Shown here: piece after piece, positions 1-64,000 of the stretch
How the letters are laid out: each line of letters starts with the position of its first letter
Position numbering within the stretch: position 1 is the first letter of the stretch
NCBI GenBank assembly: GCA_021735165.1
Contig: JAIPHP010000001.1
Location: 23,510-87,509, forward strand
Reading direction: 5' to 3'
From: Candidatus Woesearchaeota archaeon
GTDB lineage: Archaea; Nanobdellota; Nanobdellia; Woesearchaeales; 21-14-0-10-32-9
DNA: 64,000 nt
Translations under genes and position numbers: made by a program
The notes under the pieces: model-generated
Databases searched by the model: none
The model's input: only the letters and a program-made list of their open reading frames with translations
Told to the model about the DNA's origin: nothing

Positions 1-67
1 CTGCGGACTAAATTCTTTAATAAATACAACAACAGTATATGAAAGTCAAGAACACACAGAAAAATTC

Positions 68-424
68 ATGCAGGAATATGGCTCTTCAGACTTCTTATTC
101 TACAAACAACCAGACAACGCAATAATAGAGTGGAACTTAGTATTGTGGGACTTTTGGAACAACATAGAAACAACAAACAACAAACTAACAGAAGTCTGGG
201 CAGAAATAAACCTAAATGAAACCACAGGAAAAAACATAAACGGAAGCATAGTACCAAACGAAACTGCAACAGATACATCCATGCCAAAATCAACACCTCC
301 AAAAAACTACACGATACCCCTAAATACATACGACCTTCTAATCTGTGGAGATGGTGCTTGCAAATTCCCAGAACAAAACAACCCCGATAAACCACACTAT
401 TGCCTAACAGATTGCACACCATAA
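68..424 (+). CDS. hypothetical protein with Cys-rich C-terminus; frame is open back to window start so possibly 5'-partial
   Basis: ORF track; no in-frame stop between position 2 and the ATG at 68; no recognisable motifs. Confidence 0.3.
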   Translation: MQEYGSSDFLFYKQPDNAIIEWNLVLWDFWNNIETTNNKLTEVWAEINLNETTGKNINGSIVPNETATDTSMPKSTPPKNYTIPLNTYDLLICGDGACKFPEQNNPDKPHYCLTDCTP

Positions 425-502
425 AAAAACAACAAACAACACCCACAAGTAGAAACCTTTAAATACTAAACACTCATAAATACAAGTAAAAAGAGGGGAG
501 CA

Positions 503-934
503 ATGGGATACTCAGAAAATGAAATAATTACAACAGGAGTAGACAAACTAGTAGATTTCTTAAGAGGCAAAAAACAAATTGAACTTAAAGAAGCCGCAAA
601 AATGCTCCACGTACCCACAGAAATAGTGCAAAAATGGGTGGACTTCTTAATAGAAGAACACATCTTGGGAATGGAATACAAATTCACAACACCATACATC
701 TACCTAATAGAAGAAGAAAATAACAATAAAACAATAAAAGAACTAAAAAAAGAATTCCAAATCAAAGCAAAAAACAACAAATTAAACGAAACAAAATCAG
801 ACTTCTTATGGAAAAATCAAATACAACAAGCACTAACAAACAAAAAAAGCTTCTTTTACAAAGAAGCGGAAAAAAGACATCTAACAAACATAGACTACTT
901 ATGGGAAACATACAAAAAAATGGTGATGCAATAA
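503..934 (+). CDS. small hypothetical protein, possible helix-turn-helix, first gene of pilus-type operon
   Basis: ORF with SD-like gagggga 8 nt upstream of ATG; stop abuts next ATG at 935. Confidence 0.4.
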   Translation: MGYSENEIITTGVDKLVDFLRGKKQIELKEAAKMLHVPTEIVQKWVDFLIEEHILGMEYKFTTPYIYLIEEENNNKTIKELKKEFQIKAKNNKLNETKSDFLWKNQIQQALTNKKSFFYKEAEKRHLTNIDYLWETYKKMVMQ

Positions 935-1906
935 ATGAACACAACTGAAGAACTAGACTCATATATAGAAATGGACATAATACAATTCCTTGACAAAATA
1001 AGCGAAGCAAGCCAAATAGGAGACTATACATCAGAAAAACAACTACAAGAACTCCAAAAAGCATTAAACATAAAAGACACCCTATCAGCAATAAACACAA
1101 CACAAGAAGCAATACAAGAATTCAACCAAACTAATCAAACAGACCCCTACAAACAAATAAGACTAATAAAAATACAAGAAATAAGTGAAACCTTAACAGA
1201 ATACTGCAAAAAAAACAAAGACTCCCAAAAACTATGCAAAATAGCAGAAATGCTCAAAGATGAACTAGAAATAAAAAAAGACAAAACAGAAACAATAGAC
1301 ATACTACAAAAACTAGAACAAGAAAAACAAGAAAAACAAAACCAAAAACAAGAAAAATACTATCAAATAAAAACGCAACTAAACAAAAAATTAACAATAC
1401 TAAAAGAAATAATGACCACAAACTTACTAAAAAGAAACATACCTCAAGCCATAAACGCATACAAAAAAATGAAAATAATATTCACAAGATACCCTTCAAT
1501 ATACTTAGAAGAAAAAAAAGAACTATACAACGACCTAATAAGCTACTATATGCAAATTAAAAAAACAATGAAATACATAAAAGAAAAAGAAAAACGAGAC
1601 AAAATAATAAAAAAACAAAACGAAGAAAAACAACAAATAAAAATACAACAAATACACCTACAACAAATAGCCAACACAATACAAGAAATAAAAGAAGACG
1701 CCAAACAAGGAAGACTAGATGACGCAAAAAACAAAATAATAGAACTAAAAAGAATAAACTCGCAAATACCAAACAAATACACAACAATAAAAGAAACACT
1801 AAACAACAAAATAAACCTAATAAACGAGAGAATAGAATTCATAAAAAGATTTAGACAAACAAAAACACTAAATGAAACTCAAAAAACACAACAAATAACG
1901 AGCTAA
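935..1906 (+). CDS. low-complexity K/E/Q/N-rich coiled-coil protein
   Basis: 323-aa ORF directly after the previous stop in an AT-rich genome where random long ORFs are unlikely; strongly biased composition. Confidence 0.4.
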   Translation: MNTTEELDSYIEMDIIQFLDKISEASQIGDYTSEKQLQELQKALNIKDTLSAINTTQEAIQEFNQTNQTDPYKQIRLIKIQEISETLTEYCKKNKDSQKLCKIAEMLKDELEIKKDKTETIDILQKLEQEKQEKQNQKQEKYYQIKTQLNKKLTILKEIMTTNLLKRNIPQAINAYKKMKIIFTRYPSIYLEEKKELYNDLISYYMQIKKTMKYIKEKEKRDKIIKKQNEEKQQIKIQQIHLQQIANTIQEIKEDAKQGRLDDAKNKIIELKRINSQIPNKYTTIKETLNNKINLINERIEFIKRFRQTKTLNETQKTQQITS

Positions 1907-1911
1907 AAAAA

Positions 1912-3393
1912 ATGGAATCCCCAATAAGAAAAAAACTACTAGACAAATACACAACAACCATAAACAACATAAACATACAAATAGAAATAATAAGCGAAGA
2001 AGAAAAAGCAGTACCAACATACATAGTAAGCATAACAAACATATCAGAAACAACAAAACTAATACTAGAAAAAATAAGAGAAGAATTCATATCAAAACTA
2101 GATTTACAAGAACTAGAACAATCAAACACAAACTCAAACGAACCAACACTAAGAGATAAATTCTCAAAATCAATAGGAAAACTAATACAAAAATACTTCC
2201 CAGACACAGATCAAAAAACAAAAGAAATGCTAATAAACTACCTCCTAGAAGAAAACCTAGGACTAGGAAAAATAGATATCCTGTTAAAAGACCCACATTT
2301 AGAAGAAATAGTAATAAACAACCACACAGAACCAGTATGGGTATATCACAAAAAACACGGATGGCTTGAAACAAACATAAAAATAATGACTGAAGCAAGA
2401 ATAAGACACTACGCAACAATAATAGGCAGAGATGTAAACAAAGAAATAACAACACTAAACCCCCTAATGGATGCACACCTACTAAACGGAGACAGAGTAA
2501 ATGCAACACTAATACCAATAAGCACAAAAGGAAACACAATAACAATAAGAAAATTCGCAGAAGACCCATGGACAATAACCAAATTCATAAAAATGGGCAC
2601 AATAAGCATAGAAGCCGCATCCCTAATATGGTTAGGAATACAAAACGAATTAAGCATGCTCATAGCAGGAGGAACAGGATCTGGAAAAACAAGCATGCTA
2701 AACGTAGTAAGCAACTTTCTACCACCAAATCAAAGAATCATAAGCATAGAAGACACAAGAGAACTACAACTACCAAAAAACCTCCACTGGGTACCAATGG
2801 AAACAAGATTACCAAACCCTGAAGGAAAAGGCGGAGTAACAATGCTAGACCTACTAGTAAACAGCCTAAGAATGAGACCTGATAGGATAGTTGTTGGAGA
2901 AATAAGAAGAAAAGAAGAAGCACAAGTACTAATGGAAGCAATGCACACAGGACACTCAGTATATGCAACAATACACGCAAACAACGCAACAGAAACAATA
3001 ACAAGACTAACAAACCCACCAATAGAGATACCAAAACCAATGATCTCATCTCTATCAATGATTCTAGTACAAAACAGAAATAGACGAACAGGAAAAAGAA
3101 GAACACTGCAAATAGCAGAAATAACGCCCCAAGGAGACCCAAAAACAATATTGCAACTAAACGTAATGAAAGACAAACTAGAACAACATGAAGAACCAGA
3201 CACACTATACAAAACACTCTCACTATACACAGGAATGACAAAACAACAAATACAAGAAGACCTACTAAAAAAACAACAAATACTACGATGGATGATAAAC
3301 AACAACATAGAAAACATAGACCAAATAGGAAAAATAATGGCAAACTACTACCTAGGAAGACTTAAATACACCCAAAAACAAACAACAAAATGA
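1912..3393 (+). CDS. type II/IV secretion ATPase (VirB11/PilB/GspE/FlaI superfamily), archaeal type IV pilus assembly ATPase
   Basis: Walker A LIAGGTGSGKTS, Walker B-like VVGEIR, His-box region HTGHSVYATIHA, size about 490 aa; overlaps the next gene by ATGA. Confidence 0.9.
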   Translation: MESPIRKKLLDKYTTTINNINIQIEIISEEEKAVPTYIVSITNISETTKLILEKIREEFISKLDLQELEQSNTNSNEPTLRDKFSKSIGKLIQKYFPDTDQKTKEMLINYLLEENLGLGKIDILLKDPHLEEIVINNHTEPVWVYHKKHGWLETNIKIMTEARIRHYATIIGRDVNKEITTLNPLMDAHLLNGDRVNATLIPISTKGNTITIRKFAEDPWTITKFIKMGTISIEAASLIWLGIQNELSMLIAGGTGSGKTSMLNVVSNFLPPNQRIISIEDTRELQLPKNLHWVPMETRLPNPEGKGGVTMLDLLVNSLRMRPDRIVVGEIRRKEEAQVLMEAMHTGHSVYATIHANNATETITRLTNPPIEIPKPMISSLSMILVQNRNRRTGKRRTLQIAEITPQGDPKTILQLNVMKDKLEQHEEPDTLYKTLSLYTGMTKQQIQEDLLKKQQILRWMINNNIENIDQIGKIMANYYLGRLKYTQKQTTK

Positions 3394-4199
3394 GCTTAGC
3401 AGACATAATAGCATCAAAAAATCCGCATCTAAAAAAAGAATTAAAAGTTGCAAGAATAGAAAAAACACCTACAGAAATAGTTAAACAAAGCCTACAATTT
3501 GCAACATACACAACATTCGGATTCACATTCCTACTATTTCTATTCTTTCTAAAAGAAGGAACAGAACTAACATGGCTACTACTAATAGCCCCAATATTAT
3601 ACTACTTAATGTACAATTTCAACATGCTCAAAATAAAAAGCTCAATACTAAAAAGAAAAAAAGAAATTGACAAAGACGTATTATTCGCAGGAAGATACCT
3701 CCTAGTAAAACTAAACTCCGGACAACCCCTTATAAATGCTCTAATAGACGCATCAAAAAGTTATGGCGTAGCAAACAAATACTTTAAAGAAATAGTAAGA
3801 GAAATAGAACTTGGAAAACCCCTTGAAAACACACTAACAGAACAAGCAGAATACAGCCCATCAGAAAAATTCAGAAAAATACTCTTTCAAATAAGCAACG
3901 CACTAAAAATAGGAATAGACGTAACAGAATTCCTAGAAGCAACACTAGATGAAATAGCACAACAACAACTAATAGAAATAAACAGATACGGAAAAAAACT
4001 AAACTCCATAACACTATTTTATATGTTATTTGCAGTAGTAATGCCATCATTAGGAATCACAATAATAGTAATAGTATTAGGATTAGGAGGAAGCCCAATA
4101 GATAACAATTTTTTCGTAAGCTTACTATTCCTAATAACCTGCATCCAAATAATGTTCCTAGCAGTATACAAATCAATCAGACCAAACATAAACATATAA
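3390..4199 (+). CDS. TadC/FlaJ-like pilus platform membrane protein, N-terminal T2SS-F domain half
   Basis: T2SS-F-like soluble domain (SLLFAGRYLLVKLNSGQPLINALIDASKSY...) between TM helices; translationally coupled to the ATPase. Confidence 0.8.
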   Translation: MSLADIIASKNPHLKKELKVARIEKTPTEIVKQSLQFATYTTFGFTFLLFLFFLKEGTELTWLLLIAPILYYLMYNFNMLKIKSSILKRKKEIDKDVLFAGRYLLVKLNSGQPLINALIDASKSYGVANKYFKEIVREIELGKPLENTLTEQAEYSPSEKFRKILFQISNALKIGIDVTEFLEATLDEIAQQQLIEINRYGKKLNSITLFYMLFAVVMPSLGITIIVIVLGLGGSPIDNNFFVSLLFLITCIQIMFLAVYKSIRPNINI

Positions 4200-4298
4200 A
4201 AAAACGAAACAATTCGTACTGTCTCGCACAGTACTTAACATGCGTGCCAACCGAGCAAAACCAGTTGGACCAAACATAAACATATAAAAAAATGAAAC
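4180..4298. repeat. 31-bp near-perfect direct repeat (4180-4210 and 4268-4298, one mismatch) flanking a 57-bp GC-rich spacer with hairpin GTACTG-N7-CAGTAC (4216-4234)
   Basis: read directly; first copy supplies the stop of the upstream TadC half, and the single C-to-T difference in the second copy creates the ATG of the downstream half. Confidence 0.7.
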
Positions 4299-5341
4299 AA
4301 AAAAACCCATTAAAACAAAAAACAAATTTCCTAGCAGACTTTGGAAAATCACTAGTTCCAAAAAAATTTAGACCAAATCTAAGAACATATTTAGCAAAAG
4401 CAGGACATCCAGACGTACCATATTCATACTTTGGAATATTATTCTTTTTAGGAATAGGACTAACAGCCCTAATATACTTCCTTTCAGGATTTGCAACCGA
4501 ACTACAAAACAGACAAATAATACTACAAGGAATATTCTCATTCCTATTTTGGGTAATAACAGCAACAATAATTGTTACAATAATCATGGCAGGATACTAC
4601 TTCAAAACCAACATGAAAATATACAAAAGAACAAAAGAACTAGAATCAAATCTCCCAGAATACTTAGTACTAGTAAGCACAAATCTAAAAGGAGGATTAA
4701 GCTTTGAAAAAAGTCTATGGAACGCAATAAAACCAGAATTTGGAATCTTAGCAGAAGAAATGGGCATAATAAGCAAAAAAGTAATGACAGGACAAGACTT
4801 AACAGATGCCCTTTTAGAACTAGCACAAAAATATGAATCCCCAACAATGAGAAGAACAATAGACATAATACTTGGAGAAATACAATCAGGAGGACAAGTA
4901 GCGCACGTACTAGACCAAATAATAGAAAATCTAAGAAAAACAAAAATAATACAAGAAGAAATGGCTGCAAACACACTACTATTCACAATATTTATAGCAG
5001 CAATAGTCACAGTAATAAGCCCACTGCTCTTCGCACTAGCAAAAGTGCTTTTGAGCATATTAATACAAGTAAGCAAACAAGTAGCACCTGCAGTAGCACA
5101 AAGCAGAGGAGCTGGAGGATTCAAAATAAAAGAAATAACCCTATCACTAGACGCATTTAGAAACTTTTCATTGGCAGCATTATTCATAATATCGACAAGT
5201 GCAAGCATGATACTTAGCATAATACAAAAAGGAGATATAAAAGCAGGACTAAAATACATACCCTTCTTCATAGCAATAGCATTCACACTATACTTCATAT
5301 TCAGTTTAGCTCTAGGAAGCTTCTTCACACTAGGATTCTAA
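4292..5341 (+). CDS. TadC/FlaJ-like pilus platform membrane protein, C-terminal T2SS-F domain half
   Basis: second T2SS-F-like domain (LPEYLVLVSTNLKGGLSFEKSLWNAI...QSGGQVAHVLDQI) plus TM helices; together with 3390-4199 gives about 618 aa, typical of a single FlaJ/TadC. Confidence 0.8.
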   Translation: MKQKNPLKQKTNFLADFGKSLVPKKFRPNLRTYLAKAGHPDVPYSYFGILFFLGIGLTALIYFLSGFATELQNRQIILQGIFSFLFWVITATIIVTIIMAGYYFKTNMKIYKRTKELESNLPEYLVLVSTNLKGGLSFEKSLWNAIKPEFGILAEEMGIISKKVMTGQDLTDALLELAQKYESPTMRRTIDIILGEIQSGGQVAHVLDQIIENLRKTKIIQEEMAANTLLFTIFIAAIVTVISPLLFALAKVLLSILIQVSKQVAPAVAQSRGAGGFKIKEITLSLDAFRNFSLAALFIISTSASMILSIIQKGDIKAGLKYIPFFIAIAFTLYFIFSLALGSFFTLGF

Positions 5342-5491
5342 GTTTACATTCCTAAACTAACAACTAGTATCAAAAAACAAAAGAATCCTGACAACACATT
5401 AAACAAACAACATTTCAAAAAAACACTCATAGAAACATTAATATCCAAAACAAACTACAAAACATTGCAGACATAAAAGAAAAAATCAAAA

Positions 5492-5550
5492 AGCTCCCTG
5501 GTCTTTCGTAAGGGGGGAGGGTGGTTGCAGAAAAGAATCCGCAGGGAGCT
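5492..5550. terminator. 9-bp inverted repeat AGCTCCCTG/CAGGGAGCT with 41-nt G-rich loop (GGGGGGAGGGTGG) between convergent genes
   Basis: read directly; GC-rich island in AT-rich intergenic DNA; function as terminator is a guess. Confidence 0.3.
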
Positions 5551-5564
5551 CATGACAATGAAAC

Positions 5565-5990
5565 TTATAATTTCTTGAATGAAAATGATCTAGGAGGTCT
5601 TCTAATTTCTTGAAGCCATAACAAACCAATTTTCATCATATTCTTATTGAAATTCTCTGAAATCTTGTAAGTTTTCTTATACAAATCGTAATCTATAATA
5701 CCCATAGTTTTCATGGGAGTTAGGATCCTATCGTAAAATTGTCGTTTATTATATGATATGGGCACAGGTTTCTTCTTTATAGGATTCCTAGGATCAGGGT
5801 CCTCGGGAGCCACAAGCGTACCATCGTGAAGAGCTGTGGCAAATAAAGACATCTCAGTTTTGCCAATCTCACCGTCTTTTAACTTCATCTCCTCTATAAG
5901 CATTTGAGCAACAACAACCTGCTGTTTAGTACTAAATATAATCTCAAAAATGCTTTCTGGCATATTGTATTGATCAAAAAGTATTACCAT
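5565..5990 (-). CDS. hypothetical protein
   Basis: ORF only. Confidence 0.4.
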   Translation of the reverse strand: MVILFDQYNMPESIFEIIFSTKQQVVVAQMLIEEMKLKDGEIGKTEMSLFATALHDGTLVAPEDPDPRNPIKKKPVPISYNKRQFYDRILTPMKTMGIIDYDLYKKTYKISENFNKNMMKIGLLWLQEIRRPPRSFSFKKL

Positions 5991-6079
5991 AACACTACAT
6001 AAACACTACTAATATATAAATGTTTCGATTGGTATAGGGTTTCGTATACTGACATAGTGTTTGGTGAGGGTGTGTAGAT

Positions 6080-7174
6080 TTATTTATTAGCATATTTAAT
6101 ATAAATTCTTTTAAGGCTCCTAAAAATACAAATATACCTAAACCCAAATTTAAAAAGCATAAAAGATTTCCACGACAACCCCCTAAGCCTGTAAAAAGGC
6201 CTTAAAAATAAAAACTTGACAAACCCAGAAAAATAAATCGCATCCTTAGTATATGCACCAACACCGTTTGTTCCTCTCTTTGCACGCACAACATAATGAA
6301 ACACAAGATCCAAATCATTACAAAATTTTTTAGTTTTCCTAAAAACAGTCTCAAAATCAAATCTTTCAGCATAATAAACAGCTAAATATTTAAGAGCAGA
6401 ACTATACAAGGTGTCAAACAAAAAACTTTTTCTGAACTCATAATAAGTAGCAAGTCCTTCCTCGAGCTCATCATAAAATGCTAAACCGACAGAAAAAATT
6501 TCAAGACTTTTCTTACCCTCCTGAAACCTTCTGACATGAACACCCACTTCATGATAAAGCAAACTTATAACATCATCAACAACATATCTATCTTTTTTTC
6601 TAATATAAATCTTCATTTCAACTTTAGAAATTCTTGCATCACCAACCATATCGCTAGAAATTTCAACAGACCAACCAGACATATTATTAGAATTAAGATA
6701 AGAATAAAACACACTAAGCATCTCGTTCTCATTCAAAAACATCTTTTTTCTTTTTCTAAAAATCAAACCATTTAAACAAACAAACTTAGCCAACAAAAAA
6801 AACACAAAATTCGTATGACCATAAATTTTTAAAGAATAATTCTTAAAATCTTCTAAAGAAATATTATGAATTAAATTAATTAAAAATTCCAATTCTGAAA
6901 TTTTTTCAGAATAAATAAAATAAAAATCTTCATTCTTAAAAAAAGATAATTCTTCTTTAAGACTTATTAATTCAGATTCGCAGTCAGTGAGGTCACTACG
7001 AGAATACTCAAAAAAGTTTTCCGGTAAACAAAAATCATTCTTAAAAAAAAAATTCTTCTTATCATCAAAATAATTTAATTTAAAATATTCATATTCTTCA
7101 TCCAAACCATATTTGTAAATAAAATCACAAAATTTTTTATCAAATTCCTTTACATCAATTTTTTTTTGACTCAT
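6080..7174 (-). CDS. DUF1704-family HExxH zinc metallopeptidase (QEGLA-motif family; tyrosine/phenylalanine carboxypeptidase-like)
   Basis: LLYHEVGVHVRRFQEG (HExxH) followed by DELEEGLATYYEF (QEGLA-like motif); last gene of operon with two amidoligases, overlapping upstream gene by 20 bp. Confidence 0.7.
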   Translation of the reverse strand: MSQKKIDVKEFDKKFCDFIYKYGLDEEYEYFKLNYFDDKKNFFFKNDFCLPENFFEYSRSDLTDCESELISLKEELSFFKNEDFYFIYSEKISELEFLINLIHNISLEDFKNYSLKIYGHTNFVFFLLAKFVCLNGLIFRKRKKMFLNENEMLSVFYSYLNSNNMSGWSVEISSDMVGDARISKVEMKIYIRKKDRYVVDDVISLLYHEVGVHVRRFQEGKKSLEIFSVGLAFYDELEEGLATYYEFRKSFLFDTLYSSALKYLAVYYAERFDFETVFRKTKKFCNDLDLVFHYVVRAKRGTNGVGAYTKDAIYFSGFVKFLFLRPFYRLRGLSWKSFMLFKFGFRYICIFRSLKRIYIKYANK

Positions 7175-8036
7175 ACAAATCCATCAAATTGTCATGAAAT
7201 TTTTCTAAAACATCATACGCCTCCACATTCAAAGGCTTAACTATACTCGTACAACCAGGTGCAGAAGTATTAACTTCTATTAAATGATTTGATAAAATAT
7301 CAAGTCCTGCAAAATAAACACCCATATTTTTTAATTTTTTAGCCACAGCACATACAATAAACTCTTCTTTTGACGATAAAGGAAGATTAGCATAATTGCC
7401 TCCTGAAGAAATATTATTAACATATGTATTTTTATTTACTCTCCCTATACTGCCAAGAACATCACCGTTAAAAACAATAACCCTTTTATCACCATCATTT
7501 TCAATAAATTCTTCACATATATATCCTTGAGGATATTCTGAATGCATCACTAAATAATCTTTTAACTTTTCTTCCACAGGTTTAAACTTATCAAAAAAAA
7601 CAATTCCTTTCCCACCAGTACCCTCAATAGGCTTTATTATCAAATCTTTTTCTTTAGATAAGAATTTTTTTAAAGAACCAACATCATTATTTGAATAAAT
7701 AAAATGTTCTGGAAGATGCTCTTGAAAATAATTTGGCTCGAAAGTTTTAGGAGCAGACAACAAAACTTTGCTTGGAGGATTAATAAAAAAAATATCATTT
7801 TCAAAACGAGATAAATAAGAACTTAATTCTCTGTTAAAAGGATACATAAAATAAAACACAAAATCTTTTTTCTTTAGTTCGTCTAAATTAAGCGAATCAG
7901 GAGTATAAGAAACAACATTATGCCCTTTATCTTGTAAAAATTTAAAATGACCGTAATCTTCTATTTGATCTTCAGACTCCAATAACACATCATCCAATTT
8001 TTTTCTTAATATTAAACCTATATCCATATCAAACAC
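7155..8036 (-). CDS. ATP-grasp ligase (RimK / glutathione synthetase-like)
   Basis: IIKPIEGTGGKGIVF..., EEFIENDGDKRVIVFNGDVLGSIGR, GLDILSNHLIEVNTSAPG are typical ATP-grasp motifs. Confidence 0.85.
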   Translation of the reverse strand: MFDMDIGLILRKKLDDVLLESEDQIEDYGHFKFLQDKGHNVVSYTPDSLNLDELKKKDFVFYFMYPFNRELSSYLSRFENDIFFINPPSKVLLSAPKTFEPNYFQEHLPEHFIYSNNDVGSLKKFLSKEKDLIIKPIEGTGGKGIVFFDKFKPVEEKLKDYLVMHSEYPQGYICEEFIENDGDKRVIVFNGDVLGSIGRVNKNTYVNNISSGGNYANLPLSSKEEFIVCAVAKKLKNMGVYFAGLDILSNHLIEVNTSAPGCTSIVKPLNVEAYDVLEKFHDNLMDLYESKKN

Positions 8037-9221
8037 TCACGAAATCAAAATTTTATTTTTATTCCAATCTTTTTTTATACTTTTAAAAACATTTTTCACA
8101 TATAAAGCCTTTTCTTTTTGAGACATATCAGAATACAATAAATTCTTTGAAATACTAGTTCTTTTAAGCAAATAATTTTTCTTCAAATAATCAGCAAAAA
8201 ACAATTCCTGGGAAGACATATCAGAACTGCAAAAATCAAAAACATTAACTGCCAAATCAAAAACATCATCTGATGATAAACCCTCCAACATAGCACTATT
8301 AGATAAATATTTTATTTTTTCAGAAGCAACATCTGTATTATCAGTACCTAAAAAATTTTCAAAAATATATTCATTTGATAAATTCAGTCTTTCAATTTTT
8401 CTTATTGAAGCAGAAGCTAAAGATATAAGACCAAAAATCAAATACAAATCAGGATTAGAGCCAAACCCCCTATACTCTATAGTTTTAAACTTCTTATTAA
8501 ATCTAACAGGTCCCCAAACAGATGAATATTTGTCCCCATACTTAACATAATCATCTCCATAAACAAGAGAAACCTCTCTAAAATCATTAAAACTTTTTTG
8601 TAAAAAATTTTCTAAAAAAATATAATCAGAAAAAACCCCTTGTAAATCCCCTTGATTTGGAAAATTATTGTAAAGAATTTTTCTATAAATAAAAGATCTC
8701 AAATTAAGTATTTCAAAATTATCAGAAAATTTGAAATCAGATTTTTTTGCTTTCCCAACAACAGGTGAAAATACAACGCCTAATGAATCGAATATATTAA
8801 GAAAATTATATAATCTTAAATTTGAATAATCTTCTTCTCTTTCATCAAAATGAAGATGAACCGCCATTATACTTCCAGATAAATAATACACTTCTTCACC
8901 AAGCATATTTTTTTTTAAATTATAATTTTGTTTATCCAATATTTCACTTTTAAAATTAAAATTAAAAGGATTGTCAATAGGTAAAAAATCATACCCTGAA
9001 TCATTTAACAAAATATCTAGTTTTTCTGTAAACTCACATAACTCATCAAAAACTTCAACTATATTTCCAGGAGTCCCTGAAAATTCTATTATTGATTTGC
9101 TGCAATCCAAGTGAAGAGGTAATCCATTTTCATTACAATAATTAACAATATTGACAGAATTATTTGAAGGATTAAAATCCTTATCTACCAGTAAAAATTC
9201 ATATTCTATACCAACATTCAT
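8037..9221 (-). CDS. GCS2-family carboxylate-amine ligase (YbdK / glutamate-cysteine ligase family 2)
   Basis: N-terminal VGIEYEFLLVD matches the GCS2 LGIELEMQVV signature; about 394 aa; abuts the ATP-grasp gene with no gap. Confidence 0.75.
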   Translation of the reverse strand: MNVGIEYEFLLVDKDFNPSNNSVNIVNYCNENGLPLHLDCSKSIIEFSGTPGNIVEVFDELCEFTEKLDILLNDSGYDFLPIDNPFNFNFKSEILDKQNYNLKKNMLGEEVYYLSGSIMAVHLHFDEREEDYSNLRLYNFLNIFDSLGVVFSPVVGKAKKSDFKFSDNFEILNLRSFIYRKILYNNFPNQGDLQGVFSDYIFLENFLQKSFNDFREVSLVYGDDYVKYGDKYSSVWGPVRFNKKFKTIEYRGFGSNPDLYLIFGLISLASASIRKIERLNLSNEYIFENFLGTDNTDVASEKIKYLSNSAMLEGLSSDDVFDLAVNVFDFCSSDMSSQELFFADYLKKNYLLKRTSISKNLLYSDMSQKEKALYVKNVFKSIKKDWNKNKILIS

Positions 9222-9440
9222 ATCTCAATCACTCTTTAATGTGTTAAATAACCCCAAAAAAAGGTTCGAATCAAAATAAAATACTACATTAATAAGCAAT
9301 AGTTGACAAACATAACTATATAAATCTTTCTAAACTAAAATAAACACATTAAAAGCATCAATAATAAGAAATAACTGGCATTAATCCATACTATTTCAAA
9401 AAGAAAGCTCAAATTAACCTAATTTTATTTCTGAAAAACC

Positions 9441-9449
9441 TTTATATAA
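9441..9449 (+). promoter_or_regulatory. TATA box TTTATATAA with purine-rich BRE-like GAAAAACC upstream, 22-30 bp before the ATG at 9471 (leaderless-type promoter)
   Basis: read directly; spacing typical for archaeal promoters. Confidence 0.4.
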
Positions 9450-9470
9450 TCTTCCTAAGTCTTTTGAATT

Positions 9471-11030
9471 ATGAATCTCAAAAAAGAACTATCAAAATTC
9501 AAACCAGTGCAATTAGAAAGCAGATTTTCAGAACTTGAGAAATGGGAAAAAGAAGTCGTTTTGAAACTTGTACAGGTTTCTAAAATCACAAGCGAAATAT
9601 TCTTTGATCAAACATATTCAAAAAACAAAGAAGCATACATAAAAGTAATAGAAGAAGGAGACATAGACAAACTAAAATTCTTTGAATTCATGAAAGGACC
9701 ATTTAACAGAATAAAACATAATGAATCTTTTGTTTTTGGACATAAAAAGCCGTTAGGATCAAACTTTTATCCAGAAGATATGTCAAAAGACGAATTTGAA
9801 AAACACATAAAAGAACATCCAGAAGACAAAGAAAAATTCACATCAGAATACACACTAATAAGAAGAAACAAAAAAGGAGAACTAATAGCAATTCCTTACT
9901 CAGAAGCATACAATGAACAATTAAAAAAAGCATCAGACTTACTAAAAGAAACAGCAAACATTTCTAAGGACAAAACTCTAAAAAAATACTTATCACAGTT
10001 AAGCGAATCAATTCTAAAAAATGATTACTTCCAATCAGACTGTGCTTGGATGGATTTGAATTCAAAACTCGAACCACTAATCGGACCATATGAAGTCTAC
10101 GAAGATGAATTATTCGGATACAAAGCAAGCTTTGAATCAGTAATATCTATTAAGGATAAAAAAGAAACAGAAAAATTAAAACACCTAGAAGAACTAATGT
10201 TAGAATTTGATTCATACCTTCCAATAAAAACACCATTTCCAAGAAAAGGAAAACACTCACCGACAATAGTTGTGAATGGAATACACTCAGGAGGAGACTG
10301 CAGAGCAGGAATACACTTTGTCGCATTTAACTTACCAAACGATGAAAAAGTAAGAGACTTAAAAGGATCAAAAAAAGTAATGTTCAAAAACATAATGGAA
10401 GCAAAATTTTATTATTGTTCCGAGCCAATATGCAAAGAAGTACTAAAAAAAGAACAACACAACCTTATAAGTTTTGACTCTTATTTTATGCACGTTGTTT
10501 TACATGAAATAAGTCATGGAATCGGACCAGGAAAGATATTTAATGACCAAAAAGAAACAACTGTAAACAAAGCACTAAAAGAAACATACTCAACAATAGA
10601 AGAACTAAAAGCAGACATTTGCGGAGTATACTCCTCTTTTTTGCTAGAAGAGAAAAAAATCATGACAAAAAAAGAAGTTAAAAAATTAATCGCATGTTTT
10701 TTAGCAATGACATACAGATCTTTAAGATTCGGATTAAATGAAGCACATGCAGGATCAAACCTAATAATATTAAATTACTTCAAAGAAAAAGGAAACCTTA
10801 TTTATGATAAAAAAGAAAATAATTACGCAGTGAACTTTGAATGTATAAAAGATACGGTAAAAGAATTAGTAACAGAAATTCTCACGATACAATCAAATGG
10901 AGACTACAAAAGAGCAAAACAATTCATGGCAAAATACAAAACTGTGAATGGAGAAATAAAAAATATGCTCAAAAAGATGAAACATATACCAACAGATATA
11001 AATATAAAATACGAATTAGATGAACAATGA
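9471..11030 (+). CDS. M49 (dipeptidyl-peptidase III)-like zinc metallopeptidase
   Basis: VLHEISHGIG (HExxH pentapeptide variant of HExxGH) followed about 40 aa later by EELKADICG, matching the EEcKAD second zinc-ligand motif of DPP III. Confidence 0.5.
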   Translation: MNLKKELSKFKPVQLESRFSELEKWEKEVVLKLVQVSKITSEIFFDQTYSKNKEAYIKVIEEGDIDKLKFFEFMKGPFNRIKHNESFVFGHKKPLGSNFYPEDMSKDEFEKHIKEHPEDKEKFTSEYTLIRRNKKGELIAIPYSEAYNEQLKKASDLLKETANISKDKTLKKYLSQLSESILKNDYFQSDCAWMDLNSKLEPLIGPYEVYEDELFGYKASFESVISIKDKKETEKLKHLEELMLEFDSYLPIKTPFPRKGKHSPTIVVNGIHSGGDCRAGIHFVAFNLPNDEKVRDLKGSKKVMFKNIMEAKFYYCSEPICKEVLKKEQHNLISFDSYFMHVVLHEISHGIGPGKIFNDQKETTVNKALKETYSTIEELKADICGVYSSFLLEEKKIMTKKEVKKLIACFLAMTYRSLRFGLNEAHAGSNLIILNYFKEKGNLIYDKKENNYAVNFECIKDTVKELVTEILTIQSNGDYKRAKQFMAKYKTVNGEIKNMLKKMKHIPTDINIKYELDEQ

Positions 11031-11620
11031 AAATACTAATATTCACAGATTTACATGCCCAATTTCAATACATAGAAGAATTAAAAGAAAAAGCAAAAGA
11101 TGTCGACTTAATAATAAGCCCTGGAGACCATACATTATTTGGAGAAGGAACAAAAGAATTCTTTGACTTTCTTGAAGCACAAAACAAACCTTGTTTAATA
11201 CTGCATGGAAACCACGAATCAAGCAAAGAAACAAAAGAACAGTGCGAAAAACACAAAAACATAGAATTCATACACAAAAAATACATGCACTACAACAACA
11301 TCTTATTCATAGGTCACGGCGGAGGAGGATTCACCTCTCGCTATCCAAGCTTTGAAAAATTAAGCAAAGAATTCTCAGATGCAATGAAAACAGCTAAAAA
11401 AACAATACTGATAACGCACGCACCACCAATAAACACGAAATTAGACTTAGTGCCCGGAGTAGGACATGTAGGATCTGAAAGTTATAGAGAATTCATAGAA
11501 ATAAATCAACCAAACATATGTGTTTGCGGACACATACATGAAGGCTTTGAAAAAGAAGACAAAATAGGAAAAACAAGAATAATAAATCCCGGACCAAAAG
11601 GAAAAATAATAGAAATCTAA
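11027..11620 (+). CDS. calcineurin-like metallophosphoesterase (YfcE-type)
   Basis: DLHAQ, GDHTLFG, GNHES, GHGGGG, ITHAPP, CGHIHEG motifs; start overlaps previous stop (ATGA). Confidence 0.85.
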   Translation: MKILIFTDLHAQFQYIEELKEKAKDVDLIISPGDHTLFGEGTKEFFDFLEAQNKPCLILHGNHESSKETKEQCEKHKNIEFIHKKYMHYNNILFIGHGGGGFTSRYPSFEKLSKEFSDAMKTAKKTILITHAPPINTKLDLVPGVGHVGSESYREFIEINQPNICVCGHIHEGFEKEDKIGKTRIINPGPKGKIIEI

Positions 11621-12357
11621 GCTCTTAAAAGCTTAATAAAACCTCCATATTTATCTTTTGCAAATTCAACAAACGAATCTTCATCCTGAATATGTTCTTC
11701 AGAAGGAAAATAAACACTCACAATATTCATGCGATTTTTTTTACTAGTATAAAACTTTCCAACAGCATTACACGTAGGTCCTTGGCAACGGATAGGCAAT
11801 AATCCAATTAGCATATTAAAGTTTTTTGAAGCAATTTCGTCCAAAATCATTTTATATTCTCCCGCACAACCAGGATCTAATAAATATTTTTTTGCAAAAT
11901 GTTCTCTGTATTTGCTTTCAAGAAAAAAACAATCAGAGCCAGATGCCAATAAATTATCAGGCGTTAAATTAAATTCGTTTAACGCACTCAAAAAATCTCC
12001 TGTGGCCAGTCCAAATTCAATACTTTTCAAAACAACATTTTTTGTTTTTTTAGATTCATCATCGCTTTTCATATACCAATTTTTATCACTCATTCTTGAA
12101 AAATCATCAACAAGATAAATAATTTTAGCTTCTTTGTTTAAATCTTTTGCAAAATGAACCAAATGCGCGCCTATTTCTAAAGTTTTTTTTGAAAAAATCC
12201 CAAAACTCCCCATTTCACAAGGATTAAAAGCCCCAACACCATATTCATTAATAGGATGATGCCCTGCAATTATTGCAATATTATTTCCCGTATTTCTCAC
12301 ATGTTGTTCTAAAGATTTTTTAACATCTTTCAAATTTGCCAATATTGTTTTATTCAT
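11617..12357 (-). CDS. hypothetical protein
   Basis: ORF; no confident family. Confidence 0.4.
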   Translation of the reverse strand: MNKTILANLKDVKKSLEQHVRNTGNNIAIIAGHHPINEYGVGAFNPCEMGSFGIFSKKTLEIGAHLVHFAKDLNKEAKIIYLVDDFSRMSDKNWYMKSDDESKKTKNVVLKSIEFGLATGDFLSALNEFNLTPDNLLASGSDCFFLESKYREHFAKKYLLDPGCAGEYKMILDEIASKNFNMLIGLLPIRCQGPTCNAVGKFYTSKKNRMNIVSVYFPSEEHIQDEDSFVEFAKDKYGGFIKLLRA

Positions 12358-12454
12358 AACTGCGAAGTAGTCTCATCCAATATATTAAATTAAGTATGGT
12401 TTTTTACTAAATAAGTGTAAAATTATTTAAAGAAAAACAAATATTTACTATTAA

Positions 12455-13420
12455 ATGAACTTAAAACTAGACAAAATCGATAAAAGAATATTATATGAAC
12501 TAGACAAAAATGCGAGAATACCAGATACAAAACTAGCAAGAATTGCAAAAAAAAGCAAAGAATCAATAAGATATAGAATAAAAAAATTACAAGAACAAAA
12601 CATAATAAAAGGATTTACAATTTGGGTAGATCCCACAAAACTCGGATATAATTCAGCAAAGATTTATCTAAAATTAGCAAACAAACCAGAAAAAAAGAAA
12701 GAAATGATTAACGAATTAAAAAAAGAAAAAAAATTATTTTGGCTTGGAACCGCCGATGGCGCATGGGATTTAGGACTAACATACTTTGTAAAAAACAACA
12801 GAGAATTCTATGAAACAAAAAATAAACTTTTTTCAAAATACAAAGACATAATAATAGAAACCCGCACAGCAGTACTTGTAAGCGTACACTACTCAAACAA
12901 AACATATTTTTATAACACCCAAAACGAATGGAACACAATTTTTGAAAAACAGGAAAACATAATTATTGAAGAAATAGAAAAGAAAATACTAAATGAACTA
13001 TTTCAAAACTCAAGAATAAACATAACAGAAATAGCAAGAAAACACAACAGCACAACAGACATAATAAGAAACAGAATAAAAAAATTAGAAAAACAAAAAA
13101 TAATATCAAGATACAACGCAATAATAGATCACAACAACCTCGGATATGAATTCTTTAAAACGTTTCTCTATTTCAAAAACTTAAGCCAGAAAGATGAAAC
13201 CAAATTAATGGAATATTCACTACAAAACGAAAAAATAATTCACCTCGTAAAACAAATAAGTCCTTGGGATGTAGAACTAGAAATAATGTGTGAAAACTAC
13301 TTAGAATACAACCAAATAATATCAGAACTAACACAAGAATTCGCAGAAGTAATAAATAAAATTGAAACTGCAATAATGCATGAAGACCACATATTTCCAA
13401 GCAAAAAAATAATATTTTAA
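12455..13420 (+). CDS. tandem Lrp/AsnC-family transcriptional regulator (two HTH-AsnC plus RAM-like units)
   Basis: two copies of the Lrp HTH pattern (DKIDKRILYELDKNARIPDTKLARIAK... and EKKILNELFQNSRINITEIARKH...) each followed by a small ligand-binding-like region. Confidence 0.7.
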   Translation: MNLKLDKIDKRILYELDKNARIPDTKLARIAKKSKESIRYRIKKLQEQNIIKGFTIWVDPTKLGYNSAKIYLKLANKPEKKKEMINELKKEKKLFWLGTADGAWDLGLTYFVKNNREFYETKNKLFSKYKDIIIETRTAVLVSVHYSNKTYFYNTQNEWNTIFEKQENIIIEEIEKKILNELFQNSRINITEIARKHNSTTDIIRNRIKKLEKQKIISRYNAIIDHNNLGYEFFKTFLYFKNLSQKDETKLMEYSLQNEKIIHLVKQISPWDVELEIMCENYLEYNQIISELTQEFAEVINKIETAIMHEDHIFPSKKIIF

Positions 13421-13449
13421 CACAATAACCAATAACACAACAGCAATTT

Positions 13450-13641
13450 TTAAGTTGCTTTCCAAACAACCGCATCTTCAACAAAAGAATTTTCTAACTC
13501 AAAATGCTCTTCTTCCAAATGATCTTGAAAACCATCACCGTCATGATCATGATCTTGACTAGAATGACCTAATTCGGTGTCACAAGCAACAGCAAAAAAC
13601 AAAACAAAAAACAAAACAAAAACTAAAAAAATTCTCATAAT
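13450..13641 (-). CDS. small secreted His/Asp-rich protein (putative metal-binding)
   Basis: start taken at internal Met (MRIFLVFVLFFVLFFAVAC signal/lipobox-like), mature part HSSQDHDHDGDGFQDHLEEEHFELE; directly downstream of the ZIP transporter. Confidence 0.4.
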   Translation of the reverse strand: MMRIFLVFVLFFVLFFAVACDTELGHSSQDHDHDGDGFQDHLEEEHFELENSFVEDAVVWKAT

Positions 13642-13652
13642 ATCAAACCTCC

Positions 13653-14438
13653 TTAATGAATATGCCCTGGACCAAATAAAGTTATTAAAATTATAATGCA
13701 AATACCTGCAAATATTGCTAGCAAATGAATAAAAGTATCTTTTAACTTGCAGTGCCTATGTAATTCAGGCAAAAGATTGGCAGACGCAATATACAAAAAA
13801 TTACCTGCTGCAAAAGGCAAGATAAATTGCGTAAACCCCTCTAATTTAGTTACCAAAAATATTCCGACAACAGTTCCTAAAATAGCAGATAAAGCAGATA
13901 AAAAATTAAACAATAAAGCTTTTTTCTTAGACATGCCCGAATAAAGCAAAACCCCAAAATCTGCTATTTCCTGAGGAATCTCATGAAATAATATAGATAT
14001 CGTCGCAGCAATCCCAACACTAGCATTAAAAGCAAATGAACCTGCAATAACAAGACCATCTAAAAAATTATGAATTCCATCACCGATTAAATTTATCGGA
14101 GCCAAATTATATGCATGACTATGACCAGATGCATTGCGTTCGCATTTTTTATCATGATGTGCATGAACAAATTTTTCAATAACAAACATCATAAAAAAAC
14201 CCAATAAGACATAAATTGCTAATCCCAAAGTGTACTTATCAGAAATTGCTTCTGGCAAAAAATTTATGAAAACTGTAGATAGCAAAACTCCAACTGACAA
14301 ACTTAACAAAAACAAAAGAACTTTCTTAGATATAGATTTTTTGACCAAAAAAGGAATAGCAACTAAGACAGATATTAAAGAAACTGAAATGGTTGCAAGT
14401 AAAGGATATAATACATTCATATAAATTGAGACAAGCAA
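13653..14438 (-). CDS. ZIP-family zinc/metal transporter (ZupT-like)
   Basis: HNFLDGLVIAGSF and HEIPQEIADFGVL motifs, 8 TM pattern, His-rich loop HAHHDKKCERNASGHSHA. Confidence 0.85.
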   Translation of the reverse strand: MLVSIYMNVLYPLLATISVSLISVLVAIPFLVKKSISKKVLLFLLSLSVGVLLSTVFINFLPEAISDKYTLGLAIYVLLGFFMMFVIEKFVHAHHDKKCERNASGHSHAYNLAPINLIGDGIHNFLDGLVIAGSFAFNASVGIAATISILFHEIPQEIADFGVLLYSGMSKKKALLFNFLSALSAILGTVVGIFLVTKLEGFTQFILPFAAGNFLYIASANLLPELHRHCKLKDTFIHLLAIFAGICIIILITLFGPGHIH

Positions 14439-14475
14439 AAATATTTATAAATGTTATTGATTTTCATTATCAATA

Positions 14476-14859
14476 ATGGGAAGAAAAAATAGAAATACAA
14501 AACAAAAAGAAAAAATACAAAAAGAAATAGCAAAAATAAACTCTTTTTTTAGCGCAGAAGAACTATATGAAAAAACGAAAAAGAAAAGCCCGGAAATAGG
14601 AATCGCTACAATATATAGATACTTAAAAGAAGCAAAAGAAAAAGGAGAACTATACACATACTCTTGCGACAGAAAAAACATTTACTCAAAAGGAAAAAAA
14701 AGCCATTGTCATTTTGAATGCGAAAAAACAGGAAAAATAATACACTTTGAACTAGACAACATAGAATTTTTAAAAAACAAAATACCCGGAACAATAACAA
14801 GTTTTCAATTAGAAGTTAAAGGAATCTGCAAAAAATGCGAAATCCCTAAAAAAAATTAA
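14476..14859 (+). CDS. Fur-family metalloregulator (Zur-like)
   Basis: N-terminal winged-helix, C-terminal HCHFECEK...CKKCE metal-binding Cys/His pairs; divergent from the ZIP transporter. Confidence 0.7.
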   Translation: MGRKNRNTKQKEKIQKEIAKINSFFSAEELYEKTKKKSPEIGIATIYRYLKEAKEKGELYTYSCDRKNIYSKGKKSHCHFECEKTGKIIHFELDNIEFLKNKIPGTITSFQLEVKGICKKCEIPKKN

Positions 14860-16091
14860 CAACCACCACCACGATCCTCATCCTTAGAACCATCATCAAC
14901 ATTTTCCTTCCAAAAATCAATTTCATCCTCATCTTCATTAACAAAAATACCCTCTTCCTCGGCCAACATCTTATTATCTCGAGTTCTTTGTGCTCTAAGC
15001 TTCTTAGCCTCAACTTCATCTTTAATCTTTCTTCCGCTAAGACCAGTTTGAGGAGTTTTTCTCAAATAATCAATTGTTGTAAAATCAATTCCTGAATTTA
15101 TTAATTCATGCCATTTATTAAAATCAATCCAAGTCTTCCACATCCCATCAATCTTAAATTTCTTTTTAGCCAAAAAAACAACTCGTGAAGGAACATGCTC
15201 TGAAACAATTTCATAATCATCAAGACATTTAGCTAATTCCTTTGCAAAGTCTACAACTTCTTCGTGCCAAGGCATATTATCTTTCTTCAACCTCTCCATA
15301 GAAGCCCCAACAAACATATATCCTTTAACTTCCAAAAAATCAGGATCTCCCTGCTCTATCAACTTAGCATAATTTTCAGGCTCAACATCATTAACACCTT
15401 TCACAATAGTTAACCTAATACAAGTTCTGTCTTTTTTCTTTTTCAACTCATCCAAAGAACTAAGCATCCTCTCCCAATAATCGGAAAATAAAGGAACATC
15501 AATTTGTTTCAAAATATGTTTATTAGGAGCATCAATTGACAAATATAATTGAGTTACCGGATTCAAATCGCGAATCTGCTCCCAATACTGAGCATTAGTA
15601 ACTAAGAAAGTTGAAATGCCCTCTTTATTGAATATTTGCAAAAGCTCATTTATTTTTGGATAAATAATTGGCTCGCCAGTTAATGAAAGCGCTACATGCT
15701 TAACTTTTCTAGCCTGCTCCATTACAGCTTTAGAAACAACAGGATTGCCATTAAACCCCTCAATCAAAGAATTATGCGCCTTAATAGAACCATTAAAAAT
15801 AAATTTAGGATCATTAACTTCCCACTTCCAATCCTTACTAACAGGAGCCTTATAATCCCTCCAACAAAACTGACAACGATTCGCACAACTAATGCTTGTC
15901 GTCATCTGCATACATTGATGACTCATTATTCCGTAGAACTTCAACTTATAACAGCCACCTTCTCCTTTCAACAACTTCTTAGTCCAACCACAAGTCTTAA
16001 CAGCACTGTGCGTGCCAACCATCCTATACTGTTGCTTTTCCATTCTTTCAATATCTAAAGGAGACATCATTGAATTTTCCATAACAAACAA
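14856..16091 (-). CDS. taw1: radical SAM tRNA 4-demethylwyosine synthase Taw1/TYW1
   Basis: CANRCQFCW radical-SAM cluster motif preceded by MSHQCMQMTT, overall TYW1 architecture; acidic C-terminal tail. Confidence 0.8.
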   Translation of the reverse strand: MFVMENSMMSPLDIERMEKQQYRMVGTHSAVKTCGWTKKLLKGEGGCYKLKFYGIMSHQCMQMTTSISCANRCQFCWRDYKAPVSKDWKWEVNDPKFIFNGSIKAHNSLIEGFNGNPVVSKAVMEQARKVKHVALSLTGEPIIYPKINELLQIFNKEGISTFLVTNAQYWEQIRDLNPVTQLYLSIDAPNKHILKQIDVPLFSDYWERMLSSLDELKKKKDRTCIRLTIVKGVNDVEPENYAKLIEQGDPDFLEVKGYMFVGASMERLKKDNMPWHEEVVDFAKELAKCLDDYEIVSEHVPSRVVFLAKKKFKIDGMWKTWIDFNKWHELINSGIDFTTIDYLRKTPQTGLSGRKIKDEVEAKKLRAQRTRDNKMLAEEEGIFVNEDEDEIDFWKENVDDGSKDEDRGGGC

Positions 16092-16322
16092 GAATTAAGT
16101 TCTCATTAAAAAAGGTTACTCATTATGCAGCCAATTTATCCATAGGAAAATATTCTTTTATTATCTTCAGATATCCATACATAATTTTATCAGAACCATT
16201 TTTCAAGAGAAAGACGCATGACGGCCCAAAGTTGCGAAATCTAAGGGTTTCGGGCTGTTAATCACTATAAAGTGACAACGTGCCGAAACATTTATAAATA
16301 AAATAACATTACAAAAACTAAA

Positions 16323-17168
16323 ATGAAAGAATATCCCGTAGAAAAACCATCTAGCGCCCCTGCGACTGGAAGAATGCTCTATGAATTTGTAATGAAAAAT
16401 CTGAAAATACCTTCCTCTGTAAGCCATACTTTATGGTATGAAGGAGAAAAAGCAAAATTAAAAGAGCCAAGCAAATATGCGTTCAGAGGGCTTAACAAAG
16501 GATGGATAAACCTAAAAACAATTTCAGGAAATACAATAAAAGAAAACGAATTCGCAAAAAAAGAAAACGACGGAACATATTACTGTATGATTAATGAATA
16601 CAAATTACCAATATTTGTCTCAGATTTAACAGATAAATCCAGAAAAGAACTCGAAATACCAAAACATGCAAATCCAAGAGAAAAAGTTTTTAATCCAAAC
16701 TTCAAGAAATATGATTTATTAGATAAATTTACAAAATACAGTTCCGAACTAGCATCTTTATCTGTCCCAAAATCCATAAGTAGCTATTTTGCAGGTCTAA
16801 AAGGAAAAGTCAATTACTCAGAAAAAGATGTTGATGAGTTCTTAGATACAAGTCTCAGGGATCTAAGCAGTCCCGAAATGGCTCACATGCTCCACGGCAC
16901 ACACATTGCATGGTGCAGTCTTGCTTATATGAGAGATGAAGGAAATATGGCAGGAGACATACTCAATGAATTTTACGGACAAAACCCCGAAGATTTTTAC
17001 ATCAAAGATATTGGAAGCATACTACCCACAATATTTTATATGAGTGCATTACTTGGAGAAAAAGATGCCGACAAATTAGTAAAAAAAATAGATACAGAAA
17101 TATGGGGCGCAAAGGAATCTGCTCATAACATAATGAGCAAAACACACAACATCGAAAAAATACTGTAA
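16323..17168 (+). CDS. hypothetical protein
   Basis: ORF only. Confidence 0.4.
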   Translation: MKEYPVEKPSSAPATGRMLYEFVMKNLKIPSSVSHTLWYEGEKAKLKEPSKYAFRGLNKGWINLKTISGNTIKENEFAKKENDGTYYCMINEYKLPIFVSDLTDKSRKELEIPKHANPREKVFNPNFKKYDLLDKFTKYSSELASLSVPKSISSYFAGLKGKVNYSEKDVDEFLDTSLRDLSSPEMAHMLHGTHIAWCSLAYMRDEGNMAGDILNEFYGQNPEDFYIKDIGSILPTIFYMSALLGEKDADKLVKKIDTEIWGAKESAHNIMSKTHNIEKIL

Positions 17169-17197
17169 AAAATAAACACAACAAAAAAGGTATCGAA

Positions 17198-17719
17198 ATG
17201 AGCTTAAAACAAGATACAAAACAACTGTTCGTTGATTATTACAAAGCTTACGATCCGGAAAATGGAGAAGAAAAAGCAAACAAAATCATAAAACAAGGAA
17301 AAAACATCAGCGATGCAGTAAATCAAAAAGCTTTTGATATGATATTTACACCAACAGGATTCTTTGTTGGAGGTTATATTGCTCTAACCGTAGCTGCAAA
17401 CGCAATTTACATACCAATTCAAACAGGAATAGAACTTCTTCAAACAAGAGACGTAAAAACGATAAATGCAAAATTAACAGAACTCAAACACTTCAAAACA
17501 GGCAGAGTCGGAGACGTATACACAGGAGAATTCACAACAGAAAACGGTCAAAAAATAGTATTATACGATCAACCTCAATTCTTTGAAGGTAAACTCTGGG
17601 GAAACAACAAACTATCAAAACTAGAAGAAGGAAAAGAATACACAGTAAAAATTTCTAAGAACAATTATGCTGGAATTTTTGAAATGAATAATCTCTTAGA
17701 CGCAAAAAAAACAAATTAA
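17198..17719 (+). CDS. hypothetical protein
   Basis: ORF only. Confidence 0.4.
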   Translation: MSLKQDTKQLFVDYYKAYDPENGEEKANKIIKQGKNISDAVNQKAFDMIFTPTGFFVGGYIALTVAANAIYIPIQTGIELLQTRDVKTINAKLTELKHFKTGRVGDVYTGEFTTENGQKIVLYDQPQFFEGKLWGNNKLSKLEEGKEYTVKISKNNYAGIFEMNNLLDAKKTN

Positions 17720-17743
17720 ACCCCCTTTGCTAGCGCGCAATAA
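17719..17743 (+). repeat. 3'-end fragment of the PATE-like repeat family (AACCCCCTTTGCTAGCGCGCAATAA)
   Basis: matches the conserved 3' terminus of the elements at 20150, 26495 and 45897. Confidence 0.6.
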
Positions 17744-17991
17744 CAAATATTCTCGTAGATGGTTATTTGTAGTATCAAACAGAAACCTACAAGCAAAATA
17801 CAAAAAATATGGCTTGACCACCCAAAGAAAACAAGTGTTAAAAACAATAGAAAAATTGCTAGAAAACACGCACCCAAAAAAACTGAGTGTAAATTCAGTT
17901 TTCACGGCTAAAAAAATGCTTAATAAGTCACAAAAATAAGTCGCTGTATATAACATACACTATGTAACAAATAAGAGGGTATTGACTAACA

Positions 17992-18765
17992 TTAATTCTT
18001 TTTTAATTTGTCTTTTTCAACTTTAAACTTAAAATGTAAGCTAAGTGTTTGCATAACTTCTTGAAAACTAACTTCTTCAACCAAGAGAGGAAGCATATCT
18101 TCATTCCAACGCTTATGCAAAGTCTTCGCTTTATTAAACATCTTCAAGATGCTAGGGTCATCACCAGACTCCTTGCATTTTTTCTTAACTAATTTCATGT
18201 TTATGGGTAGTTTATGTTTAATGATTTGATAAATATCATAATGATCTCTAGGTTTATTCCTACCAATTGCAGCAGCAACTTTTTCAGCAACCATCTCCTC
18301 GCGGTTCAGACAAGGGAAACTAAACTTGGGGATGTTTGGATAAAAATGTTTCATTTCTAACATTTCTGGTTTTAAAAATAATTTGCCTCTTGCATTAAGA
18401 TCGATAAAGATTTGATCATCCCCAAGAATTGATTTGTAAGGAACAACTAATCTGACAAACTTATCAACATCTTTATCTTGAGTAATTGTTCCGAATAATT
18501 TAGATTCAGCAATAATTTTCTCTACTTCTGTTCGAACTTCTTTCAAAGGTCGTTCAAGAGTAAAATCAATATCTTCACTAATACGAGCATGATCTAAAAG
18601 AGTCAACTGCAAAGCAGTACCTCCTTTAAAATAAATTCCGCTAATATCTTTCATTAAGTAAAGCAGGATTGTGATGTAGTAATCTTTGACCAATAGATCA
18701 TAGTCAAACCCAGTTTTAGCAATGATTTCAAGTAATTCATCTTTTCTTATTTCTTTGACATCCAT
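17992..18765 (-). CDS. AbiEii/DUF1814 nucleotidyltransferase toxin (type IV TA / abortive infection)
   Basis: GIYFKGGTALQLTLLDHARISEDIDF is the hallmark nucleotidyltransferase motif of the AbiEii family. Confidence 0.75.
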   Translation of the reverse strand: MDVKEIRKDELLEIIAKTGFDYDLLVKDYYITILLYLMKDISGIYFKGGTALQLTLLDHARISEDIDFTLERPLKEVRTEVEKIIAESKLFGTITQDKDVDKFVRLVVPYKSILGDDQIFIDLNARGKLFLKPEMLEMKHFYPNIPKFSFPCLNREEMVAEKVAAAIGRNKPRDHYDIYQIIKHKLPINMKLVKKKCKESGDDPSILKMFNKAKTLHKRWNEDMLPLLVEEVSFQEVMQTLSLHFKFKVEKDKLKKN

Positions 18766-19244
18766 TTTTCTGATTCAACCTTTTTTAGGATTATAAAAGA
18801 GTGTCCGTCAATCTTTTTTTTGACTCCTTTTTTTAGAGCTTCTGCTCTGATTCTGTGAAAGACATATCTTTTATTCATTATTTTTGTTTTCCCATATTTG
18901 TTTGGCGAATATATGTCTACTTGCATAGGGACTTGGTCTGTAAGTTTCCAGTATTTTGCGGCATACCAACCGCCGATATAGTAATCTTCTCCATTCATTA
19001 TTTCATCAGCGACTATTAGAGGATTATCTGTCCACACATTATGTCTTGCTTTTATGGGTACAAGGAAGTATTTATCTTTGTTTAGCTTAATAATCCGGAA
19101 ATTTTTTCTTTGGTTGTAAATAAAATCATATAGTTGTTTCTCATTATCAAAGTGATTTCTAATATCATCTTTTGTAAAATAATACTTCTCTTGAAATTCA
19201 AGGTCTGAAATGACCCTTACCGCTCGTTCTGAAAGTCTAACCAT
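18747..19244 (-). CDS. AbiEi-like antitoxin/transcriptional regulator
   Basis: small upstream partner overlapping the toxin by 19 bp, classic AbiEi-AbiEii arrangement; weak sequence evidence alone. Confidence 0.55.
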   Translation of the reverse strand: MVRLSERAVRVISDLEFQEKYYFTKDDIRNHFDNEKQLYDFIYNQRKNFRIIKLNKDKYFLVPIKARHNVWTDNPLIVADEIMNGEDYYIGGWYAAKYWKLTDQVPMQVDIYSPNKYGKTKIMNKRYVFHRIRAEALKKGVKKKIDGHSFIILKKVESEKWMSKK

Positions 19245-19280
19245 TTTTGCATCACTAAATATTGTTTATATTCGAAATAA

Positions 19281-20249
19281 ATGAGGCAAATAATATTTAA
19301 ATATTGTGGTTTTAAAGCCCCGATGTATTTGCTTGCAGAGAATTTTCCTCATGGCACATGGTTTACTGCTAATTCTGAAGAACACTCAGGTTTTGGAGAA
19401 TTTCAAGGAAAAAAAGATTATTATGTCATTACAATTCATGGTGGAAAAGAAGGTATAGGAATTCTAAGTCCTGATGTTATTGCCAGAGCGTATAATACTG
19501 AAGGCGGAATTACACCAGTATACAAAGCCAATCTTTCAAAAGTATTTTCAAATAAAAATGTTATTGGAGATTTACTTCAAGGAGGATTGCCTGATGGTTC
19601 AACCATACAAACGTTTAGCTTTGATCAAATGGTTGCTAGAGAAACGCCTAAAGAATTTTCTAGATATGCAGTTGTAAGAACATTAGATCAAGCAAAGAAA
19701 ACCAATTCTTGCTACCAAAATATTGATGGTAATCTATTAAATAATGGCGGGGTGGCTATTGATTCGCAAGTTATTGCATATCTTGATGGTGTTGATGAAG
19801 CTACGAAATTTCTTGGAAACGTAAAAGCAAAATTTCCAAATGGAAAATTAGGTGTTTGGAACTCTTTTAATTCAGATAATTATGATCCTGATGTTGCTCA
19901 GGGCGTTGTGCTCTTCTTGGGCAACATTGGTAACGCTGGTCTCCTCAGCGGCAATCTTCTTAATGATTATGGTCGCTTTGTCGTGGTAAGCGACGAAGTC
20001 GCTAATGTTAGCGCTGAAGGCGCGAACGCGCACAAAAAAGAGAGTTTAGAAGGAAGAATAAGCTTCACTGAAGGAGATTCTTTTACTGTTGGCGGATTCA
20101 AGTATGAAATGCATAGCGGTATCTATTTAGCTTCACCAATACAAAATAATAAAAATCGCTGCTCCGAAGCTATCTCCACCCTGAAGGATGGAGTATTACG
20201 CTTCAGTCGCCTAGACGCGATTTTTAGATTGCTTGTTATCGCGACCTAA
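19281..20249 (+). CDS. hypothetical protein, locally GC-richer; last about 33 codons are encoded by an inserted repeat element
   Basis: ORF; C-terminal NRCSEAISTLKDGVLRFSRLDAIFRLLVIAT is translated from the PATE-like copy at 20150-20288. Confidence 0.4.
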   Translation: MRQIIFKYCGFKAPMYLLAENFPHGTWFTANSEEHSGFGEFQGKKDYYVITIHGGKEGIGILSPDVIARAYNTEGGITPVYKANLSKVFSNKNVIGDLLQGGLPDGSTIQTFSFDQMVARETPKEFSRYAVVRTLDQAKKTNSCYQNIDGNLLNNGGVAIDSQVIAYLDGVDEATKFLGNVKAKFPNGKLGVWNSFNSDNYDPDVAQGVVLFLGNIGNAGLLSGNLLNDYGRFVVVSDEVANVSAEGANAHKKESLEGRISFTEGDSFTVGGFKYEMHSGIYLASPIQNNKNRCSEAISTLKDGVLRFSRLDAIFRLLVIAT

Positions 20250-20288
20250 AGGTCGGGGTATTAAACCCCTCGCGCTAACGCGCAATAA
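20150..20288 (+). mobile_element. PATE/MITE-like non-autonomous element, 139-bp copy
   Basis: ends TAAAAATCGCTGCTCCGAAG... and ...CCCCTCGCGCTAACGCGCAATAA shared with copies at 26495 and 45897; inserted 3' of ATAA and ends in ATAA. Confidence 0.7.
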
Positions 20289-20411
20289 ATAATTTTTTAT
20301 ACTTCTTATTTTCTTGTATTTGTTGTCCCGGTTGCTTCATCGATCTGATGAAGTTAAATGAAGTAGCTTGGAACTACACGTCATTTCACTACGACGATTT
20401 AATCGTTATAA

Positions 20412-20425
20412 TGAAAATCGCTGCT
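20412..20425 (+). repeat. solo 5'-end fragment of the PATE-like element (TGAAAATCGCTGCT)
   Basis: matches the 5' terminus of the family, preceded by ATAA. Confidence 0.45.
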
Positions 20426-20429
20426 TATA

Positions 20430-21557
20430 TTATTCATAAATAAATTTGGTTAGATTATCAGAGGACTTCATCTCATATATTTTGCGTTTGAAAACATCTA
20501 ATTTTTTAGAAAACTTATCTTTATCATAAAAATTTTTCGAATAATGCTGATTAAATTCTGCAAGATGAACTATTGGTTCGAGCTCTAAAGGTTTTTTCAA
20601 AACAAATTCATAACCTATTCTTTCAGTTTTTTGCGTGCGATTATTCTGCAACTTTTTTATAAACTTTTTAATATTTTTATCTTCATTCTTAATAGAATAA
20701 ACTCCTCGTTCCATCACATTAAATTGCCCATTAGAGCCAAACAAATTTTCTAAACCAAGAATATATGGATACGAATAAAATTTCATTAAAGCTTTAAGTT
20801 CGTCATTATGAAAAATAGCTGCAAAATCATATTTTAATTTTTCATCATTAACAACACTTTCAATTATTGATTCATACACATTATAAGTACTACTGCACAC
20901 CCCGCCAGTTCTTATGCCGCCAGTCTTAAAAAAGTCATTAATTTTAAAATTTGAATAGTCAACATATTTATCAACTTCATCTTTCAATTTTTTAGGAAGC
21001 GAATCAAAATTAGGCATAGAACTTAATTCTGCTACAGAAATAACAAACCTATTCTTAAAAAATGGTTCTGTTAAAAAATACTCAGAAAAATAAGAATTCA
21101 ACTTTTCATGATTTTTCAGCATAGACAACCATTCACTTTTAGACCGTCGCCAATTTGAAAAAGCCACCTGTTTAAAATTCATCGGCAAAACTAAATCAAT
21201 ATGATTTAAAGATTCAGAAAAATAATCAACATAATAATCCTTAGACCAAGAACTGCCAAGATTCAAAAGATAAGACTCAAAATACGAATAATTTTTAGAA
21301 AAATAATCTTTTAACAAAGGCAAAATCAATGTCGCATCAAATTCACTAACAGAGTTATCCCTTAAAATTCTAAAATGTCTACCTTTAGAACTTTCTATAT
21401 TTTCTGCCAAAGACTTAAAATGATCTAACCAACCTAACTTTTCAGGAAAATATTTTTTTAACAAATTCTCTGTACAATTAAAACTAACAGTATCCGTATC
21501 TTTTTCAGCAACATCTTTTAACAAATCCTTTGCACAATCAACACTACCAACAACCAT
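20430..21557 (-). CDS. hypothetical protein
   Basis: ORF only. Confidence 0.4.
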   Translation of the reverse strand: MVVGSVDCAKDLLKDVAEKDTDTVSFNCTENLLKKYFPEKLGWLDHFKSLAENIESSKGRHFRILRDNSVSEFDATLILPLLKDYFSKNYSYFESYLLNLGSSWSKDYYVDYFSESLNHIDLVLPMNFKQVAFSNWRRSKSEWLSMLKNHEKLNSYFSEYFLTEPFFKNRFVISVAELSSMPNFDSLPKKLKDEVDKYVDYSNFKINDFFKTGGIRTGGVCSSTYNVYESIIESVVNDEKLKYDFAAIFHNDELKALMKFYSYPYILGLENLFGSNGQFNVMERGVYSIKNEDKNIKKFIKKLQNNRTQKTERIGYEFVLKKPLELEPIVHLAEFNQHYSKNFYDKDKFSKKLDVFKRKIYEMKSSDNLTKFIYE

Positions 21558-21682
21558 ATCACTAAGTAATAGTGATTTATTTTAAAATGTATCTATGACA
21601 AAGCTAAAAAAACAATTTATTTACAATATAGACACTAAATAACAAGTAGTTTTAAAAAGCAACAACAATTACTTATAAATAA

Positions 21683-22099
21683 ATGCTAAACTTGCTGAAA
21701 CAAAAAACCAAAGTAATACTAGACACAAACTTCCTACTACTACCAGGCGAATTCGGAGTAGACATATTTACAGAAATAAAACGCATATCAACTGAACCAA
21801 TAGAAATATGCATTTTAGACAAAACAATGCAAGAATTAAAACTCATGATAGAAACTAAAGGCCAAAAAAAAGAAGGATTCAATGCAAAACTAGGATATAT
21901 AATGACAAAACAAAAAAACTTAAAAACACTCACAAGTTCCAAACATAACTACGCAGATGATGCTCTAGTAGAAATAGTGTCAAAAAACCCAAAAAAAACA
22001 ATAATAGCAACACAAGACAAAGAACTACAAAAAAGAATTCAAAATAAAAAAGGAAGAATAATAACACTTAAACAAAATAAATATCTCCAACTGAGGTGA
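21683..22099 (+). CDS. PIN-domain protein upstream of rpoE'
   Basis: VILDTNFLL start typical of PIN domains; conserved archaeal position before rpoE'. Confidence 0.55.
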   Translation: MLNLLKQKTKVILDTNFLLLPGEFGVDIFTEIKRISTEPIEICILDKTMQELKLMIETKGQKKEGFNAKLGYIMTKQKNLKTLTSSKHNYADDALVEIVSKNPKKTIIATQDKELQKRIQNKKGRIITLKQNKYLQLR

Positions 22100-22103
22100 A
22101 CTG

Positions 22104-22661
22104 ATGTTTTACAAAGTAAAAGTTAAAGACTATATAAGAATACCACCAGAAAAATTCGAAGAAGAACTAGAAACCGCAATGATACAACAAATAAAAACAA
22201 AATACGAAGGACACATATCCCAAGAACTAGGATCTGTAATAGACGTATCAGGAATCGGAGATATCAAAGACGGAGTAATAATACCCGGAGACGGAGCAAC
22301 ATTTTACGAAACAGAATTTGAACTATTAACATTCATACCCGAAATGCAAGAAGTAGTTCCTGGAATAATAAAAGACATAGCAGACTTTGGAGCATTCATA
22401 ACAATGGGCCCAACAGAAGGAATGATACACATAAGCCAAACAATGAATGACTACGTAAGCTTCAGCAAAGACAAAGCACTACTAGGAAAAGAATCCAAAA
22501 AAACACTAAAAGTAAACGACAAATGCAGAGCAAGAATCATATCAATATCATACAAAGACCTATCAAATCCAAAAATAGGATTGACAATGAGACAAGATGG
22601 GCTAGGCAAAGAAGAATGGATAGAACCAGACTTAGATAAAACAAAGACAAAAAAGAAATAG
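22104..22661 (+). CDS. rpoE: DNA-directed RNA polymerase subunit E' (Rpo7)
   Basis: N-terminal Rpo7 fold sequence plus S1-like domain (ADFGAFITMGPTEGMIHISQ). Confidence 0.85.
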   Translation: MFYKVKVKDYIRIPPEKFEEELETAMIQQIKTKYEGHISQELGSVIDVSGIGDIKDGVIIPGDGATFYETEFELLTFIPEMQEVVPGIIKDIADFGAFITMGPTEGMIHISQTMNDYVSFSKDKALLGKESKKTLKVNDKCRARIISISYKDLSNPKIGLTMRQDGLGKEEWIEPDLDKTKTKKK

Positions 22662-22671
22662 GTAGATAAAA

Positions 22672-22866
22672 ATGGGCGTAAAACGAGAAGTATGCAAAAA
22701 AACAAAAAAATTCATGGACGATCCAAAATTTAAAGAACACAAAGCAATATCAGGCACAACGACAAACTGGCAAGGAAGAATATATGTAGTAACCCCGGGA
22801 AAATCAGATATTGCTAAAATAATGGGCTTTGAAGAACAAGGAGAATACGCAATAAAAGTAAGATAA
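22672..22866 (+). CDS. spt4: Spt4 / RNA polymerase subunit E''-like protein lacking the four zinc-ribbon cysteines
   Basis: C-terminal SDIAKIMGFEEQGEYAIKVR resembles the Spt4 NGN-binding region; only one Cys present. Confidence 0.55.
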   Translation: MGVKREVCKKTKKFMDDPKFKEHKAISGTTTNWQGRIYVVTPGKSDIAKIMGFEEQGEYAIKVR

Positions 22867-22877
22867 ACCGAAAAAAA

Positions 22878-23231
22878 GTGATAAAAATGGAACTAAAACA
22901 AATACAAGAAACCAAATCAGCATTACCAAGAAAAGAACTAAAATATGAACTAAAATACAACGAAACAACACCAAGCCGAAAACAACTACAACAAAGCATA
23001 TCTACAAAACAAAAATCAAAACCAGAATTAACAATAATAAAAAAAATAATGCCTACATACGGAGAAAAAACAGCAGAAGTAACCGCACTAATATATGAAA
23101 ACGAAGAAGCAATGAAAGCAATAGAATACCCAAAAGTAATAGAAAAAAACATACCAAAAAAAGAAGAAGCAAAAGACAACGAACAAAAATCAGACTCACA
23201 ACCCACAGAAAAAAAGGAAGGTGAACAATAA
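22878..23231 (+). CDS. rps24e: 30S ribosomal protein S24e with K/E-rich C-terminal extension
   Basis: [20 protein letters not shown] matches the S24e core EIKFEVKHEGATPSRKE. Confidence 0.7.
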
Positions 23232-23434
23232 TGGCAGCAGCAAAAGGCGGAAAAGCACCAGCTAAAAAAACCGAAGCAAAACCTAAAAAGAAAAAAAGAA
23301 AACCAATCCACGAAACTTATGAAAACGGAAAATCAAAAAACAAAACCTGTCCTAAATGCGGGCCAGGAGTATTTTTAGCATCACACAAAGACAGAGCAAC
23401 ATGCGGCAAATGCGGATACATGGAAAAGAAATAA
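23231..23434 (+). CDS. rps27ae: 30S ribosomal protein S27ae
   Basis: CPKCG...CGKCG zinc ribbon after Lys-rich N-terminus. Confidence 0.85.
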
Positions 23435-23478
23435 TAACTCAATCCTTAATATCAAACTAACAAAAGCAAATAAAAAAA

Positions 23479-23904
23479 TTATTTATCTCCAAGAACCTTA
23501 CCAATATTAAATTTTACTTCTTTGGCAGCCAGATTTGCTCTAATCAAATAAGGCGCATCTTCATCTGTTAGTTGTTTTGCTCCACCAACGATTGTGAAGT
23601 TAGCGTCAACCCATTTATGCGGATTATTTCTAATTTGAGAAGAATCATACCTAATAACATATTGAGTTCCCCTAAAACTACTAGTGCCTTTTTCATTATA
23701 AGATATTATATCTGTCTTTCCATTATTATCCACATCCCATAATTGATAAGGTTTATCATTAAAAATGACAGTTTCAGGATTTTCTTTCATCAAATAATTA
23801 GGCTCATTTGATTTAGTGCACGCAATAAATACCAAAGGCAAAGCAGCCTTCTTATAGTGTCTCTTTGTAAAGCTCCAAGCTTTGTCAACAATATTCTTTA
23901 ACAT
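23479..23904 (-). CDS. hypothetical lipoprotein/secreted protein
   Basis: N-terminal hydrophobic segment with LVFIAC lipobox-like motif. Confidence 0.4.
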   Translation of the reverse strand: MLKNIVDKAWSFTKRHYKKAALPLVFIACTKSNEPNYLMKENPETVIFNDKPYQLWDVDNNGKTDIISYNEKGTSSFRGTQYVIRYDSSQIRNNPHKWVDANFTIVGGAKQLTDEDAPYLIRANLAAKEVKFNIGKVLGDK

Positions 23905-23925
23905 GTTATTACCTCGTAAATTACA

Positions 23926-24831
23926 TCATTTATTTAATGAAACATAAGTAGCTTTGCTTCCTTTAACTAACATTTCATATTTTTTTGCCAGATTTTTTGT
24001 TCTATCAACAATGCTTTTGCCAATCAAACTAAGACTGCTATACTGTGGCTCTAAAGCTTTAACAACACTGCCAACATCTGCTGCGAGAGATCCGTTCTTA
24101 TTTTTTGTATAAGGAACAAAATTTATTCTTTCCTCCGACCAATCTCTAGATTTGCTTTCTCTAAGAAAGTCTTTCTCTTTAGGATTTTTATCGATGCTGA
24201 TGTTAAGATACGTTTCCAGTTGTTTTTCTCGTTTGTTATCAATAATATATTTTTGCTGAATTGTATCTGTAGTCACAGATTTATTTTCTTCAAATCTTCC
24301 TATAGATGAGTCATTTGTAACTTTAAACTCAATTTCTTTATTAAATGCAGTCTTACTAGCTCTAATAATATCATTTGACATATTTATTATTTTTTTGTTA
24401 TAACTTGAAGACTTTGTAATATTTATTACTTTATCCATGACTGCTTGAGCAGTATATAAAAATTGAACTTTATCTTTTGAATCAGGATCAAAAGAAATTT
24501 CATTAAGTTGTTCTTGAGATAATTCTTCGGTTTTATACATAGAAAATGAATTTTCTGGTAATGATTGGTAATTCATATGACTTATAAGATCAACTATTTC
24601 ATTTTCATAGTTTTCAAGATGAAATTGAGGATTTTGAGTAGCTAAATCAGATACATCAAATTTAACTGTTGTTCTTTCATCGGACGTTTCATCCAAATAA
24701 TTATATCTTTTAAGATTAATATCTGATGAATCTTCTTTTGAACCAGTTAATATTCTATTAAGTATAAAACCAGGCCCAAAAAATGCTGCTGTTGATATTG
24801 CTTCTCTACCAAATTTATCGAATTTTGACAT
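23926..24831 (-). CDS. hypothetical protein
   Basis: ORF only. Confidence 0.4.
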   Translation of the reverse strand: MSKFDKFGREAISTAAFFGPGFILNRILTGSKEDSSDINLKRYNYLDETSDERTTVKFDVSDLATQNPQFHLENYENEIVDLISHMNYQSLPENSFSMYKTEELSQEQLNEISFDPDSKDKVQFLYTAQAVMDKVINITKSSSYNKKIINMSNDIIRASKTAFNKEIEFKVTNDSSIGRFEENKSVTTDTIQQKYIIDNKREKQLETYLNISIDKNPKEKDFLRESKSRDWSEERINFVPYTKNKNGSLAADVGSVVKALEPQYSSLSLIGKSIVDRTKNLAKKYEMLVKGSKATYVSLNK

Positions 24832-24988
24832 TTAAACATCACCTTTTTTTAAAATTATAAATTACATATATTAACTAATATATAAAGCTTTCGTTTTATT
24901 GTCATTTCATAGTGGTAAATAATTATTTGGGTGTGATTTAAAATCATAATCCAAATAATTAATAAATAAAAACAAAATATCACAATAA

Positions 24989-25486
24989 ATGAAAGTCTAC
25001 ACAAAAGTTGGAGATAAAGGAACAACAAGAACATATTCAGGAAAAGAAATACCTAAAGACGACCCAATCATAATAATTGGAGGAAAAATAGACACCCTAC
25101 AGGCAAGTCTTGATTATGCAAAAATAGTTCTTTCAGATACAGAAATCATAGAAATTATTGAAGATGTTCAAAAGAAACTATGGCAAAGCGCAGGAGAAAT
25201 CAGCCAGGAAGGAACAGAAAAACTCAAAGAACCAATAACAGAAGAAAACATAACAACTCTAGAGCAGAACATAGATAAATACAACCAAAAAATAGACTTC
25301 TTCATCAGGTTCTCAAAAGAATCTTCCTGTAGATTAAACGAAGCAAGAATAAGAACAAGAGAACTCGAAATAACAATGACACAAAAGCATCTAGAAGGAA
25401 AGATACGTTCAGAAGTCTACAAATACATAAACCGGCTTTCTGACCTAATCTACGTCTTAGCTTGCAAAGAAGAGAAACAACAATAA
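24989..25486 (+). CDS. PduO-type ATP:cob(I)alamin adenosyltransferase family protein
   Basis: N-terminal MKVYTKVGDKGTT is the family signature; about 165 aa. Confidence 0.7.
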   Translation: MKVYTKVGDKGTTRTYSGKEIPKDDPIIIIGGKIDTLQASLDYAKIVLSDTEIIEIIEDVQKKLWQSAGEISQEGTEKLKEPITEENITTLEQNIDKYNQKIDFFIRFSKESSCRLNEARIRTRELEITMTQKHLEGKIRSEVYKYINRLSDLIYVLACKEEKQQ

Positions 25487-25488
25487 AT

Positions 25489-26337
25489 TCATTTCTTAGT
25501 TATTATAGGTTTTAATGCAACAGAATACTCTTTCGATTTCCCCGGCTGAATAGTCGTATACTCTCCCTGAATAAATGGCTCTCTTCCCTTTCTTCTTGGA
25601 TTATGAGTTATTGGCTCCATACAAAAACTTCCATATTCAGGACCTCTGCTCCAAAGCGCCATATTATCAAACCCTTTTGTATTCATAACAAGATGTATTC
25701 CTTTCTTATCATTAGAATAAACAACTTCATCAACACCTTCAAAAATAGGATGCTCTTTGGTCTTAGAAAGTTCTATAACATCCTTTAGACTTACCACATC
25801 TTTTCCCCCTATATCGAATTTGCCATCATCAACAGAGCCATGAATGTTAAACCAAGGATGCCAACCATACTCTAATTTCATATCCTGATTTGCAATATTT
25901 CTAATTTTAAAATCAGTTTTAAGAATATTTTCTTCAATATTAAATGACTTTAAATGAATAAAATTATATGGAAGAGATATGAATTCAGGAGCTGCCTTAG
26001 GATTATTAGGATCAAATTTATCATTTTTTACAGGAGAATCAGGAAAGTATATCTGTGTAAACTCATTTTCAGTTTCTGTTTTTCTCCACGGCAGACTTCT
26101 ACTTATTCCGTGTTTTTCCCCAACGTACACTTCTTTATTTTCAAATTTTATATTCTTAGCAGCCTTACCTATAACAGGAAACATGCTGAATTCAGAATAT
26201 TTATCCCAATTTTCAGGTCTCTGAGATTTAGGAACTGTTCTTAATTTATAACCAGGATATATAAATTCATTTCCAGACTTTCTAAGTCCCGTCATAATGC
26301 CATCAATTACCTCAATTTGAAGATCATTATTTTTCAT
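25489..26337 (-). CDS. aldose 1-epimerase (galactose mutarotase-like) family protein
   Basis: EYGWHPWFN motif and size. Confidence 0.5.
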   Translation of the reverse strand: MKNNDLQIEVIDGIMTGLRKSGNEFIYPGYKLRTVPKSQRPENWDKYSEFSMFPVIGKAAKNIKFENKEVYVGEKHGISRSLPWRKTETENEFTQIYFPDSPVKNDKFDPNNPKAAPEFISLPYNFIHLKSFNIEENILKTDFKIRNIANQDMKLEYGWHPWFNIHGSVDDGKFDIGGKDVVSLKDVIELSKTKEHPIFEGVDEVVYSNDKKGIHLVMNTKGFDNMALWSRGPEYGSFCMEPITHNPRRKGREPFIQGEYTTIQPGKSKEYSVALKPIITKK

Positions 26338-26494
26338 TAAAAAAGAAAATAAGACCTCCTTTATATATTTTTTTACTTGAAAGTAATAAAATATAAGAAG
26401 TGTTTTTCTTTAAACAATAACAAATAATCAAAAAATAACTTCTTCATACGCTTTACATAAGAAACCAGTGCAAGACTCAACGAAGCAAGAATAA

Positions 26495-26785
26495 TGAAAA
26501 TCGCTGCTCCGAGTCTGCTAAGAAACCAAAAATTTCTTGCACACAGAAATCAAAAAAAATTTCTTCGTGTATCTCCGCCCTAAATGCACAGAAACAAAGA
26601 TTCTGACACGACAAAAATCAAAGATTTTTGTGCAGGACGGAGTATTACGACTCAGTCGCTTATCGCGATTCACAAAAAACACAACAGCATTTCTGTGCGC
26701 TATAAACCAAATGTTTATACGCGCTCAGATTGCGTGCCATCGACCTAAAGGCCGGCATTAAACCCCTTCCGCTAGCGCGCAATAA
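26495..26785 (+). mobile_element. PATE/MITE-like non-autonomous element, longest (291-bp) copy with internal hairpins
   Basis: 5' TGAAAATCGCTGCTCCGAGTCTGCTAAGAAAC, 3' AAACCCCTTCCGCTAGCGCGCAATAA; internal palindromes such as GCGCTATAAAC...GTTTATACGCGC; inserted exactly 3' of AGAATAA inside a duplicated fragment of the PduO-like gene. Confidence 0.75.
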
Positions 26786-26900
26786 GAACAAGAGAATTCG
26801 AAATAGCACTAGCATCAATGTTTCGAGAAAACAAGCTCATCAGAAGTATACAAATACATAACCGATTATCAGACTTAATCTACGTTTTAGCGCGCAATAA
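26786..26900 (+). pseudogene. degenerate duplicate of the 3' end of the PduO-like gene (compare 25352-25470), ending in another PATE 3'-end fragment (26889-26900)
   Basis: about 80% nucleotide identity to 25352-25470 by eye; the matching left flank 26479-26494 equals 25336-25351. Confidence 0.55.
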
Positions 26901-26901
26901 T

Positions 26902-27486
26902 TTAAAGCATGTGACCAATAAACTTTCCATCAAATAAATACATACCTTTAGGCTGAACATTCTCTTTTTTTAAGACACCATATATTTTTGAAGACAAAGA
27001 ATCCCAAACACTTCTATTTTTAGGTGCACACTTAAACAATCTGGCTTCTCCTTCCTTATAAGTAGAACTAACACGGAATCCATGCAAATCCCAAACCTGC
27101 ACACCGTACTCTTTGAATTTTTTTTCACCCCATTTTTCAATAAAATTATCTGCCCACGTATCAATTACACCTAGATTGTTAAGTTCTTTTTCGCCATCAT
27201 AATATTCTGTAAAAAGCATAGAATTACCATCAATAAAATCGTCTAGATTCGAATACGACACTTTTTTAGGAGTTTTAGCCAACGAAAAATCAGGTCTAAC
27301 CGACGGAAGATCAGCACTCATTTGCAGGTTAAAATAAACAACTTCCAACCCTTTCCCCCTTAGAACATTTTCAGGTCTAAATTTACCCTCCGCACCAACG
27401 CTCACTTTAACAATGTTTGAAATCGAGTTGTTCATCATAATAACAGTTAACACAACAACACATATAAATATTTCTAATAAAACCAC
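26902..27486 (-). CDS. hypothetical membrane-anchored protein
   Basis: N-terminal TM helix, ORF only. Confidence 0.4.
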   Translation of the reverse strand: MVLLEIFICVVVLTVIMMNNSISNIVKVSVGAEGKFRPENVLRGKGLEVVYFNLQMSADLPSVRPDFSLAKTPKKVSYSNLDDFIDGNSMLFTEYYDGEKELNNLGVIDTWADNFIEKWGEKKFKEYGVQVWDLHGFRVSSTYKEGEARLFKCAPKNRSVWDSLSSKIYGVLKKENVQPKGMYLFDGKFIGHML

Positions 27487-27533
27487 TCAAAAATAGTAAA
27501 AATATATAAATTCTTTATGATTAGCCATAGAAA

Positions 27534-28253
27534 ATGAACAACCAAAGCCCAATAATAACTTCTATAAAGAACATAGCTGAAGTAAAAGCAATAGATGAAA
27601 AATTCAACGAACTAAGCAAAAAAGAAAATATAATTAAAAAATCAAGAAGAGACCTAATAGAAAACCTAAACAAAACACACGACAATATAAACATAACATA
27701 CAACCAAGTAGAAGACTTCGTAAATGACGTAGCAAACACATATTTCAGAATACAAAAACTCGATGAGCACTACAAAGAACAGAAAGGATTTAGCATACAC
27801 AACGCCAAAAAAAGCAAAATAATCTCACTAGACGACATAAAACAAATACATGAACTCGAAAAAGCAGAGATAATTGATGAAAGATACACCGGAATATTAG
27901 AAAAAAGCTTAGTATACAGCAATTTCAAAAAAGAACAATACTTAGCAACAGACATCATTTTCGAAAAAAATCCACAAACCTCACCATTTTTATCTACAAC
28001 GGGCATAAGCGCAGCGTTCATAATAGGAGGAATAATACAAGGAGATCCTAGACTAATCTATGGAGGCATAGCAATAGCACCTGCAACAATAGCAATATTT
28101 GGATTAATAACATACAATCTTACCCCGAAAAATAATTTCGACACCTTAACAAAGAAAATCAAGAAAAACACAATAGAAAAAACAAAAGAGTTTAACTCTT
28201 ATCTTTCTAAAAATATAAACCCTGAAGAATATTTCAGGACAGGTAGTTATTGA
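27534..28253 (+). CDS. hypothetical protein with C-terminal TM helices
   Basis: ORF only. Confidence 0.4.
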   Translation: MNNQSPIITSIKNIAEVKAIDEKFNELSKKENIIKKSRRDLIENLNKTHDNINITYNQVEDFVNDVANTYFRIQKLDEHYKEQKGFSIHNAKKSKIISLDDIKQIHELEKAEIIDERYTGILEKSLVYSNFKKEQYLATDIIFEKNPQTSPFLSTTGISAAFIIGGIIQGDPRLIYGGIAIAPATIAIFGLITYNLTPKNNFDTLTKKIKKNTIEKTKEFNSYLSKNINPEEYFRTGSY

Positions 28254-28283
28254 AAAGAAACAATGGAAAAATTCAGAAAAGAG

Positions 28284-28613
28284 TTAAACAACAACCTTCA
28301 TTTTCTTAAGCTTTCTTTCAAAAGCATCAAAAAACTCATCCCCCTCATCCAAAAAAACCCTTCTATCTCTTTCCGATTCATTCATTTTAGAAACACTATT
28401 TTGATAAGCATTCCTAGCACCATCATAAAAATAATACGAAGAGCCCTTCTTCATTATGTGTGTTGAAGGAACATTTCTCGTTATAGTCCCCATCTTTTTT
28501 TTATATTCCAAAACAGCATTACAATCATTCTCATGAGCATATTTTTTCATATCATTTAGTAAAATGTACAACTCTTTTAACTGAGAATCATTCAATACAT
28601 CTTCATCAACCAT
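28284..28613 (-). CDS. hypothetical protein
   Basis: ORF only. Confidence 0.3.
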   Translation of the reverse strand: MVDEDVLNDSQLKELYILLNDMKKYAHENDCNAVLEYKKKMGTITRNVPSTHIMKKGSSYYFYDGARNAYQNSVSKMNESERDRRVFLDEGDEFFDAFERKLKKMKVVV

Positions 28614-28826
28614 AACACAACTAAAAACCCTACAATTATTAAAATTTTTCTAAAAGAATACCTGACTAACAACACAACACCCTCATTATTTCTTAATTAA
28701 GCATAAACAGTTAAAATAAAAAAAAATTGCCTTCACAAATCGCGTTGGGGGTTAGGTAAGTGAAGGCAAAGAAGACATGAAAATAAATTTTCTTTGCGAG
28801 CGAAGACTAAAAAAAATAAAAAGTCT

Positions 28827-29864
28827 TTATCTTACAATTTCAATTCCTAGTTCGGAACTTAAATGAGCCCTAGCAGCTTCTGCTTGCTTAGCACTTTGTT
28901 TGCCTAAAATCCATGGAGATTTAACACCAGTAATTATAGTCATAACAGTCAATTTGCCCTTCATATCATCTGTGACACGTGCGCCCCAAATAACATTAGC
29001 ATCTTCATCCATAGATTCTGTTACGAGTTCTCCAATTTTATTGATTTCATCCAGAGTCATATCATTTCCGCCATGAACTTGAATAATTGCTCCTGAAGCT
29101 CCCTGATAACTTATATCAAGCAAAGGATTGCTCAAAGCACCTTTAACTGCTTCTTCAACCCTATTAGCCGTATCTGAAGCGCCAACTCCAATAGCTGCAA
29201 CATCTCCATTAGTCATTATTGCCTTAACATCAGCATAATCTAAGTTTACAAGTGAAGGCACCGCTATTGTTTCAACAATTCCTTTAATCATTGTAGCAAT
29301 TAATTCATTAGCTACAGCAAATGCTTGTTGAACCGGCAAATTACCTGCAATTTGAACCAATCTATTATTATCGATAACAATAACAGTATCTGATTGTTTT
29401 CTTAGCATTTGAAGACCAAATTCTGCTTTATCAACTCTAGCCCTCTCAATCTTGAAAGGCATAGTAACTGTGCCTATAACTATAGCACCCATATCTTTTG
29501 CAACTTGTGCTACAACCGGAGCTGAACCTGTTCCTGTTCCTCCTCCCATTCCTGCACATACAAATACCATGTCTGCACCTTTTAAAGATTCTTTTAATTG
29601 AGACATACTCTCCTGAGCTGCTTCTGCACCCTTTTCAGGATAACCGCCAGCGCCAAGACCTCTTGTAACATCTTTACCAATCAGAATTTTCTTATCAGCT
29701 TCTACAACATTTAAATGTTGTTGATCAGTGTTACATGCAAGGATTTCTGCTCCTTGAATACCTTTCATGTAGAGCCAGTTTGTCATATTACATCCTGCTC
29801 CACCCATTCCGACAACTTTTATATTTGCCTGTCCAACATCAATTTGTTCAAATTCTCCGCTCAT
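28827..29864 (-). CDS. ftsZ: cell division GTPase FtsZ
   Basis: [12 protein letters not shown] and [13 protein letters not shown] tubulin/FtsZ signatures, N-terminal GTPase plus C-terminal domain. Confidence 0.95.
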
Positions 29865-30182
29865 TTGTTCCCCCTCCGTGGTTTTTTTCTCGATTGCGAA
29901 TCGGGTACTGGGAAATACCTCCTTCGTATCACCAAAATTGCAAGATCATGATAAAGCGCATAGCTAACGCTATCTTCTGCTGTCCATGTGTTGTTAAAAC
30001 GCTTATTTCCCCAAGCTGAAAAAATCAACCCTTGGCTCCGATCAGAACCGCCAAATCCATCTCGGAAATCAATTATTTACTCGCTTTTTTGGCAACTTTA
30101 TAATTAACTTAAATAGTCTCTGAAGTTATATATAAATATTTCTATACTCTAAAGCATATTTTCAATAATACAGTTTTCACAA

Positions 30183-30713
30183 CTATTTAGAAAAAAGAAT
30201 TTTCTTCTGTCCAGGATACAATCCCATAGACACCATTTGTTCATATTGCTCAGGCAACAAGACCAAATGTATTATATTAAACTTATATTTCTGCTTAATA
30301 TCCACAATTTTCTCTCTAATAGAATCCTTATCAATATCATCCCCCATTATCAAAATACTAGCCTTATCTTTTTCTTCTTTACCGTGCAAAACAGCCATTT
30401 GAACGCCTAAAACCCCTGAAATGAACTGAATAAATTCTTGAATTGCAGAAGTCTTATCTTCCAACAAATCTATCAAAAAAGCACTATTCTCGGGATTAAA
30501 CCTATATGTTTTTAGATGCTTCACCCTAATTTCAGAAATAAGATCTAACTTCAAAAGAGTGCCTAAAATCCTATGCACCGTCGCAGGAGGAACCCTTGTC
30601 AATTTAGCAATCTCCCTTAAATAATACTCATCAGAGGAATTATTAATAAACAATTTTAAGACCTTTATCATCTTTTTATCAAATAAACTTTCTAAAATAT
30701 CCTTCTTGTCCAT
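30183..30713 (-). CDS. winged-helix transcriptional regulator with C-terminal accessory domain
   Basis: YLREIAKLTRVPPATVHRILGTLLKLDLI HTH pattern. Confidence 0.5.
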   Translation of the reverse strand: MDKKDILESLFDKKMIKVLKLFINNSSDEYYLREIAKLTRVPPATVHRILGTLLKLDLISEIRVKHLKTYRFNPENSAFLIDLLEDKTSAIQEFIQFISGVLGVQMAVLHGKEEKDKASILIMGDDIDKDSIREKIVDIKQKYKFNIIHLVLLPEQYEQMVSMGLYPGQKKILFSK

Positions 30714-30828
30714 AAAAACATTTATAGACGAGAACTATATAAACCTTTCTATTTTTGAAACAGCGTTCCAAAATTGAAACAAGGTTTTTTCGACATATTT
30801 TTAATAAGAGACAAAAACAAAAAAACTC

Positions 30829-31836
30829 ATGACCAAACAACAAAACATTCTAACAACACAAAAACAAAACTACCCAGAACTAGCAAAATATGAAATTCTA
30901 CGAACCATAAAAAAATACCTCAAAAACACACCAGAGCAACATAACAACATAACAATAATAAAAAATCCACAAAACAAAAAAAACAAAATAATGAATGCTC
31001 TAAACAAACTCGCCCTAACAAAAAACGCATACCAAATCCTAGAAACTCAAAAAAACTACAAAACTCTCCTAAAAAAAATCCAGACAACAAAATACCCAGA
31101 AATATCAAAACCAAAAAAAACATACAAAATAACGATAATAAACACTCAAAAAAAACAAGAAACTAAAAACATAGACGAAATAGTAACCAACCTAAAACAA
31201 AACAACAAACTAGGAAAAGTCAATTTGAAGAACCCAGATACAGAAATAACAATCATAAAAGAAGCAAAAAACAACCACCTATGCATAAAAATATGGGAAA
31301 ATAAAGAAAAATACCAAGAACGAAAAAACGACAAAAGACCAGCCCCACACCCAACAAGCATGAACCCAGAACTAGCAAGAGCACTAATAAACATCTCAGA
31401 AGCAAAAAACAACATGCTAGACCCCTTCTGCGGAAGCGGAGGCATACTAATAGAAGCCGGGAAAATACTCAAAAACATAAAAGGAGGAGATATAGATTCT
31501 GAAATGATACTAAAAGCAAAAATAAATCTAGAACACTACGGAATACAAAAATATGAACTTAAAACGCAAAAAGCAACTGAATGGAAAGAAAAAACAGAAT
31601 CCATAATAACAGACATACCCTACGGAAAAAGCTCAAAACTAAAACAAAAAATACAAGAACTAGTATCTGACTTTTTAAAAAATGCAAAAACAACCACCAA
31701 AGACATAATACTGGTGCACCCAGAAAACAAAAAAATAACAAAAACAATACAAAAAAGTAAATGGCGCCCCCAAAAAATAATCAAAATAAAAATACACAAA
31801 ACGCTAACAAGACAAATAACCCACCTAAAATTATAA
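30829..31836 (+). CDS. THUMP-associated RNA (tRNA m2G-type) methyltransferase, Trm14/UPF0020-like, with N/K-rich low-complexity N-terminus
   Basis: DPFCGSGGILIEA SAM-binding motif I and DIPYG catalytic (D/N)PP(Y/F)-type motif. Confidence 0.65.
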   Translation: MTKQQNILTTQKQNYPELAKYEILRTIKKYLKNTPEQHNNITIIKNPQNKKNKIMNALNKLALTKNAYQILETQKNYKTLLKKIQTTKYPEISKPKKTYKITIINTQKKQETKNIDEIVTNLKQNNKLGKVNLKNPDTEITIIKEAKNNHLCIKIWENKEKYQERKNDKRPAPHPTSMNPELARALINISEAKNNMLDPFCGSGGILIEAGKILKNIKGGDIDSEMILKAKINLEHYGIQKYELKTQKATEWKEKTESIITDIPYGKSSKLKQKIQELVSDFLKNAKTTTKDIILVHPENKKITKTIQKSKWRPQKIIKIKIHKTLTRQITHLKL

Positions 31837-32343
31837 CGAAGAAATTCTAGAATAAACAGAACTCATAGCCTGATCATCATAACCAACACTATTAAGAGAA
31901 TTAATTAACAAATTCAACTTAGAGTAAAGAAACTGCAACAAATCGCCTTTTAATTCTGATAAACCAGGATGCTGGGCTAACAACTCCAACAATTCCTCCA
32001 AAGTATCACTCATCAACTGCAATCTCTCTTTCTTATCCATAATATAATCATTATCATTAAACATAATGTAATCTTTATTTTGAGCCTCAATACCCATAAT
32101 AGTATCAACATCCACAATTAAGCTATCAATCTTAGTCTTAACCCTTGTAAAAGTATTCTCTAACTCCGCCAACCTAGCACCAACCCCTGCAACATCATTA
32201 GATCTTAAAGCCTCACTCAAAGAATACAACTCTTTCTCCAAGCGACCAATCAAATCAAAAATTTGTTTAACAACAGACATATCAGATTGCTCAATCTGAA
32301 CCATACGAGGCTCAGGCCTCTTAAATAAAGCAAAAGCCATCAA
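31831..32343 (-). CDS. hypothetical coiled-coil protein
   Basis: ORF, overlaps upstream gene by 4 bp. Confidence 0.35.
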   Translation of the reverse strand: MMAFALFKRPEPRMVQIEQSDMSVVKQIFDLIGRLEKELYSLSEALRSNDVAGVGARLAELENTFTRVKTKIDSLIVDVDTIMGIEAQNKDYIMFNDNDYIMDKKERLQLMSDTLEELLELLAQHPGLSELKGDLLQFLYSKLNLLINSLNSVGYDDQAMSSVYSRISSL

Positions 32344-33929
32344 AAGGAACCTCCAGGAAACTCTTTAGCCTTATTAATTAATTCCCTAACTGAATCCTCC
32401 TCAACAAACTCACCATTTAAAATAGATTCCTTAAAATTTTTCAATACCCCAATCTCCCTTAGACCAACCAAATTAGGGTACTCCGCCAACCTAGCTAAAG
32501 CATCATCTAAACTTAGAGGCTCATCACCATATTTACTTCTATAAAACGAATAAACTTTTTCAACCAACAAAGTTTCAACAGACTTCAACTCATCAAGCAA
32601 AGAAACAGAAGAACCCAAAGAACTAGAAGAACTAGAATTCTCATCTAAAGAATCAGAATCTAAAATAAAATCATCCTCAGAAGAATCATTTATCAACTCA
32701 TCGGCACTTTTAATATCTGGGTCAATAGTATTTTCAACAACAAATTTATCTTCCTCAACAGATGAATCATTAGAAAAATCCCCATCATCATCCTGATAAT
32801 CGGAACGTTCTTCAACAACACACTCACCCGAAGAAACTTCTTTAACATCATCTATCGCGAAATCTTCTTTAGAGTCAAAAACATCAACATCGCCCTTCTT
32901 AGAAATGACTCGTTGTCCACCAAGTTTTCCATAAGAAGTGTCATCAACACTAAACTTTTCAGAAATATCAGACTTAGAACTAAAAGAATCAACTAAAAAT
33001 AATTTAAAAGCATCACTAGAAACAGAAAAATACGCTTTGCAATCCTTATCAATAACAGATTTAGCTTTCTTACAAAGCCTAGCAGCCTCCTTTATTTGAA
33101 AATTAGACAACTTCTGACCATCACCTTTAGAACCCAAAGAACGTTTAATTAAAATTCCTGATCTATCAGAAGCCAAAATAGCAAATTCCTGCCTGACAAC
33201 ACTTGCATCAACCAACTCCAAATACTCATTTCTAACTAAAAACTCATCTTTAGAAAAAGAATTCGTAATATCCAAAAGACCCTTATATGCAAAAACAAAA
33301 ACCCCTGAAAGACTAGAACCTGAATCAACTTCGCAAGTAAAAGGAAATTTATACATACTCTGAACAACAACACCCATAGAAAACTTCTTAATCCCTAATT
33401 TAAGACGATATTTAAGCATTTCCGGACAAAACATCGCTAACCAACAAGACTTCAAAGCACAAATAAAATTATCAAATCCGCAAATATTAAGAAAAACACC
33501 TTTAAAAGTACTAAGAGGCAAATCATAATCAGGACTGACAAATAAATTCACCCTCTCATCCTTTTTGCTAAGCAAAGACGAAACATCAAAAGAATCAGCA
33601 CCCATAGAAAAAGCCTCATAAGACTCCCTTAATTGCTCCAAATAATCAGGAGGAAACCCGGAATTACTAAATAAAAATTTAATTTTATTGTAAACAACCT
33701 CAAAATCACCATGTGAACCTTCAGCATCCGAAGTCAACTTCTGTAACTTAACATCTAAACCATTAAAACTAAGAAATTCCTCAAAAAAAACATGAGGCAC
33801 AACAAAACTAGAAACCACAGGAATCCTATTTTGCGCACAAATCGCAAGATCAAGCGCTCTAGAACCTACCTTATGAATGTCAGATAAATTAATCTTGCTC
33901 AAAGTAAGAGTGAAATTCAATACATACAC
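32340..33929 (-). CDS. PEP/pyruvate-binding (PPDK_N-like) domain protein with acidic C-terminal region
   Basis: N-terminal region resembles the PEP synthase/PPDK nucleotide-binding domain; weak. Confidence 0.4.
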   Translation of the reverse strand: MYVLNFTLTLSKINLSDIHKVGSRALDLAICAQNRIPVVSSFVVPHVFFEEFLSFNGLDVKLQKLTSDAEGSHGDFEVVYNKIKFLFSNSGFPPDYLEQLRESYEAFSMGADSFDVSSLLSKKDERVNLFVSPDYDLPLSTFKGVFLNICGFDNFICALKSCWLAMFCPEMLKYRLKLGIKKFSMGVVVQSMYKFPFTCEVDSGSSLSGVFVFAYKGLLDITNSFSKDEFLVRNEYLELVDASVVRQEFAILASDRSGILIKRSLGSKGDGQKLSNFQIKEAARLCKKAKSVIDKDCKAYFSVSSDAFKLFLVDSFSSKSDISEKFSVDDTSYGKLGGQRVISKKGDVDVFDSKEDFAIDDVKEVSSGECVVEERSDYQDDDGDFSNDSSVEEDKFVVENTIDPDIKSADELINDSSEDDFILDSDSLDENSSSSSSLGSSVSLLDELKSVETLLVEKVYSFYRSKYGDEPLSLDDALARLAEYPNLVGLREIGVLKNFKESILNGEFVEEDSVRELINKAKEFPGGSF

Positions 33930-34111
33930 CTCAGTCCACGGATATAAACAAATAAAAACATAGGTATATAAAGATTTTGATTAAACTGTTATTAAACTCA
34001 AACAACAAATCATCCACCAAAAAAACTAAACATAAAAAAACAACTAAACATAAGCAAACAAAACTAAATACACGCCAAAAATTAACAAAATGCTTAAAAT
34101 ACCCAAAAAAA

Positions 34112-34891
34112 TTAGTTAGTTTCTTTACTAACTCCAAAAACAATCTCACTTAACTTCTTAGAAATTGATTCAGGATCTGAATCTTGCCAAACATTTCTAC
34201 CAATAGCAACTCCAGAAGCTCCAGAAGCAATAGCTGAAGAAATCGCACTAAAAAAGTCAGTTTCGCCAATTTTCTTACCACCCGCAACAACAACTCTAGC
34301 CCTGCCAGCGCACTTAATAATCCACTTCAACCCTTCAGGATCCCCATTATATTTAACTTTAACAACATCAGCACCTAATTCCATGGCAACACGAGCACCA
34401 TAAGCAATGATATCAGTATCTAAATCATTTTTAATAGAAGGCCCTCTAGGATACATCCAACAAACAACCAACAATCCCAACCTTTTAGCTTCCTCACAAA
34501 TCATTCCAAACTCTCTAAACATCTCTTGTTCTCTTGACGCGCCCAAATAAATAGTATACCCCACACCTAAGGCTCCGAGCTTTTTAGCATACTTAACACT
34601 AGTATGACTTAAAGAAACAGGATCATAATTATCAAATCTATCTTTAGCATTCAATTTAACAATTAAAGGAACCTTTCTATTTTCTCCCAAATAATATTTC
34701 TCAGCAATGCCTGCCTGAACAGCGACTGCAGTATAATCACCCTTCAACGCAATATCAAAAATTCTCTGCGGATTAACATTTTCTAAATTAAAATCAGCAG
34801 GCCCATGTTCAAATCCTTGATCATAAGCTAAAATTAAAAATTTTCCATCCTTAATAATAGATCTCTTCTTAAAAAATAACATACATCTCAC
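34112..34891 (-). CDS. fba: archaeal class I fructose-bisphosphate aldolase (DhnA/FbaB family)
   Basis: LILAYDQGFEHGP hallmark and overall length. Confidence 0.8.
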   Translation of the reverse strand: MRCMLFFKKRSIIKDGKFLILAYDQGFEHGPADFNLENVNPQRIFDIALKGDYTAVAVQAGIAEKYYLGENRKVPLIVKLNAKDRFDNYDPVSLSHTSVKYAKKLGALGVGYTIYLGASREQEMFREFGMICEEAKRLGLLVVCWMYPRGPSIKNDLDTDIIAYGARVAMELGADVVKVKYNGDPEGLKWIIKCAGRARVVVAGGKKIGETDFFSAISSAIASGASGVAIGRNVWQDSDPESISKKLSEIVFGVSKETN

Positions 34892-35769
34892 CTCAATTTG
34901 TACTCAACGATTTTTCTATTATCCTTATTCAACAACTTAACAAGCTCATCATAATTCAAAAGCTTGTTCTTAGCCCCATATGATTGTATTACACTTTCTG
35001 CTTGTATAAAACCCATTTTAAATGCAGCTTTTAAATTTTTCCCTAAGACAAGACCTGATGTAAAACCAGAAGCAAAAGCATCTCCAGCTCCTGTAGTTTC
35101 TACTATTTTTAACTTATTAGAAGATTTAGACTGTAAAACCAAATCGCCATCATAACACCAAGCACCATTTTTACCATCTGTGACTACGACCAAATCCTTA
35201 ACATGAGTCTTCAAAAATTTCAAAATACTTTTTATATCCTTTTTTCCAGAAAGAACCCTTGCCTCATCCTTATTAAGAATTAAACAATGACATCTAGACA
35301 AAATATTATTAAGGTAAGCCGCACCTTTCTTTACCAAATAAGAAGAAGGATTAAAAACAACTTTAATTCTAGCAGATTCTGCAAACAAAGCCAAATCGTT
35401 TAAAGCATCAAAAGACTCTCCAACCATAGAACTGAAATAAAACCATTTAGTCTTAAGATTGGCCTTAACAATATCTTTGAACCTTAAACTATCATTACAA
35501 CCCTTATACGTAAGAATAGTCCTATCATCATGCAAACTATCCAATACCACACTCAAACCAGTTACTTTACCAAGAACACCTAAAAAATGAACGTTCTCTT
35601 TCTTAAGCAATCTAAAAACTTTCAAACCTTCATCATCTTTACCAATAACGCCAACATAACCAGTCCTAAGACCTAATCTAGAAAAAGAAACAGCAGTATT
35701 AGTACCTCCTCCACCAATCTGATGCTCTAAATGATTAACTAAAATTTTTTCACCAACAGGATACACCAA
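34888..35769 (-). CDS. PfkB-family carbohydrate/nucleoside kinase
   Basis: GGGTNTAVSFSRLGL and TGAGDAFASGF motifs. Confidence 0.8.
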   Translation of the reverse strand: MVYPVGEKILVNHLEHQIGGGGTNTAVSFSRLGLRTGYVGVIGKDDEGLKVFRLLKKENVHFLGVLGKVTGLSVVLDSLHDDRTILTYKGCNDSLRFKDIVKANLKTKWFYFSSMVGESFDALNDLALFAESARIKVVFNPSSYLVKKGAAYLNNILSRCHCLILNKDEARVLSGKKDIKSILKFLKTHVKDLVVVTDGKNGAWCYDGDLVLQSKSSNKLKIVETTGAGDAFASGFTSGLVLGKNLKAAFKMGFIQAESVIQSYGAKNKLLNYDELVKLLNKDNRKIVEYKLR

Positions 35770-35939
35770 ACAAGAATCGCTTTTTTTAATCTTTTTACCA
35801 GTATTAACATGAATAACAGACGCCTTAGTCTTAACAAAAATATCAACTGTGTTGCTTCCAACCGAAATTATATCAAACAGACACCCTCACCTCTAAATAA
35901 AAGATTAAAAACAACACTATATAAATTTTACCACAAAAT

Positions 35940-36078
35940 AAGGCGTGTCCCAAATCTTTCTTTTTCTTATTGCAAAGTATTGTTAGCTGCTTCGCAGTCT
36001 AAGTTTCACTAAGAAACACAGATCTTTAACGTGTTCCGCGTTGTGTTTCTCTCAATTGAGCTTTAGAGCAATACAGAT
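35940..36078 (+). repeat. left copy of an approximately 140-bp inverted repeat pair
   Basis: reverse complement matches 40897-41037 with a 70-bp perfect core (AAAGTATTGTTAGCTGCTTCGCAGTCTAAGTTTCACTAAGAAACACAGATCTTTAACGTGTTCC). Confidence 0.85.
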
Positions 36079-36143
36079 GTTAGTGACACGCTCCACAAAA
36101 AAAAACAAATAACACACAAAAAACAACGTCATAAACAAAAAAC

Positions 36144-37169
36144 CTAAAATTTCATATTATCAAGAAAACTATGAACTTCCCACAAATTATCAATAAACTC
36201 TAAACTATCAGAATCCTTAAATTTTTCAAAAAACTCAATTTTCAAAAAATTTGTTTCTTCAACACTAACTCTTGCTAAATCATCAACTTCAATCAACCCA
36301 TAAGGATATCCTAATAACGCAGAATCACAAGAAAAAAAACAAAGCCCGCACAATAAATCAGCTAAATGATCAGATTGAAAACTAAAATAATCTAATCTAA
36401 ACAAAAGATTAGAATTTTCATTAAAAGAAACAACTCCCAAAGATACAGATTCATAAAATTTAGAAATTAGAGGAACAAAAAAAGATTTCAAAGCAAACCT
36501 TTTAGCCACAACATCCATAGCTAACAACAAAGGATACCCTGAGCCCGTCCTTAAATCAGAACCTTTAGCAACACCAATAACAAAAACGCCATTTTTGACA
36601 CAATTTAAAACCACAGAATCATACAAATCAACGTGTTCACCAAAATCCAAATCGCCATCAAGAACAACACAGCAATGTTTATTATCAAAACATAAAGAAC
36701 ACACAAGTTCCAACTCTAGCTTCCTTCTAAAACCATTAATAATACCAACAAAGTCAACACTCTTAGAACTATCATCTAAATAAACGAATTCTTCTCTAAC
36801 AACTCCTAAGGCCACATTTTCAGCAGTTAAAACTATTCGCCCATTTATTTTATCCAAAACTCCACTCACAAAATATTCATCAGAAGAAACTTCAACCTTC
36901 TTCTCGCCAACATAAGCAACATAAGCAACCCTTAAAAAAGAGACACAAAAAAGAGGATTACAAAACAAAACAGAAGAACCACCATCAATAAAAAAAAATT
37001 TTTTATCAGTAAAAACAGATTTTAAAGAAAAAAAATCATTAATGGACAAAGAATTCAAATCAACGCCTGAATTAGCACTGCCAAAACAAAAAGAAAAATC
37101 CACATTAGAATCTACAGTCAAAACCGAACTAATCCTCTTAAATATTTCATCCATAAAAAACAAGAACAA
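36144..37169 (-). CDS. hypothetical protein, tentatively NurA-like nuclease
   Basis: FFFIDGGSSVLF resembles the NurA IDGS motif and the C-terminal GYPYGLIEVDDLARVS resembles the NurA C-terminal motif; weak. Confidence 0.3.
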   Translation of the reverse strand: MFLFFMDEIFKRISSVLTVDSNVDFSFCFGSANSGVDLNSLSINDFFSLKSVFTDKKFFFIDGGSSVLFCNPLFCVSFLRVAYVAYVGEKKVEVSSDEYFVSGVLDKINGRIVLTAENVALGVVREEFVYLDDSSKSVDFVGIINGFRRKLELELVCSLCFDNKHCCVVLDGDLDFGEHVDLYDSVVLNCVKNGVFVIGVAKGSDLRTGSGYPLLLAMDVVAKRFALKSFFVPLISKFYESVSLGVVSFNENSNLLFRLDYFSFQSDHLADLLCGLCFFSCDSALLGYPYGLIEVDDLARVSVEETNFLKIEFFEKFKDSDSLEFIDNLWEVHSFLDNMKF

Positions 37170-37219
37170 CTAAACCATATAAAAATATTAACATCTAAAC
37201 CTCGAAAAAAAAAGAATTA

Positions 37220-37816
37220 TCAAAGTCCCAATTCACTATGAAAAGGCTTAGGCATATTAGAAGGCGTCTTAAGCTTCATATATTGTTTAATCGTATCATG
37301 TAACTTATAAGTTTTAATCCATAAATCAGTCTTCAAAAAATCAATCTGTTTTTTATAAATCCTCTTAATAAACCACTCATCAAAATATTTCAAAATGGGA
37401 TGATTCCTCCAAGAATGCATATAGTCCAAAACAACCCAAGAAGTGCACCTAAGAATAAGATCTCCTTTATTAGTACCAATTTGCTGACCTTTATGAGTCA
37501 CTTTGTGCTTACCCATATTCAAAGTTTGAAAATCAAGCTTGAGATAATACTTATAATACTTATTATTGCTAGGAATATGATGAGTTCTCCACCAAATGTG
37601 ATGCTCAGAATTGCCATTACCAAGAATTTTCTCAAAATACAACGTCTCAATTTTCTCATTACCTGTATCTGGAGAAGTGAAATTATACATTTTAAACCAC
37701 TCATGAATTAACTTGTATATATTCTTTAAATGAAAAATATCCTCGTGCTCAATCTCAAAAGTAGCAACGAACTGAGAATGCAACTTATCCGTAGGATCAA
37801 ACTTTAAATCAGGCAT
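37220..37816 (-). CDS. hypothetical protein
   Basis: ORF only. Confidence 0.4.
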   Translation of the reverse strand: MPDLKFDPTDKLHSQFVATFEIEHEDIFHLKNIYKLIHEWFKMYNFTSPDTGNEKIETLYFEKILGNGNSEHHIWWRTHHIPSNNKYYKYYLKLDFQTLNMGKHKVTHKGQQIGTNKGDLILRCTSWVVLDYMHSWRNHPILKYFDEWFIKRIYKKQIDFLKTDLWIKTYKLHDTIKQYMKLKTPSNMPKPFHSELGL

Positions 37817-37991
37817 AAATACCTTATTAAAAAAAACATTATATAAATTTAATGATTTTCAAGGCAAATATCAAATTCTTAGATTTTTTGACACAAATAA
37901 AACACCACAACCAATAATTTTTTAAAACAACAACAAAATAAGCGTATAAACAACCATTCAAAAAAAAACAAAGATAAACAAAAGAAGTAAC

Positions 37992-39557
37992 TTATGCATC
38001 AACTAAATTACCTTTTCTAGCCCAAAACACTAACAAAAAATAAATCGGAATGCAAAATACCAAAACTCCAACACCAATAATCCTAAAAAAATCCAAATAT
38101 CCAACTCTTGAACCCATAAAAAAAAGAACGGATGTCAAAACAAAAAAAGGAATTAAAATAATAAGACTTGAAAAAGAATAAAATAATTTCCTATCAAAAG
38201 AATTCAGATATCTAGACGCCAGTAAACTATTACCCCCACCAAGCATACTAGCTCCAAAAATACTAAATAAATTAGCTAAAACCAAAGCAGGCAAAAAACT
38301 ATTCATAGATAAGGCTAACGGAAAAAAAGAAACAAGAACAGAGCCAAACACCAACAAAGGAGACAAACCAAGATACTTATTAAACCTAGAAGCAATTATC
38401 GGCCCGAAAATAGAAAACACTAAAGGAATACCAAAAACAAAAACAAGATTCATAAATTTGCCCAAAAAAATAGGCTCAAATTCCGAATAAATATAAACTC
38501 CTGCCAAACTATAAGTTGCTGACTGAAAAACCGCCAAGAACAAAGTAGCAAGACCTAACATCAAAAGATGTTTATTATATAAAAACCTCTTACCTTTTCT
38601 AAAAACAGATTCGATAAAATAAGTCTTAAATTCAAAAAAAGATAATTTCTTAGTAAAATTTCTAAACTTCATCCTAGAAAGCCAATAAGAAGACAAAATA
38701 AAAACAATAGTTGTTAACTCAAAAGCAATCAAAAAACCATGCAAACGAAAACTAAAATCAAAACCAAAAACACTCAAACTAAATAAAACCCCTGACAAAG
38801 GAACCAAATCCATCAAAACCGCACTACCTAAAAAACCAAAAAACATCAATAAAACACCAAAAAACGCAGTAGTAGGAGACACCAACACACTAAAACCCTT
38901 ACTAGAACTCTCTCTAAACGTCCTGAATAAATCACCATAAATAACAACACCTACAGAACCAACTAAAAAACTAACTGCGAAAAGCCAAATAGAACCAAGA
39001 GAAACCGCCAACGCAATAAACAAAAAACTAAACCCAAAAACCAAACCACTAAAATTAATAAACCACACTCTAAAATTAGCTTTATCATAATACTCTCTAA
39101 AAAAAGTGGAAAAAAAAGTGGTGATGCAAGTCCTTAAAACATTCAAAAACCCAATCAAAAAAAAACCTGCACCCGTTAAATAAAACAAAACACTTAAAAC
39201 CTGATTAGACGCCAAACCAAATCCAAACCTATCTAAAAAATACTTTTTCTTAGACAAACTATCATTAGAAACGAAATCATTATGATCTGCATACTCCCGG
39301 GCAATACTTTTCATAGCAACAACTATATCCGACTCAGCATACCCCGCTTTCAAAAGTTTCCTATTAACATCAGAAATGGACAAACCACTCCTCAAATAAG
39401 ATTCAATATCTTTTAACAACTCACCCATAAATAACCCAAAAACAAAATACAAAACCACGTTTTTAAAGTTTTCGAAGTAAAAACATAAAAACAATACAAA
39501 AAGTATTAAAAACCCACAAAAAAGGAACAAAACATAAAAACCAAAAAAAGAATCCAA
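37992..39557 (-). CDS. polytopic membrane protein, possible MFS-type transporter with soluble N-terminal domain
   Basis: more than 10 predicted TM helices. Confidence 0.45.
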   Translation of the reverse strand: MDSFFGFYVLFLFCGFLILFVLFLCFYFENFKNVVLYFVFGLFMGELLKDIESYLRSGLSISDVNRKLLKAGYAESDIVVAMKSIAREYADHNDFVSNDSLSKKKYFLDRFGFGLASNQVLSVLFYLTGAGFFLIGFLNVLRTCITTFFSTFFREYYDKANFRVWFINFSGLVFGFSFLFIALAVSLGSIWLFAVSFLVGSVGVVIYGDLFRTFRESSSKGFSVLVSPTTAFFGVLLMFFGFLGSAVLMDLVPLSGVLFSLSVFGFDFSFRLHGFLIAFELTTIVFILSSYWLSRMKFRNFTKKLSFFEFKTYFIESVFRKGKRFLYNKHLLMLGLATLFLAVFQSATYSLAGVYIYSEFEPIFLGKFMNLVFVFGIPLVFSIFGPIIASRFNKYLGLSPLLVFGSVLVSFFPLALSMNSFLPALVLANLFSIFGASMLGGGNSLLASRYLNSFDRKLFYSFSSLIILIPFFVLTSVLFFMGSRVGYLDFFRIIGVGVLVFCIPIYFLLVFWARKGNLVDA

Positions 39558-39561
39558 AAAA

Positions 39562-40725
39562 ATGCCAAAAAAACTAATACTAACAAAAATATTTGAAATG
39601 AATATACATCAAACAATAACTACCGAACCACAAATAATAACAAAAAACAAAGAAAACTACGTACTAATACCTACTGAAAACGGAGAATTACTAAGCATAG
39701 ACAAAAAAGGAAACCTAAATTGGAAATTTGATACAAAAGAAGAAACAAATGAAATAGAAAAACTTTTCGTAGATACAAAAACAGGGCATGGTATAAACAG
39801 CAAACCTTTGTTAACAACAACAAATGACAAAACTAACATAATCTTTGGAAATGAAAACGGAACAGTATATTCTCTAACAGACAACGGAGAGCTAAATTGG
39901 ACATATAAAACAGAGAGTGCAATAAGAAGCTCCCCAACATACAAAGATAAAAAAATAGTAATAGGAAGCACAGACAAATACATCTACATTCTAGATGAAC
40001 AAGGAAAACTCATAGCAAAATACATAACATCAGAAAAAATAGAAGCATCACCAATACTCTTAAAAGATGAAATAATAATATGCACTAGCGAAGGAAACGT
40101 AATAAACCTGTCAAAAAATGGAACCACAAATTGGACATATAAAACAAAAAACAAAATAATAAGCAACCCCATAATATTTAATCAAAACCAAATAATTGTT
40201 TGCTCAACAGACAACAATGTATACTGTTTAGATTTAAAAGGAAACCTAAATTGGAAATTTGAAACTAAAGGATCTATATATGCAGAACCAGAAATAGGAG
40301 ACATAGACGAAGACAAATTAACTGAAATAATAATAGGAAGTACAGATAACAACACATACATATTAAGTGATAAAGGAATAGAAAAATGGAATTTCGCAAC
40401 AAACTTTTGGGTTGTGGCACAACCAAAAATATTTGAAATAGATCAAAAAAAATACTTAGCAATACCCTCATACGACGGAAATATATATATAATAAATGGA
40501 ACTGGAGAATACAATTACGAATACATACCAGGAATATCAGGAATAGTAATGCAGGAATCAAACTTTTCAGAAATACCAACAAAAGACCCTGGAAAAATAC
40601 AAGGAAAAATACTCTATAAAGAAAACACAGGAGATTTAATCACAGGAATAACAATAAAAAACAAATACTTAGCAGCAACCACAAAAAAAGGGAAAGTAAT
40701 ACTCTACGAAATCAAAAAAACATAA
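39562..40725 (+). CDS. PQQ-like beta-propeller repeat protein
   Basis: repeated NGxLNW(T/K)(Y/F)xT blades (GNLNWKFDTK, GELNWTYKTE, GTTNWTYKTK, GNLNWKFETK). Confidence 0.6.
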   Translation: MPKKLILTKIFEMNIHQTITTEPQIITKNKENYVLIPTENGELLSIDKKGNLNWKFDTKEETNEIEKLFVDTKTGHGINSKPLLTTTNDKTNIIFGNENGTVYSLTDNGELNWTYKTESAIRSSPTYKDKKIVIGSTDKYIYILDEQGKLIAKYITSEKIEASPILLKDEIIICTSEGNVINLSKNGTTNWTYKTKNKIISNPIIFNQNQIIVCSTDNNVYCLDLKGNLNWKFETKGSIYAEPEIGDIDEDKLTEIIIGSTDNNTYILSDKGIEKWNFATNFWVVAQPKIFEIDQKKYLAIPSYDGNIYIINGTGEYNYEYIPGISGIVMQESNFSEIPTKDPGKIQGKILYKENTGDLITGITIKNKYLAATTKKGKVILYEIKKT

Positions 40726-40896
40726 ACTCCTGATTGTTTTCAAGACTAAATTCTGCATACGAAAGCCAGAAAAATCCATCTTTTAAAATGGAGATAAATT
40801 GTTTCAACAAACTTTTATTGCATTAAATAGCTTTTAATAAAATCAATAACACACTTTAGTTATTTTACTTATTAAAAGTTAGGGTTTGTTCCAAAT

Positions 40897-41037
40897 ATCT
40901 GTATTACCCTAGAGCTCAATTAAGAGAAACACGAAGTGGAACACGTTAAAGATCTGTGTTTCTTAGTGAAACTTAGACTGCGAAGCAGCTAACAATACTT
41001 TGTAATACGAAAAAGAAAGACCTAAGGACACACCTTA
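40897..41037 (-). repeat. right copy of the inverted repeat pair (inverse of 35940-36078)
   Basis: see left copy. Confidence 0.85.
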
Positions 41038-41096
41038 AAAATCCAAAAAACATATAAAGTGATACGACTAAGCACTAAGAAAGAGGTGGAGAAATA

Positions 41097-41906
41097 ATGT
41101 CCCAAGATATCAGTAAACCTTCTAATCTAAAGAGGATAAAAACATACATAAAAGGACTAGATGAAAATATTCAAGGCGGAATCCCAGAAGGACACATAAC
41201 ATTAATACATGGATCAGCAGGAACGATGAAATCCTCACTATGTTTTAGCGTACAATACAACGAAACACTACTTAACCAAAAAAATTCATTATATATCTCA
41301 CTGGAGCAAAGCTTTGAATCTATAATACTAAATATGGAAAATATGGGGTATGACTTAAGTAAAATAAATACCATAAACATAAATGATCTAAGCAAATTCG
41401 GAGCACTGTTAAAAAAAGCAAATAAAACAGGAGGAAACCTAATACTTGTTGACTTGGCAGCAATAAGAGGTCAGGTAAAAGACGTAAAAACAAGCGAAAA
41501 TAGAAGCTGGATAAACGTAGTAAAAAACATAATATTACGAACCAAGAAAGAAGTAAACATAGAACTGTTAACTTTTGACTCACTCCAAGCACTGTATACA
41601 CTAAGCACTTTTGACAACCCCCGAATGGAACTCTTTAATTTTTTCGAATTCTTAAAAGAACAAAAAATAACATCATACATGATATCAGAAGAAATAACAG
41701 ATGCAAGTAGAAACATGTTTGATAATGAGGCTTTCCTTTCAGACGCAATAATTGTTCTAAGACTAACGCCTTTTAGAAGAAATATAGTGCGAGAAATTAA
41801 AGTAGATAAAATGAGAGCAACAAAATGCAATAATGACGTTTTTAGTTTAGAATTTAAAAATGGAGCATTCTATGCGCTATACGGCGGACAAAACCCATTA
41901 CTATAA
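41097..41906 (+). CDS. KaiC/RadA-like RecA-superfamily ATPase domain protein (FlaH-like) with degenerate Walker A
   Basis: HGSAGTMKSSL in Walker A position (GxxGxMKS instead of GxxxxGKS), overall KaiC-like single domain; SD-like GAGGTGG upstream. Confidence 0.5.
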   Translation: MSQDISKPSNLKRIKTYIKGLDENIQGGIPEGHITLIHGSAGTMKSSLCFSVQYNETLLNQKNSLYISLEQSFESIILNMENMGYDLSKINTININDLSKFGALLKKANKTGGNLILVDLAAIRGQVKDVKTSENRSWINVVKNIILRTKKEVNIELLTFDSLQALYTLSTFDNPRMELFNFFEFLKEQKITSYMISEEITDASRNMFDNEAFLSDAIIVLRLTPFRRNIVREIKVDKMRATKCNNDVFSLEFKNGAFYALYGGQNPLL

Positions 41907-41947
41907 TTTTTTTATCTTTTTATAATCTTTTTTATAAGAATTAAACA

Positions 41948-43291
41948 TTACCAACGCACATTAAAATATTGTTCTTCATAATTTCCAGTGGCTTCTTTAA
42001 AAGATTTAAAAATTATCTCTTTAGCGATGTAATCAACAATAAAATCTCTTTTTTTATTCTGTAAATTTTTCTGAACATCAGAAGTTCTTCTCAAATGATA
42101 ATCTTTAGAGTAATGGCTAAACACACCATCCTCATATATCAATTGACCTACAGGCGTCTTAATCTGCAATTCCATAGGAATATTATTCTTTGTTGTAAAA
42201 TCTAGCCAAATACCTTGTATTAGTTTCTTGGACAATTTCTTTAAAGAAGCTGCATTTTTCTCATTCAAGATTAAATCCGGTCGTTCTATAATTTTAAAAG
42301 CACTACCTAACATTTCTCTATCACAATAAATAATGTCTGCAACACCAATATTTTCATAATTAGAAGAACCTCTTAAAAATCTATTGTCAAGGTGGTAAGT
42401 ATAAGATTCTTTTTGCAAAAAATTCGTAAAATCTTTAGTAAAAGAAACAAGATTAGGTCCATAGACTTCCGCATTTAGACCAATGCCATCATTACTCTGC
42501 TTATTTATTTTTGCTACAACACGCGCATATTTTTTACTGGCTGAAAAATTTTGTTTAGTTCTTGTAGTTAAATTCAACAATCTTTTGTTAGGATAACCTT
42601 TAGGATATTGAATATTTATGAAATTACCTGCCATAAAGATTTTATCATATTCAAAAGTATTAAAAAAATCACCTAAATATTTCTTAGGATCTTTCTTAAT
42701 AATATTTTGCAATTCAAATTCAGACACGAAACGTTTAAGATTAGTGTCAGAAATAGTAGTATACACTGGAAATGCAAGCAAAGATTCAATATTTTTCACG
42801 GCCAAATTTTTTGCTTTAGCTCCTTTTAATTTTTTAGGGAGCCAACCAGAGCCATATTCAACCAATTCATCAAACCACTTTTCAATATTTAAATCGCGTA
42901 TATTTTTGTGCTTGAAATTCATCAAATCAGCTCTATCAGAAATGTTAATTGCTTCGCCAGTTTTTGTTTTGATCATGTAAGAAACATCAATTTCAACTTT
43001 ATCTTTCCAGGCATGTTCCCGTTCCACATCTATAATTTTATCAACAACTTTTTTTAAGTCTTTATTACCATAAAAAACATAGTCTTTAATTAGTTTAGTT
43101 ACATCTTTTTTGTATTCTTCAGTCATTATTTGAGATAATCCTCTTATCACACTATATTGAAACTCTTTAGAACTAACTTCTTTGTCTCCTAAACTTCGTA
43201 ATTTTTCTTCCGAATTGATTAGCAAATTTACAACACTTTCAAGTGCTTGTAATGACTTAAAAAATGAATTCGGTTTACCTTCATTAATCAT
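41948..43291 (-). CDS. hypothetical protein
   Basis: ORF only. Confidence 0.4.
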   Translation of the reverse strand: MINEGKPNSFFKSLQALESVVNLLINSEEKLRSLGDKEVSSKEFQYSVIRGLSQIMTEEYKKDVTKLIKDYVFYGNKDLKKVVDKIIDVEREHAWKDKVEIDVSYMIKTKTGEAINISDRADLMNFKHKNIRDLNIEKWFDELVEYGSGWLPKKLKGAKAKNLAVKNIESLLAFPVYTTISDTNLKRFVSEFELQNIIKKDPKKYLGDFFNTFEYDKIFMAGNFINIQYPKGYPNKRLLNLTTRTKQNFSASKKYARVVAKINKQSNDGIGLNAEVYGPNLVSFTKDFTNFLQKESYTYHLDNRFLRGSSNYENIGVADIIYCDREMLGSAFKIIERPDLILNEKNAASLKKLSKKLIQGIWLDFTTKNNIPMELQIKTPVGQLIYEDGVFSHYSKDYHLRRTSDVQKNLQNKKRDFIVDYIAKEIIFKSFKEATGNYEEQYFNVRW

Positions 43292-43444
43292 TTTATAAAA
43301 AAATAAAACCCAATATATAAATCTTTCGCTACTTTACAGTAACAATAATGTTTGTGTTTGTTTAATAAAACACCACTAAAACTCCTTTTTTAGATAACTT
43401 TTTAAGCTAACAAATTCTTTCAAAAGCATTAGGAGGTTGAAAAT

Positions 43445-43744
43445 ATGGTAAAAGATGATGCAAAAGTTATAGCAATAGTATCTTACATAACCTGGATAGG
43501 ATGGATTGTCGCATTAATATTAAATCTTAACAAAAAAACTTCTTTAGGAAGTTTTCACATCAGACAATCCTTGCTTTTAATGATAGCAGGCACTGTTTTG
43601 ACATGGATACCTATTGTCGGTTGGATTCTTGCAGTTGTCGTATTTGTTTTTTGGATCATGGGTCTAATTTCAGCAATAAAAGGCGAAAAAAAAGAAGTCC
43701 CTGTTCTTGGAACATTTGCACAACAATGGTTTAAAGGCCTATAA
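43445..43744 (+). CDS. small DUF4870-like membrane protein
   Basis: two TM helices, AGGAGG SD upstream. Confidence 0.45.
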   Translation: MVKDDAKVIAIVSYITWIGWIVALILNLNKKTSLGSFHIRQSLLLMIAGTVLTWIPIVGWILAVVVFVFWIMGLISAIKGEKKEVPVLGTFAQQWFKGL

Positions 43745-43788
43745 AAACGGAAGATTTTTTAACTCTTTTTATATTATATTTTTTTGAG

Positions 43789-44118
43789 GTGATTATAGTG
43801 TTTCATTCGACAATTAATGACATACAAGGATATAAAATTAAAGAAGTTCTGGGCGTTGTTCGGGGAAATAGTGTTCGTGCTAAATGGATAGGTGCAGATT
43901 TCGTTGCTGGTTTAAAGAATCTTACAGGTGGCGAACTAACGCAATACATGGATCTTTTAACTGAAGCAAGAGAAAATGCAATCATCAGAATGGACGAAGA
44001 TGCTAAAAAATTGGGCGCCAATGGAATTATAGGGATGCGCTTTATGACATCTCAAATTGCACAAGGCGCAGCAGAGATCCTTGTATATGGAACCGCGGTA
44101 ATTTTAGAAAAAAAATAG
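43789..44118 (+). CDS. YbjQ/UPF0145 family protein
   Basis: KLGANGIIGMRF and overall pattern of the YbjQ_1 domain. Confidence 0.7.
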   Translation: MIIVFHSTINDIQGYKIKEVLGVVRGNSVRAKWIGADFVAGLKNLTGGELTQYMDLLTEARENAIIRMDEDAKKLGANGIIGMRFMTSQIAQGAAEILVYGTAVILEKK

Positions 44119-44445
44119 GTGATTTTGTTGACAAAAGATTTAGATGATAAAGCTTCAAAGATGTATACTAATAGAAATTCTACTAAAGGCACAGAAAAAG
44201 ACGTTGAAACAAGCACCATGTGGGGTTTTGGTTGTGGTTTCATAGGAATATTTTTAGTAGGAATACCCATTTTAAATATCATATTAGGTCTAGCATCAAC
44301 AATATTGGGAATAATTGGTTTAACCAACATTAAAAAAATGAAAGACAAAAAAGGATTCGGATTTGCTATTTTCGCAATTATTGTTGGCATTATCGAGATA
44401 ATCATAGGTTTAGTAATGACTTTAGGCCTTATTTTATTTCTTTGA
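44119..44445 (+). CDS. small membrane protein (DUF4190-like)
   Basis: two TM helices. Confidence 0.4.
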   Translation: MILLTKDLDDKASKMYTNRNSTKGTEKDVETSTMWGFGCGFIGIFLVGIPILNIILGLASTILGIIGLTNIKKMKDKKGFGFAIFAIIVGIIEIIIGLVMTLGLILFL

Positions 44446-44747
44446 AAAAGTATTCTTTTAAATTATTACTTATCTTTTTTTATGCATCTTCAACTCGCGC
44501 ACTTTGAGGCACTGCCAAATTCAATAAAACACTCTGGTTATTTTTTCTATATTTTTTATTTACTTTAAGAACATATATCTCTTCCGCACTTAACTCCAAA
44601 TCTTCCACCGAATAATTTTCTTCAGGTATTTGTAGGAATCTTCTCATTTTACCACCTCTTACAAAAAGATCTATTTTATGTTTTTAATACCCTGTGAATA
44701 AAGAATTCATGTTTTTTTTACATAAATTTTATAAATAGACTGCGGGT

Positions 44748-45464
44748 GTGAATATTATGAGGGGAGTTCAATTATTTTGCGGTCCTAAATGGTTTATAGG
44801 ATTTGATGCAATCATAGATTTGTTTAGTTTTATAGTTCTCGTGTTAATTTCAATTTATGCATTTAAAGCATATAATATTCATAGGAAAAAATCTTTACTT
44901 TATATGGCATGGTCTATGATCTTGATAAGTATTGCTTTTTTATTCAAGATTTTGACATACGGCGCATTTTATCTAAAAGATAATTTATCTTGGAGCTATT
45001 ATGCTTTAGCAAATATCTCTCACGGATATACTTGTAGTAATATGGGCTTCATTTTGTTGTTTATGATATATGCTTTAGTCACATTAATCGGTTTATTCCT
45101 ATTACTATTTGTTTATCAAAAGGAAAAATCTAAGAGCATGATGCTATTAGTACTATATTTGATAACTCTCTCCTTATTTTTGACTACATCAGCTTATTAT
45201 GTGCTTCATTTGACATCTTTAATAATAACCATTCTTATCACTTTACAATTCTACTATAAATACAAGAAAAATAAATTAAGCACAACCAAATTTTTGTGTG
45301 TCAGTTTTGTTATTTATGCGCTTAGTCATCTATTTTTTCTATTAGCATTTTATAATCCATTAATTTATTTTATTGCAGAAATTATTCAATTATTGGCCTT
45401 TGGCGGCTTATTATATACTTTTATTTCGGTGCTTAAATATGGGAAAAAAACGGGGAAGACTTGA
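44748..45464 (+). CDS. polytopic membrane protein
   Basis: about 7 TM helices. Confidence 0.4.
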   Translation: MNIMRGVQLFCGPKWFIGFDAIIDLFSFIVLVLISIYAFKAYNIHRKKSLLYMAWSMILISIAFLFKILTYGAFYLKDNLSWSYYALANISHGYTCSNMGFILLFMIYALVTLIGLFLLLFVYQKEKSKSMMLLVLYLITLSLFLTTSAYYVLHLTSLIITILITLQFYYKYKKNKLSTTKFLCVSFVIYALSHLFFLLAFYNPLIYFIAEIIQLLAFGGLLYTFISVLKYGKKTGKT

Positions 45465-45720
45465 TATTATTGAAGATATGCTTTTAGCTATTCAAAAGAA
45501 AGGCGGAGAGATTAAACCAACTCACTTAATGTATAAATCTAATCTTTCCTACAAACAGATGAATCTTTATTTAGAAGAATTAATAGGCAAAGAATTTGTT
45601 GAAAGAATCCAAAAAAATGAAGATCGCGAAGTAATAGTTATTAAAGATAGAGGACATCATTTCCTTTCTAAATTGCAAGAAATGCGTCAATTCGAAAAAA
45701 CTTTTGGCTTAGATGATTAA
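45439..45720 (+). CDS. small winged-helix DNA-binding protein
   Basis: start moved to internal ATG (MGKKRGRLDIIEDMLLAIQKKGG...) so that it no longer overlaps the upstream membrane protein. Confidence 0.45.
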   Translation: MGKKRGRLDIIEDMLLAIQKKGGEIKPTHLMYKSNLSYKQMNLYLEELIGKEFVERIQKNEDREVIVIKDRGHHFLSKLQEMRQFEKTFGLDD

Positions 45721-45742
45721 ATATTTTAAAACCATAAAATTA

Positions 45743-45758
45743 TTATTGCGTGCTAGCG
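45743..45758 (-). repeat. inverted solo 3'-end fragment of the PATE-like element (TTATTGCGTGCTAGCG)
   Basis: reverse complement CGCTAGCACGCAATAA is one mismatch from the family 3' end. Confidence 0.45.
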
Positions 45759-45896
45759 TAAGAGATTTAATACAAATAAATACTTTGCATTTATTGTACA
45801 CAAAAGCTTTGCTTTCTTTACATTTAGATTGAGGATTGACTCACATTTTCTTTATTTATAGCTAATATTTTTTCATAAATTCAATCTTTTTTATAA

Positions 45897-45955
45897 TGAA
45901 AATCCCTGCTCCGAGTCTGCTAAGAAACTAGACCCCTTCCGCTAGCGCGCAATAA
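45897..45955 (+). mobile_element. PATE/MITE-like element, minimal 59-bp copy (5' and 3' ends fused)
   Basis: TGAAAATCCCTGCTCCGAGTCTGCTAAGAAACTAGACCCCTTCCGCTAGCGCGCAATAA; preceded by ATAA. Confidence 0.7.
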
Positions 45956-45996
45956 AAGAATCATTGTAAGTATCTTCCAATTCTACCCCCGAAGAA

Positions 45997-46941
45997 TCAC
46001 ATTATTCCAGCCATATACCCTATAAAAAACATGTAGAATATTAACAGCAGCCAACCTTCCCATTTAGTTGTTTTTTTGTCTAGCGTTATAAAGAAATACA
46101 TTAACGTGGCTATTAACATAACTGGAAGACCTAGAGAAATCATTATGTTGGGAACAACAATTTTTCCAAACAAACCTGCTAAACCCATTATTGCAAATGA
46201 ATTGAAGATATTCGAACCTAAAACATTTCCTATTGCCATTTCGGTTCTTCCTTTTCTTGCAGCACTTATACTCACTGCTAATTCAGGGAGCGATGTTCCT
46301 AACGCAACTATAGTTACTGCAAGTATTTCCTTACCTATTTTAAAAATTTCAGACATCGCAACAACAGAATCTACTGTGAATTTTGCCCCAAAATATATTC
46401 CTATAGCGCTTAGTAAAAGTATTATAGGCACAGATAATGGCAATTTTTTCTTTTGAAGTTTATGTTGTTTAACGTTTTTGTTTTGTTCTTCTTGTTTTAC
46501 TGTGTAAATCATATAGATTATTGTAAGCACTATGAAAAGTATTGCTTCAATTAATGAAAATTGTCCGTCCATCAAAGCCAATATTAGCAAGAATGCCGAT
46601 CCTAATAAAAAAGGCATATCTATACCAATCAAATCATATTCCACCTTTATTTTTTTCGCAATTATTGCAACTACTGCTAAAACAAGAAAAATATTCGTTA
46701 TATTGCTTCCAATTACATTACCAACCACAATTTCACTATTATTTGTTACTACTGCAATTATGCTACTTACTAACTCTGGTAATGAGGTTCCAATGGCTAC
46801 AATAGTTACACCTATTAGGAATTTTGGCATTCCAAAATGCAAACCTATTTTTTCTGAAGCATCAGTAAAAAAATCTGAACTTTTCATCAACAGGAAAATT
46901 GCGCCTATAAATAGAATTATAGGACCCATTGTTTCTAACAT
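45997..46941 (-). CDS. CaCA-family Na+/Ca2+ exchanger (YrbG-like)
   Basis: two alpha-repeats GNVIGSNITNIFLVLAV and GNVLGSNIFNSFAIMGLAG. Confidence 0.85.
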   Translation of the reverse strand: MLETMGPIILFIGAIFLLMKSSDFFTDASEKIGLHFGMPKFLIGVTIVAIGTSLPELVSSIIAVVTNNSEIVVGNVIGSNITNIFLVLAVVAIIAKKIKVEYDLIGIDMPFLLGSAFLLILALMDGQFSLIEAILFIVLTIIYMIYTVKQEEQNKNVKQHKLQKKKLPLSVPIILLLSAIGIYFGAKFTVDSVVAMSEIFKIGKEILAVTIVALGTSLPELAVSISAARKGRTEMAIGNVLGSNIFNSFAIMGLAGLFGKIVVPNIMISLGLPVMLIATLMYFFITLDKKTTKWEGWLLLIFYMFFIGYMAGIM

Positions 46942-47021
46942 AAATACCTTTTTTGCGCTTTCATTTATATTGTTTTTTGTTATTGGTAACTATTATATAT
47001 TAGTTAATTATTTTTTTTGCA

Positions 47022-48107
47022 GTGAAACCGTCAGATATTTTCGGAGAAGTTGATTTGAAATTATTTGAAATATCTAAAAAGACAAGACCTATTTTCTACT
47101 CAACACCAGTCAACGAAGAAACTCAAAAAGAGATTTTTTTTACCAATAACTTGAAAAATCCTGAATTTGAGTTTCTACCTTTTGATTCTGACGAAAAACC
47201 TGAGAAACTTATCGACACCTTAAAATCTTTAAAAGTTCCTGATGGCATTTTAAAAGAAGTTTATCAGAAAAAAATTAATGAATTGATTTTGTTAAACGAA
47301 TTAAATCTTTGTAGAGGCAATTTAAGGAAGAGAAAAAAATTATCTAAACAGATTTTTGGTGTTCCTAGCAGTAGGTGCTTTGATTTTGCTAAAAATATTT
47401 TAGTTGGAGTTAGTGGTTTATCTTATTTTAATGATATTGATGTTGAGTATTTTATTAAAGAACTTCGCGGTTGTCTTATTAGGAATAATTTAAATGATTG
47501 GAAAATTGAACTGGTTGATAAAAAAAACATGGTTATTCATCAAGAAACTAAACAAATATTTGTAGGAAAGAACACAATTTACGCTCAGTCAGATATCGAT
47601 CGACTATTAGTTCATGATGTTGGTTGGCATGTTATGAGGGCCGCTAATGGTTTTAGACAAAGGTTGAAATTGTTTGTGTCAGGGTTTCCAGAATATCATT
47701 CTACTGAAGAGGGTGGTGCTTTGCTAGTTGAGCAACTAACTGGAAAACTTGAAATTAATACTTTGAGAATTTATGCTGCGCGCGTATTAGCTGTTGATGC
47801 TTTTTATCGCGGCAAGTCTTTCAAATACATTTTTGATATGTTTCTAAAGTATGGTTTTAGTCGTGATCAATCTTGGAACCTGGCAGTCAGAGTTTTTCGT
47901 GGAGGAGGACTGGGCAAAGACCACTTATATATAGAAGGTTTTTTAAAAATGAAAGAATTTATAAAAACAGAAGAAGATATTAAATTGTTCTATGTTGGCA
48001 AAATAGGTTTCACAAATATTGAGTTAGTTAAGAATTTGATTAAAGATAAATTTGTTGCTCCGGCTCTTTTTGTTCCCGATTTTATCAAAGATATTAAATG
48101 GAAATAG
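47022..48107 (+). CDS. DUF1704-family paralog with HDxxH in place of HExxH
   Basis: LLVHDVGWHVMRAANG...STEEGGALLVEQ aligns residue-for-residue with LLYHEVGVHVRRFQEG...ELEEGLATYYEF of 6080-7174. Confidence 0.6.
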   Translation: MKPSDIFGEVDLKLFEISKKTRPIFYSTPVNEETQKEIFFTNNLKNPEFEFLPFDSDEKPEKLIDTLKSLKVPDGILKEVYQKKINELILLNELNLCRGNLRKRKKLSKQIFGVPSSRCFDFAKNILVGVSGLSYFNDIDVEYFIKELRGCLIRNNLNDWKIELVDKKNMVIHQETKQIFVGKNTIYAQSDIDRLLVHDVGWHVMRAANGFRQRLKLFVSGFPEYHSTEEGGALLVEQLTGKLEINTLRIYAARVLAVDAFYRGKSFKYIFDMFLKYGFSRDQSWNLAVRVFRGGGLGKDHLYIEGFLKMKEFIKTEEDIKLFYVGKIGFTNIELVKNLIKDKFVAPALFVPDFIKDIKWK

Positions 48108-48335
48108 TTAATTTCTTGCCTGTTACTTAATTTTACCCCCTTTGATACTTGATATTGTAAGTGGCTTTTAATGCTTTGTTTGTTTAATTTAACTTCTTTA
48201 GTTTGATGTTAGTTTGATGTATTGATTTTTTCAGATACGATTTAAGTCTTTAATTGTTATTAAATCTTCAATTTAGAAAAATCAGAATTTATATTTTTTA
48301 TAAAACCGGATTTGCAATAAACAAAGCATATAAGA

Positions 48336-50444
48336 TTAAACTATTTCTGATGTGTGATCATGCTTTCTTATCTGTATTATGTTTTCTACAAAGCTTTCCA
48401 TTTTTGGTTCATGACTTACAATTATTGTTTGTCTGCTTCCTAACTGTTCAAGGACATCTCGGACTTTATCTAGTTGATCTGTGCTAAACCCGTCTGTTGG
48501 TTCATCTAAAATTATTATATCTTTTGTTTTTATATTGCTTATATAATCGTTTATTGTTTTGTTTAATGCTAATCTATACGCTAATGCTACTGCTGTTTTT
48601 TCCCCACCACTTAAATTTTCTATTTCGGTATCATAACCGTTTTGATTTATACTTGGCGCAAAAGTATCATTTAATTGCGCTTGTATTGTTTCATCTTCTA
48701 TTAAAGTTTTAAACCAATCTCTAAATCTTTGATTGAATTCTTGGTGTATTGTCGCTAATGTGTGTTTTTCTATATTGACGACTAAATTGATAAAATGGTT
48801 TTTTATCCAGTTATGTATTTTATTTTGTTTTTGTATATTTTTGCTAAGTTCCTGTTTTTTGTTCAGTTCTGTTTGTTTTTGATTCTTTTGTTCTCGTTTA
48901 CCATATATTTTTTGTTTTATTTCCGCTTTAACTATTTCTTGTTGTCTTATTTTTTGTTGCAGTTCCTTCAAATTCTGTTTGTTTTTTAACATCATTTGTT
49001 CATCTATTTTTATTGTTTGAAGTTGCTTAACGTATTCATTCAAGATTTTTTTTAGTTCAACGATACTTATTTTTTGATCTTCCTCTTTCTTTTGGATCTG
49101 TTTTTGTTTTTCTTTTAGAAAAATTATTTTTTCTTGCCTTTTTTCCCAGTTTTCTAGTTTTATTTTTTGTATTTGTTCCTCTTGCCTTTTTTCTCTTAAA
49201 TCCTGTAATTTTTTATTTATTTTTTCCAGATTTGTCTGGGCTATCAAAATTATCTTTTCGTAGTTATGTTTTTGTTTTTCTGATTCAGTTATCTTTGCTT
49301 GCTGTTCTGATTCAACATGAATTTTATGTTCTTCCGTTACTTTTTGGTTGCAAGTAGGACAATTTTGTAAGGAACCTATTTTTAGTATTAGTTGCTTTGC
49401 ATTTTCCGCGTTGTTTTCTAAGATTGCGATTTTATTTTTTGCTAGCAATAATTTTTTTTCGTTTTCTTCTTTTAACTTTTCGTAGTACTCTGGAGTATGT
49501 TCTAAAGCTTTGATTTCTCTTTCTGATTGTTGTTGATTATCTTCTGCAATTTTCGGTTTTGGTTCTGATTTTATTTCTTCTAATTCTTTGTTTATTTCTT
49601 TATTTTGTTCTTCTAAGTTCTCTATGATTTTTTCGTTATTAATTAGTTCTGATTTTTTCATCTGTATTTTATTTTTTATTGTATCGCATAATTTTTCTTG
49701 TTGTTCTATTTTTTCTATTTCTTTTCTTAAATCCTCTTCTTGCATTTCTAATTCTTTAATCACTGTTTTTTCAAATTGTTCTTGGAGCTGTTTTATCTGG
49801 TCTTCTAAATCTTTTATTTCTTTTTTTAATTCTTCCTGACCCTGGACTAAAAGCTCCATCAATTTTATTTCATTCCTTAATTCTTTTGCGTACAAATTAG
49901 CATTTTCAGTTATTCTTTTGTATTTATCTATGTCAAATAGTTTCCTTATTTTTTCCAATCTTTCATCTGAATTTTCAAAAAGAATTAGTTTCATTTCTTC
50001 TTGCGGAGTATATACTGTATACCTAAATATCAAAGATTTTGATTTTGTGAGAAGATCTTCCGGATAACCTATCAAATCTAGAATTTTTGATTTTAATTCC
50101 ACAGCAGTCAGATCAGTCTTTTCAGCATCCATAATTATGTATCCAGAATCCTGTTGTATTCCCACACTTGTTTTTTTCAACGTTCTTTGAATTTCTATAT
50201 TTTTATTATCTATTTCAAAACTTAAATTTATTATACCTTCCCGTTCACCATGTCTTAAAAGAGTAGATCCTGAAATCGTACCTCTTATAAATCCAAATAA
50301 TGCAAATTCTATTGCTAATAAAATAGTTGTTTTGCCAGAACCTATATCTCCAGACAATAAAGTTGAACCTTCATCAAAAGTTATTTCTAACTCTTTGTAA
50401 GATCTTATATTTTTTAGAGAAATTTTTTTGAGGAGCATCTTCAT
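48336..50444 (-). CDS. rad50: compact Rad50/SbcC-like ABC ATPase with CxxC zinc hook
   Basis: Walker A GDIGSGKTT, long coiled coil with central CPTCNQ hook, signature LSGGEKTAVALAYRLAL, Walker B IIILDEPT, H-loop IIVSHEP. Confidence 0.8.
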   Translation of the reverse strand: MKMLLKKISLKNIRSYKELEITFDEGSTLLSGDIGSGKTTILLAIEFALFGFIRGTISGSTLLRHGEREGIINLSFEIDNKNIEIQRTLKKTSVGIQQDSGYIIMDAEKTDLTAVELKSKILDLIGYPEDLLTKSKSLIFRYTVYTPQEEMKLILFENSDERLEKIRKLFDIDKYKRITENANLYAKELRNEIKLMELLVQGQEELKKEIKDLEDQIKQLQEQFEKTVIKELEMQEEDLRKEIEKIEQQEKLCDTIKNKIQMKKSELINNEKIIENLEEQNKEINKELEEIKSEPKPKIAEDNQQQSEREIKALEHTPEYYEKLKEENEKKLLLAKNKIAILENNAENAKQLILKIGSLQNCPTCNQKVTEEHKIHVESEQQAKITESEKQKHNYEKIILIAQTNLEKINKKLQDLREKRQEEQIQKIKLENWEKRQEKIIFLKEKQKQIQKKEEDQKISIVELKKILNEYVKQLQTIKIDEQMMLKNKQNLKELQQKIRQQEIVKAEIKQKIYGKREQKNQKQTELNKKQELSKNIQKQNKIHNWIKNHFINLVVNIEKHTLATIHQEFNQRFRDWFKTLIEDETIQAQLNDTFAPSINQNGYDTEIENLSGGEKTAVALAYRLALNKTINDYISNIKTKDIIILDEPTDGFSTDQLDKVRDVLEQLGSRQTIIVSHEPKMESFVENIIQIRKHDHTSEIV

Positions 50445-50518
50445 TTAGGAAAAATTCGATAGTTTATATTATTTCTTGTGCATGATGCACTATTTAAAGA
50501 TATTAGAACCATTTAATA

Positions 50519-51685
50519 TTATTGGATGTAGTTTAAATCATGACTTTTTGAAAACAACTTGTTATAATTATTAAACATAGTTTTTTGCATATTAGAAGTC
50601 ACATCACTAAGTTTCTTTGCAATATCATCAATGCCCTCAGATACATAATCAGACATAGTATCAGCACAGGGCATAATTCTCTTAGTTACAGGCTCTAATT
50701 TTTCATCAATATACATGAGTTTTATTTGTAACGAATCATTTTTCTTTAAAGATTTTTCAGCTTTACTCAATATTTGTATAGCTAATCCTCCAATCGTCCA
50801 ACCTAGCGTTCCAGACTCCGTATACTCTTTATTTTTAATCAAATTATAGTTTTGTTTTAACACATCAATTGTTCTAGCAGCAACATATAAATTCGTTATC
50901 CCAATAGACAATCCCTGCGCATCCATACCTTGTGTTTCCAGAACTTTTTCAAGACCATAACTCCACGCCATGACTTGACCAAAGCCACTTGGAGAATTTA
51001 ACACTCTAGATAAAGAACTTATATTATTATAGTGTTCTTCTTGTTCAGAATTTATCTTAGTCGCCTTTTTAAAAGCTTGAACGTCTTCTACAGGTATTCC
51101 GTCTAAAAAATAAGCTAATAGCCCAGTATAAGCTAGTTTAGACTGATTATTAGTTGGCAATGGAGCTAAATTAGATAATATTTTTGCTTTCAAATCAGGA
51201 TAATGCTGTTTTTTTGTAAGCTCATTATAAAGATCCTTCCTAAATTCTTTTCTTTCACTACGTAAATTCTTATTTATATTACCATCATAAATGCCTCTCC
51301 ACGTATCCAATAAAGTCTCTTTTACAACCATGCCCTGAATCACAGAATTATAAGTCAAAGCCAATATTTTATCTTTAACATCAATAACTTTTTCCTTTGT
51401 TTCAAATATTACATCTTCAATATTATGAATTAACTCATAAGGATCAAAAGGATCATATTGACCTACATCCACAAATGAGCTCATAGAAACAGCGCCTTTA
51501 TCAGTCATGAAAAGAGGCTCTTTTTTTCTCATATAAAATTTCATTGTATGATTCTTTTTTTTAGAAAAAATGTTCTTTTCTTGCTTCTCAACAGGAATGT
51601 TAACTGAATCCTTTTTTTCCTTTTTTTCTTGCTTCTTTTTTTCGGAAGCACTAAATGCTAAACTTCTGGCTATTGATAAATCCAT
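50519..51685 (-). CDS. hypothetical protein upstream of rad50-like gene (no Mre11 motifs)
   Basis: ORF only; no phosphoesterase motifs. Confidence 0.4.
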   Translation of the reverse strand: MDLSIARSLAFSASEKKKQEKKEKKDSVNIPVEKQEKNIFSKKKNHTMKFYMRKKEPLFMTDKGAVSMSSFVDVGQYDPFDPYELIHNIEDVIFETKEKVIDVKDKILALTYNSVIQGMVVKETLLDTWRGIYDGNINKNLRSERKEFRKDLYNELTKKQHYPDLKAKILSNLAPLPTNNQSKLAYTGLLAYFLDGIPVEDVQAFKKATKINSEQEEHYNNISSLSRVLNSPSGFGQVMAWSYGLEKVLETQGMDAQGLSIGITNLYVAARTIDVLKQNYNLIKNKEYTESGTLGWTIGGLAIQILSKAEKSLKKNDSLQIKLMYIDEKLEPVTKRIMPCADTMSDYVSEGIDDIAKKLSDVTSNMQKTMFNNYNKLFSKSHDLNYIQ

Positions 51686-51791
51686 TATGACCTAGAAAAG
51701 TGTTGATTTCTATTTAAATATTGCGAAAGAATTCTTAAAAATGGCTCACACTCCAAATTATTTAAATACTAACAACCACACTTAACAAAAT

Positions 51792-52205
51792 ATGATAACC
51801 GAACGAGCACTAAGCCTTACCTGCCCAAATAAAAAATGTTCAAAATACAAAAAACACCTGCGAGGAAACATAATAAAATATGGAACACAAAAAAACGGTG
51901 TGCCTAGATACAAATGCTCAGAATGCAAAAAAACATTTACAAAAATAAATAATGTGCGAAAAAATATGAAAATATCAAGAGAAGAATTCATTCATATATG
52001 CAAGTTAATGGCTCAAAAAATGAGCTTTAGAAAAATAAGCCGAAAAACAGGCAAACACCTAGACACAATAAGAGGTGTAGCAAATAGGATTACAGAAAAC
52101 TACAGAAAAATGCGTGATTACTTCAAAGACGATTTAAAAATGGAAGAACAAGAAGTAGAAAGCATGTGGAGTCATATCAAAAAAAAGAAAAAAATCAAAG
52201 AATGA
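51792..52205 (+). CDS. zinc-ribbon plus HTH protein resembling IS1 InsA / transposase N-terminal domains
   Basis: CPNKKCSKY...CSECKK C4 ribbon followed by helix-turn-helix-like region (ISREEFIHICKLMAQKMSFRKISRKTG). Confidence 0.5.
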   Translation: MITERALSLTCPNKKCSKYKKHLRGNIIKYGTQKNGVPRYKCSECKKTFTKINNVRKNMKISREEFIHICKLMAQKMSFRKISRKTGKHLDTIRGVANRITENYRKMRDYFKDDLKMEEQEVESMWSHIKKKKKIKE

Positions 52206-52422
52206 TAAAAACCTGAAAAACAGCAAGAAAATATAATTTTTAAAGAAAAGCATTGAAAACAAGTTTTCAGGGTTTTGAAAGCTTAACTTCTCAAAACCTT
52301 TAAAAACTGAACCTATTTCTCAAACATAAACATTCAGCCCCGCAGATATACCACCAAGATTTTTTCAAAAAATCTTGTAAAAAGAGTACGTTTTGCGGAG
52401 CTCAACAGTACAAAACACAAAA

Positions 52423-52571
52423 AGCCCCGTAGTGTAGCGGCCAATCATCCCAGCCTTTGGCCAACTGGTTTCGCTCGGTTGACACGCAAAGTGACATGCG
52501 CACTTCGTGCTTAGCCCCTGAGACAGATTGGAAGACAGCTGGGGACCTCGGTTCAAATCCGGGCGGGGCTA
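52423..52571 (+). tRNA. tRNA-Gln: tRNA-Gln(UUG) with approximately 76-nt intron at canonical 37/38 position (52461-52536)
   Basis: acceptor AGCCCCG/CGGGGCT, D-arm GTGTAGCGGCCAATCATC (as in archaeal tRNA-Gln), anticodon stem CCAGC/GCTGG with loop CTTTGG|A, T-arm CTCGGTTCAAATCCGGG; CCA not encoded. Confidence 0.8.
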
Positions 52572-52679
52572 TATCTGAGTCTCACGTCTTTTAGTGGACT
52601 CTTATTTTTCTTTATTTTTGCATCAAAAAAGGCAAATTATTTTAAGTTCAGCAATTCTTTAATTTTTAGGTGATATATA

Positions 52680-52964
52680 ATGGGGAATCTTTTTGAGAAC
52701 ACCAATGCAATTGTTAAGTCGTACATTGATAAGGGTAAATTTTATTTGTGTGATTTGGAAGATGAAATTCATACTCAAGATGGTATAATGAGGGTTGCGC
52801 CAGGACTTACAGTGAAAGAACATTTAGACGACTTGGCAGATGAAGGGGTTTTAGTAAAAGAAATTTCTCTTTACAAAAACTCAGGAAAACATGAGATTCA
52901 TTATTCAATTAATAAAGATTTTAAACCCAATTATGAGTTATTTAATATACCTGATATTATGTAA
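52680..52964 (+). CDS. hypothetical protein (cassette 1)
   Basis: ORF only. Confidence 0.35.
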   Translation: MGNLFENTNAIVKSYIDKGKFYLCDLEDEIHTQDGIMRVAPGLTVKEHLDDLADEGVLVKEISLYKNSGKHEIHYSINKDFKPNYELFNIPDIM

Positions 52965-53065
52965 TACAACATCGGAGTTTCATATATAAATAATGGCACT
53001 TGAGGTCGGGCGGGGCTATACCCTATCCACGGTAAATCTGTGGACTCCTTCTTTTAAATGGTTTT

Positions 53066-53740
53066 TTAGTTATCTAATTCTTCTAGAAATAATTTCAGGT
53101 GCGGTTCTGTTTGCAGTTCTTTTATTTCGTTTTGAGTCATTGGTTTGTTTTGGTTGTTTAGTATTTTTTGATTACCCCATGATTCGTTTATTTTTTGCAG
53201 TAGGTATTTGCTTTCTGGGATTAGTTGCTTAATTTTTTCGTTGAAGAAATACTCAACTAAATTTTCTTTTATTGAATTGTTTTCTTGTTCTTGAACAATT
53301 AATTCTTTTGCTATGTAGAGGAATCCTTTTATGCATTTTTGGTAGTCTTCTTCGTCTAGTTTTTCTAGGAATATTCTTATTTCTTGGTTTTTTGCATAGA
53401 GTTTGAATTGTAAATGTTTGTCTGAGTGTCCTTTTTTGTGGTGGTGTATCATTGATTCTTTTGTTTCGCCTTCTAGTGTGAATTTTGATGATTTGAGATT
53501 TAAGCAATATTCGTCTTCTACTAATGAGTTTGTTTCTGTTAGTGTTATTTGTATTTCTTCTTGAGAAAATGTGGTTACATATTCGTCTTCGTATTGTCCT
53601 CTATTGTTTTTGAGGTTTTCAAGATTTGCGTATTCTGGCAGGATGTAGATATATTTTGGTTTACTCATAGTAAATGTCTCCTTATATCGTAGTGTAGCGA
53701 GTCTTTTGATAGGTTGTTTTTTTCGTATGCTTCTGACCAA
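53066..53740 (-). CDS. hypothetical protein
   Basis: ORF only. Confidence 0.35.
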   Translation of the reverse strand: MVRSIRKKQPIKRLATLRYKETFTMSKPKYIYILPEYANLENLKNNRGQYEDEYVTTFSQEEIQITLTETNSLVEDEYCLNLKSSKFTLEGETKESMIHHHKKGHSDKHLQFKLYAKNQEIRIFLEKLDEEDYQKCIKGFLYIAKELIVQEQENNSIKENLVEYFFNEKIKQLIPESKYLLQKINESWGNQKILNNQNKPMTQNEIKELQTEPHLKLFLEELDN

Positions 53741-54273
53741 TTATCTCTATTGAAGTAGTCTTCTATTGTTTCAAATTGATAAAGTTTTATATCGAAAATT
53801 TCTTCTAGTAGTTGTTTTAAGCATACAAAATAAATCAAATCTTTTTCTTTACTAATTACATTTTCTGGATTTTCCCAACCTTTTCCACTATTAATGTTCA
53901 CAATTTCTAGATCAAGTCGCCAGTCAAGGTCTTGTGACCTTGATAGTTCTTTTAATGATTTGTTTTGTAATAGCGCGATTATTGAGATGTCGTTGTATTT
54001 ACATACAACTACGTATTCTTGGTTTTTTATTTTTATGTGTACTGTCTTATGAGCTGTTTCGTATTTTGTTCCTATGATGTTTCCTTTTTGTATTATTGTT
54101 GTGTTCTTTTCAGAATTAAGAGCATTCGCTAATTTGATTAGTCTTAAGATTATTTGTTCGTGTGTTTCTTTACCTTTGGCTAGTTCTTCTAGCATGTCTT
54201 TGGTTTTTTGTTTGAGTCTTATTGTTGAAGACTTTTCGCTTGAGGTTATGTTTACTTTTTCCATTCCAATCAC
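53665..54273 (-). CDS. hypothetical protein, possible N-terminal ribbon-helix-helix
   Basis: N-terminal STIRLKQKTKDMLEELAK pattern; weak. Confidence 0.35.
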   Translation of the reverse strand: MIGMEKVNITSSEKSSTIRLKQKTKDMLEELAKGKETHEQIILRLIKLANALNSEKNTTIIQKGNIIGTKYETAHKTVHIKIKNQEYVVVCKYNDISIIALLQNKSLKELSRSQDLDWRLDLEIVNINSGKGWENPENVISKEKDLIYFVCLKQLLEEIFDIKLYQFETIEDYFNRDNWSEAYEKNNLSKDSLHYDIRRHLL

Positions 54274-54397
54274 CCATATATAATGTATACAACATATACA
54301 AAGTATATAAATTTTGTGTTTTTGTAATGCAAAATCGGAGATTTATTTATAAATAAACAGATAGGGGTCAGGCAGGCTATTTCATATTTCATATCCA

Positions 54398-55156
54398 TTA
54401 TTTTTTTGAAAGTTCCCATAGGAGCTTAAAATATTTTTTATAAGCTTCTGCTATTTCCTGTTGTTTAATCATGAATGCAAGTGGTTTTTCGGACCAGTGA
54501 ATAATTACAACTCTGCTTCCATAAACATAAGTTGTTGAAGGGTTTATATATTCGTCTGAGATATATTTTATTTTACATGACTGTAATTCTTGTTCTCTTT
54601 GTTCAATTCTTATTTTTTCTGAAAAAATTATTGACATTGATATTTTTAATTTTATTCGTGTCTTGTGAAAATTATTAAAGTATGTTGGGAATAGCTTTTT
54701 GAAAGATCCACTTGCACCCCACACGTAAAAATGATTTTTTTGCTTTATTATGTCTTCAAATATATTTTTTAGACCATTTTTTCCTTCATACACTGCGCCT
54801 TCTAGTTGTTGCCCAACAGATCTTATTTTCTCCATTTCTGGAATAATTCTTTGTATTTCTTCTTCTTGTTTTTCAAGTTCTGATTTTTTATTTTTAATAA
54901 ATTCAGTTAATTTATTGAATGCTTCTGCTTGGAAATATTTCTTTTTTCTTTTAATTATGTATGATACTAATCCTTTGTTTATAAGAAGATCTAAGAGGTT
55001 GTAGACTACTGCTCTGTGAAGCCCTGCTTTTTTTATAAGTGGTCCTGCTGAAGTTGTTCCTAATTCTATTAAATGTAAGTAAACTTTTGACTCTTGTGGT
55101 GTAAGTCCTGCTTTGACTAAAATTGTATTGTCCATATAGATGTAATTATATTTCAA
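54398..55156 (-). CDS. TrmB-family transcriptional regulator (paralog 1 of 3)
   Basis: N-terminal TrmB HTH (GLTPQESKVYLHLIELGTTSAGPLIKKAGLHRAVVYNLLDLLINKGLV). Confidence 0.7.
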   Translation of the reverse strand: MKYNYIYMDNTILVKAGLTPQESKVYLHLIELGTTSAGPLIKKAGLHRAVVYNLLDLLINKGLVSYIIKRKKKYFQAEAFNKLTEFIKNKKSELEKQEEEIQRIIPEMEKIRSVGQQLEGAVYEGKNGLKNIFEDIIKQKNHFYVWGASGSFKKLFPTYFNNFHKTRIKLKISMSIIFSEKIRIEQREQELQSCKIKYISDEYINPSTTYVYGSRVVIIHWSEKPLAFMIKQQEIAEAYKKYFKLLWELSKK

Positions 55157-55176
55157 ATATATAAATTTGTCGTAAT

Positions 55177-55905
55177 ATGATATTATTACAAATTTATAAA
55201 TATATGTTTCAATTACACTTTACAATGGTAACAAACCAAGACTATCGGTCTGCAAAAGAATACTTTGACAATATCTGGTCAGAACAACAAGAATCACTAA
55301 TTGATTTATGTTCATATAAATCTAAACAAGATTTTTATGTAATTGCTGACTTTGATGATTCAGGGATAATTTTTGAAGACAAGAAACAAAGAGGTTTTTC
55401 TGCATTAGATTTATCGGGAGTTACAAATAAAGTGGTTCTGATAAAATATGCTTCATTTGAATTTTCTTTCAAAGAAAACACCAATTTTTATACTAAACTT
55501 TATGAGGATATGAACAAATTTATTCTGTCTTCCGGAACTGGTTTAGAAATACTGAATCCTCCTAAAGTGGGTTTATTTCTATTCAATCAATATCTAACAT
55601 ATATTCTTGAGAATGAAAAAAACTGGAAAAAAACGACAAAAAAAGAGAAAAGTCAAACAGGTTTGCTTTTTTCTGGTTATGTTCAAGACACGACAAAACC
55701 ATATAAATTAACCTTTGAGAATAGTCTTGAGGATTTGGTGAAAATTACAGAACAATACATTCTAAAAAGTTTTTCTGAAATCGAAAGAAGACCTTTTTTT
55801 GAAACTAATATCAAAGGCAATGTTAGAGATTTATTTACTGATTGTTATATTGGAAAGACAATTAATGATGCTTACATAGAAGATATATTAAAAGCGACAG
55901 GCTAA
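55177..55905 (+). CDS. hypothetical protein
   Basis: ORF only. Confidence 0.35.
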   Translation: MILLQIYKYMFQLHFTMVTNQDYRSAKEYFDNIWSEQQESLIDLCSYKSKQDFYVIADFDDSGIIFEDKKQRGFSALDLSGVTNKVVLIKYASFEFSFKENTNFYTKLYEDMNKFILSSGTGLEILNPPKVGLFLFNQYLTYILENEKNWKKTTKKEKSQTGLLFSGYVQDTTKPYKLTFENSLEDLVKITEQYILKSFSEIERRPFFETNIKGNVRDLFTDCYIGKTINDAYIEDILKATG

Positions 55906-56132
55906 TATTTTTTTGATAACATTTGATATACATTCTCCGAGATAGGTATTTATAGTATGACAAACGGCAGGGGCTATCAATCTTTGAGAATACTAAAAAA
56001 TCTGTTGATTTTCGGTGTACCAAAAATATACTATTTCTGTGTATATTCGAAGGAAAAACACTTGGGTTTTTAAGAAAAGTTTATATGCGTTCATTTTAAA
56101 TGAAAACATTTATATATTTTAAATGAATACAT

Positions 56133-57341
56133 TTGAATATGTTATCTAAAGATGTACTTAAAGAGGTTGTTTTAGCTCAGCAAAAGGATTTGGAATTACC
56201 TTTTGGTGTGACTCGAGAAAAACAAGTTAAACCTTTAAAGAAATTTGCTCTTATCATAACTGGTCTTCGAAGATCTGGCAAATCAACTTTATTGAGACAA
56301 TATTTTAGTAACAAAAAACCAATTTATTATCTCCATTTTGAAGATTTACGTCTTTCTTCTTTTGAGAGTTCTGACTTTACCAAATTAAATGTTGTTTTTG
56401 AAGAAGTATTAGGGAATGATGGTGTTTATTTTCTCGACGAAGTTCAAAACATTAATAGTTGGGAGATTTATGTCAGGTCGCTTGTGGATTCGGGAAAAGA
56501 AGTTTATGTAACTGGTTCCAATAGTTCTTTAATGAGTAAAGAATTGGGTACAAGACTCACTGGCAGACATATTTCAGAAGAGCTCTATCCTTTTAATTTT
56601 TCGGAGTTTTGTCTGGCAAAGAAGAAAAAAGAATCACTTAAGCTTTTTGATGATTATCTTGTTTCAGGGGGGTTGCCTGAATATGTTCTTCAACAAGATG
56701 TAAGGATTTTAGAATCACTAGTTAAAGATATTATTTACAAAGATGTCTTAGTGCGTCATAGAATTCGAGAGGAAGCAATAGTTGAAAGATTGGTCTCTTA
56801 TATATTGTCAAATATAGGAAAAGAAATATCTTATAATAAAATAAAAGATTTGATGGGTGTTGGTTCTCCAAATACCATAATTTCTTTAATGGATGCATTA
56901 GAAGATGCTTATTTTATATTTACAATAAACACGTTTGATTATTCTTTAAAAAAACAACTTCGAAATAAGCGAAAGGTGTATTGTGTAGATAATGGATTTA
57001 TAACTCAGACATCTTTGCAATTTTCAAAAAATTTAGGAAGATTACTAGAAAATCTTGTTTTTGTAGAATTAAAACGAAGAGGGTATGAAATATTTTTTCA
57101 TAAAGAAAAATATGAATGTGATTTTATAATAAAAAAGAATAATTTATCTGCAATACAAGTTTGTTATGAACTTAATCTAGATAATCAACAAAGAGAGCTT
57201 AATGGTTTAGTTGAAGGTATGAAAAAGATAAAAGCCACCGAAGGTATAATAATTACCCGTCATCAAGATGATTTTTTTGAAATAGATGACATGAAAATAA
57301 AAGTTGTTTCGATAATGGATTGGTTAAAAGAATTTGAATAA
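56133..57341 (+). CDS. AAA-type ATPase of the archaeal DUF4143 (AAA_14) family
   Basis: Walker A ITGLRRSGKST, Walker B FLDEVQ, typical about 400-aa architecture. Confidence 0.75.
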   Translation: MNMLSKDVLKEVVLAQQKDLELPFGVTREKQVKPLKKFALIITGLRRSGKSTLLRQYFSNKKPIYYLHFEDLRLSSFESSDFTKLNVVFEEVLGNDGVYFLDEVQNINSWEIYVRSLVDSGKEVYVTGSNSSLMSKELGTRLTGRHISEELYPFNFSEFCLAKKKKESLKLFDDYLVSGGLPEYVLQQDVRILESLVKDIIYKDVLVRHRIREEAIVERLVSYILSNIGKEISYNKIKDLMGVGSPNTIISLMDALEDAYFIFTINTFDYSLKKQLRNKRKVYCVDNGFITQTSLQFSKNLGRLLENLVFVELKRRGYEIFFHKEKYECDFIIKKNNLSAIQVCYELNLDNQQRELNGLVEGMKKIKATEGIIITRHQDDFFEIDDMKIKVVSIMDWLKEFE

Positions 57342-57387
57342 AATGGTTTTTAAGAGTTCTTTAAGGTCGCTGATTAGGGGCGCCGTC

Positions 57388-57564
57388 GGGCGGGGCTATA
57401 CTCCTTTGCGTGATATCAGAGAGCTTTCTTTTTGATGTCTGCAATTTTCTCTTTTTGGAGTCTCAAACTGATGAATTTTGATGTTTGAGAAAAATTTATC
57501 CAAACAATATTTTATTAGAAAAATGTTAAAAAACACTGTTTTAACATAGCTCAGGCAGGGCTAT
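57388..57564 (+). repeat. approximately 175-bp non-coding unit bounded by two core copies (copy 1)
   Basis: homologous along its whole length to 60905-61080. Confidence 0.7.
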
Positions 57565-57568
57565 TTGT

Positions 57569-57970
57569 TTATCCACCCAGCGATTCTAAATATTTCATTC
57601 GTGCAAAGTATTCTTTCATTTCCCTTCCTTGAATGGAAATAGTTACAGGCAGTTTAAGCTGGCTAATTTCTTTTGCCACTTCTTCTGCAAAACCTTCTGC
57701 AGCGATTCTATAATTAAATCCTTTTCCGTTTTTATAAAATTTATTTGTGTACAAATAGTTTTTTTCTATGTCTTTTCCATTCATCAATTCAAGTTTTACT
57801 CGCCAAAGGATGTGTGTTTCCGGCGAGTTTACAAAGTCAAAAGAGTCTCTTATGAACCTAAAAGGAAAAGTAATATCGTACCAATATCTATTTTTGTAGG
57901 TTATGTTAATCTTTTCTATCGTTCGAGAGGGAATCTCTTCTAAGATTGAGTTAAGGGTCGCATAGGTCAT
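57569..57970 (-). CDS. hypothetical protein
   Basis: ORF only. Confidence 0.35.
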   Translation of the reverse strand: MTYATLNSILEEIPSRTIEKINITYKNRYWYDITFPFRFIRDSFDFVNSPETHILWRVKLELMNGKDIEKNYLYTNKFYKNGKGFNYRIAAEGFAEEVAKEISQLKLPVTISIQGREMKEYFARMKYLESLGG

Positions 57971-58065
57971 TATTTAATGGTGAATATCCTGACCATATTA
58001 ATTTGTGTGGTGATTATTTCACCACAGAAAGAAACATTTAAATAGTTTATAGCCTAATTAGGTTT

Positions 58066-58770
58066 ATGGATACTTTTGCTTTAGAAAACATTGATTTAAA
58101 TGAAAAAGAAATAACAATATATTTAGTATTATTAAAAGTAGGTAAACTTTCTGGCGGCAAGATTGCAGAAAGAATCAGCACTCATAGAAGAACTGTTTAT
58201 GATGCATTATCTTCTTTGGTTGAGAAAGGTTTAGTAACCTATGTTATCTATAATAAAATAAAGTATTTTAGTGCTGTCGATCCAAAGAGGATAGTTGATA
58301 TTGTCGATGAACGAAGTTCTGCTGTGAAAAGAATGCTGCCTAAATTGGAAGCATTGCAAAAAAAATCTATTGAAGATGCTAAGGTTGAAATCTATCAAGG
58401 TATTAAAAGCATCAAACATATCTTTGAAGAAATTCTAACTTACAAATCGTATTCTGTTCTGGGTTCTGGGAAACCTTTAAGGGAGCTACTTGGACCATTT
58501 TTCCTATTATTTCAGAAAGAGAAGAAGATAAAAAAAATATCTTCAAAAATCATTATTTCTGAAATGTATTCAACAGACGATGTTAGCACTAAATCTTTTG
58601 GAGAAATAAGATTTATTAAAGATTATGACCCTCCTACAACAACATATATTTATGGTTCTAAAGTTGCAATTATTATTTCAGAACCTCCTTTGGCGATATT
58701 AATTGATAACAATCACGTTAATAGTTCATTTAAACTTTATTTTGACAAGATATGGGACAATATCGTTTGA
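58066..58770 (+). CDS. TrmB-family transcriptional regulator (paralog 2)
   Basis: N-terminal TrmB HTH (KEITIYLVLLKVGKLSGGKIAERISTHRRTVYDALSSLVEKGLV). Confidence 0.7.
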   Translation: MDTFALENIDLNEKEITIYLVLLKVGKLSGGKIAERISTHRRTVYDALSSLVEKGLVTYVIYNKIKYFSAVDPKRIVDIVDERSSAVKRMLPKLEALQKKSIEDAKVEIYQGIKSIKHIFEEILTYKSYSVLGSGKPLRELLGPFFLLFQKEKKIKKISSKIIISEMYSTDDVSTKSFGEIRFIKDYDPPTTTYIYGSKVAIIISEPPLAILIDNNHVNSSFKLYFDKIWDNIV

Positions 58771-58893
58771 TTTTATACATTTGATTAACATACTCCGAGG
58801 CAGGTATTTATAGTATGACGAACGGGCGGGGCTATACCGGAGTCTCACGTCTTTCGAGGGACTCTTTAATTTTCTTATCTTAATTATTTTAAT

Positions 58894-58935
58894 CAATACA
58901 TTTAGGTGACCACATATTTAAATTTTAAACAATTG
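58894..58935 (-). promoter_or_regulatory. palindromic operator-TATA module GGTGACCAC-N23-GTGGTCACC enclosing TTTAAATAT, duplicate copy at the 3' side of the Fic gene
   Basis: 24-bp TAGGTGACCACATATTTAAATTTT identical to 59862-59885. Confidence 0.45.
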
Positions 58936-58939
58936 GTGG

Positions 58940-59851
58940 TCACTTTATCTTTTTTAGTTGTTTCTTGTACTGTTTTATTAGAAATTGTAATGTTGGTCTT
59001 AATTTATCATTATGTTGATATTCGTAAAGACTTTTGTAGTATTGTGCTCTATCTTCTAAGAGTATGTTTATTGGTGGATAATTATTTTTTATTAAAATAA
59101 AATTTAATAATAGTCTTCCTACTCTTCCATTCCCATCTTGAAATGGGTGCATATCTTCAAATTGATTGTGAATGATTGAGGCAAGTGTTAATGGTTCAAA
59201 TTTAGTTTTATTTTTTTTATACCATTTAATAAACTCATTTAATTCTTTTTGTAGTTCTTTTACAGGAGTTCCTGCGTGGATTATCTCTCCATTTCTTCCT
59301 CGTATAATAACTTCTACTGTTCTAAATTTCCCTGCAAATTCTTTTGAACCTTTAAAACATAATTCATGTAATTTTAAGATTAGATTTAGTGATAAATCTT
59401 GTTTTGTAATTCTAATAAATTTAATTGCTTTTGCTACTCCTTTCGTTTCTATTTCCTCAGCATTTAGATCTTGTTTTTTTTGTAATATTTTAGAGATTTC
59501 TTCTTGTAATACTGTTGATCCTTCTATTGCATTTGTATTATATACGAATTCTTCTGTAAATTGATTCCAGTCTTTTTCATCAAAATGAGTTATTTTTATT
59601 TTTTCAGAATATTTATTTAATGAACTAATTTCTTTATCTGATAATGAAAATTCAAAAATATTTGTTTTCATCAATTCAATTTGTTGGTGGATTATTTCTT
59701 TAGCTTTTTTTTCTTTTAATTTTAATTCTTCTTCTGTTAAATTACTTCCAAGAAATTTTCTTAATTTAGTGACTTTGTTATTTTCATCTCTAAAAGAATG
59801 GACTAAATAATATTTTGTGTTGTTTTTTAGTTTTCTTTTTTCAATGAACAT
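58940..59851 (-). CDS. Fic/Doc-family protein (paralog 1); start placed at internal ATG, the ORF-track start at 59902 is a GTG inside the upstream palindrome
   Basis: HPFQDGNGRVGRLLLNFIL Fic motif; N-terminus MFIEKRKLKNNTKYYLVHSF parallels the paralog MRILKRKNSYYLQHSF. Confidence 0.8.
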   Translation of the reverse strand: MFIEKRKLKNNTKYYLVHSFRDENNKVTKLRKFLGSNLTEEELKLKEKKAKEIIHQQIELMKTNIFEFSLSDKEISSLNKYSEKIKITHFDEKDWNQFTEEFVYNTNAIEGSTVLQEEISKILQKKQDLNAEEIETKGVAKAIKFIRITKQDLSLNLILKLHELCFKGSKEFAGKFRTVEVIIRGRNGEIIHAGTPVKELQKELNEFIKWYKKNKTKFEPLTLASIIHNQFEDMHPFQDGNGRVGRLLLNFILIKNNYPPINILLEDRAQYYKSLYEYQHNDKLRPTLQFLIKQYKKQLKKIK

Positions 59852-59861
59852 AGTAATTAAG

Positions 59862-59903
59862 TAGGTGACCACATATTTAAATTTTGTGTATTTTGTAGTC
59901 ACC
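59862..59903 (-). promoter_or_regulatory. promoter/operator of Fic paralog 1: inverted repeat GGTGACCAC/GTAGTCACC flanking TATA-like TTTAAATAT about 25 bp upstream of the ATG
   Basis: read directly; archaeal TATA consensus and spacing. Confidence 0.5.
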
Positions 59904-60015
59904 TTTTTAATAGATTTTAGGATTGTGTAGTTCCATGCGAGGCCGGGCAGGGCTATTCATTACTTTTTTCTTAATTTTAGAAATATTTATATATTTGTAA
60001 TGGCATTCTATATAA

Positions 60016-60867
60016 ATGAGAATACTAAAGCGCAAAAATTCCTATTATTTACAACATTCATTTAGAAAAAATGGAAAAACCATAACTAAAGAAAAGTACG
60101 TAGGACTTAAAGTTCCTGAAAATATAGATGCTGTTAAAAAAAAATTCTTAGCTGAATGCAGAAAAGAAGCATTTTATGATGTTTTTGAAATAATAAAGGA
60201 TAAATTTAATCAAGAATGGAACCGTTTTCCTCCCTCCATAAAAGAGAAGATGATTCAAGAATTATCAATAAACTTTACATACAATACCAACGCCATAGAA
60301 GGCTCGACAATCAGCGAGGAAGAAACAAGAGATATAGTCGCTCACGGAATTTCGCCTTCAAAACCACTCAGAGACGTTAAAGAAACGGAAAAACACGCAG
60401 TACTTTTCAAAAATATTTTTCAAAAAAAACAAAAAATTACAAAGAAAACCTTAATTGATTGGCACAACAAACTTTTTTCTGAAACAAAACCTGACATCGC
60501 AGGCAAATTCAGAGACTATCTTGTAAGAGTGGGAAGCTACAAAGCACCTGATTGGCAAGATATAAACAAACTACTTGATGAATTCATAAAGTTTCAAAAC
60601 GCCAAAAATAATATTCACGCAGTAGAATTTGCATCAAGAATACACTACCGATTTGAAAAAATTCATCCATTTGGAGATGGAAACGGTAGAATAGGCAGAC
60701 TCATCATGAACGCGATGTTATGGAAAAGAGGCTATCCTGTGCTGATAATAGAATATAAAAAAAGAAAATCTTACTACAAAGCACTACAAAAAGACGAAGA
60801 ATATTTTGTTCAATATTTTATAAGAAGATATTTAGCAGTTCATAAAAAATACTTGAATAAAAAATGA
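60016..60867 (+). CDS. Fic/Doc-family protein (paralog 2)
   Basis: HPFGDGNGRIGRLIMNAML Fic motif. Confidence 0.85.
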   Translation: MRILKRKNSYYLQHSFRKNGKTITKEKYVGLKVPENIDAVKKKFLAECRKEAFYDVFEIIKDKFNQEWNRFPPSIKEKMIQELSINFTYNTNAIEGSTISEEETRDIVAHGISPSKPLRDVKETEKHAVLFKNIFQKKQKITKKTLIDWHNKLFSETKPDIAGKFRDYLVRVGSYKAPDWQDINKLLDEFIKFQNAKNNIHAVEFASRIHYRFEKIHPFGDGNGRIGRLIMNAMLWKRGYPVLIIEYKKRKSYYKALQKDEEYFVQYFIRRYLAVHKKYLNKK

Positions 60868-60904
60868 TTTTTCCTCTCTTTTTGACGTTATTGTCCGTGT
60901 TCCC

Positions 60905-61080
60905 GGGCAGGGCTATATTCCTTTGCGTGACATCAGAGAGCTTTCTTTTTGATGTCTGCAATTTTCTATTTTTAGCCTTTGAAGTTCATGAATTTTGATG
61001 TTTAAGAAAAATCTTGTTAACCTGTAATCTCTTCAAAAAATGTCAAAAAACTGTGTTTTAGGATAGCTCATGCTGAGCTA
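60905..61080 (+). repeat. approximately 175-bp non-coding unit bounded by two core copies (copy 2)
   Basis: homologous to 57388-57564, including CCTTTGCGTGAYATCAGAGAGCTTTCTTTTTGATGTCTGCAATTTTC. Confidence 0.7.
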
Positions 61081-61830
61081 ATATGTTCCATCTTCCCAAA
61101 GTTTATCAAACCATTCAACATAAAATTTGGCTATTTCTTGGTTCTTTATTAAAAATGCTGCATAATATCCTTTTTTCATCACAGTTGTTATTATATAATC
61201 TGAGAATATATCAATATAAACCGGACTTGTCACTGGCAAATATTTTATTTTCATAAGACCTGGTTTTCTTTTTATGTGATCCAATTCTTTTTTTGAATTT
61301 AGCTTCATAAGATATTTTCCTTTTATTCCAAGATTCACTCTTTTTTTGTGGTATTCTTCCCAATATCCGGGCATTGCATCTTGAGCTATCTTGTCTGAGC
61401 CAAAAACTCTGATAATGTCTCCTTTTTTTAGTTCTTTTAAAGAAATATCTCTGGCTGTTTTTACGCCTTCTATACCTTTATATAATTCCGCTTCATCTCT
61501 TTGTCCAGAAAATGATTGTATTATTTCAAGTTGAGAAATTATTTTTTGTGCATCAGATTCCAATGTATTGAGTTCTTTTTTCTTGTATTCTATATAATCT
61601 TGTATTTTTTTTGGATCTGCCGCATTGAAATATTTGGTTTTCCCTTTTGTGATTGATGTTATTAATCCTTTATCGTGTAATTTACTTAATACATGATATA
61701 TTTTTGATCTTGAAACTTTCGCATCATCAATTATAGGCCCTACTGTGGTTGAACCTATTTTTATTGTAGATAAGTATACTTTAATTTCGGCGTCAGTAAG
61801 GCCTAGTTTTTTGAATAACGCTGTTTCCAT
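61078..61830 (-). CDS. TrmB-family transcriptional regulator (paralog 3)
   Basis: N-terminal TrmB HTH (GLTDAEIKVYLSTIKIGSTTVGPIIDDAKVSRSKIYHVLSKLHDKGLI); C-terminal region aligns with the other two paralogs. Confidence 0.7.
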   Translation of the reverse strand: METALFKKLGLTDAEIKVYLSTIKIGSTTVGPIIDDAKVSRSKIYHVLSKLHDKGLITSITKGKTKYFNAADPKKIQDYIEYKKKELNTLESDAQKIISQLEIIQSFSGQRDEAELYKGIEGVKTARDISLKELKKGDIIRVFGSDKIAQDAMPGYWEEYHKKRVNLGIKGKYLMKLNSKKELDHIKRKPGLMKIKYLPVTSPVYIDIFSDYIITTVMKKGYYAAFLIKNQEIAKFYVEWFDKLWEDGTY

Positions 61831-61928
61831 GCTGTTCGTAAATCTATTTTCTATTTATATTTTTCTAATTAGTAGCCCCTCGGTGGGAAGACAATATTTA
61901 AATAATTGTTCTTATTCATCAGTACTAA

Positions 61929-63143
61929 ATGATATCTGAGAATGGCAACTCAAAAATTGTAAGACCTTATACAAAAAAAGATGTATCTCAATTACAAAAT
62001 TCCATTAAGATAGAACATACTATGGCGAATCAGGGTTCAAAAAAATTACATTCGCAATTAAAATCTGAAGGATATGTCAGTGCGCTAGGTGCCCTAACCG
62101 GTAATCAGGCAATTCAACAAGTAGAAGCAGGTCTTAGAGCAATTTATGTTAGTGGGTGGCAAGTTGCTGCTGATGGAAATACTTCTGGGACTATGTATCC
62201 TGACTTGGGATTATATCCCTCAAACAGCATGCCTGCTACCATTAGGGCAATAAATAACGCTCTACTTAGGAAAGATCAAATTGAACCACAAAAAGCAGAT
62301 TGGTTAGTGCCTGTTGTCGCAGATGGAGAAGCTGGGTTTGGAGGAGTACTAAATACATATGAGCTTACAAAAAATATGATTGAAGCTGGCGTAGCAGGAA
62401 TTCATTTAGAAGACCAACTTCCTTCTGCAAGAAAATGTGGCCATCTAGGAGGTAAAGTCCTTATTACACCACAAGAGTTTATAGACAAGCTAGTTGCTGC
62501 AAGATTGGCATCGGACGTATTGGATGTTCCAACGGTTATAATTGCTAGAACGGATGCCTATGGAGCCGAATTCATTACTTATGATGTAGATCCAGATGAC
62601 AAAAAATTTTTGTCAGGTGAACAAACCTATGAGGGATTTTACAAAGTAAAAGGAGGCATCGATCTTGCAATTAAAAGAGCATTAAAATATGCTCCTTACG
62701 CAGATGCCTTGTGGTTTGAAACACCAACTCCCAATTTACATGATGCAAAATTATTTTCAGAAAACATACACAAAAAATATCCTAATAAAGCCCTATTTTA
62801 TAATTGTTCGCCCTCTTTTAATTGGACAAATACAATTAACGTAGAGAACTTCCAAGATGAACTTGGAAAAATGGGGTATAAATTTCAATTTGTAACACTT
62901 GCAGGTTTTCATTCATTAAATAGTTCTATGTTCAATCTTTCCAAAGAATACAAAGAGAGAGGTATGGCTGCATATTCAGAATTACAACATAATGAAATTA
63001 ATTTAGAAGATAAAGGATATTCAGCATTAAAACATCAATCCTTTGTAGGAACAAAATATTATGACAATTTATTAAGAATAATAATGCAAAATAAGTCTTC
63101 AACAAATTCTTTGGATAAATCAACAGAGATAAATCAATTTTAA
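61929..63143 (+). CDS. aceA: isocitrate lyase
   Basis: AIYVSGWQVAADGNTSGTMYPDLGLYPSNSMP (matches AceA core) and catalytic RKCGHLGGK signature K[KR]CGH. Confidence 0.85.
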   Translation: MISENGNSKIVRPYTKKDVSQLQNSIKIEHTMANQGSKKLHSQLKSEGYVSALGALTGNQAIQQVEAGLRAIYVSGWQVAADGNTSGTMYPDLGLYPSNSMPATIRAINNALLRKDQIEPQKADWLVPVVADGEAGFGGVLNTYELTKNMIEAGVAGIHLEDQLPSARKCGHLGGKVLITPQEFIDKLVAARLASDVLDVPTVIIARTDAYGAEFITYDVDPDDKKFLSGEQTYEGFYKVKGGIDLAIKRALKYAPYADALWFETPTPNLHDAKLFSENIHKKYPNKALFYNCSPSFNWTNTINVENFQDELGKMGYKFQFVTLAGFHSLNSSMFNLSKEYKERGMAAYSELQHNEINLEDKGYSALKHQSFVGTKYYDNLLRIIMQNKSSTNSLDKSTEINQF

Positions 63144-63195
63144 AATATTTCTTTAGCTCTGAAATGTCACGCTTTCGTTATTAGAACGGGCAGGG

Positions 63196-63879
63196 CTATA
63201 TCCGTATTCTTTGTAGTGCATTTATGAGGTATCCTGATATTATTATTGCGATTGTTACTATTGCAAAGAATGTTAGTATGAGTTTGAGTTTCATTGCTCG
63301 TCTTAGGATTATTGCTTCTGGGAAGCTTAGTGCTGTTATTGCCATCATGAATGCTAGTGCTGTTCCTAGAGGTATTCCTTTTTCGAAAAGTGCGAGAGCA
63401 ATAGGCACTATTCCTGCGCTGTTTCCGTACATTGGCACTCCTAGTATTACTGCGAGTGGTACTGAGAATATTCCTGTTGAGTTGATTAGTGTTTGTATGA
63501 CTTCTGTTGGTACGTAGTTGTGTATTATTGCTCCTATTCCTACACCTATAAGTATCCAGTACCAGAGTTTTTTAGTTATGTCTTTGGCTTCTTTCAGTCC
63601 ATATTTGATTCTTTGTTTGATATTTGTGAATTTTTCTTCTTTTAGTTTGCTTGATTTTTGAATGTCTTCTACTAAGTGTTTTTCTAAATTCATTTTGCCT
63701 ATTATTATTCCAGAAACAACTCCTATTATTATTCCTATGAGTATGTATGCCAGTGTTATTTTCCATCCGAATGTAGCTAACATAATTATTGCTAGATATT
63801 CATTCACTATTGGCGATGTTATGAGAAAGGACATTGTTATTCCTAGAGGGACTCCTGCTCTTAGAAAGCTCAAAAACAA
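63196..63879 (-). CDS. membrane permease-like protein (possibly N-terminally incomplete in ORF call)
   Basis: multiple TM helices; ORF longer than overlapping + strand ORFs. Confidence 0.45.
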   Translation of the reverse strand: MFLSFLRAGVPLGITMSFLITSPIVNEYLAIIMLATFGWKITLAYILIGIIIGVVSGIIIGKMNLEKHLVEDIQKSSKLKEEKFTNIKQRIKYGLKEAKDITKKLWYWILIGVGIGAIIHNYVPTEVIQTLINSTGIFSVPLAVILGVPMYGNSAGIVPIALALFEKGIPLGTALAFMMAITALSFPEAIILRRAMKLKLILTFFAIVTIAIIISGYLINALQRIRI

Positions 63880-64000
63880 AGGTATTGATGAGCATGAGCA
63901 AAAAGGCGTTATTGCTCCTAGGAGCGCTGCACTTATGTTTCCCAGTCCATATTTTTGTTTGCTTAATCTTTTTTTTATAGTTTCTTGAGATATGTATCTT

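Follow-up and report, generated by a model that had tools for sequence, protein, structure and literature searches.

What three tightly packed minus-strand genes on a Candidatus Woesearchaeota contig might jointly make, or unmake, is the question raised by this locus, which lies within the 64,000-nucleotide stretch of DNA analysed here (the window). The original prediction had placed open reading frames at 8037-9221, 7155-8036 and 6080-7174 and had read them as an operon of two ligases and a peptidase. All three reading frames are present, with lengths of 394, 293 (counted from a GTG) and 364 aa; we refer to them as P1, P2 and P3 (NCBI accessions MCF7871438.1, annotated as 'hypothetical protein', MCF7871437.1 and MCF7871436.1, respectively). 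Reading the junctions from the sequence, we found that this GTG directly follows the TGA stop of P1 and that an ATG lies 9 nt further on, giving a P1-P2 gap of 0-9 nt, and that P2 and P3 share 20 nt. NCBI calls the 290-aa version of P2 from the ATG, and its homologues start at the same point. At about 27% GC we estimate that a stop codon is expected about every 12 codons. Because each of the three has homologues in other contigs at 29-52% identity, they are real genes rather than chance reading frames. A candidate archaeal TATA box upstream of P1, which can only be tentative because the genome is AT-rich, sits in the conserved flank, immediately next to the cassette boundary; the region upstream of P1 shows no conservation among the compared loci. 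None of the three proteins matched the defence-system models in PADLOC. The features are collected in the Table.

Table. Features of the window locus, and composition of sister cassettes that contain a P1-family gene
Feature	Position in window	Strand	Description
P1	8037..9221	-	Divergent predicted GCS2/YbdK-type carboxylate-amine ligase of 394 aa with a glutamate-cysteine-ligase fold; opens the cassette
P2	7155..8027	-	Predicted GshB-like ATP-grasp peptide ligase, 290 aa from ATG at 8027; longest reading frame from GTG at 8036
P3	6080..7174	-	MATCAP/DUF1704-family homologue, predicted gluzincin metallocarboxypeptidase, 364 aa; 20-nt overlap with P2
Candidate TATA box TTTATATA	9317..9324	-	96 nt upstream of the P1 ATG; from reading of the sequence
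Replaceable cassette	6082..9311	.	Extent without counterpart in L040, the closest relative found
L022			GshB-like ligase + DUF3335 + GATase_4
L028			GshB-like ligase + Amidohydro_2 + HExxH protein + DUF3335
L023			YheCD-like ligase + S66 LD-carboxypeptidase
L007/L020			YheCD-like ligase + AstE/AspA
L008, L031			Circularly permuted/GspS-like ATP-grasp

To place P1, we compared the protein, its family and its predicted structure with known ligases. Taken alone, P1 has no Pfam match at E<=0.1 and only a faint one to TIGR02050 (E=0.012; 15 bits against a cut-off of 176), and it falls below the cut-off of every glutamate-cysteine ligase (GCL) model. An exhaustive HMMER search recovered 58 relatives among 1.84 billion sequences, and at this level the homology is clear: PF04107 was matched by 48 of 54 homologues, TIGR02050 by 15 of the 16 close ones (best 2e-17), and the family profile aligned with YbdK (1r8g) at 2.4e-22. 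The AF2 model of P1 (pLDDT 94.9, pTM 0.93) gave 1tt4 and YbdK (1r8g) as its best Foldseek matches (TM 0.64-0.72), followed by plant GCL (2gwc), GshF and E. coli GshA, with PafA (4bjr) among the distant ones. E46, H122 and E249 are invariant in the family and E6, E8, H124 and R251 at least 90% conserved; these residues align with the ELE, E, H-H and E-R positions of YbdK, and all metal ligands are present. The family-level profiles and the model thus agree with the GCS2 assignment originally made, although the match of the window protein itself is not significant, and P1 is predicted to have the GCS2/YbdK carboxylate-amine ligase fold. The natural substrates of YbdK-type enzymes are poorly defined; the group includes the haloarchaeal and cyanobacterial type of GshA.

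P2 had been described as an ATP-grasp ligase, with a RimK-type profile search proposed as a check. Its ATP-grasp nature was borne out by a match to PF02955 (GSH-S_ATP; 8.5e-29, 100.6 bits against a cut-off of 23) and by the presence of the P-loop and Mg ligands (GTGGKG at 139-144, GDKR at 182-185, GLD at 244-246 and EVN at 254-256, numbered from the GTG). A RimK assignment did not stand. The RimK-type models match weakly (PF08443 at 4.4e-10; TIGR00768 at 65 bits against a family cut-off of 143), Pfam reports no TTL match, and E. coli GshB (1gsa) is closer both for the single sequence (1e-16 versus 1e-7 for RimK structures) and for a family profile of nine archaeal sequences and two proteobacterial 'glutathione synthase' paralogues (1.5e-50, spanning the whole protein, versus 4e-16). 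However, P2 also lies far below the GshB equivalog cut-offs (NF003573, 107 versus 272 bits; TIGR01380, 104 versus 299 bits). The N-terminal GshB domain PF02951, which the two proteobacterial paralogues carry, was undetected in P2; the profile alignment starts at GshB residue 13 and contains a gap of about 28 residues, and the GshB motif RKDPP is replaced by F-M-Y-P-F-N in the clade of the window protein, although two sister loci (L027 and L028) retain it. By these comparisons P2 is a GshB-like ATP-grasp ligase, nearer glutathione synthetase than RimK and equivalog of neither; because of the low scores and the missing motif and N-domain residues, its acceptor need not be gamma-Glu-Cys.

The third protein had been called a DUF1704 HExxH peptidase. 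The family holds: P3 matches PF08014 (MATCAP) over residues 42-322 at E=8e-23 (81.4 bits against a gathering score of 27). The motif is instead HExxxH, as HEVGVH at residues 208-213, followed by EEGLA (not QEGLA) at 238-242, which supplies the downstream Glu of a gluzincin active site; both are invariant in five archaeal homologues. In an alignment with human MATCAP (7z5g, 9e-11), HEVGVH falls on HEIGTH and EEGLA is conserved. Profile and structure matches likewise bear out the original statement that DUF1704 includes both MATCAP and the bacterial QEGLA proteins, although P3 itself differs from the latter, being 364 aa long, lacking their N-terminal extension and scoring 92 bits against the TIGR02421 cut-off of 339. 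P3 is therefore a MATCAP/DUF1704 gluzincin and a predicted metallocarboxypeptidase.

The P1-P2-P3 order recurs in at least five other DPANN contigs at 29-39% identity (L002/L003, L005, L012 and L016=L025/L026, with a partial trio in L010); the trio is thus co-conserved, as had been anticipated, and profile searches placed none of its members in an unrelated family. At every informative locus an ATP-grasp gene stands directly downstream of the P1-family gene, while the ATP-grasp subtype and the linked hydrolase vary (Table); the association with C-terminal-acting hydrolases is itself conserved. Could the three simply be syntenic neighbours with unrelated functions? The flanking genes (a metallophosphoesterase, an M49 peptidase, orf141 and the T2SS genes) are likewise syntenic across Woesearchaeota, so part of the co-conservation could reflect synteny of the lineage. 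However, P1, P2 and P3 abut or overlap and are gained or lost as one 3.2-kb block, the GCS2 plus ATP-grasp pair is found in other genomic settings and other phyla (Aenigmatarchaeota L007 is one case), and a GshB-like ligase is paired with a MATCAP homologue in Proteobacteria. We consider mere synteny of functionally unrelated genes, already disfavoured, to be highly improbable.

Retention of the trio in a reduced genome had been taken to imply a specific function, and this argument is not supported by our comparisons, first of all that with L040. Blastn blocks between the window and that genome end at window position 6081 and resume at 9312; the flanks are 77-81% identical at the nucleotide level, and in the same slot L040 carries two glycosyltransferase genes (GT4/GT1). 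Within the window, GC content reaches its minimum at the cassette, 26.5% against a mean of 30.8% (sd 1.8), with only 1.6% of same-size windows as low. No other part of the syntenic block evolves as fast: identity is 35-39% for the cassette versus 49-82% for its neighbours. Since glycosyltransferases fill the slot in the closest relative found, GC is low and the P1 family is rare, the trio is not a retained core function but a rare, replaceable, low-GC accessory cassette.

The same slot brings in another explanation, in which the cassette is an interchangeable surface-variation module: amino acids would be linked by the ligases to a carboxylated sugar or surface polymer, such as a glycan, a glycoprotein of the S-layer or pilin, or a polymer resembling teichuronopeptide, and then edited by the peptidase. 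ATP-grasp ligases are known in flagellin-glycan, capsule and teichuronopeptide pathways. The glycosyltransferases of L040 hint that the cassette acts at the cell surface and does not make a soluble metabolite, as would the position of the slot beside a type-IV-pilus-like T2SSE/T2SSF locus, the base composition and rapid divergence of the cassette, and its differing content among genomes. However, a shared slot does not establish a shared function, the trio-type cassettes examined contained neither a glycosyltransferase nor a sugar-modifying enzyme, a flippase or a membrane protein, and inspection by eye revealed neither an obvious signal peptide nor an obvious transmembrane segment in P1, P2 or P3. 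Decoration of the surface therefore seems to us rather unlikely.

We favour, with slightly less than even confidence, a reading in which P1, P2 and P3 form one transcription unit, a self-contained accessory cassette for ATP-dependent, non-ribosomal synthesis of a short peptide together with its dedicated C-terminal trimming; the product would most likely be a di- or tripeptide of the gamma-glutamyl type, or else a peptidyl conjugate, with an acidic or small terminal residue. P1 would turn a carboxylate (the gamma-carboxylate of Glu, if the analogy holds) into an acyl-phosphate and couple it to an amine, forming the first amide bond. P2 would then phosphorylate the C-terminal carboxylate of this product and add one amino acid, much as GshB joins gamma-Glu-Cys to Gly. 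Finally, P3 may cut off the C-terminal residue, serving turnover, recycling or proofreading of the product or of over-extended forms. The catalytic motifs intact in all three proteins, the tight packing of the genes, the gene order kept across DPANN loci and the GshB-like/MATCAP pairing in Proteobacteria are consistent with such a pathway. So are the hydrolases of the sister cassettes, which belong to small-substrate families: S66, AstE/AspA, EgtC-type GATase, FGase and ChaC-like enzymes act on small peptides or on N-acyl-Glu/gamma-Glu compounds, not on proteins. The low equivalog scores of P2, the poorly defined substrates of YbdK-type enzymes and the glycosyltransferases of L040 weigh against this reading, and neither a transporter nor a riboswitch nor a GSH-using enzyme was seen adjoining the window cassette.

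A special case of the peptide-synthesis reading is canonical glutathione (gamma-Glu-Cys-Gly), made by an archaeal GshA and GshB and degraded by P3. The pairing and order are those of gshA-gshB, members of the P1 family match glutamate-cysteine ligase models and the best match of P2 is E. coli GshB; in addition, the L028 cassette has a glutaredoxin gene 1.5 kb away and a weak ChaC-like gene (E=0.024) adjoins that of L027. Against this, the scores of P1 and P2 fall well short of the GCL and GshB cut-offs, RKDPP is replaced in the window clade and the GshB N-domain was not detected in P2, sister cassettes swap the ligase subtype, and no GSH-dependent enzyme was seen in the immediate neighbourhood. 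We judge glutathione itself to be an improbable product.

Peptide synthesis is also set against the known biology of P3. To our knowledge, the sole characterised members of its family, the eukaryotic MATCAPs, act on a protein C-terminus and not on a small peptide. Moreover, since a bond-forming and a bond-cleaving enzyme encoded side by side formally work against each other, the arrangement fits the logic of a reversible tag equally well. P2 could be a RimK/TTL-like writer of amino-acid tails at the C-terminus of a protein and P3 a MATCAP-like eraser, with P1 making the initiating gamma-linked isopeptide bond in the manner of PafA. The alignment of P3 with human MATCAP, the matches of P2 to RimK, the appearance of PafA among the distant fold matches of P1 and the pairing of ATP-grasp ligases with MATCAP homologues in archaea and bacteria alike all point in this direction, and both RimK systems and the cycle of tubulin tyrosination work through such a ligase-carboxypeptidase pair. 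However, no candidate target was found nearby: no conserved small reading frame lies beside P1, and orf141, a neighbour that is conserved, has a separate TATA box and ends in a basic C-terminus that varies. That P2 is much nearer GshB than RimK and has no TTL match, and that the hydrolases of sister cassettes (S66, AstE/AspA, GATase_4, FGase) are small-substrate enzymes, also argue against a protein target. We regard protein tailing as unlikely. A broader version, to which we give a little less credence, holds that prokaryotic MATCAP homologues and their linked ATP-grasp ligases, in DPANN and Proteobacteria, are an ancient writer/eraser of protein C-termini from which the tubulin tyrosination/glutamylation cycle descends, with the gamma-linked initiating bond supplied by the GCS2-type ligase; if true, archaea would have their first reversible system for tailing C-termini.

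How does the cassette compare with systems already described? Like the original prediction, we found no characterised archaeal example of such a trio in the literature. The textbook two-ligase route to a tripeptide is gshA-gshB, and a 2020 review states that archaeal GshB hits were not apparent (PMC7278568). As in that route, a GS/GCL-fold ligase is followed in P1-P2 by a GshB-family ATP-grasp enzyme, with catalytic residues intact in both; in contrast, P1 and P2 fall far below the equivalog cut-offs, the P2 clade lacks RKDPP and about 28 N-domain residues, the window cassette adds a dedicated carboxypeptidase and the sister cassettes exchange the ATP-grasp subtype.

The bacterial counterpart is a proteobacterial triad of FGase (N-formylglutamate amidohydrolase), a QEGLA protein (TIGR02421/DUF1704) and a PRK12458-type 'glutathione synthase'. 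All four replicons that we examined from rhizobia and Burkholderiales have the genes in this order, and a Vibrio replicon encodes FGase and the MATCAP domain as one fused protein. We found no characterised example of this triad in the literature. As in the window trio, a MATCAP-family peptidase adjoins a GshB-like ligase and a further amide-bond enzyme. However, the third partner is a hydrolase, whereas the archaeal trio has a GCS2 ligase. The proteobacterial peptidase, only about 24% identical to P3, is 617-663 aa long with an N-terminal extension (the FGase domain in the Vibrio protein) that P3 lacks, and the ligase retains the GSH-S_N domain, not detected in P2.

The tubulin TTL/MATCAP cycle likewise couples C-terminal extension by an ATP-grasp ligase with C-terminal shortening by a carboxypeptidase, as predicted for P2 and P3, and P3 is a MATCAP homologue with HExxxH and EEGLA conserved; however, P2 is GshB-like rather than a TTL-family protein, P3 has no microtubule-binding context, and in eukaryotes the TTL and MATCAP genes are unlinked. 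RimK-like ligases (S6 polyglutamylation; MptN, CofF and LysX) are also ATP-grasp enzymes that extend a terminal carboxylate by an amino acid, and P2 has weak PF08443 and TIGR00768 matches, but it scores below the family cut-off and is consistently nearer GshB. Finally, Iyer, Abhiman, Burroughs and Aravind reportedly described in 2009 neighbourhoods that link ATP-grasp and GS/GCS-like amidoligases to peptidases of unrelated folds and were predicted to make peptide metabolites or tags; these neighbourhoods would follow the same general ligase-peptidase logic as the trio.

The three minus-strand open reading frames of the cassette, P1, P2 and P3, were found in the window where they had been called from sequence alone (table below); the feature is real, and the original prediction had identified it correctly in all essentials. 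All three proteins are encoded on one 99-kb Candidatus Woesearchaeota contig. Reading of the sequence at the junctions revealed a GTG directly after the P1 stop codon TGA, an ATG 9 nt later, and a 20-nt overlap between P2 and P3. A riboswitch or conserved leader RNA was rejected, since there was no significant Rfam match in window positions 5300-12500 and the upstream regions differ between loci; an anti-phage defence role was also set aside, as P1, P2 and P3 all lack a PADLOC match.

Coordinates of the cassette genes, their flanks and individual genes in related loci
Sequence	Feature	Coordinates	Strand	Remarks
Window	P1	8037-9221	-	394 aa, MCF7871438.1, NCBI 'hypothetical protein'
Window	P2	7155-8036 (ORF); NCBI start ATG 8027	-	290 aa, MCF7871437.1, 'ATP-grasp domain-containing protein'
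Window	P3	6080-7174	-	364 aa, MCF7871436.1, 'flavohemoglobin expression-modulating QEGLA motif protein'
Window	orf141	5565-5990	-	141 aa, no Pfam/NCBIfam/PADLOC match
Window	M49-like (DPP III family) peptidase	9471-11030	+	HEISHG (HExxH) and EELKAD
Window	Calcineurin-like metallophosphoesterase	11027-11620	+	start overlaps M49 stop by 4 nt
Window	Type-IV-pilus/archaellum-like locus	1912-5341	+	T2SSE-type ATPase and two T2SSF/TadC-like membrane proteins
Window	Slot	6082-9311		trio
L040	Slot	6487-8909		two glycosyltransferases
L040	Radical-SAM and CN_hydrolase genes	9577-11750		between orf141 and T2SSF; window has ~140 bp there
L027	ChaC-like gene	7436-7975	-	179 aa, YGSL motif; overlaps convergent GshB-like ligase gene by 4 nt
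L028	HEFGHH protein	10645-11727	+	360 aa, no significant Pfam match; downstream SEGFA
L039	Archaeal MATCAP homologue	698-1563		28% identical to P3

Queried alone, P1 had no match in Pfam or the PDB and reached only E=0.012 against TIGR02050, the YbdK family, while a word-indexed search of 5.8 billion proteins returned, besides P1, a single protein with 50% identity. When these two served as the query of an exhaustive HMMER search, 58 of 1.84 billion representatives were recovered at E<=1e-3, 21 of them at E<=1e-10. PF04107 (GCS2) is matched by 48 of 54 P1 homologues and TIGR02050 by 15 of the 16 close ones, and the family profile matched the structures of YbdK (1r8g, 2.4e-22) and plant glutamate-cysteine ligase (1.5e-8). 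An AlphaFold2 model built from a 54-sequence alignment (pLDDT 94.9, pTM 0.93) gave 1tt4 and YbdK as its best Foldseek matches (TM 0.64-0.72), followed by plant GCL, GshF and E. coli GshA, and then by glutamine synthetases and PafA. Residues E6, E8, E46, H122, H124, E249 and R251 are invariant or nearly so in the family and align with the YbdK active-site motifs. The family-level profiles and the structural comparison bear out the GCS2 assignment made from sequence alone: P1 belongs to a tiny, highly divergent GCS2 clade, within which it diverges the most and which standard annotation has overlooked under the name 'hypothetical protein'.

The best Pfam match of P2 was PF02955, the prokaryotic glutathione synthetase ATP-grasp domain (8.5e-29), with RimK, YheCD and other ATP-grasp models weaker. 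The NCBIfam ranking was led by glutathione synthase, at 107 bits against an equivalog cut-off of 272, followed by MptN (76 bits) and the RimK family (65 bits, cut-off 143); among solved structures, E. coli GshB (1gsa) was matched at 1e-16 and RimK at 1e-7. A profile of nine archaeal P2 homologues and two proteobacterial 'glutathione synthase' paralogues matched 1gsa over its whole length at 1.5e-50, a match whose N-terminal part may be fed by the GSH-S_N domain of the bacterial pair, and matched RimK at 4e-16. P2 carries the ATP-grasp motifs GTGGKG, GDKR, GLD and EVN; the window clade has a GshB N-domain shortened by about 28 residues and F-M-Y-P-F-N in place of the RKDPP segment, which two sister loci (L027 and L028) retain. 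From these scores, motifs and N-domain differences P2 is classed as GshB-like rather than RimK- or TTL-like, and identity as a glutathione synthetase is not demonstrable.

P3 matched PF08014 (MATCAP, formerly DUF1704) at 8e-23 and human MATCAP (KIAA0895L, 7z5g) at 9e-11, with HEVGVH aligned on HEIGTH and EEGLA on EEGLA. MATCAP was recently recognised as a tubulin detyrosinase. The HExxH motif originally ascribed to P3 is in fact HExxxH (HEVGVH); this motif and EEGLA are invariant in five archaeal homologues. P3 genuinely belongs to the Pfam family MATCAP/DUF1704 and falls outside the bacterial QEGLA equivalog (TIGR02421), being shorter, lacking the FGase-like N-terminus and reaching 92 bits where 339 are required. 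Full-text literature searches for the function of prokaryotic DUF1704/QEGLA proteins or for their linkage to ligases, FGase plus ATP-grasp included, returned nothing relevant. A standalone archaeal MATCAP homologue (L039) was discarded as an informative locus, as it has no ligase upstream; in the ~870 bp before it no gene was called and no ORF was seen in three forward frames translated.

Related loci were collected by exact-protein look-ups and by a degenerate DNA pattern for WGPxRxNxxxxTxExR, a motif specific to the P1 clade, and were analyzed by tblastn. Ten of the 19 DNA-pattern matches were true P1 genes; those in L004, L006, L011, L014, L015, L017-L019 and L021 lacked tblastn similarity to P1 (E<=1e-3) and presumably arose by chance. 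The co-conservation of the trio was upheld: the order P1-P2-P3 recurs at 29-39% identity on several contigs, namely L002/L003, L005 (Woesearchaeota MAG.257), L012 (soda-lake sediment), L016=L025/L026 and L010, which ends inside P3; L001 holds P1 and P2 only, its contig ending in P2. That the three genes share nothing beyond synteny is extremely improbable. An ATP-grasp gene lies directly downstream of P1 in every informative P1-family locus. This gene is GshB-like in L022/L009, followed by DUF3335 (C39-like) and GATase_4; in L028, followed by Amidohydro_2, an HEFGHH protein of 360 aa and DUF3335, where a glutaredoxin gene also lies at a distance of 1.5 kb; and in L027, where a weak ChaC-like gene is convergent and an M49 peptidase lies upstream. 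It is YheCD-like in L023/L024, before Peptidase_S66, and in L007=L020 (Aenigmatarchaeota), before AstE/AspA, and is a circularly-permuted/GspS-like ATP-grasp in L008/L013 and L031. Both the ATP-grasp subtype and the hydrolase therefore vary behind P1, and the invariant core is a GCS2-type ligase followed by an ATP-grasp ligase. Most of the hydrolases in the sister cassettes are of families that act on small substrates, cleaving C-terminal or gamma-glutamyl/N-acyl-Glu bonds. The L027 protein matched ChaC (gamma-glutamylcyclotransferase) at E=0.024, below the Pfam cut-off; if real, the match points to a gamma-glutamyl product. The L028 HEFGHH protein, whose layout resembles the HExxxH...EEGLA of P3, may be a very divergent gluzincin that replaces MATCAP in that cassette. 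A 44-aa ORF upstream of P1 in L023/L024 was rejected as a precursor or carrier peptide, being of low complexity and without a counterpart in the window.

In L025, a syntenic relative that carries the trio, tblastn identity to the window is 35% for P1, 39% for P2 and 35% for P3; for the flanking genes it is 79% for T2SSE, 64% and 62% for T2SSF, 82% for orf141, 52% for M49 and 49% for the metallophosphoesterase. In L040 (GCA_021736975.1), the closest relative found, M49 is 80% and orf141 94% identical and the flanks share 77-81% nucleotide identity, and two glycosyltransferase genes fill the cassette slot; blastn homology ends at window position 6081, the P3 stop, and restarts at 9312. The 3.2-kb block has a GC content of 26.5% (window mean 30.8%, sd 1.8), a value as low as which is found in 1.6% of equal-sized windows. 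The trio is inherited or lost as a block; it is an exchangeable accessory cassette rather than a core function that has been kept. The original prediction had argued that retention in a reduced genome implies a specific function; since the trio is rare, fast-evolving and swapped in L040, that argument fails. The glycosyltransferases in the L040 slot and the adjoining pilus locus are consistent with the attachment of peptides to a surface glycan or polymer, a role that we nevertheless regard as quite unlikely.

Woesearchaeota have a hot spot of gene-content variation in the slot that separates orf141 from the M49/metallophosphoesterase pair, and other loci hold variant cassettes there. The pair, or the phosphoesterase alone, is the divergent neighbour of P1 in most loci. 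Both genes were considered as cassette members and rejected, being syntenic in many loci yet kept in the trio-less L040; M49 may still be functionally linked to the cassette. The M49-like peptidase has HEISHG where canonical M49 enzymes have HExxGH. The orf141 product, always beside the variable slot, is 73-94% identical across Woesearchaeota contigs, its neighbouring genes being 30-80% identical, and is an unusually conserved lineage-specific protein. Its own TATA box, read from the sequence ~25 nt upstream, its variable basic C-terminus and its persistence in L040 led us to reject it both as a substrate for tagging and as a fourth gene of the operon. The T2SSE/T2SSF locus that adjoins the cassette is 62-85% identical in relatives. 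Base composition on the plus strand is strongly skewed in window positions 1-4000 and 30000-40000 (AT skew as high as 0.55 where the window begins, GC skew as low as -0.43 at ~34-36 kb), probably through a purine bias of the coding strands in this AT-rich genome.

A bacterial counterpart was found by tblastn of P3 against PLSDB, which matched 53 replicons. In Shinella, Sinorhizobium medicae, Roseateles and Mesorhizobium, an annotated N-formylglutamate amidohydrolase is followed by a QEGLA protein of 617-630 aa and by a 'glutathione synthase' with GSH-S_N and GSH-S_ATP domains; on a Vibrio replicon, FGase and MATCAP domains are joined in one fusion protein. The ATP-grasp-MATCAP linkage is thus common to archaea and bacteria.

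The cassette encodes two ATP-dependent amide-bond ligase homologues of different folds, with intact active sites and in fixed order; a homologue of metallocarboxypeptidases comes next, and the three genes are closely coupled. P1 would form the first amide bond, by analogy a gamma-glutamyl one; P2 would extend the product at its C-terminal carboxylate; and P3 would remove the C-terminal residue, for turnover, recycling or proofreading. We tentatively favor a small peptide as the product, because the hydrolases of the sister and bacterial cassettes (S66, AstE/AspA, EgtC-type GATase, FGase and possibly ChaC) are small-substrate enzymes, because P2 resembles GshB and not RimK or TTL, and because a search of the vicinity of the cassette genes found no candidate protein or peptide substrate. 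Reversible tailing of protein C-termini in the manner of RimK or of TTL/MATCAP, which would accord with the family of P3 and less well with the subtype of P2, is a less likely reading. Within the small-peptide reading, canonical glutathione synthesis is a doubtful sub-case.

The finding that MATCAP relatives are linked to GshB-like ligases in prokaryotes gives a concrete starting point for testing what the family did ancestrally, and the discrete 3.2-kb three-gene unit, with its clean boundaries and intact active-site motifs, is experimentally tractable. The plasticity of the slot is relevant to the ways in which small-genome DPANN archaea diversify their surface or accessory metabolism. A 2020 review of archaeal thiols described GshA-family matches scattered in archaea, DPANN included, and 'no archaeal hits for GshB' (PMC7278568). 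The cassette resembles a gshA-gshB pair with an added peptidase, although neither P1 nor P2 passes the equivalog test. If its product is glutathione-like, it would represent a GshA/GshB-type two-step route in archaea. Amidoligase-peptidase neighbourhoods were reportedly described as a class by Iyer et al. in 2009, with peptide metabolites or tags as the predicted products. The cassette belongs to this general class, already known mostly by prediction, and stands out by its cryptic GCS2 clade, by an ATP-grasp-MATCAP linkage found in both archaea and bacteria, and by its clean boundaries.

Follow-up and report, generated by a model that had tools for sequence, protein, structure and literature searches.

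The components of the locus described here are all of already known kinds. Palindrome-associated transposable elements (PATEs) are said to insert without duplicating their target site. These non-autonomous elements derive from IS200/IS605 (IS1341-type) elements and have been reported from Haloquadratum walsbyi (PMC3119063) and Geobacillus (PMC10055086). They are without terminal inverted repeats and too short to encode a protein, carry similar palindromes near their ends, and use a short conserved terminal oligonucleotide as the target. The REP/BIME repeats with their RAYT transposases and the MITE-type repeats of gene 3' regions are likewise short, structured, and present in many copies, being concentrated just 3' of stop codons. 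REPs are associated with Y1 transposases of the IS200/IS605-like type.

Two further described systems are relevant for the protein-coding genes. The AbiE system (Dy et al. 2014, PMC3985639) is a bicistronic operon in which the antitoxin/regulator gene lies upstream of the toxin gene and overlaps it, and the MenAT systems of M. tuberculosis are another close known system. AvpA is a variable protein of a Nanoarchaeota diversity-generating retroelement (DGR; PDB ID 5IOO; Handa et al. 2016, PMC5006420). Its strand beta1 pairs with beta5, its C-terminal region is disordered, and a putative DGR hairpin is located in the tail-coding DNA (PMC5006420). Relatives of AvpA in Woesearchaeota genomes are on record without DGRs (PMC5006420).

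A variable slot between ORF173 and the PIN-rpoE' operon

In this Woesearchaeota (DPANN) genome, the region 17722-21607 of the window, by which we mean the whole 64-kb stretch of DNA that was analysed, is a slot flanked on the left by ORF173, a conserved hypothetical gene, and on the right by the PIN-rpoE' operon. The slot contains an AbiEi/AbiEii operon, an AvpA-like gene, ORF375, one full copy of a repeat element, and two stubs of the same repeat. The boundaries come from a synteny comparison with a single relative lineage, the Woesearchaeota relative L016, to which DNA homology stops at 17721 and restarts at 21608. The left flank, ORF173 (17198-17719, plus strand), is full length and 63% identical to its L016 ortholog (P0008). 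The right flank shows 78% DNA identity from 21608 on and consists of the promoter region and the PIN_9 gene (21608-22099, plus strand), followed by rpoE'-spt4-S24e-S27ae according to the Pfam labels.

The sequence-only reading had described a small defence island bounded by repeat ends, and had proposed checking close relatives for the presence or absence of the block. The block is indeed missing from L016, but the differing region extends about 1.2 kb past the right edge that had been proposed, and L016 carries two genes of its own there, which are unrelated to the AbiE, AvpA-like, and ORF375 genes. The presence of two unrelated genes in the same slot suggests a replacement hotspot and not a clean presence/absence difference.

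ORF375 (20430-21557, minus strand) is included in the region of non-homology. It is an orphan gene, finding no homolog but itself among 5.8 billion proteins and no significant match to protein families, and it is unlike the L016 genes of the same slot. On the left side, the 248-bp non-coding spacer 17744-17991 is without a counterpart in L016. Its only match, a 70-aa ORF resembling RuvC, is at chance level.

The AbiE toxin-antitoxin pair

The gene at 17992-18765 (minus strand) encodes an AbiEii (DUF1814) nucleotidyltransferase (Pfam ID PF08843, E = 6e-30; PADLOC AbiEii, E = 1e-36), and the gene upstream of it at 18747-19244 (minus strand) encodes an AbiEi-like antitoxin/regulator of 165 aa (PADLOC AbiEi, E = 4.5e-16). 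The two genes overlap by 19 bp according to the ORF coordinates. The earlier assignment to AbiE is therefore supported by HMM searches, for AbiEii by Pfam and PADLOC and for AbiEi by PADLOC models alone, with no match in Pfam, NCBIfam, or the PDB.

The operon has the same organisation as the described AbiE system, and the toxin shows motifs I-IV at the expected spacing: reading the sequence gave G48G49-x15-D65xD67, K162...R169, and D174, in agreement with the published motifs (PMC3985639). The abiEii gene is apparently intact, as is apparently the operon, which by homology is predicted to be a type IV toxin-antitoxin or abortive-infection module. AbiEii would act as a GTP-binding nucleotidyltransferase toxin and AbiEi as a winged-helix autorepressor and antitoxin. 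The pair differs from AbiE in the length of AbiEi, which matches just the first ~140 positions of the ~250-residue AbiEi models (positions 2-139 of 252 in the PADLOC profile), suggesting that the C-terminal domain, which is toxin-neutralising in S. agalactiae, may be reduced. A second difference is the host, an archaeon.

An AvpA-like gene lacking its 5' end

The 322-aa ORF at 19281-20249 (plus strand; native part 19281-20149) had been listed as a noticeably GC-richer ORF, and its resemblance to DGR variable proteins was not recognised. Family profiles match AvpA (PDB ID 5ioo) at E = 1.3e-37 and 2.9e-14, and the single sequence does so at 0.0032. The homology runs across the domain, and we assign the ORF from these profiles to the AvpA-like variable-protein family of archaeal DGRs, with a predicted C-type-lectin fold. 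The AlphaFold model is confident (pLDDT of at least 90 in residue blocks 11-220 and 82-88 in blocks 221-240). A Foldseek search of this model against the PDB recovered neither AvpA nor any lectin fold, so that, in contrast to AvpA, the lectin-fold assignment here rests on the sequence profiles.

Equivalents of the AvpA motifs GxxVVVxxH, HPxxxPFxG, and RFxGV are present, and as in AvpA an internal variable region of AAY-derived codons is followed by a long, probably disordered tail with a hairpin in the tail DNA. The variable-region equivalent (G208-Y230) and the RFVVV strand, equivalent to the IMH, are located at 19902-19988 (plus strand) and align to AvpA 181-203 and RFVGV. The variable-region equivalent has 21 consecutive NNY codons, compared to a maximum of 3-9 in neighbouring genes, and an adenine fraction of 0.17 versus 0.345 in the rest of the ORF. 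Directly 3' of the variable region lies a perfect hairpin, AGCGAC-GAA-GTCGCT (19989-20003, plus strand), with GCGGC-GAA-GCCGC at the same place in the homolog P0002; the wider hairpin region has a folding z-score of only -1.7. The higher GC content of the ORF was confirmed: the native part has 0.369, whereas the window averages 0.309, and it ranks in the top 3.5% of stretches of equal size. At 0.236, its GC3 is like that of the neighbours (0.21-0.30), so the codon usage is not foreign.

Unlike AvpA, the ORF is missing the N-terminal beta1/alpha1 segment (profile positions 1-33). Searches of the window and the fetched loci revealed no template repeat, and the window ORFs that were scanned include no reverse transcriptase. 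The loss of the first ~33 codons and the absence of these two DGR components from the searched regions suggest an orphan or relic DGR target. Alternatively, the gene could be an active target with a live GC-rich 3' part, if another part of the genome supplied a template repeat and a reverse transcriptase in trans, which we consider unlikely. In its favour, all four DGR marks (NNY run, low adenine content, RFVVV strand, and GAA-loop hairpin) are preserved, the reading frame stays open over 322 codons, and the 64-kb window is only part of a 99-kb contig from a metagenome-assembled genome (MAG) that is itself incomplete. However, the missing segment includes beta1, the partner of beta5 in AvpA, and L001, the one independent Logan contig that includes this part of the gene, shows no difference within the variable region. 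The Woesearchaeota relatives of AvpA reported without DGRs also speak for a relic.

A probable PATE-type repeat element inserted at ATAA

The repeat is found at 6 sites in the window, at 7 in the related MAG JAIPET01, and on 39 JGI metagenome contigs, in agreement with the earlier view that it is a real multi-copy element of PATE type. Its 3' motif (AAACCCC....GCTAGCGCGCAATAA) is located at 17718-17743, 20263-20288, 26760-26785, and 45930-45955, always on the plus strand (0 expected from shuffles), and its 5' motif (AAAATCGCTGCTCCGA) at 20152, 20414 (truncated), 26497, and 45899 (0.38 expected). Copy B is a full minimal copy of 143 bp on the plus strand (20146-20288), composed of the left ATAA target (20146-20149) and the element proper (20150-20288, 139 bp). 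The long copy A (26491-26785, plus strand) sits at an ATAA within a PduO-type adenosyltransferase pseudogene fragment. The terminal-only copy C of 63 bp (45893-45955, plus strand by its 3' motif) is arranged head to head with a partial copy on the minus strand (45743-45855).

The two remaining sites are solo ends. The 29-nt 3'-end stub (17715-17743, plus strand; nhmmer E = 1.3e-5) provides with its TAA the stop codon of ORF173, and there is no element at this site in L016. The 5'-end stub (ATAATGAAAATCGCTGCT, 20408-20425, plus strand), an exact 18-nt match, lies 4 bp from the stop codon of the convergent ORF375. The 119-bp spacer between copy B and this stub (20289-20407) is presumed to be native sequence downstream of the AvpA-like gene; its one Rfam match, RT-16 (20.3 bits, E = 0.88), is sub-threshold noise.

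The repeat is most likely a PATE, a non-autonomous IS200/IS605-type element. It is 140-300 bp long, has no coding capacity, and shows no terminal inverted repeats readable from its ends. As in PATEs, the hairpins at its left and right ends cross-match, and the copies form a heterogeneous family in which internal segments are modular. The 63-bp copy and the end stubs parallel the PATE core deletions (~60 bp; PMC3119063). We infer a transposition chemistry in which the element would move as single-stranded DNA via a Y1 transposase given in trans and would insert 3' of ATAA, the terminal oligonucleotide acting as the target here.

The target site is seen in the filled site of copy A, AGA[ATAA-element-ATAA]GAAC, compared with the empty site AGAATAAGAAC at the same position of the intact PduO-type paralog (24989-25486, Pfam ID PF01923). 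The element always has ATAA on either side, and this often coincides with a TAA stop codon. In a scan that required ATAA, each of the 40 5' ends listed begins with it, and unfiltered scans and extractions give the same start. At two tandem junctions, where GCGCAATAA meets TGAAAATC (L007, L055), the neighbouring copies have one ATAA in common. The paired ATAA would be equally compatible with a 4-bp target-site duplication, a difference from PATEs. The TAA of a sense ORF lies inside the ATAA at 7 of the 40 ends, and 5 more ORFs terminate at most 30 nt away; surviving copies accumulate at or just past stop codons because ATAA includes TAA.

Other features separate the repeat from its described relatives. 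The searched regions contain no cognate IS200/IS605 element and no transposase whose ends match, TnpA and TnpB being absent from the 64-kb window, ~53 kb of the related MAG, and the ORFs beside solo ends in metagenome contigs. A scan of ~47 window ORFs gave no match to RVT, Y1_Tnp, or OrfB; it took in those of 300 aa or more except 12455-13420 and 28827-29864, these two being covered solely through the Pfam labels of their L016 orthologs. The hosts are DPANN archaea, compared with haloarchaea and bacteria for PATEs. REPs consist of one palindrome of 20-40 nt headed by GTAG, whereas this element is at least 140 nt long, forms two multi-helix domains, and has precise ATAA flanks like a discrete insertion.

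The element folds into two hairpin domains with similar central hairpins and strong compensatory variation. The RNA fold of copy B has -51.8 kcal/mol (z = -5.5), and the fold z-scores obtained for the element are -5.5 and -5.2. In an alignment of 13 copies, 93.9% of the cells are paired, versus 32-44% when the partners are slid; 11 pairs change on both sides. Of 500 shuffles, 2 came up to this level and none to the observed covariation score. The compensatory changes fall in 7 helices. Pairing is thus kept over the whole 140-nt unit, beyond the two transposase-binding hairpins of PATEs, which hints at selection on RNA or on an extended single-stranded DNA fold.

This conservation raises the possibility, to which we give a small chance, that the repeat is primarily a structured RNA module of the 3'-UTR or terminator type, much like REP/BIME, or was copied via an RNA intermediate by a reverse transcriptase, in which case RNA function or retro-mobility would account for its spread and conservation. 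Besides the helices and the strongly negative z-scores, 12 of 40 copies lie at or just past the stop codon of a co-oriented gene, several remnants consist of the 3' end only (17715-17743; L043), no transposase was found in the searched regions, and the DGR-type target gene means that a reverse transcriptase may exist in the lineage. However, the repeat has no Rfam match even at permissive thresholds, the scanned window ORFs yielded no reverse transcriptase, and copies are also found within a pseudogene and in antisense or convergent contexts. Stubs with only the 5' end and copies with internal deletions occur as well, so truncation is not 3'-biased, and DNA-level processes can keep palindromes paired without any RNA function. 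A PATE remains the preferred identification.

Insertion of copy B and the boundaries of the block

The AvpA-like ORF enters copy B from about codon 290, and its last ~32-33 codons and stop are encoded by the element, as the sequence-only reading had proposed. Removing the element in an empty-site reconstruction regains the native end ...PIQNK*. We infer an order of events in which copy B would have landed two codons ahead of the native stop, swapping the K-stop for a tail of ~32 residues. Such a tail lengthened by a mobile element is a further difference from AvpA, in which the corresponding C-terminal region is itself disordered (PMC5006420). The broader idea that insertions remodel protein C-termini holds once, for this ORF; ORF173 is full length compared to its ortholog although a stub sits on its stop codon.

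It had also been suggested that the repeat ends are the termini of a composite, cargo-capturing unit, by which the AbiE pair would have been transferred together with the 322-aa gene in a single block of 2.4-2.7 kb. The left edge of non-homology with L016 coincides within a few bases with the 3'-end stub, the block is missing from L016, and three element sites lie within 2.7 kb versus three in the remaining ~60 kb of the window. Nevertheless, we regard such a unit as very unlikely. Both solo ends are on the plus strand, with the 3' one at the left and the 5' one at the right, which is the reverse of a cargo-carrying element, and the right edge of non-homology is at 21607, where there is no element end, and not at 20425. 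Copy B represents a simple insertion, carrying a pair of ATAA flanks of its own, and its removal restores a stop codon. Complete copies extracted from the fetched loci are 141-298 bp, with no cargo-bearing copy among the dozens examined. The left stub matches the 3' end of copy B at only 78%, indicating that these are not fresh recombination products, and the two solo ends look like deletion stubs. Furthermore, the AvpA-like gene is 5'-truncated at the AbiE junction with no displaced fragment, which points to deletion and replacement and not to clean capture. The anatomy reported earlier, with the repeat ends, the full copy, the AbiE pair with its 19-bp overlap, and the element-encoded tail, was reproduced, but the ends do not bound a unit and nothing shows captured cargo.

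The MAG assembly is the sole sequence spanning copy B, and the adjacency of the AbiE/AvpA block and ORF375 would be unreal if the contig had been mis-joined at repeat copies. Logan contigs end within copy B, whether approaching from the left or the right, and within copy A, and many metagenome contigs also terminate in the element. Such an artefact is extremely improbable in our view: the independent Logan contigs L001 and L021 each reach a junction of copy B before breaking inside it and thereby reproduce both junction sequences, and the flanking genes are syntenic with L016 on both sides. In addition, copy B is only 143 bp long and distinct from the other copies, so that 150-nt reads can span it.

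Taken together, the region 17722-21607 is on balance probably a lineage-specific, decaying accessory slot, holding an AbiE pair, a relic AvpA-like gene, ORF375, and PATE-type repeats, and not an element-bounded island.

A variable slot between conserved genes

The AbiE-type genes, the 322-aa ORF and the repeat sequences associated with them lie in a slot between conserved genes. On the upstream side, a Tyw1-type radical-SAM gene (14856-16091) is followed by two hypothetical genes, and on the downstream side a PIN_9-rpoE'-spt4-S24e-S27ae cluster starts at 21683. The left flank is ORF173 (17198-17719, + strand), whose one homolog, 63% identical, belongs to a related Woesearchaeota lineage (contig L016, JAIPHZ01). 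L016 is syntenic with the window at Tyw1, ORF173, the PIN-rpoE' cluster and beyond, with a DNA identity of 71-78%. The homology ends at 17721, at the ORF173 stop codon, and restarts at 21608. The window slot is 3.9 kb long and holds a 3'-end remnant of the repeat (17715-17743), abiEii, abiEi, the 322-aa ORF with a full repeat copy, a 5'-end remnant (20408-20425), and ORF375 (20430-21557, - strand), an orphan gene. The L016 slot, the one relative lineage on which this comparison rests, is 1.4 kb long and has two unrelated genes. A comparison of ORF375 with the 262-aa and the 86-aa gene of the relative rejected orthology to both.

The sequence-only reading had described positions 17719-20430 as a defence or mobile island bounded by repeat ends. 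That block is indeed absent from L016, but the variable unit is bigger and includes ORF375, and the difference is a replacement rather than an insertion.

A predicted AbiE toxin-antitoxin pair

The assignment of two genes to AbiE, proposed from the sequence, is borne out by profile matches. The AbiEii protein (17992-18765) matches PF08843 with an E value of 6e-30 (105 bits against a Pfam cutoff of 22.5), showing that the DUF1814/AbiEii nucleotidyltransferase domain is present, and the PADLOC AbiEii model is matched almost end to end (E = 1e-36). Its translation carries the catalytic motifs I to IV (hG[G/S]x15DhD, K...R, D) as G48G49-x15-D65-I-D67, R61, K162...R169, and D174. The equivalents in the Streptococcus agalactiae protein are G49/G50, D67/D69, R63, K173/R180, and D192, and mutating these motifs there abolishes toxicity and GTP binding (PMC3985639). 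The AbiEi-like gene (18747-19244) matches the PADLOC AbiEi profile (E = 4.5e-16), its 165-aa protein spanning profile positions 2-139 of 252, and it has zero matches in Pfam, NCBIfam, and PDB; searching both AbiE proteins against PDB likewise gave no matches. In so short a protein, the C-terminal domain with which AbiEi neutralises the toxin may be reduced. The two genes lie on one strand, abiEi upstream, with a 19-bp overlap (18747-18765), a bicistronic, overlapping layout. No extra repeats were found around the pair. Judging from these sequence features, the AbiE operon looks functional.

A damaged AvpA-like gene

The 322-aa ORF (ORF322; 19281-20249, + strand) is identical to the hypothetical protein K9L97_00270. 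Direct family searches in Pfam, NCBIfam, and PADLOC gave nothing, and five close-enough homologs share 39-49% identity with it. A profile search yielded 313 cluster representatives. Searched against solved structures, the family profiles have one match, AvpA (PDB ID 5IOO:A), with E values of 1.3e-37 for a 51-sequence profile, 2.9e-14 for a 6-sequence profile, and 0.0032 for the single sequence. AvpA is the variable protein of a Nanoarchaeota diversity-generating retroelement (DGR) (PMC5006420). On the strength of these alignments, ORF322 is a putative AvpA-like C-type-lectin-fold protein of the DGR variable-protein family. The AlphaFold model (51-sequence alignment) has pLDDT values of at least 90 in blocks covering residues 11-220 and of 82-88 in blocks covering 221-240. 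A Foldseek search with the model did not recover AvpA, so the lectin-fold assignment rests on sequence.

The AvpA variable region (residues 181-203) aligns to G208-Y230 of ORF322, with F185 at F212 and RFVGV, the invariant strand encoded by the IMH, at RFVVV. Residues 214-234 are encoded by 21 consecutive NNY codons (C or T last), compared with longest runs of 3-9 in nine neighbouring genes, and the adenine fraction is 0.17 in the variable segment versus 0.345 in the remainder of the gene. The NNY run and the adenine depletion are the trace expected of adenine-directed mutagenesis of AAY codons. Directly 3' of the variable segment, at 19989-20003, lies a perfect hairpin, AGCGAC-GAA-GTCGCT, with a 6-bp stem and a GAA loop, although the folding z-score of the region is only -1.7. 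One homolog (P0002) has GCGGC-GAA-GCCGC at the same location, another stem with the same loop, and two other homologs have no such hairpin. In AvpA, the DNA for a disordered 46-residue tail contains a putative DGR hairpin (PMC5006420).

The ORF is GC-richer, as had been noticed from the sequence (0.369, the top 3.5% of windows, against 0.309 for the whole, AT-rich window), but its third-position GC of 0.236 is ordinary and like that of its neighbours. The excess is confined to the variable region and hairpin segment, which accounts for the GC-richness, and foreign codon usage was rejected.

The gene is damaged at its 5' end. ORF322 begins at about profile position 34, the residues aligning to beta1/alpha1 of AvpA are absent, and a stop codon lies directly upstream. 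A displaced 5' fragment carrying the ~33 N-terminal codons is found nowhere in the window, and an insertion of the AbiE genes into an intact AvpA-like gene was rejected, since the missing codons have no counterpart there. Just 36 bp (19245-19280) lie between abiEi and the AvpA-like ORF, whose start codons are divergent, and a TTTATATT box is found at 19262-19269. This box suggests that the remnant may be transcribed from within its own annotated 5' end; its translation, should it be expressed, would then begin at Met15.

No template-like repeat for ORF322 was found in the window or the fetched loci, and no reverse transcriptase (RVT domain) among the scanned ORFs of the window, which covers 64 kb of a 99,322-bp contig. 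Five Pfam batches of window ORFs and one batch of metagenome loci yielded neither a transposase nor a reverse transcriptase. The homologs reside on bacterial-looking contigs, one set of them adjoining ParE-type pairs, with no AbiE genes adjacent and no reverse transcriptase nearby. On one bacterial-looking metagenome contig (L014), two AvpA-like paralogs (4857-5822 and 8515-9405) flank a Ski2-like DEAD/DSHCT helicase gene; neither has a GAA-loop hairpin after RFVxV, and no reverse transcriptase is nearby. Woesearchaeota relatives of AvpA without DGRs are already on record (PMC5006420), and this orphan gene adds another example of a DGR target left behind with no retroelement of its own.

A repeat with ATAA at both ends

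The repeat ends and the full copy reported by the sequence-only reading are all present. The window has six sites of this repeat. Four are the 3' stub at 17715-17743, the full copy B at 20146-20288, the 5' stub at 20408-20425 (an exact 18-mer), and copy A (26491-26785, 295 bp). The other two are a terminal-only copy of 63 bp (45893-45955) and, on the minus strand, a partial copy (45743-45855). This last one has a variant 5' end, ATAAAGAAAATGTG, and lies head to head with the terminal-only copy, with 37 bp between them. The window contains four occurrences of the 3' motif and four of the 5' motif, every one of them on the + strand, where shuffled sequences would give ~0 and ~0.4 occurrences, respectively. 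A scan of 185,579 species-representative genomes for the 3' motif found only one related MAG (JAIPET01), with 7 sites, and a JGI metagenome scan found 39 contigs with the element in three data sets. The MAG to which the window belongs is incomplete, and independently assembled contigs break inside the repeats.

Complete copies are 141 to ~300 bp long and differ by whole hairpin modules placed in loops. At 63-298 bp, none of the copies can encode a protein or transposase. When the 3' end is read as its reverse complement, TGCGCGCTAGC, only TG is shared with the 5' end, TGAAAATCGCTGC (TG...CA), so there are no terminal inverted repeats, and a TIR-type MITE was rejected for want of inverted termini.

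All 40 listed 5' ends start with ATAA (the scan kept only such starts, and unfiltered scans agree), and complete copies terminate in ...GCGCAATAA, that is, with ATAA at the element end. Copy A interrupts a PduO-type adenosyltransferase pseudogene fragment as AGA-ATAA-[element]-ATAA-GAAC, and the intact paralog (24989-25486) reads AGAATAAGAAC at the same place, giving an empty site with a single ATAA to set against the filled site. The fragment split by copy A (26424-26897) comes from a second gene for a cob(I)alamin adenosyltransferase of PduO type and also has an in-frame stop (FIRFT*ETSARLNEAR). ATAA on both sides of the element together with a single ATAA in the empty site is compatible with insertion on the 3' side of ATAA as well as with duplication of 4 bp. 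In two tandem pairs (L007 and L055), one ATAA is common to both units at the junction, which is what one would see if the terminal ATAA of an element can itself be used as a target. For 7 of the 40 ends, the ATAA contains the TAA stop of an upstream ORF in the same orientation, and for 5 more a stop codon is at most 30 nt away. A target motif that contains a stop codon would explain the gene-3'-end positions and the occasional rewriting of protein tails.

Copy B provides an example of such a tail. ORF322 enters the element near codon 290, and removing the element with one ATAA restores ...ASPIQNK-stop; an empty or excised site would have ...CAAAATAA joined straight to ATAATTTT. The idea that the element supplies the C-terminal codons and stop of this ORF thus holds, and the native stop is restorable. 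Residues 251-264 and 277-322 of the AlphaFold model have pLDDT values below 50, and because of this low-confidence tail, the ~32 added residues probably lengthen a stretch that is disordered anyway.

In L016, an element copy (16782-16903, the same as L006 2318-2439) lies 5 nt past a stop codon, and the orthologous gene in the window (27534-28253) has no copy in the compared region (28253-28330). This difference is consistent with mobility; the downstream flanks have diverged.

Fold and classification of the repeat

The minimal unit folds far better than shuffled sequences (z-scores of -5.5 and -5.2). It has two domains, each closed by a stem that reaches nearly to the element end and centred on an alike hairpin (stem-TAAA/TGAA-stem-GTATTA); the left-end hairpin CTCCGCCC-TAAA-GGACGGAG-TATTA cross-matches the right-end CGACC-TAAA-GGTCG..GTATTA in nhmmer. 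In a 13-copy alignment, 93.9% of cells pair, compared with 32-44% when the partners are slid. Eleven pairs are altered on both sides, a number reached in 2 of 500 shuffles, and the covariation score is matched in 0 of 500; a 7-copy alignment gives the same pairing picture. Subfamilies swap AAAATCGC/GCGATTTT for AAAATCCC/GGGATTTT, AAAATTGC/GCAATTTT, or AAAACGTG/CACGTTTT.

Rfam at gathering thresholds gave 0 matches in the entire window, permissive Rfam searches of copies A and B gave only noise (sub-threshold snoRNA and miRNA hits; RT-16 with E = 0.88), and ARAGORN found no tRNA or tmRNA. On these negatives, the repeat belongs to no known RNA family and is neither a split tRNA nor an att site derived from a tRNA.

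The repeat resembles PATEs in its lack of inverted termini, its alike palindromes close to the termini, its conserved terminal oligonucleotide, which in PATEs is the actual target, its heterogeneity, and its core deletions, which in PATEs leave ~50-bp terminal-only copies (PMC3119063; PATEs are also described in PMC10055086). Neither a TnpA nor a TnpB gene of an IS200/IS605 element with matching ends turned up among the ~47 window ORFs, next to solo ends of the related MAG, or in the contigs from the metagenomes. Since no partner transposase was found and ATAA on both sides leaves insertion and duplication indistinguishable, the repeat may be called PATE-like in behaviour, with family membership unproven. 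Within our overall reading of the slot, single-strand transposition of the IS200/IS605 type is a possible mechanism, to which we give a little less than an even chance. Quite improbable, in our view, is that the repeat is no passive IS200/IS605 derivative but a previously undescribed archaeal mobile or functional RNA module, with the whole two-domain fold under selection, that homes to ATAA stop codons and spreads without a linked transposase, for example through RNA-mediated copying by a DGR-type reverse transcriptase or as a host-exploited 3'-UTR element, with occasional read-through making new protein tails.

Other repeats and paralogs in the window

Two inverted repeats (35955-36088 and 40887-41020; 134 nt, 90% complementary) enclose 4.8 kb with a NurA-like gene, two unannotated ORFs, and a PQQ-type beta-propeller gene, and a KaiC-like ATPase gene is located just outside. 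A second, unrelated repeat family occurs at 52560-52618, 55919-55977, 58777-58881, 57387-57563, and 60904-61080; its members include 59-nt units that carry CGGGCGGGGCTAT...GAGTCTCACGTCTTT and two 177-nt units that are 81% identical. The family sits amid TrmB-like regulators, two Fic/DOC genes, and an AAA_14/DUF4143 ATPase gene. Paralogs with the MATCAP domain (microtubule-associated tyrosine carboxypeptidase, Pfam ID PF08014) are found at 6080-8036 and 47022-48107, one of them adjoining an ATP-grasp (GSH-S_ATP/RimK-like) gene, a pairing unusual for an archaeon.

Origin of the slot

It had been proposed that the element ends bound and capture the cargo between them. Along the + strand, on which all of them lie, a 3' end comes first, then the cargo, the full copy and last a 5' end; this is the reverse of a cargo-carrying element. 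Copy B, at its 3' end, is only 78% like the 3' stub. The ends do not bracket exactly the variable DNA in functional polarity: this DNA reaches 21607, and its right edge has no element end. Truncation of ORF173 by the left stub was rejected, as ORF173 is full length compared with its ortholog. The end polarity, the 78% likeness, the full-length ORF173, and the larger variable unit leave the capture model unsupported, and three clustered element sites in a junk-tolerant slot are enough to explain the picture. With ORF173 intact, the explanation that fits the left stub best is a copy that inserted at the ORF173 stop and later lost its core; a deletion from the TAA of the target to the TAA of ...ATTAAACCCC would yield the observed stub.

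We consider it fairly probable that this is a decaying accessory slot with an AbiE pair, a damaged AvpA-like gene, a repeat insertion, and stubs. The slot would have gathered accessory genes, and the AvpA-like gene would have lost its 5' end at the AbiE-operon junction and also received a repeat insertion two codons ahead of its stop, while the other repeat copies in the slot would have decayed to stubs.

In one slot between conserved genes, a toxin-antitoxin pair of defence type, a hypervariable-receptor gene in decay, and the orphan ORF375 are interleaved with a repeat, and the case shows the turnover of accessory DNA in small DPANN genomes. The repeat family itself is lineage-restricted, with dozens of copies in two Woesearchaeota MAG lineages and three metagenomes. 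Should a mobilising enzyme come to light, the reach of PATE and IS200/IS605 biology would widen to DPANN archaea, perhaps along with that of TnpB guide-RNA biology.

Follow-up and report, generated by a model that had tools for sequence, protein, structure and literature searches.

The window analyzed here, a 64-kb stretch of DNA, carries three two-ended copies of a short repeat family, with lengths of 139, 291, and 59 nt (c139, c291, and c59), and several remnants besides. The initial annotation had placed full copies at 20150-20288, 26495-26785, and 45897-45955, and these coordinates were confirmed. The copies and remnants are as follows:

20150 to 20288, plus strand: c139, the core copy, preceded by ATAA at 20146-20149 and scoring 160 bits against the family model.
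26495 to 26785, plus strand: c291, the 291-nt copy, made up of the core and three inserted hairpin modules.
45897 to 45955, plus strand: c59, a terminal-only derivative with 32 nt of the 5' end and 27 nt of the 3' end.
17715 to 17743, plus strand: 29-nt 3'-terminal remnant ATTAAACCCCCTTTGCTAGCGCGCAATAA, preceded by ACAA and overlapping the stop codon of the ORF at 17198-17719.
20408 to 20425, plus strand: 5' remnant, ATAA followed by TGAAAATCGCTGCT (14 nt of the element).
About 45743 to 45816, minus strand: degenerate 3' part (hairpin module and 3' end) of a deletion-variant copy, 85 to 89% identical to L052 and L078, copies from another genome.

With the element boundary marked by a slash, the family ends read ATAA/TGAAAATC... 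(5') and ...GCGCAATAA (3'). Within the window, the 5' motif gave three matches against 0.00 expected, and the 3' motif GCTAGCGCGCAATAA gave six (up to 3 mismatches) against 0.42 expected. About 30 further two-ended copies were recovered from one Woesearchaeota MAG and two metagenomes. Genome contigs were scanned with a 15-nt pattern; the matches listed were mostly due to chance, and four genuine loci were found among them in the Woesearchaeota MAG JAIPET01. These four occupy positions non-orthologous to those of the window copies. Across the family, copies span 55 to 291 nt, which leaves no room for a transposase gene. An assembly made independently from short reads (Logan, SRR12088349) spans exactly window positions 20260-26516, breaking within both c139 and c291 as a sequence repeated in the genome would. 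The element family, as observed, is real. Activity of IS608-type elements is strand-specific, with the top strand on the lagging-strand template (PMC3201880). Five of the six copies or remnants in the window lie on the plus strand, and GC skew there is dominated by coding bias.

ATAA stands directly 5' of 30 of the 31 two-ended copies in three data sets, a tetranucleotide that occurs at just 1.4% of window positions. All two-ended copies except one (L157, ...CAATAT) end in CAATAA. The three window copies all follow ATAA and end in CAATAA, as first described. The base preceding ATAA is variable at the left side and invariably A at the right, and conservation in the flanks is limited to ATAA. 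Bridge-RNA (IS110-type) targeting was rejected on this last ground, and a bulge-helix-bulge intron because the flanks are variable and unable to pair and a splice-site helix is absent. The two ends are asymmetric: the 5' end TGAAAATCGCTGCTC and the reverse complement of the 3' end TGCGCGTTAGCGCTT share the outer TG alone (2 matches, the outermost ones, among 15 outer bases), and subfamily 2 copies start with AA rather than this TG. The reported absence of terminal inverted repeats thus held. A DDE-type MITE was rejected, since inverted termini are absent and a duplication is possible solely as ATAA. In L140 and L156, a second 5' end follows directly behind CAATAA; as the target sequence also forms the element's own end, a new copy would be able to insert directly behind an old one.

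Precise empty sites were identified at three loci, the first of which is provided by the flanks of c291:

26430 to 26494, plus strand: left flank of c291, a pseudogene fragment with homology to 24989-25486; its last bases are the target ...GCAAGAATAA.
26786 to 26900, plus strand: right flank of c291, in which the same Cob_adeno_trans pseudogene fragment continues.

Here c291 interrupts a pseudogene fragment of a Cob_adeno_trans gene, and an intact paralog is present at 24989-25486. When the flanks were joined without the element, they aligned contiguously to the paralog, giving the empty site GCAAGAATAA/GAACAAGAG. At the second locus, removal of the L137 copy in silico yielded a 147-aa HEPN-like ORF with a homolog that aligned across the junction (E = 2e-19). 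The third is a comparison of two contigs, L147 (filled) and L144 (empty), with flanks that are 98% identical and an empty site reading ...GTATAA/AGGCAATATT. ATAA was found at the junction in all three cases. These empty sites, including a polymorphism between 98%-identical contigs, demonstrate that the family is mobile, that its copies disrupt genes, and that they are polymorphic between near-identical strains. c139 is placed in the final codons of the ORF at 19281-20249, to which it adds about 32 element-encoded codons; after its deletion in silico, the sequence reads to a natural ORF end, ...IQNK followed by a stop codon. When element-encoded peptide tails were compared with a set of 5.8 billion proteins, one cluster was recovered, corresponding to the interrupted HEPN-like gene.

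Copies are enriched at gene 3' ends, and five begin exactly at a stop codon. This clustering, together with the conserved structure described below, is what an immobile regulatory or terminator RNA motif at gene 3' ends would display. However, copies interrupt coding sequence, a T-run after the element is absent, assemblies break at copies, and contexts differ between genomes, the JAIPET01 copies sitting in non-homologous surroundings. Presence and absence between 98%-identical strains, like the empty sites themselves, contradict such a motif, which we regard as extremely improbable. An outward promoter in the 3' end (TATTAAA box) was also rejected, as downstream genes are mostly wrongly oriented.

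With ATAA counted as the element's 3' end, each of the empty sites is seamless, and a 4-bp ATAA duplication would look identical: because the element's own end is ATAA, insertion with and without such a duplication are inseparable. A target duplication longer than 4 bp is excluded by position -5, which is variable on the left side only. ATAA flanks both sides of copies and is single in each empty site, as predicted by a double-strand mechanism, either a transposase that duplicates a fixed 4-bp ATAA or a site-specific recombinase that uses ATAA as crossover core via a circle. Subfamily 1 would then start with TG and end with CA. Against this mechanism, only the outer 2 of 15 terminal bases match as inverted repeats, subfamily 2 starts with AA, the A and T of the 3' ATAA are part of a stem that is conserved and covaries, and the internal repeats are direct rather than inverted. 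A Pfam scan of the window ORFs detected no DDE or recombinase gene near the copies. We therefore consider a double-strand mechanism distinctly unlikely.

The solo ends proposed by the initial annotation fared unevenly. The 5' end at 20412-20425 stood, with 14 nt of the element after ATAA. The 3' end at 17719-17743 is a genuine 3' remnant, but it starts at 17715 and follows ACAA rather than ATAA; the same 29-nt 3' form in L161 and L144 is preceded there by ATAA. The inverted end at 45743-45758 is indeed a 3' part on the minus strand, although a longer one, extending to about 45816. The claim for 26889-26900 (AGCGCGCAATAA) was not upheld: this segment lies inside the Cob_adeno_trans pseudogene fragment, reads ...YVLARNN, and matches the intact paralog at 11 of 13 aligned bases. 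Judging from this alignment, it is probably coding sequence and thus not independent evidence of an element; less probably, it is a remnant fused by microhomology. Across the family, many 3'-only remnants begin at or near GTATTA. Such numerous one-sided remnants, along with a tetranucleotide target and the lack of inverted repeats and of a visible duplication, could be produced by rolling-circle (IS91-like, HUH Y2) or one-ended transposition, with the conserved 3' end as terminator or origin. Most remnants, however, retain ATAA and 1 to 5 nt of the true 5' end (L144, L149, L127, and L160), which fits internal deletion better than 5' truncation. Two homologous hairpin units also suit a dimeric Y1 enzyme, and a Rep-like gene was not found. 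These observations make rolling-circle movement very improbable.

The 139-nt core consists of two homologous halves: nt 16-70 align to nt 83-133, and just 0 to 2 of 500 shuffles aligned as well. Each half is a stem-closed domain enclosing one hairpin unit of the form TATC-stem-TRAA-stem-GTATTA (core nt 22-49 and 88-114), and the two units are in direct orientation. In c139, these units are as follows:

20171 to 20198, plus strand: hairpin unit 1, TATC-TCCACCC-TGAA-GGATGGA-GTATTA; helix 3 of the fold, 95.8% paired, covarying.
20237 to 20263, plus strand: hairpin unit 2, TATC-GCGACC-TAAA-GGTCGGG-GTATTA; oriented like unit 1, to which it is homologous.

Unit 1 contains a bulged T and is a candidate for the left imperfect palindrome near the terminus, and unit 2 is a candidate for the right subterminal palindrome. 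Folding of the ends, suggested earlier as a search for subterminal hairpins, thus revealed two direct units backed by covariation. The palindromes first named as key were different ones and did not hold that role: GCGCTATAAAC/GTTTATACGCGC is part of an optional module, and CGCTAGCG forms the 3' side of a long-range stem. Through the two closing stems, the bases at either end of the element pair with adjacent positions in its middle, placing the two junctions side by side. The fold was stable as RNA (z = -6.1) and as DNA (z = -5.0). In the consensus, 91.4% of cells were paired, compared with 34 to 48% when partners were slid, and two-sided changes were observed in 38 of 46 pairs (equaled in 0 of 500 shuffles), with these counts taken from a model-based alignment, which leans to the model's structure. 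A MAFFT alignment of all copies misplaced the 5' segment of module-bearing copies and was not used for pair counts. Terminal stem variants were fully compensated (GAAAATCGC/GCGATTTTC, GAAAATCCC/GGGATTTTC, AAAAATTGC/GCAATTTTT, and GAAAACGTGAAT/ATTCACGTTTTC). The core fold is strongly supported by covariation.

The hairpin units are separated from the proposed cleavage sites by 25 nt on the left and about 29 nt on the right. The right-hand distance exceeds the 10 nt seen in IS608 (PMC3201880) and counts against an IS608-like mechanism. In IS608, each hairpin foot has a 4-nt guide on its 5' side that pairs with the cleavage site (PMC3201880). In the window family, the hairpin feet are preceded or overlapped by CTAT on the left and by TTAT, CTAT, or CCAT on the right, with 2 to 4 of the 4 positions complementary to ATAA. 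The proposed cleavage sites are invariant across copies. The proposed guide bases are themselves predicted to be paired in the consensus fold, which also counts against an IS608-like mechanism.

The long-range stems and extensive covariation are more than the IS608 model calls for and may point to a function as RNA. Selection might then act on an RNA, whether a scaffold resembling a guide RNA (omega RNA type) or some other RNA that is structured or circularizes; spread of the element would depend on an RNA-guided nuclease or on a process at the RNA level, and not, or not only, on DNA hairpins being recognized by TnpA. All seven helices covary, stems without a counterpart in the IS608 model among them; one U:G pair is retained in 24 of 35 copies; and the fold stops 2 nt short of the right boundary, where a TnpB guide would start. 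PATEs reportedly often encode omega RNAs used in trans (PMC10055086), and archaeal omega RNAs occur as circles (PMC12558985), which is of interest for a family with its two ends held together. Other observations weigh against an RNA as the selected unit. The fold is equally good as DNA, and the strand test (67 G:T versus 54 A:C) singled out neither strand, leaving no clear excess of G:U over A:C. The fold is lost in the terminal-only and unit-2-less variants, yet both are common, an internal archaeal promoter was not identified, and no TnpB or IscB gene was found in the loci scanned. Rfam 15, with its introns, ribozymes, and transposon-associated RNAs, gave no match for the window at the gathering score and noise only for c291 and c139 at E values up to 10; a tRNA-like domain 2 was rejected because its mascRNA match was at noise level only. 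On balance, we judge RNA-level selection unlikely.

Two routes lead to the size variants: inverted-repeat modules inserted into hairpin loops and deletion of DNA between internal repeats. The statement that copies differ by internal deletion is therefore correct for c59, a deletion derivative, but not for c291, which gained three modules:

26516 to 26569, 26585 to 26634, and about 26671 to 26723, plus strand: the three hairpin modules of c291, inserted relative to the 139-nt core.
26585 to 26634, plus strand: nested 50-nt module with terminal inverted repeats TGCACAGAAA...TTTTTGTGCA, located in the TAAA loop of hairpin unit 1.

Related modules occupy the loop of unit 1 in 3 copies and that of unit 2 in 9 copies. 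They are 50 to 57 nt long with inverted termini of about 10 nt, extend the host hairpin as a further helix, and in the sequences examined were seen only inside the host element. c59 contains neither hairpin unit and lacks a stable fold (z = +0.9); it is probably immobile. The L153-type deletion variant, without unit 2, was present in three data sets, which is awkward if both hairpins are needed for movement, unless the deletion recurs.

A Pfam scan of the window ORFs detected no transposase family, in agreement with the earlier statement that TnpA and TnpB are absent from the window. Neither TnpA (Y1) nor TnpB was found in the window or in about 240 kb of related loci, and regular-expression screens for HUH...Y and C-terminal zinc-ribbon patterns, which are heuristics only, were negative for 370 ORFs from about 225 kb of window and related loci. 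An all-against-all ORF comparison in these loci returned Fic, TrmB, and host genes as recurrent proteins and no transposase. End pairs more than 400 nt apart were scanned, and no both-ended copy longer than 291 nt was present in the window and related loci; IMG/VR, scanned for both ends, gave no match. No TnpA- or TnpB-encoding element sharing the family ends was thus detected in the window, in about 225 kb of window and related loci, or in IMG/VR. This lack of an enzyme gene and of a longer two-ended copy in the loci scanned counts against movement by a Y1 transposase.

Taking these data together, we favor, with moderate confidence, a non-autonomous IS200/IS605-type element of the PATE kind, moved in trans by an HUH (Y1) transposase as single-stranded DNA. 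This classification had been made at the outset and is partly supported: the testable sequence hallmarks were present or compatible, whereas a TnpA- or TnpB-encoding relative is missing and an ATAA duplication is indistinguishable. Under a single-strand mechanism, a TnpA dimer would bind the two hairpins on the top strand as its left and right imperfect palindromes. ATAA would serve as target and left cleavage site and likewise as right cleavage site, recognized through base pairing with a DNA guide, the YTAT immediately 5' of each hairpin. Excision would yield a single-strand circle, with the predicted junction ...GCGCGCAATAA/TGAAAATCGC..., to be inserted 3' of another ATAA, which would often be part of a TAA stop codon. 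Copies decay through deletion between internal repeats. The element might additionally provide a guide-RNA scaffold to a TnpB-like nuclease. We consider it unlikely that the core goes beyond a pair of transposase-binding hairpins and forms a self-contained guide-RNA module (omega-RNA-like and, because its two ends are held together, possibly circularized), carried by a gene-less element and serving a TnpB/IscB-type nuclease of DPANN archaea in trans, or that these reduced genomes carry the elements without any Y1 transposase, which would imply an unrecognized mobilizing activity.

The tiny genomes of DPANN archaea are usually thought to be poor in mobile DNA. Strain polymorphism and gene disruption point to an apparently recently active family in these archaea, probably of the single-strand transposon type. 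The family accounts for assembly breaks in short-read metagenomes of these archaea, and its copies offer precise markers of strain-level variation. The tiny, heavily covarying core is a compact natural example of end juxtaposition by folding, and if an RNA-guided partner exists, it could indicate an unusually short guide scaffold.

REP/BIME sequences are short structured intergenic repeats whose presumed mover is RAYT, a domesticated HUH Y1 transposase encoded by a single gene located elsewhere. Each REP consists of one palindrome, about 20 to 40 nt long, that carries a conserved GTAG at its 5' end, and REPs usually occur as inverted pairs. The window family differs in its lack of GTAG, its 139-nt core, its two direct units, its ATAA target, and its disruption of genes.

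The closest resemblance in organization is to haloarchaeal PATEs such as HqIRS46 of Haloquadratum walsbyi, which are non-coding and have neither terminal inverted repeats nor a visible target duplication (PMC3119063). These carry a 4- to 5-nt targeting sequence 5' of the element and, near both ends, palindromes that resemble each other and form a direct repeat; loss of the core between the repeats gives terminal-only versions of about 50 nt, and small inverted-repeat elements are found inside the palindromes (PMC3119063). The window family shares these features, including repeat-mediated deletion and modules in palindromes; as to target duplication, the ATAA at its own end makes absence and a 4-bp duplication look alike. 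In contrast, its host is an AT-rich DPANN archaeon, its core is far smaller (139 nt), the whole element folds as two homologous stem-closed covarying domains, and its target is identical to the right-end motif (ATAA). Haloarchaeal PATEs share ends with annotated IS1341-type elements, whereas the window family was linked to no IS605-type transposon in the sequences searched.

Like IS608 and ISDra2 (PMC3201880), the family inserts 3' of a specific tetranucleotide, with no DNA gained or lost if ATAA is taken as the element's own end. Also shared are asymmetric ends, imperfect palindromes near the termini with a T bulged out on one strand, a left cleavage site some 20 nt 5' of the hairpin, and a short motif 5' of the hairpins that could pair with the cleavage site. 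Unlike these two, the family has neither tnpA nor tnpB, its left and right cleavage tetranucleotides are the same, and extra long-range stems join its ends. The minimal IS605 elements of Geobacillus stearothermophilus (PMC10055086) are likewise gene-less copies sharing their family's left and right ends, with a transposon-adjacent motif at the flank and a transposon-encoded motif at the end. For the window family, in contrast, neither a TnpB partner nor an Rfam match was found. Finally, SMR-A elements of Haloquadratum insert without duplicating their target and prefer sites within the near-terminal palindromes of PATEs and IS605-type elements (PMC3119063). The 50- to 57-nt modules described here, with inverted termini of about 10 nt, similarly occupy the loops of both hairpins, although they are about half the size, are unrelated in sequence, and lengthen the host hairpin as a further helix. 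Loop-targeting nested modules thus repeat the unexplained haloarchaeal SMR-A phenomenon in an unrelated archaeal lineage.

The three full copies of the ATAA element are present in the window where the initial annotation had placed them. Of the solo ends it proposed, the 3' end, the 5' end and the inverted remnant are real, the last being longer than annotated:

20150-20288, plus strand, two-ended 139-nt copy (c139)
26495-26785, plus strand, two-ended 291-nt copy (c291)
45897-45955, plus strand, two-ended 59-nt copy (c59)
17715-17743, solo 3' end, a 29-nt terminal-only form
20408-20425, 5' remnant
about 45743-45816, minus strand, inverted remnant

In the window, the 15-nt 3' motif has 6 matches at up to 3 mismatches versus 0.42 expected, and the 19-nt 5' motif has 3 matches versus 0.00 expected. 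An independent short-read contig (Logan, SRR12088349) corresponds to window positions 20260-26516, and its ends fall inside c139 and c291, which is the behavior of a dispersed repeat. c139 occupies the final codons of the ORF at 19281-20249, which would otherwise end in ...IQNK-stop, and adds 32 element-encoded codons to it. In a large protein collection, a single protein cluster carries a tail encoded by the element, which suggests that the family is rare among public sequences; neither element end is present in IMG/VR.

Further copies were detected outside the window. In a scan of species-representative genomes, whose pattern was too short and gave mostly chance matches among those listed, at least 4 true copies were found among the listed matches, each on a different contig of JAIPET01, a Woesearchaeota MAG; their flanks have nothing in common with the window. 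A more specific pattern retrieved 40 stretches from JGI metagenomes, 38 of them real and nearly all from Ga0114931 and Ga0114934. Seven copies of 137 to 140 nt served to build a covariance model, which matched at 39 places within 225 kb. Contig ends fall at many of the copies, again indicating that the element breaks assemblies. Pattern and covariance-model matches, supplemented by fuzzy end searches, provided 31 two-ended copies with lengths from 55 to 291 nt. ATAA, which makes up 1.4% of plus-strand positions in the window, stands directly 5' of 30 of these 31, and all but one end in CAATAA (the exception, at metagenome locus L157, ends in ...CAATAT). The annotated insertion 3' of ATAA, with ATAA also at the element's own end, holds for nearly all two-ended copies. 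The base before the left ATAA is A, T or G, and that before the right ATAA is invariably A. The sequences themselves would also suit a 4-bp ATAA duplication. A double-strand mechanism using such a duplication or an ATAA core was weighed too, and we consider it less probable than single-strand transposition.

Copies favor the 3' sides of genes, owing to the TAA-containing target and to selection against promoter and coding hits: the long ORF upstream of a copy has the same orientation in 15 cases and not in 3, and in five cases the first base of the copy falls exactly at a TAA stop codon. With respect to transcription, the copies show no bias in orientation. At two loci (L140 and L156) the arrangement is tandem: the CAATAA of one element is followed immediately by the 5' part of another.

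Three empty sites document insertion. In the window, c291 splits a pseudogene fragment (about 26430-26494 plus 26786-26900) comprising the last ~60 codons of a PduO-type Cob_adeno_trans gene, on the same strand as, and 1 kb downstream of, the intact gene at 24989-25486. The joined flanks of c291 align in one piece with this intact gene, and the junction, GCAAGAATAA followed by GAACAAGAG, is the same in both. The alignment also removes one of the annotated solo 3' ends, 26889-26900: its sequence AGCGCGCAATAA aligns with ...TTAGCTTGCAA... of the intact gene, encodes ...YVLARNN, and is most simply read as coding sequence, although an element remnant fused via the shared TAGC is possible. At the second site, a 139-nt copy in L137 (the same copy being found in L162-L164) disrupts a small gene. 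A minimal nucleotidyltransferase gene adjoins it, so the disrupted gene probably encodes the HEPN member of a toxin-antitoxin system. When exactly the element is taken out, an ORF of 147 residues reappears, and its alignment with a homolog in L143 (E = 2e-19) runs through the junction. The third site supplies the comparison with strains lacking an insertion: L147 is filled (...GCGCAATAA / AGGCAATATT...) and L144 empty (...TTTTAAGTATAA / AGGCAATATT...), and the two are 98% identical, a presence/absence polymorphism at strain level. We regard a non-mobile motif as refuted, since the three independent empty sites prove insertion. An AbiEii-type nucleotidyltransferase toxin gene and its upstream partner ORF (17992-19244, minus strand) lie between the 29-nt remnant and c139; from this locus and the L137/L162 insertion, toxin-antitoxin loci seem to tolerate insertions.

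The full copies had been described as differing by internal deletion. Deletion forms do occur, but hairpin modules have also been inserted. Three kinds of module were found, each at fixed places. One kind, 50 to 57 nt long with inverted termini of ~10 nt (TGCACAGAAAC... or TGCTCAGAAAC...), is invariably placed after a TAAA or TGAA loop, that of hairpin unit 1 in 3 copies and that of hairpin unit 2 in 9, and extends its host hairpin by stacking. Among the deletions, the L153 type lacks all of the sequence that separates one GTATTA repeat from the other. Terminal-only forms, 29 to 59 nt long (c59; L160, 584-638; L149; L144; L161; window 17715-17743) retain from a few to 32 bases of the 5' end and ~27 to 36 bases of the 3' end.

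The 139-nt core adopts the same fold with RNA parameters (z = -6.1) and DNA parameters (z = -5.0), and the subterminal hairpins that the initial annotation expected lie within stem-closed domains:

core bases 2-10 with 68-76, closing stem of domain 1, which holds a second stem and a hairpin
core bases 22-49, hairpin unit 1, TATC-stem-T(A/G)AA-stem-GTATTA, with a bulged T near its foot
core bases 79-89 with 127-137, closing stem of domain 2, which holds two hairpins
core bases 88-114, hairpin unit 2, TATC-stem-T(A/G)AA-stem-GTATTA

Through the two closing stems, the element's first and last bases are held side by side along an uninterrupted internal strand, GCGATTTTC-AG-ATTGCG. In the 39-match alignment, which was fitted to the covariance model and hence favors structure, 91.4% of cells hold standard pairs versus 34 to 48% with partners slid by 1 to 3 columns. 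Both partners have changed in 38 of 46 pairs, and none of 500 shuffles reached any of five measures. Compensation is also visible in the raw sequences: GAAAATCGC/GCGATTTTC, GAAAATCCC/GGGATTTTC, AAAAATTGC/GCAATTTTT and, in L052, GAAAACGTGAAT/ATTCACGTTTTC. G:T and A:C mismatches are about equal in number (67 versus 54), so neither the folded strand nor RNA versus DNA is assignable from sequence alone. An RNA-centered function of the element, on which this fold bears, is a second alternative that we hold less probable than single-strand transposition. Core bases 16-70 align with 83-133, a score equaled by only 0 to 2 of 500 shuffles, and the hairpin units are in direct orientation; judging from this alignment, the two halves of the core are homologous. 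Of the open aspects of the family, the most interesting is its two-domain fold, which covaries fully and places the element ends next to each other.

The metagenome contigs carry a second repeat family of ~90 nt, TAGTCAACGACAAAAG...TTATTCGTTGGCTATATTGAGAG... (L130, 1716-1810; L152; L149; L146; L161) and beside the ATAA element in L144 and L158. In several cases it adjoins the element's 3' end; it is not present in the window. The window itself (G+C, 26 to 36%) carries genes for archaeal information processing at 22.1-23.4 kb (RpoE'/Rpb7-like, Spt4, S24e and S27ae), and also encodes FtsZ, a KaiC-like ATPase and type IV pilus-type ATPases. From this gene content, and from the repeat family shared with JAIPET01 (deposited as Candidatus Woesearchaeota), we infer that the host is a DPANN, Woesearchaeota-like archaeon. 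To our knowledge, such elements have no earlier description in this lineage.

Other features of the window were recorded. At 1-4000 and 38000-40000, a very strong A-over-T skew of the plus strand (AT skew, 0.45 to 0.55) accompanies A-rich low-complexity repeats and ORFs rich in lysine, glutamine and asparagine. Paralogous TrmB-like regulator and Fic/DOC genes, with an AAA_14/DUF4143 ATPase, cluster at 54398-61830 and enclose repeated intergenic segments (D4, 57387-57563 and 60904-61080, 81%; also D20). A tRNA-Gln(UUG) gene (52423-52571, plus strand) has a 76-nt intron after position 38; it was overlooked by default ARAGORN and by Rfam at the gathering score and detected by ARAGORN allowing long introns. 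Within the intron, 33 nt (52456-52488) are 88% reverse-complementary to 4241-4273, part of a 64-nt insert between perfect 25-nt direct repeats, GACCAAACATAAACATATAAAAAAA (4180-4204 and 4269-4293). An intergenic 134-nt inverted repeat (35955-36088 and 40887-41020, 90% complementary) flanks 4.8 kb of sequence holding four ORFs. Together with its flanks, one copy folds moderately well (z = -2.65), and Rfam gives no match; the repeat may represent a small RNA gene present in duplicate, or else the termini of a segment that inverts or moves.

Consistent with the annotated lack of TnpA and TnpB genes, Pfam matches among the scanned window ORFs are limited to housekeeping, toxin-antitoxin and regulator genes. 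Among 370 ORFs of the window and related loci, heuristic motif screens picked out neither an HUH...Y protein nor a TnpB-like zinc ribbon, and no end pairs spanning more than 291 nt were found. A 137-aa ORF at 51792-52205 (plus strand) combines a CxxC...CxxC zinc ribbon with a helix-turn-helix-like region, resembling the N-terminal part of some transposases; Pfam gives it no match at E up to 0.001, and no long ORF lies between it and the tRNA gene (52206-52420). The family is real: mobile, gene-less and structured, with ATAA as its target. We lean toward mobilization in trans by single-strand (HUH) transposition as its probable mechanism. Rolling-circle transposition shares the smaller remaining probability with the double-strand and RNA-centered readings. 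The link to a Y1 transposase or TnpB, which defines the PATE and IS200/IS605 families, is unproven.

As a PATE or IS200/IS605-type derivative, the element fits every testable hallmark and several idiosyncratic behaviors of published PATEs. The palindromes of haloarchaeal PATEs resemble each other, HqIRS46 having an exact 22-bp direct repeat; their cores are lost by repeat-mediated deletion to leave terminal-only versions of ~52 bp, and SMR-A, small inverted-repeat elements, preferentially insert within near-terminal PATE palindromes (PMC3119063). The ATAA element shows all three traits: similar palindromes, core deletion to terminal-only forms and palindrome-inserted modules. IS608 TnpA binds top-strand subterminal imperfect palindromes and locates both cleavage sites via 4-nt guides 5' of the hairpin feet; insertion occurs 3' of the target, with DNA neither gained nor lost (PMC3201880). 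IS608 is cleaved 3' of two tetranucleotides, one outside the element and 19 nt upstream of the left hairpin, the other inside it and 10 nt downstream of the right hairpin (PMC3201880). In the ATAA element, the corresponding distances are 25 nt from the left ATAA to unit 1 and ~29 nt from unit 2 to the right ATAA. At both hairpin feet, either just 5' of the foot or overlapping it, stands YTAT, which is complementary to ATAA at 2 to 4 of 4 positions. Because these presumed guides are nearly alike, the IS608 model predicts identical left and right cleavage motifs, as found; with ATAA invariant, the match is an argument from consistency rather than a test. Geobacillus PATE-like elements reportedly often encode omega RNAs, which depend on TnpB supplied in trans (PMC10055086), and circular isoforms are known for archaeal omega RNAs (PMC12558985); for the extra structure of the ATAA element, these parallels are leads and nothing more.
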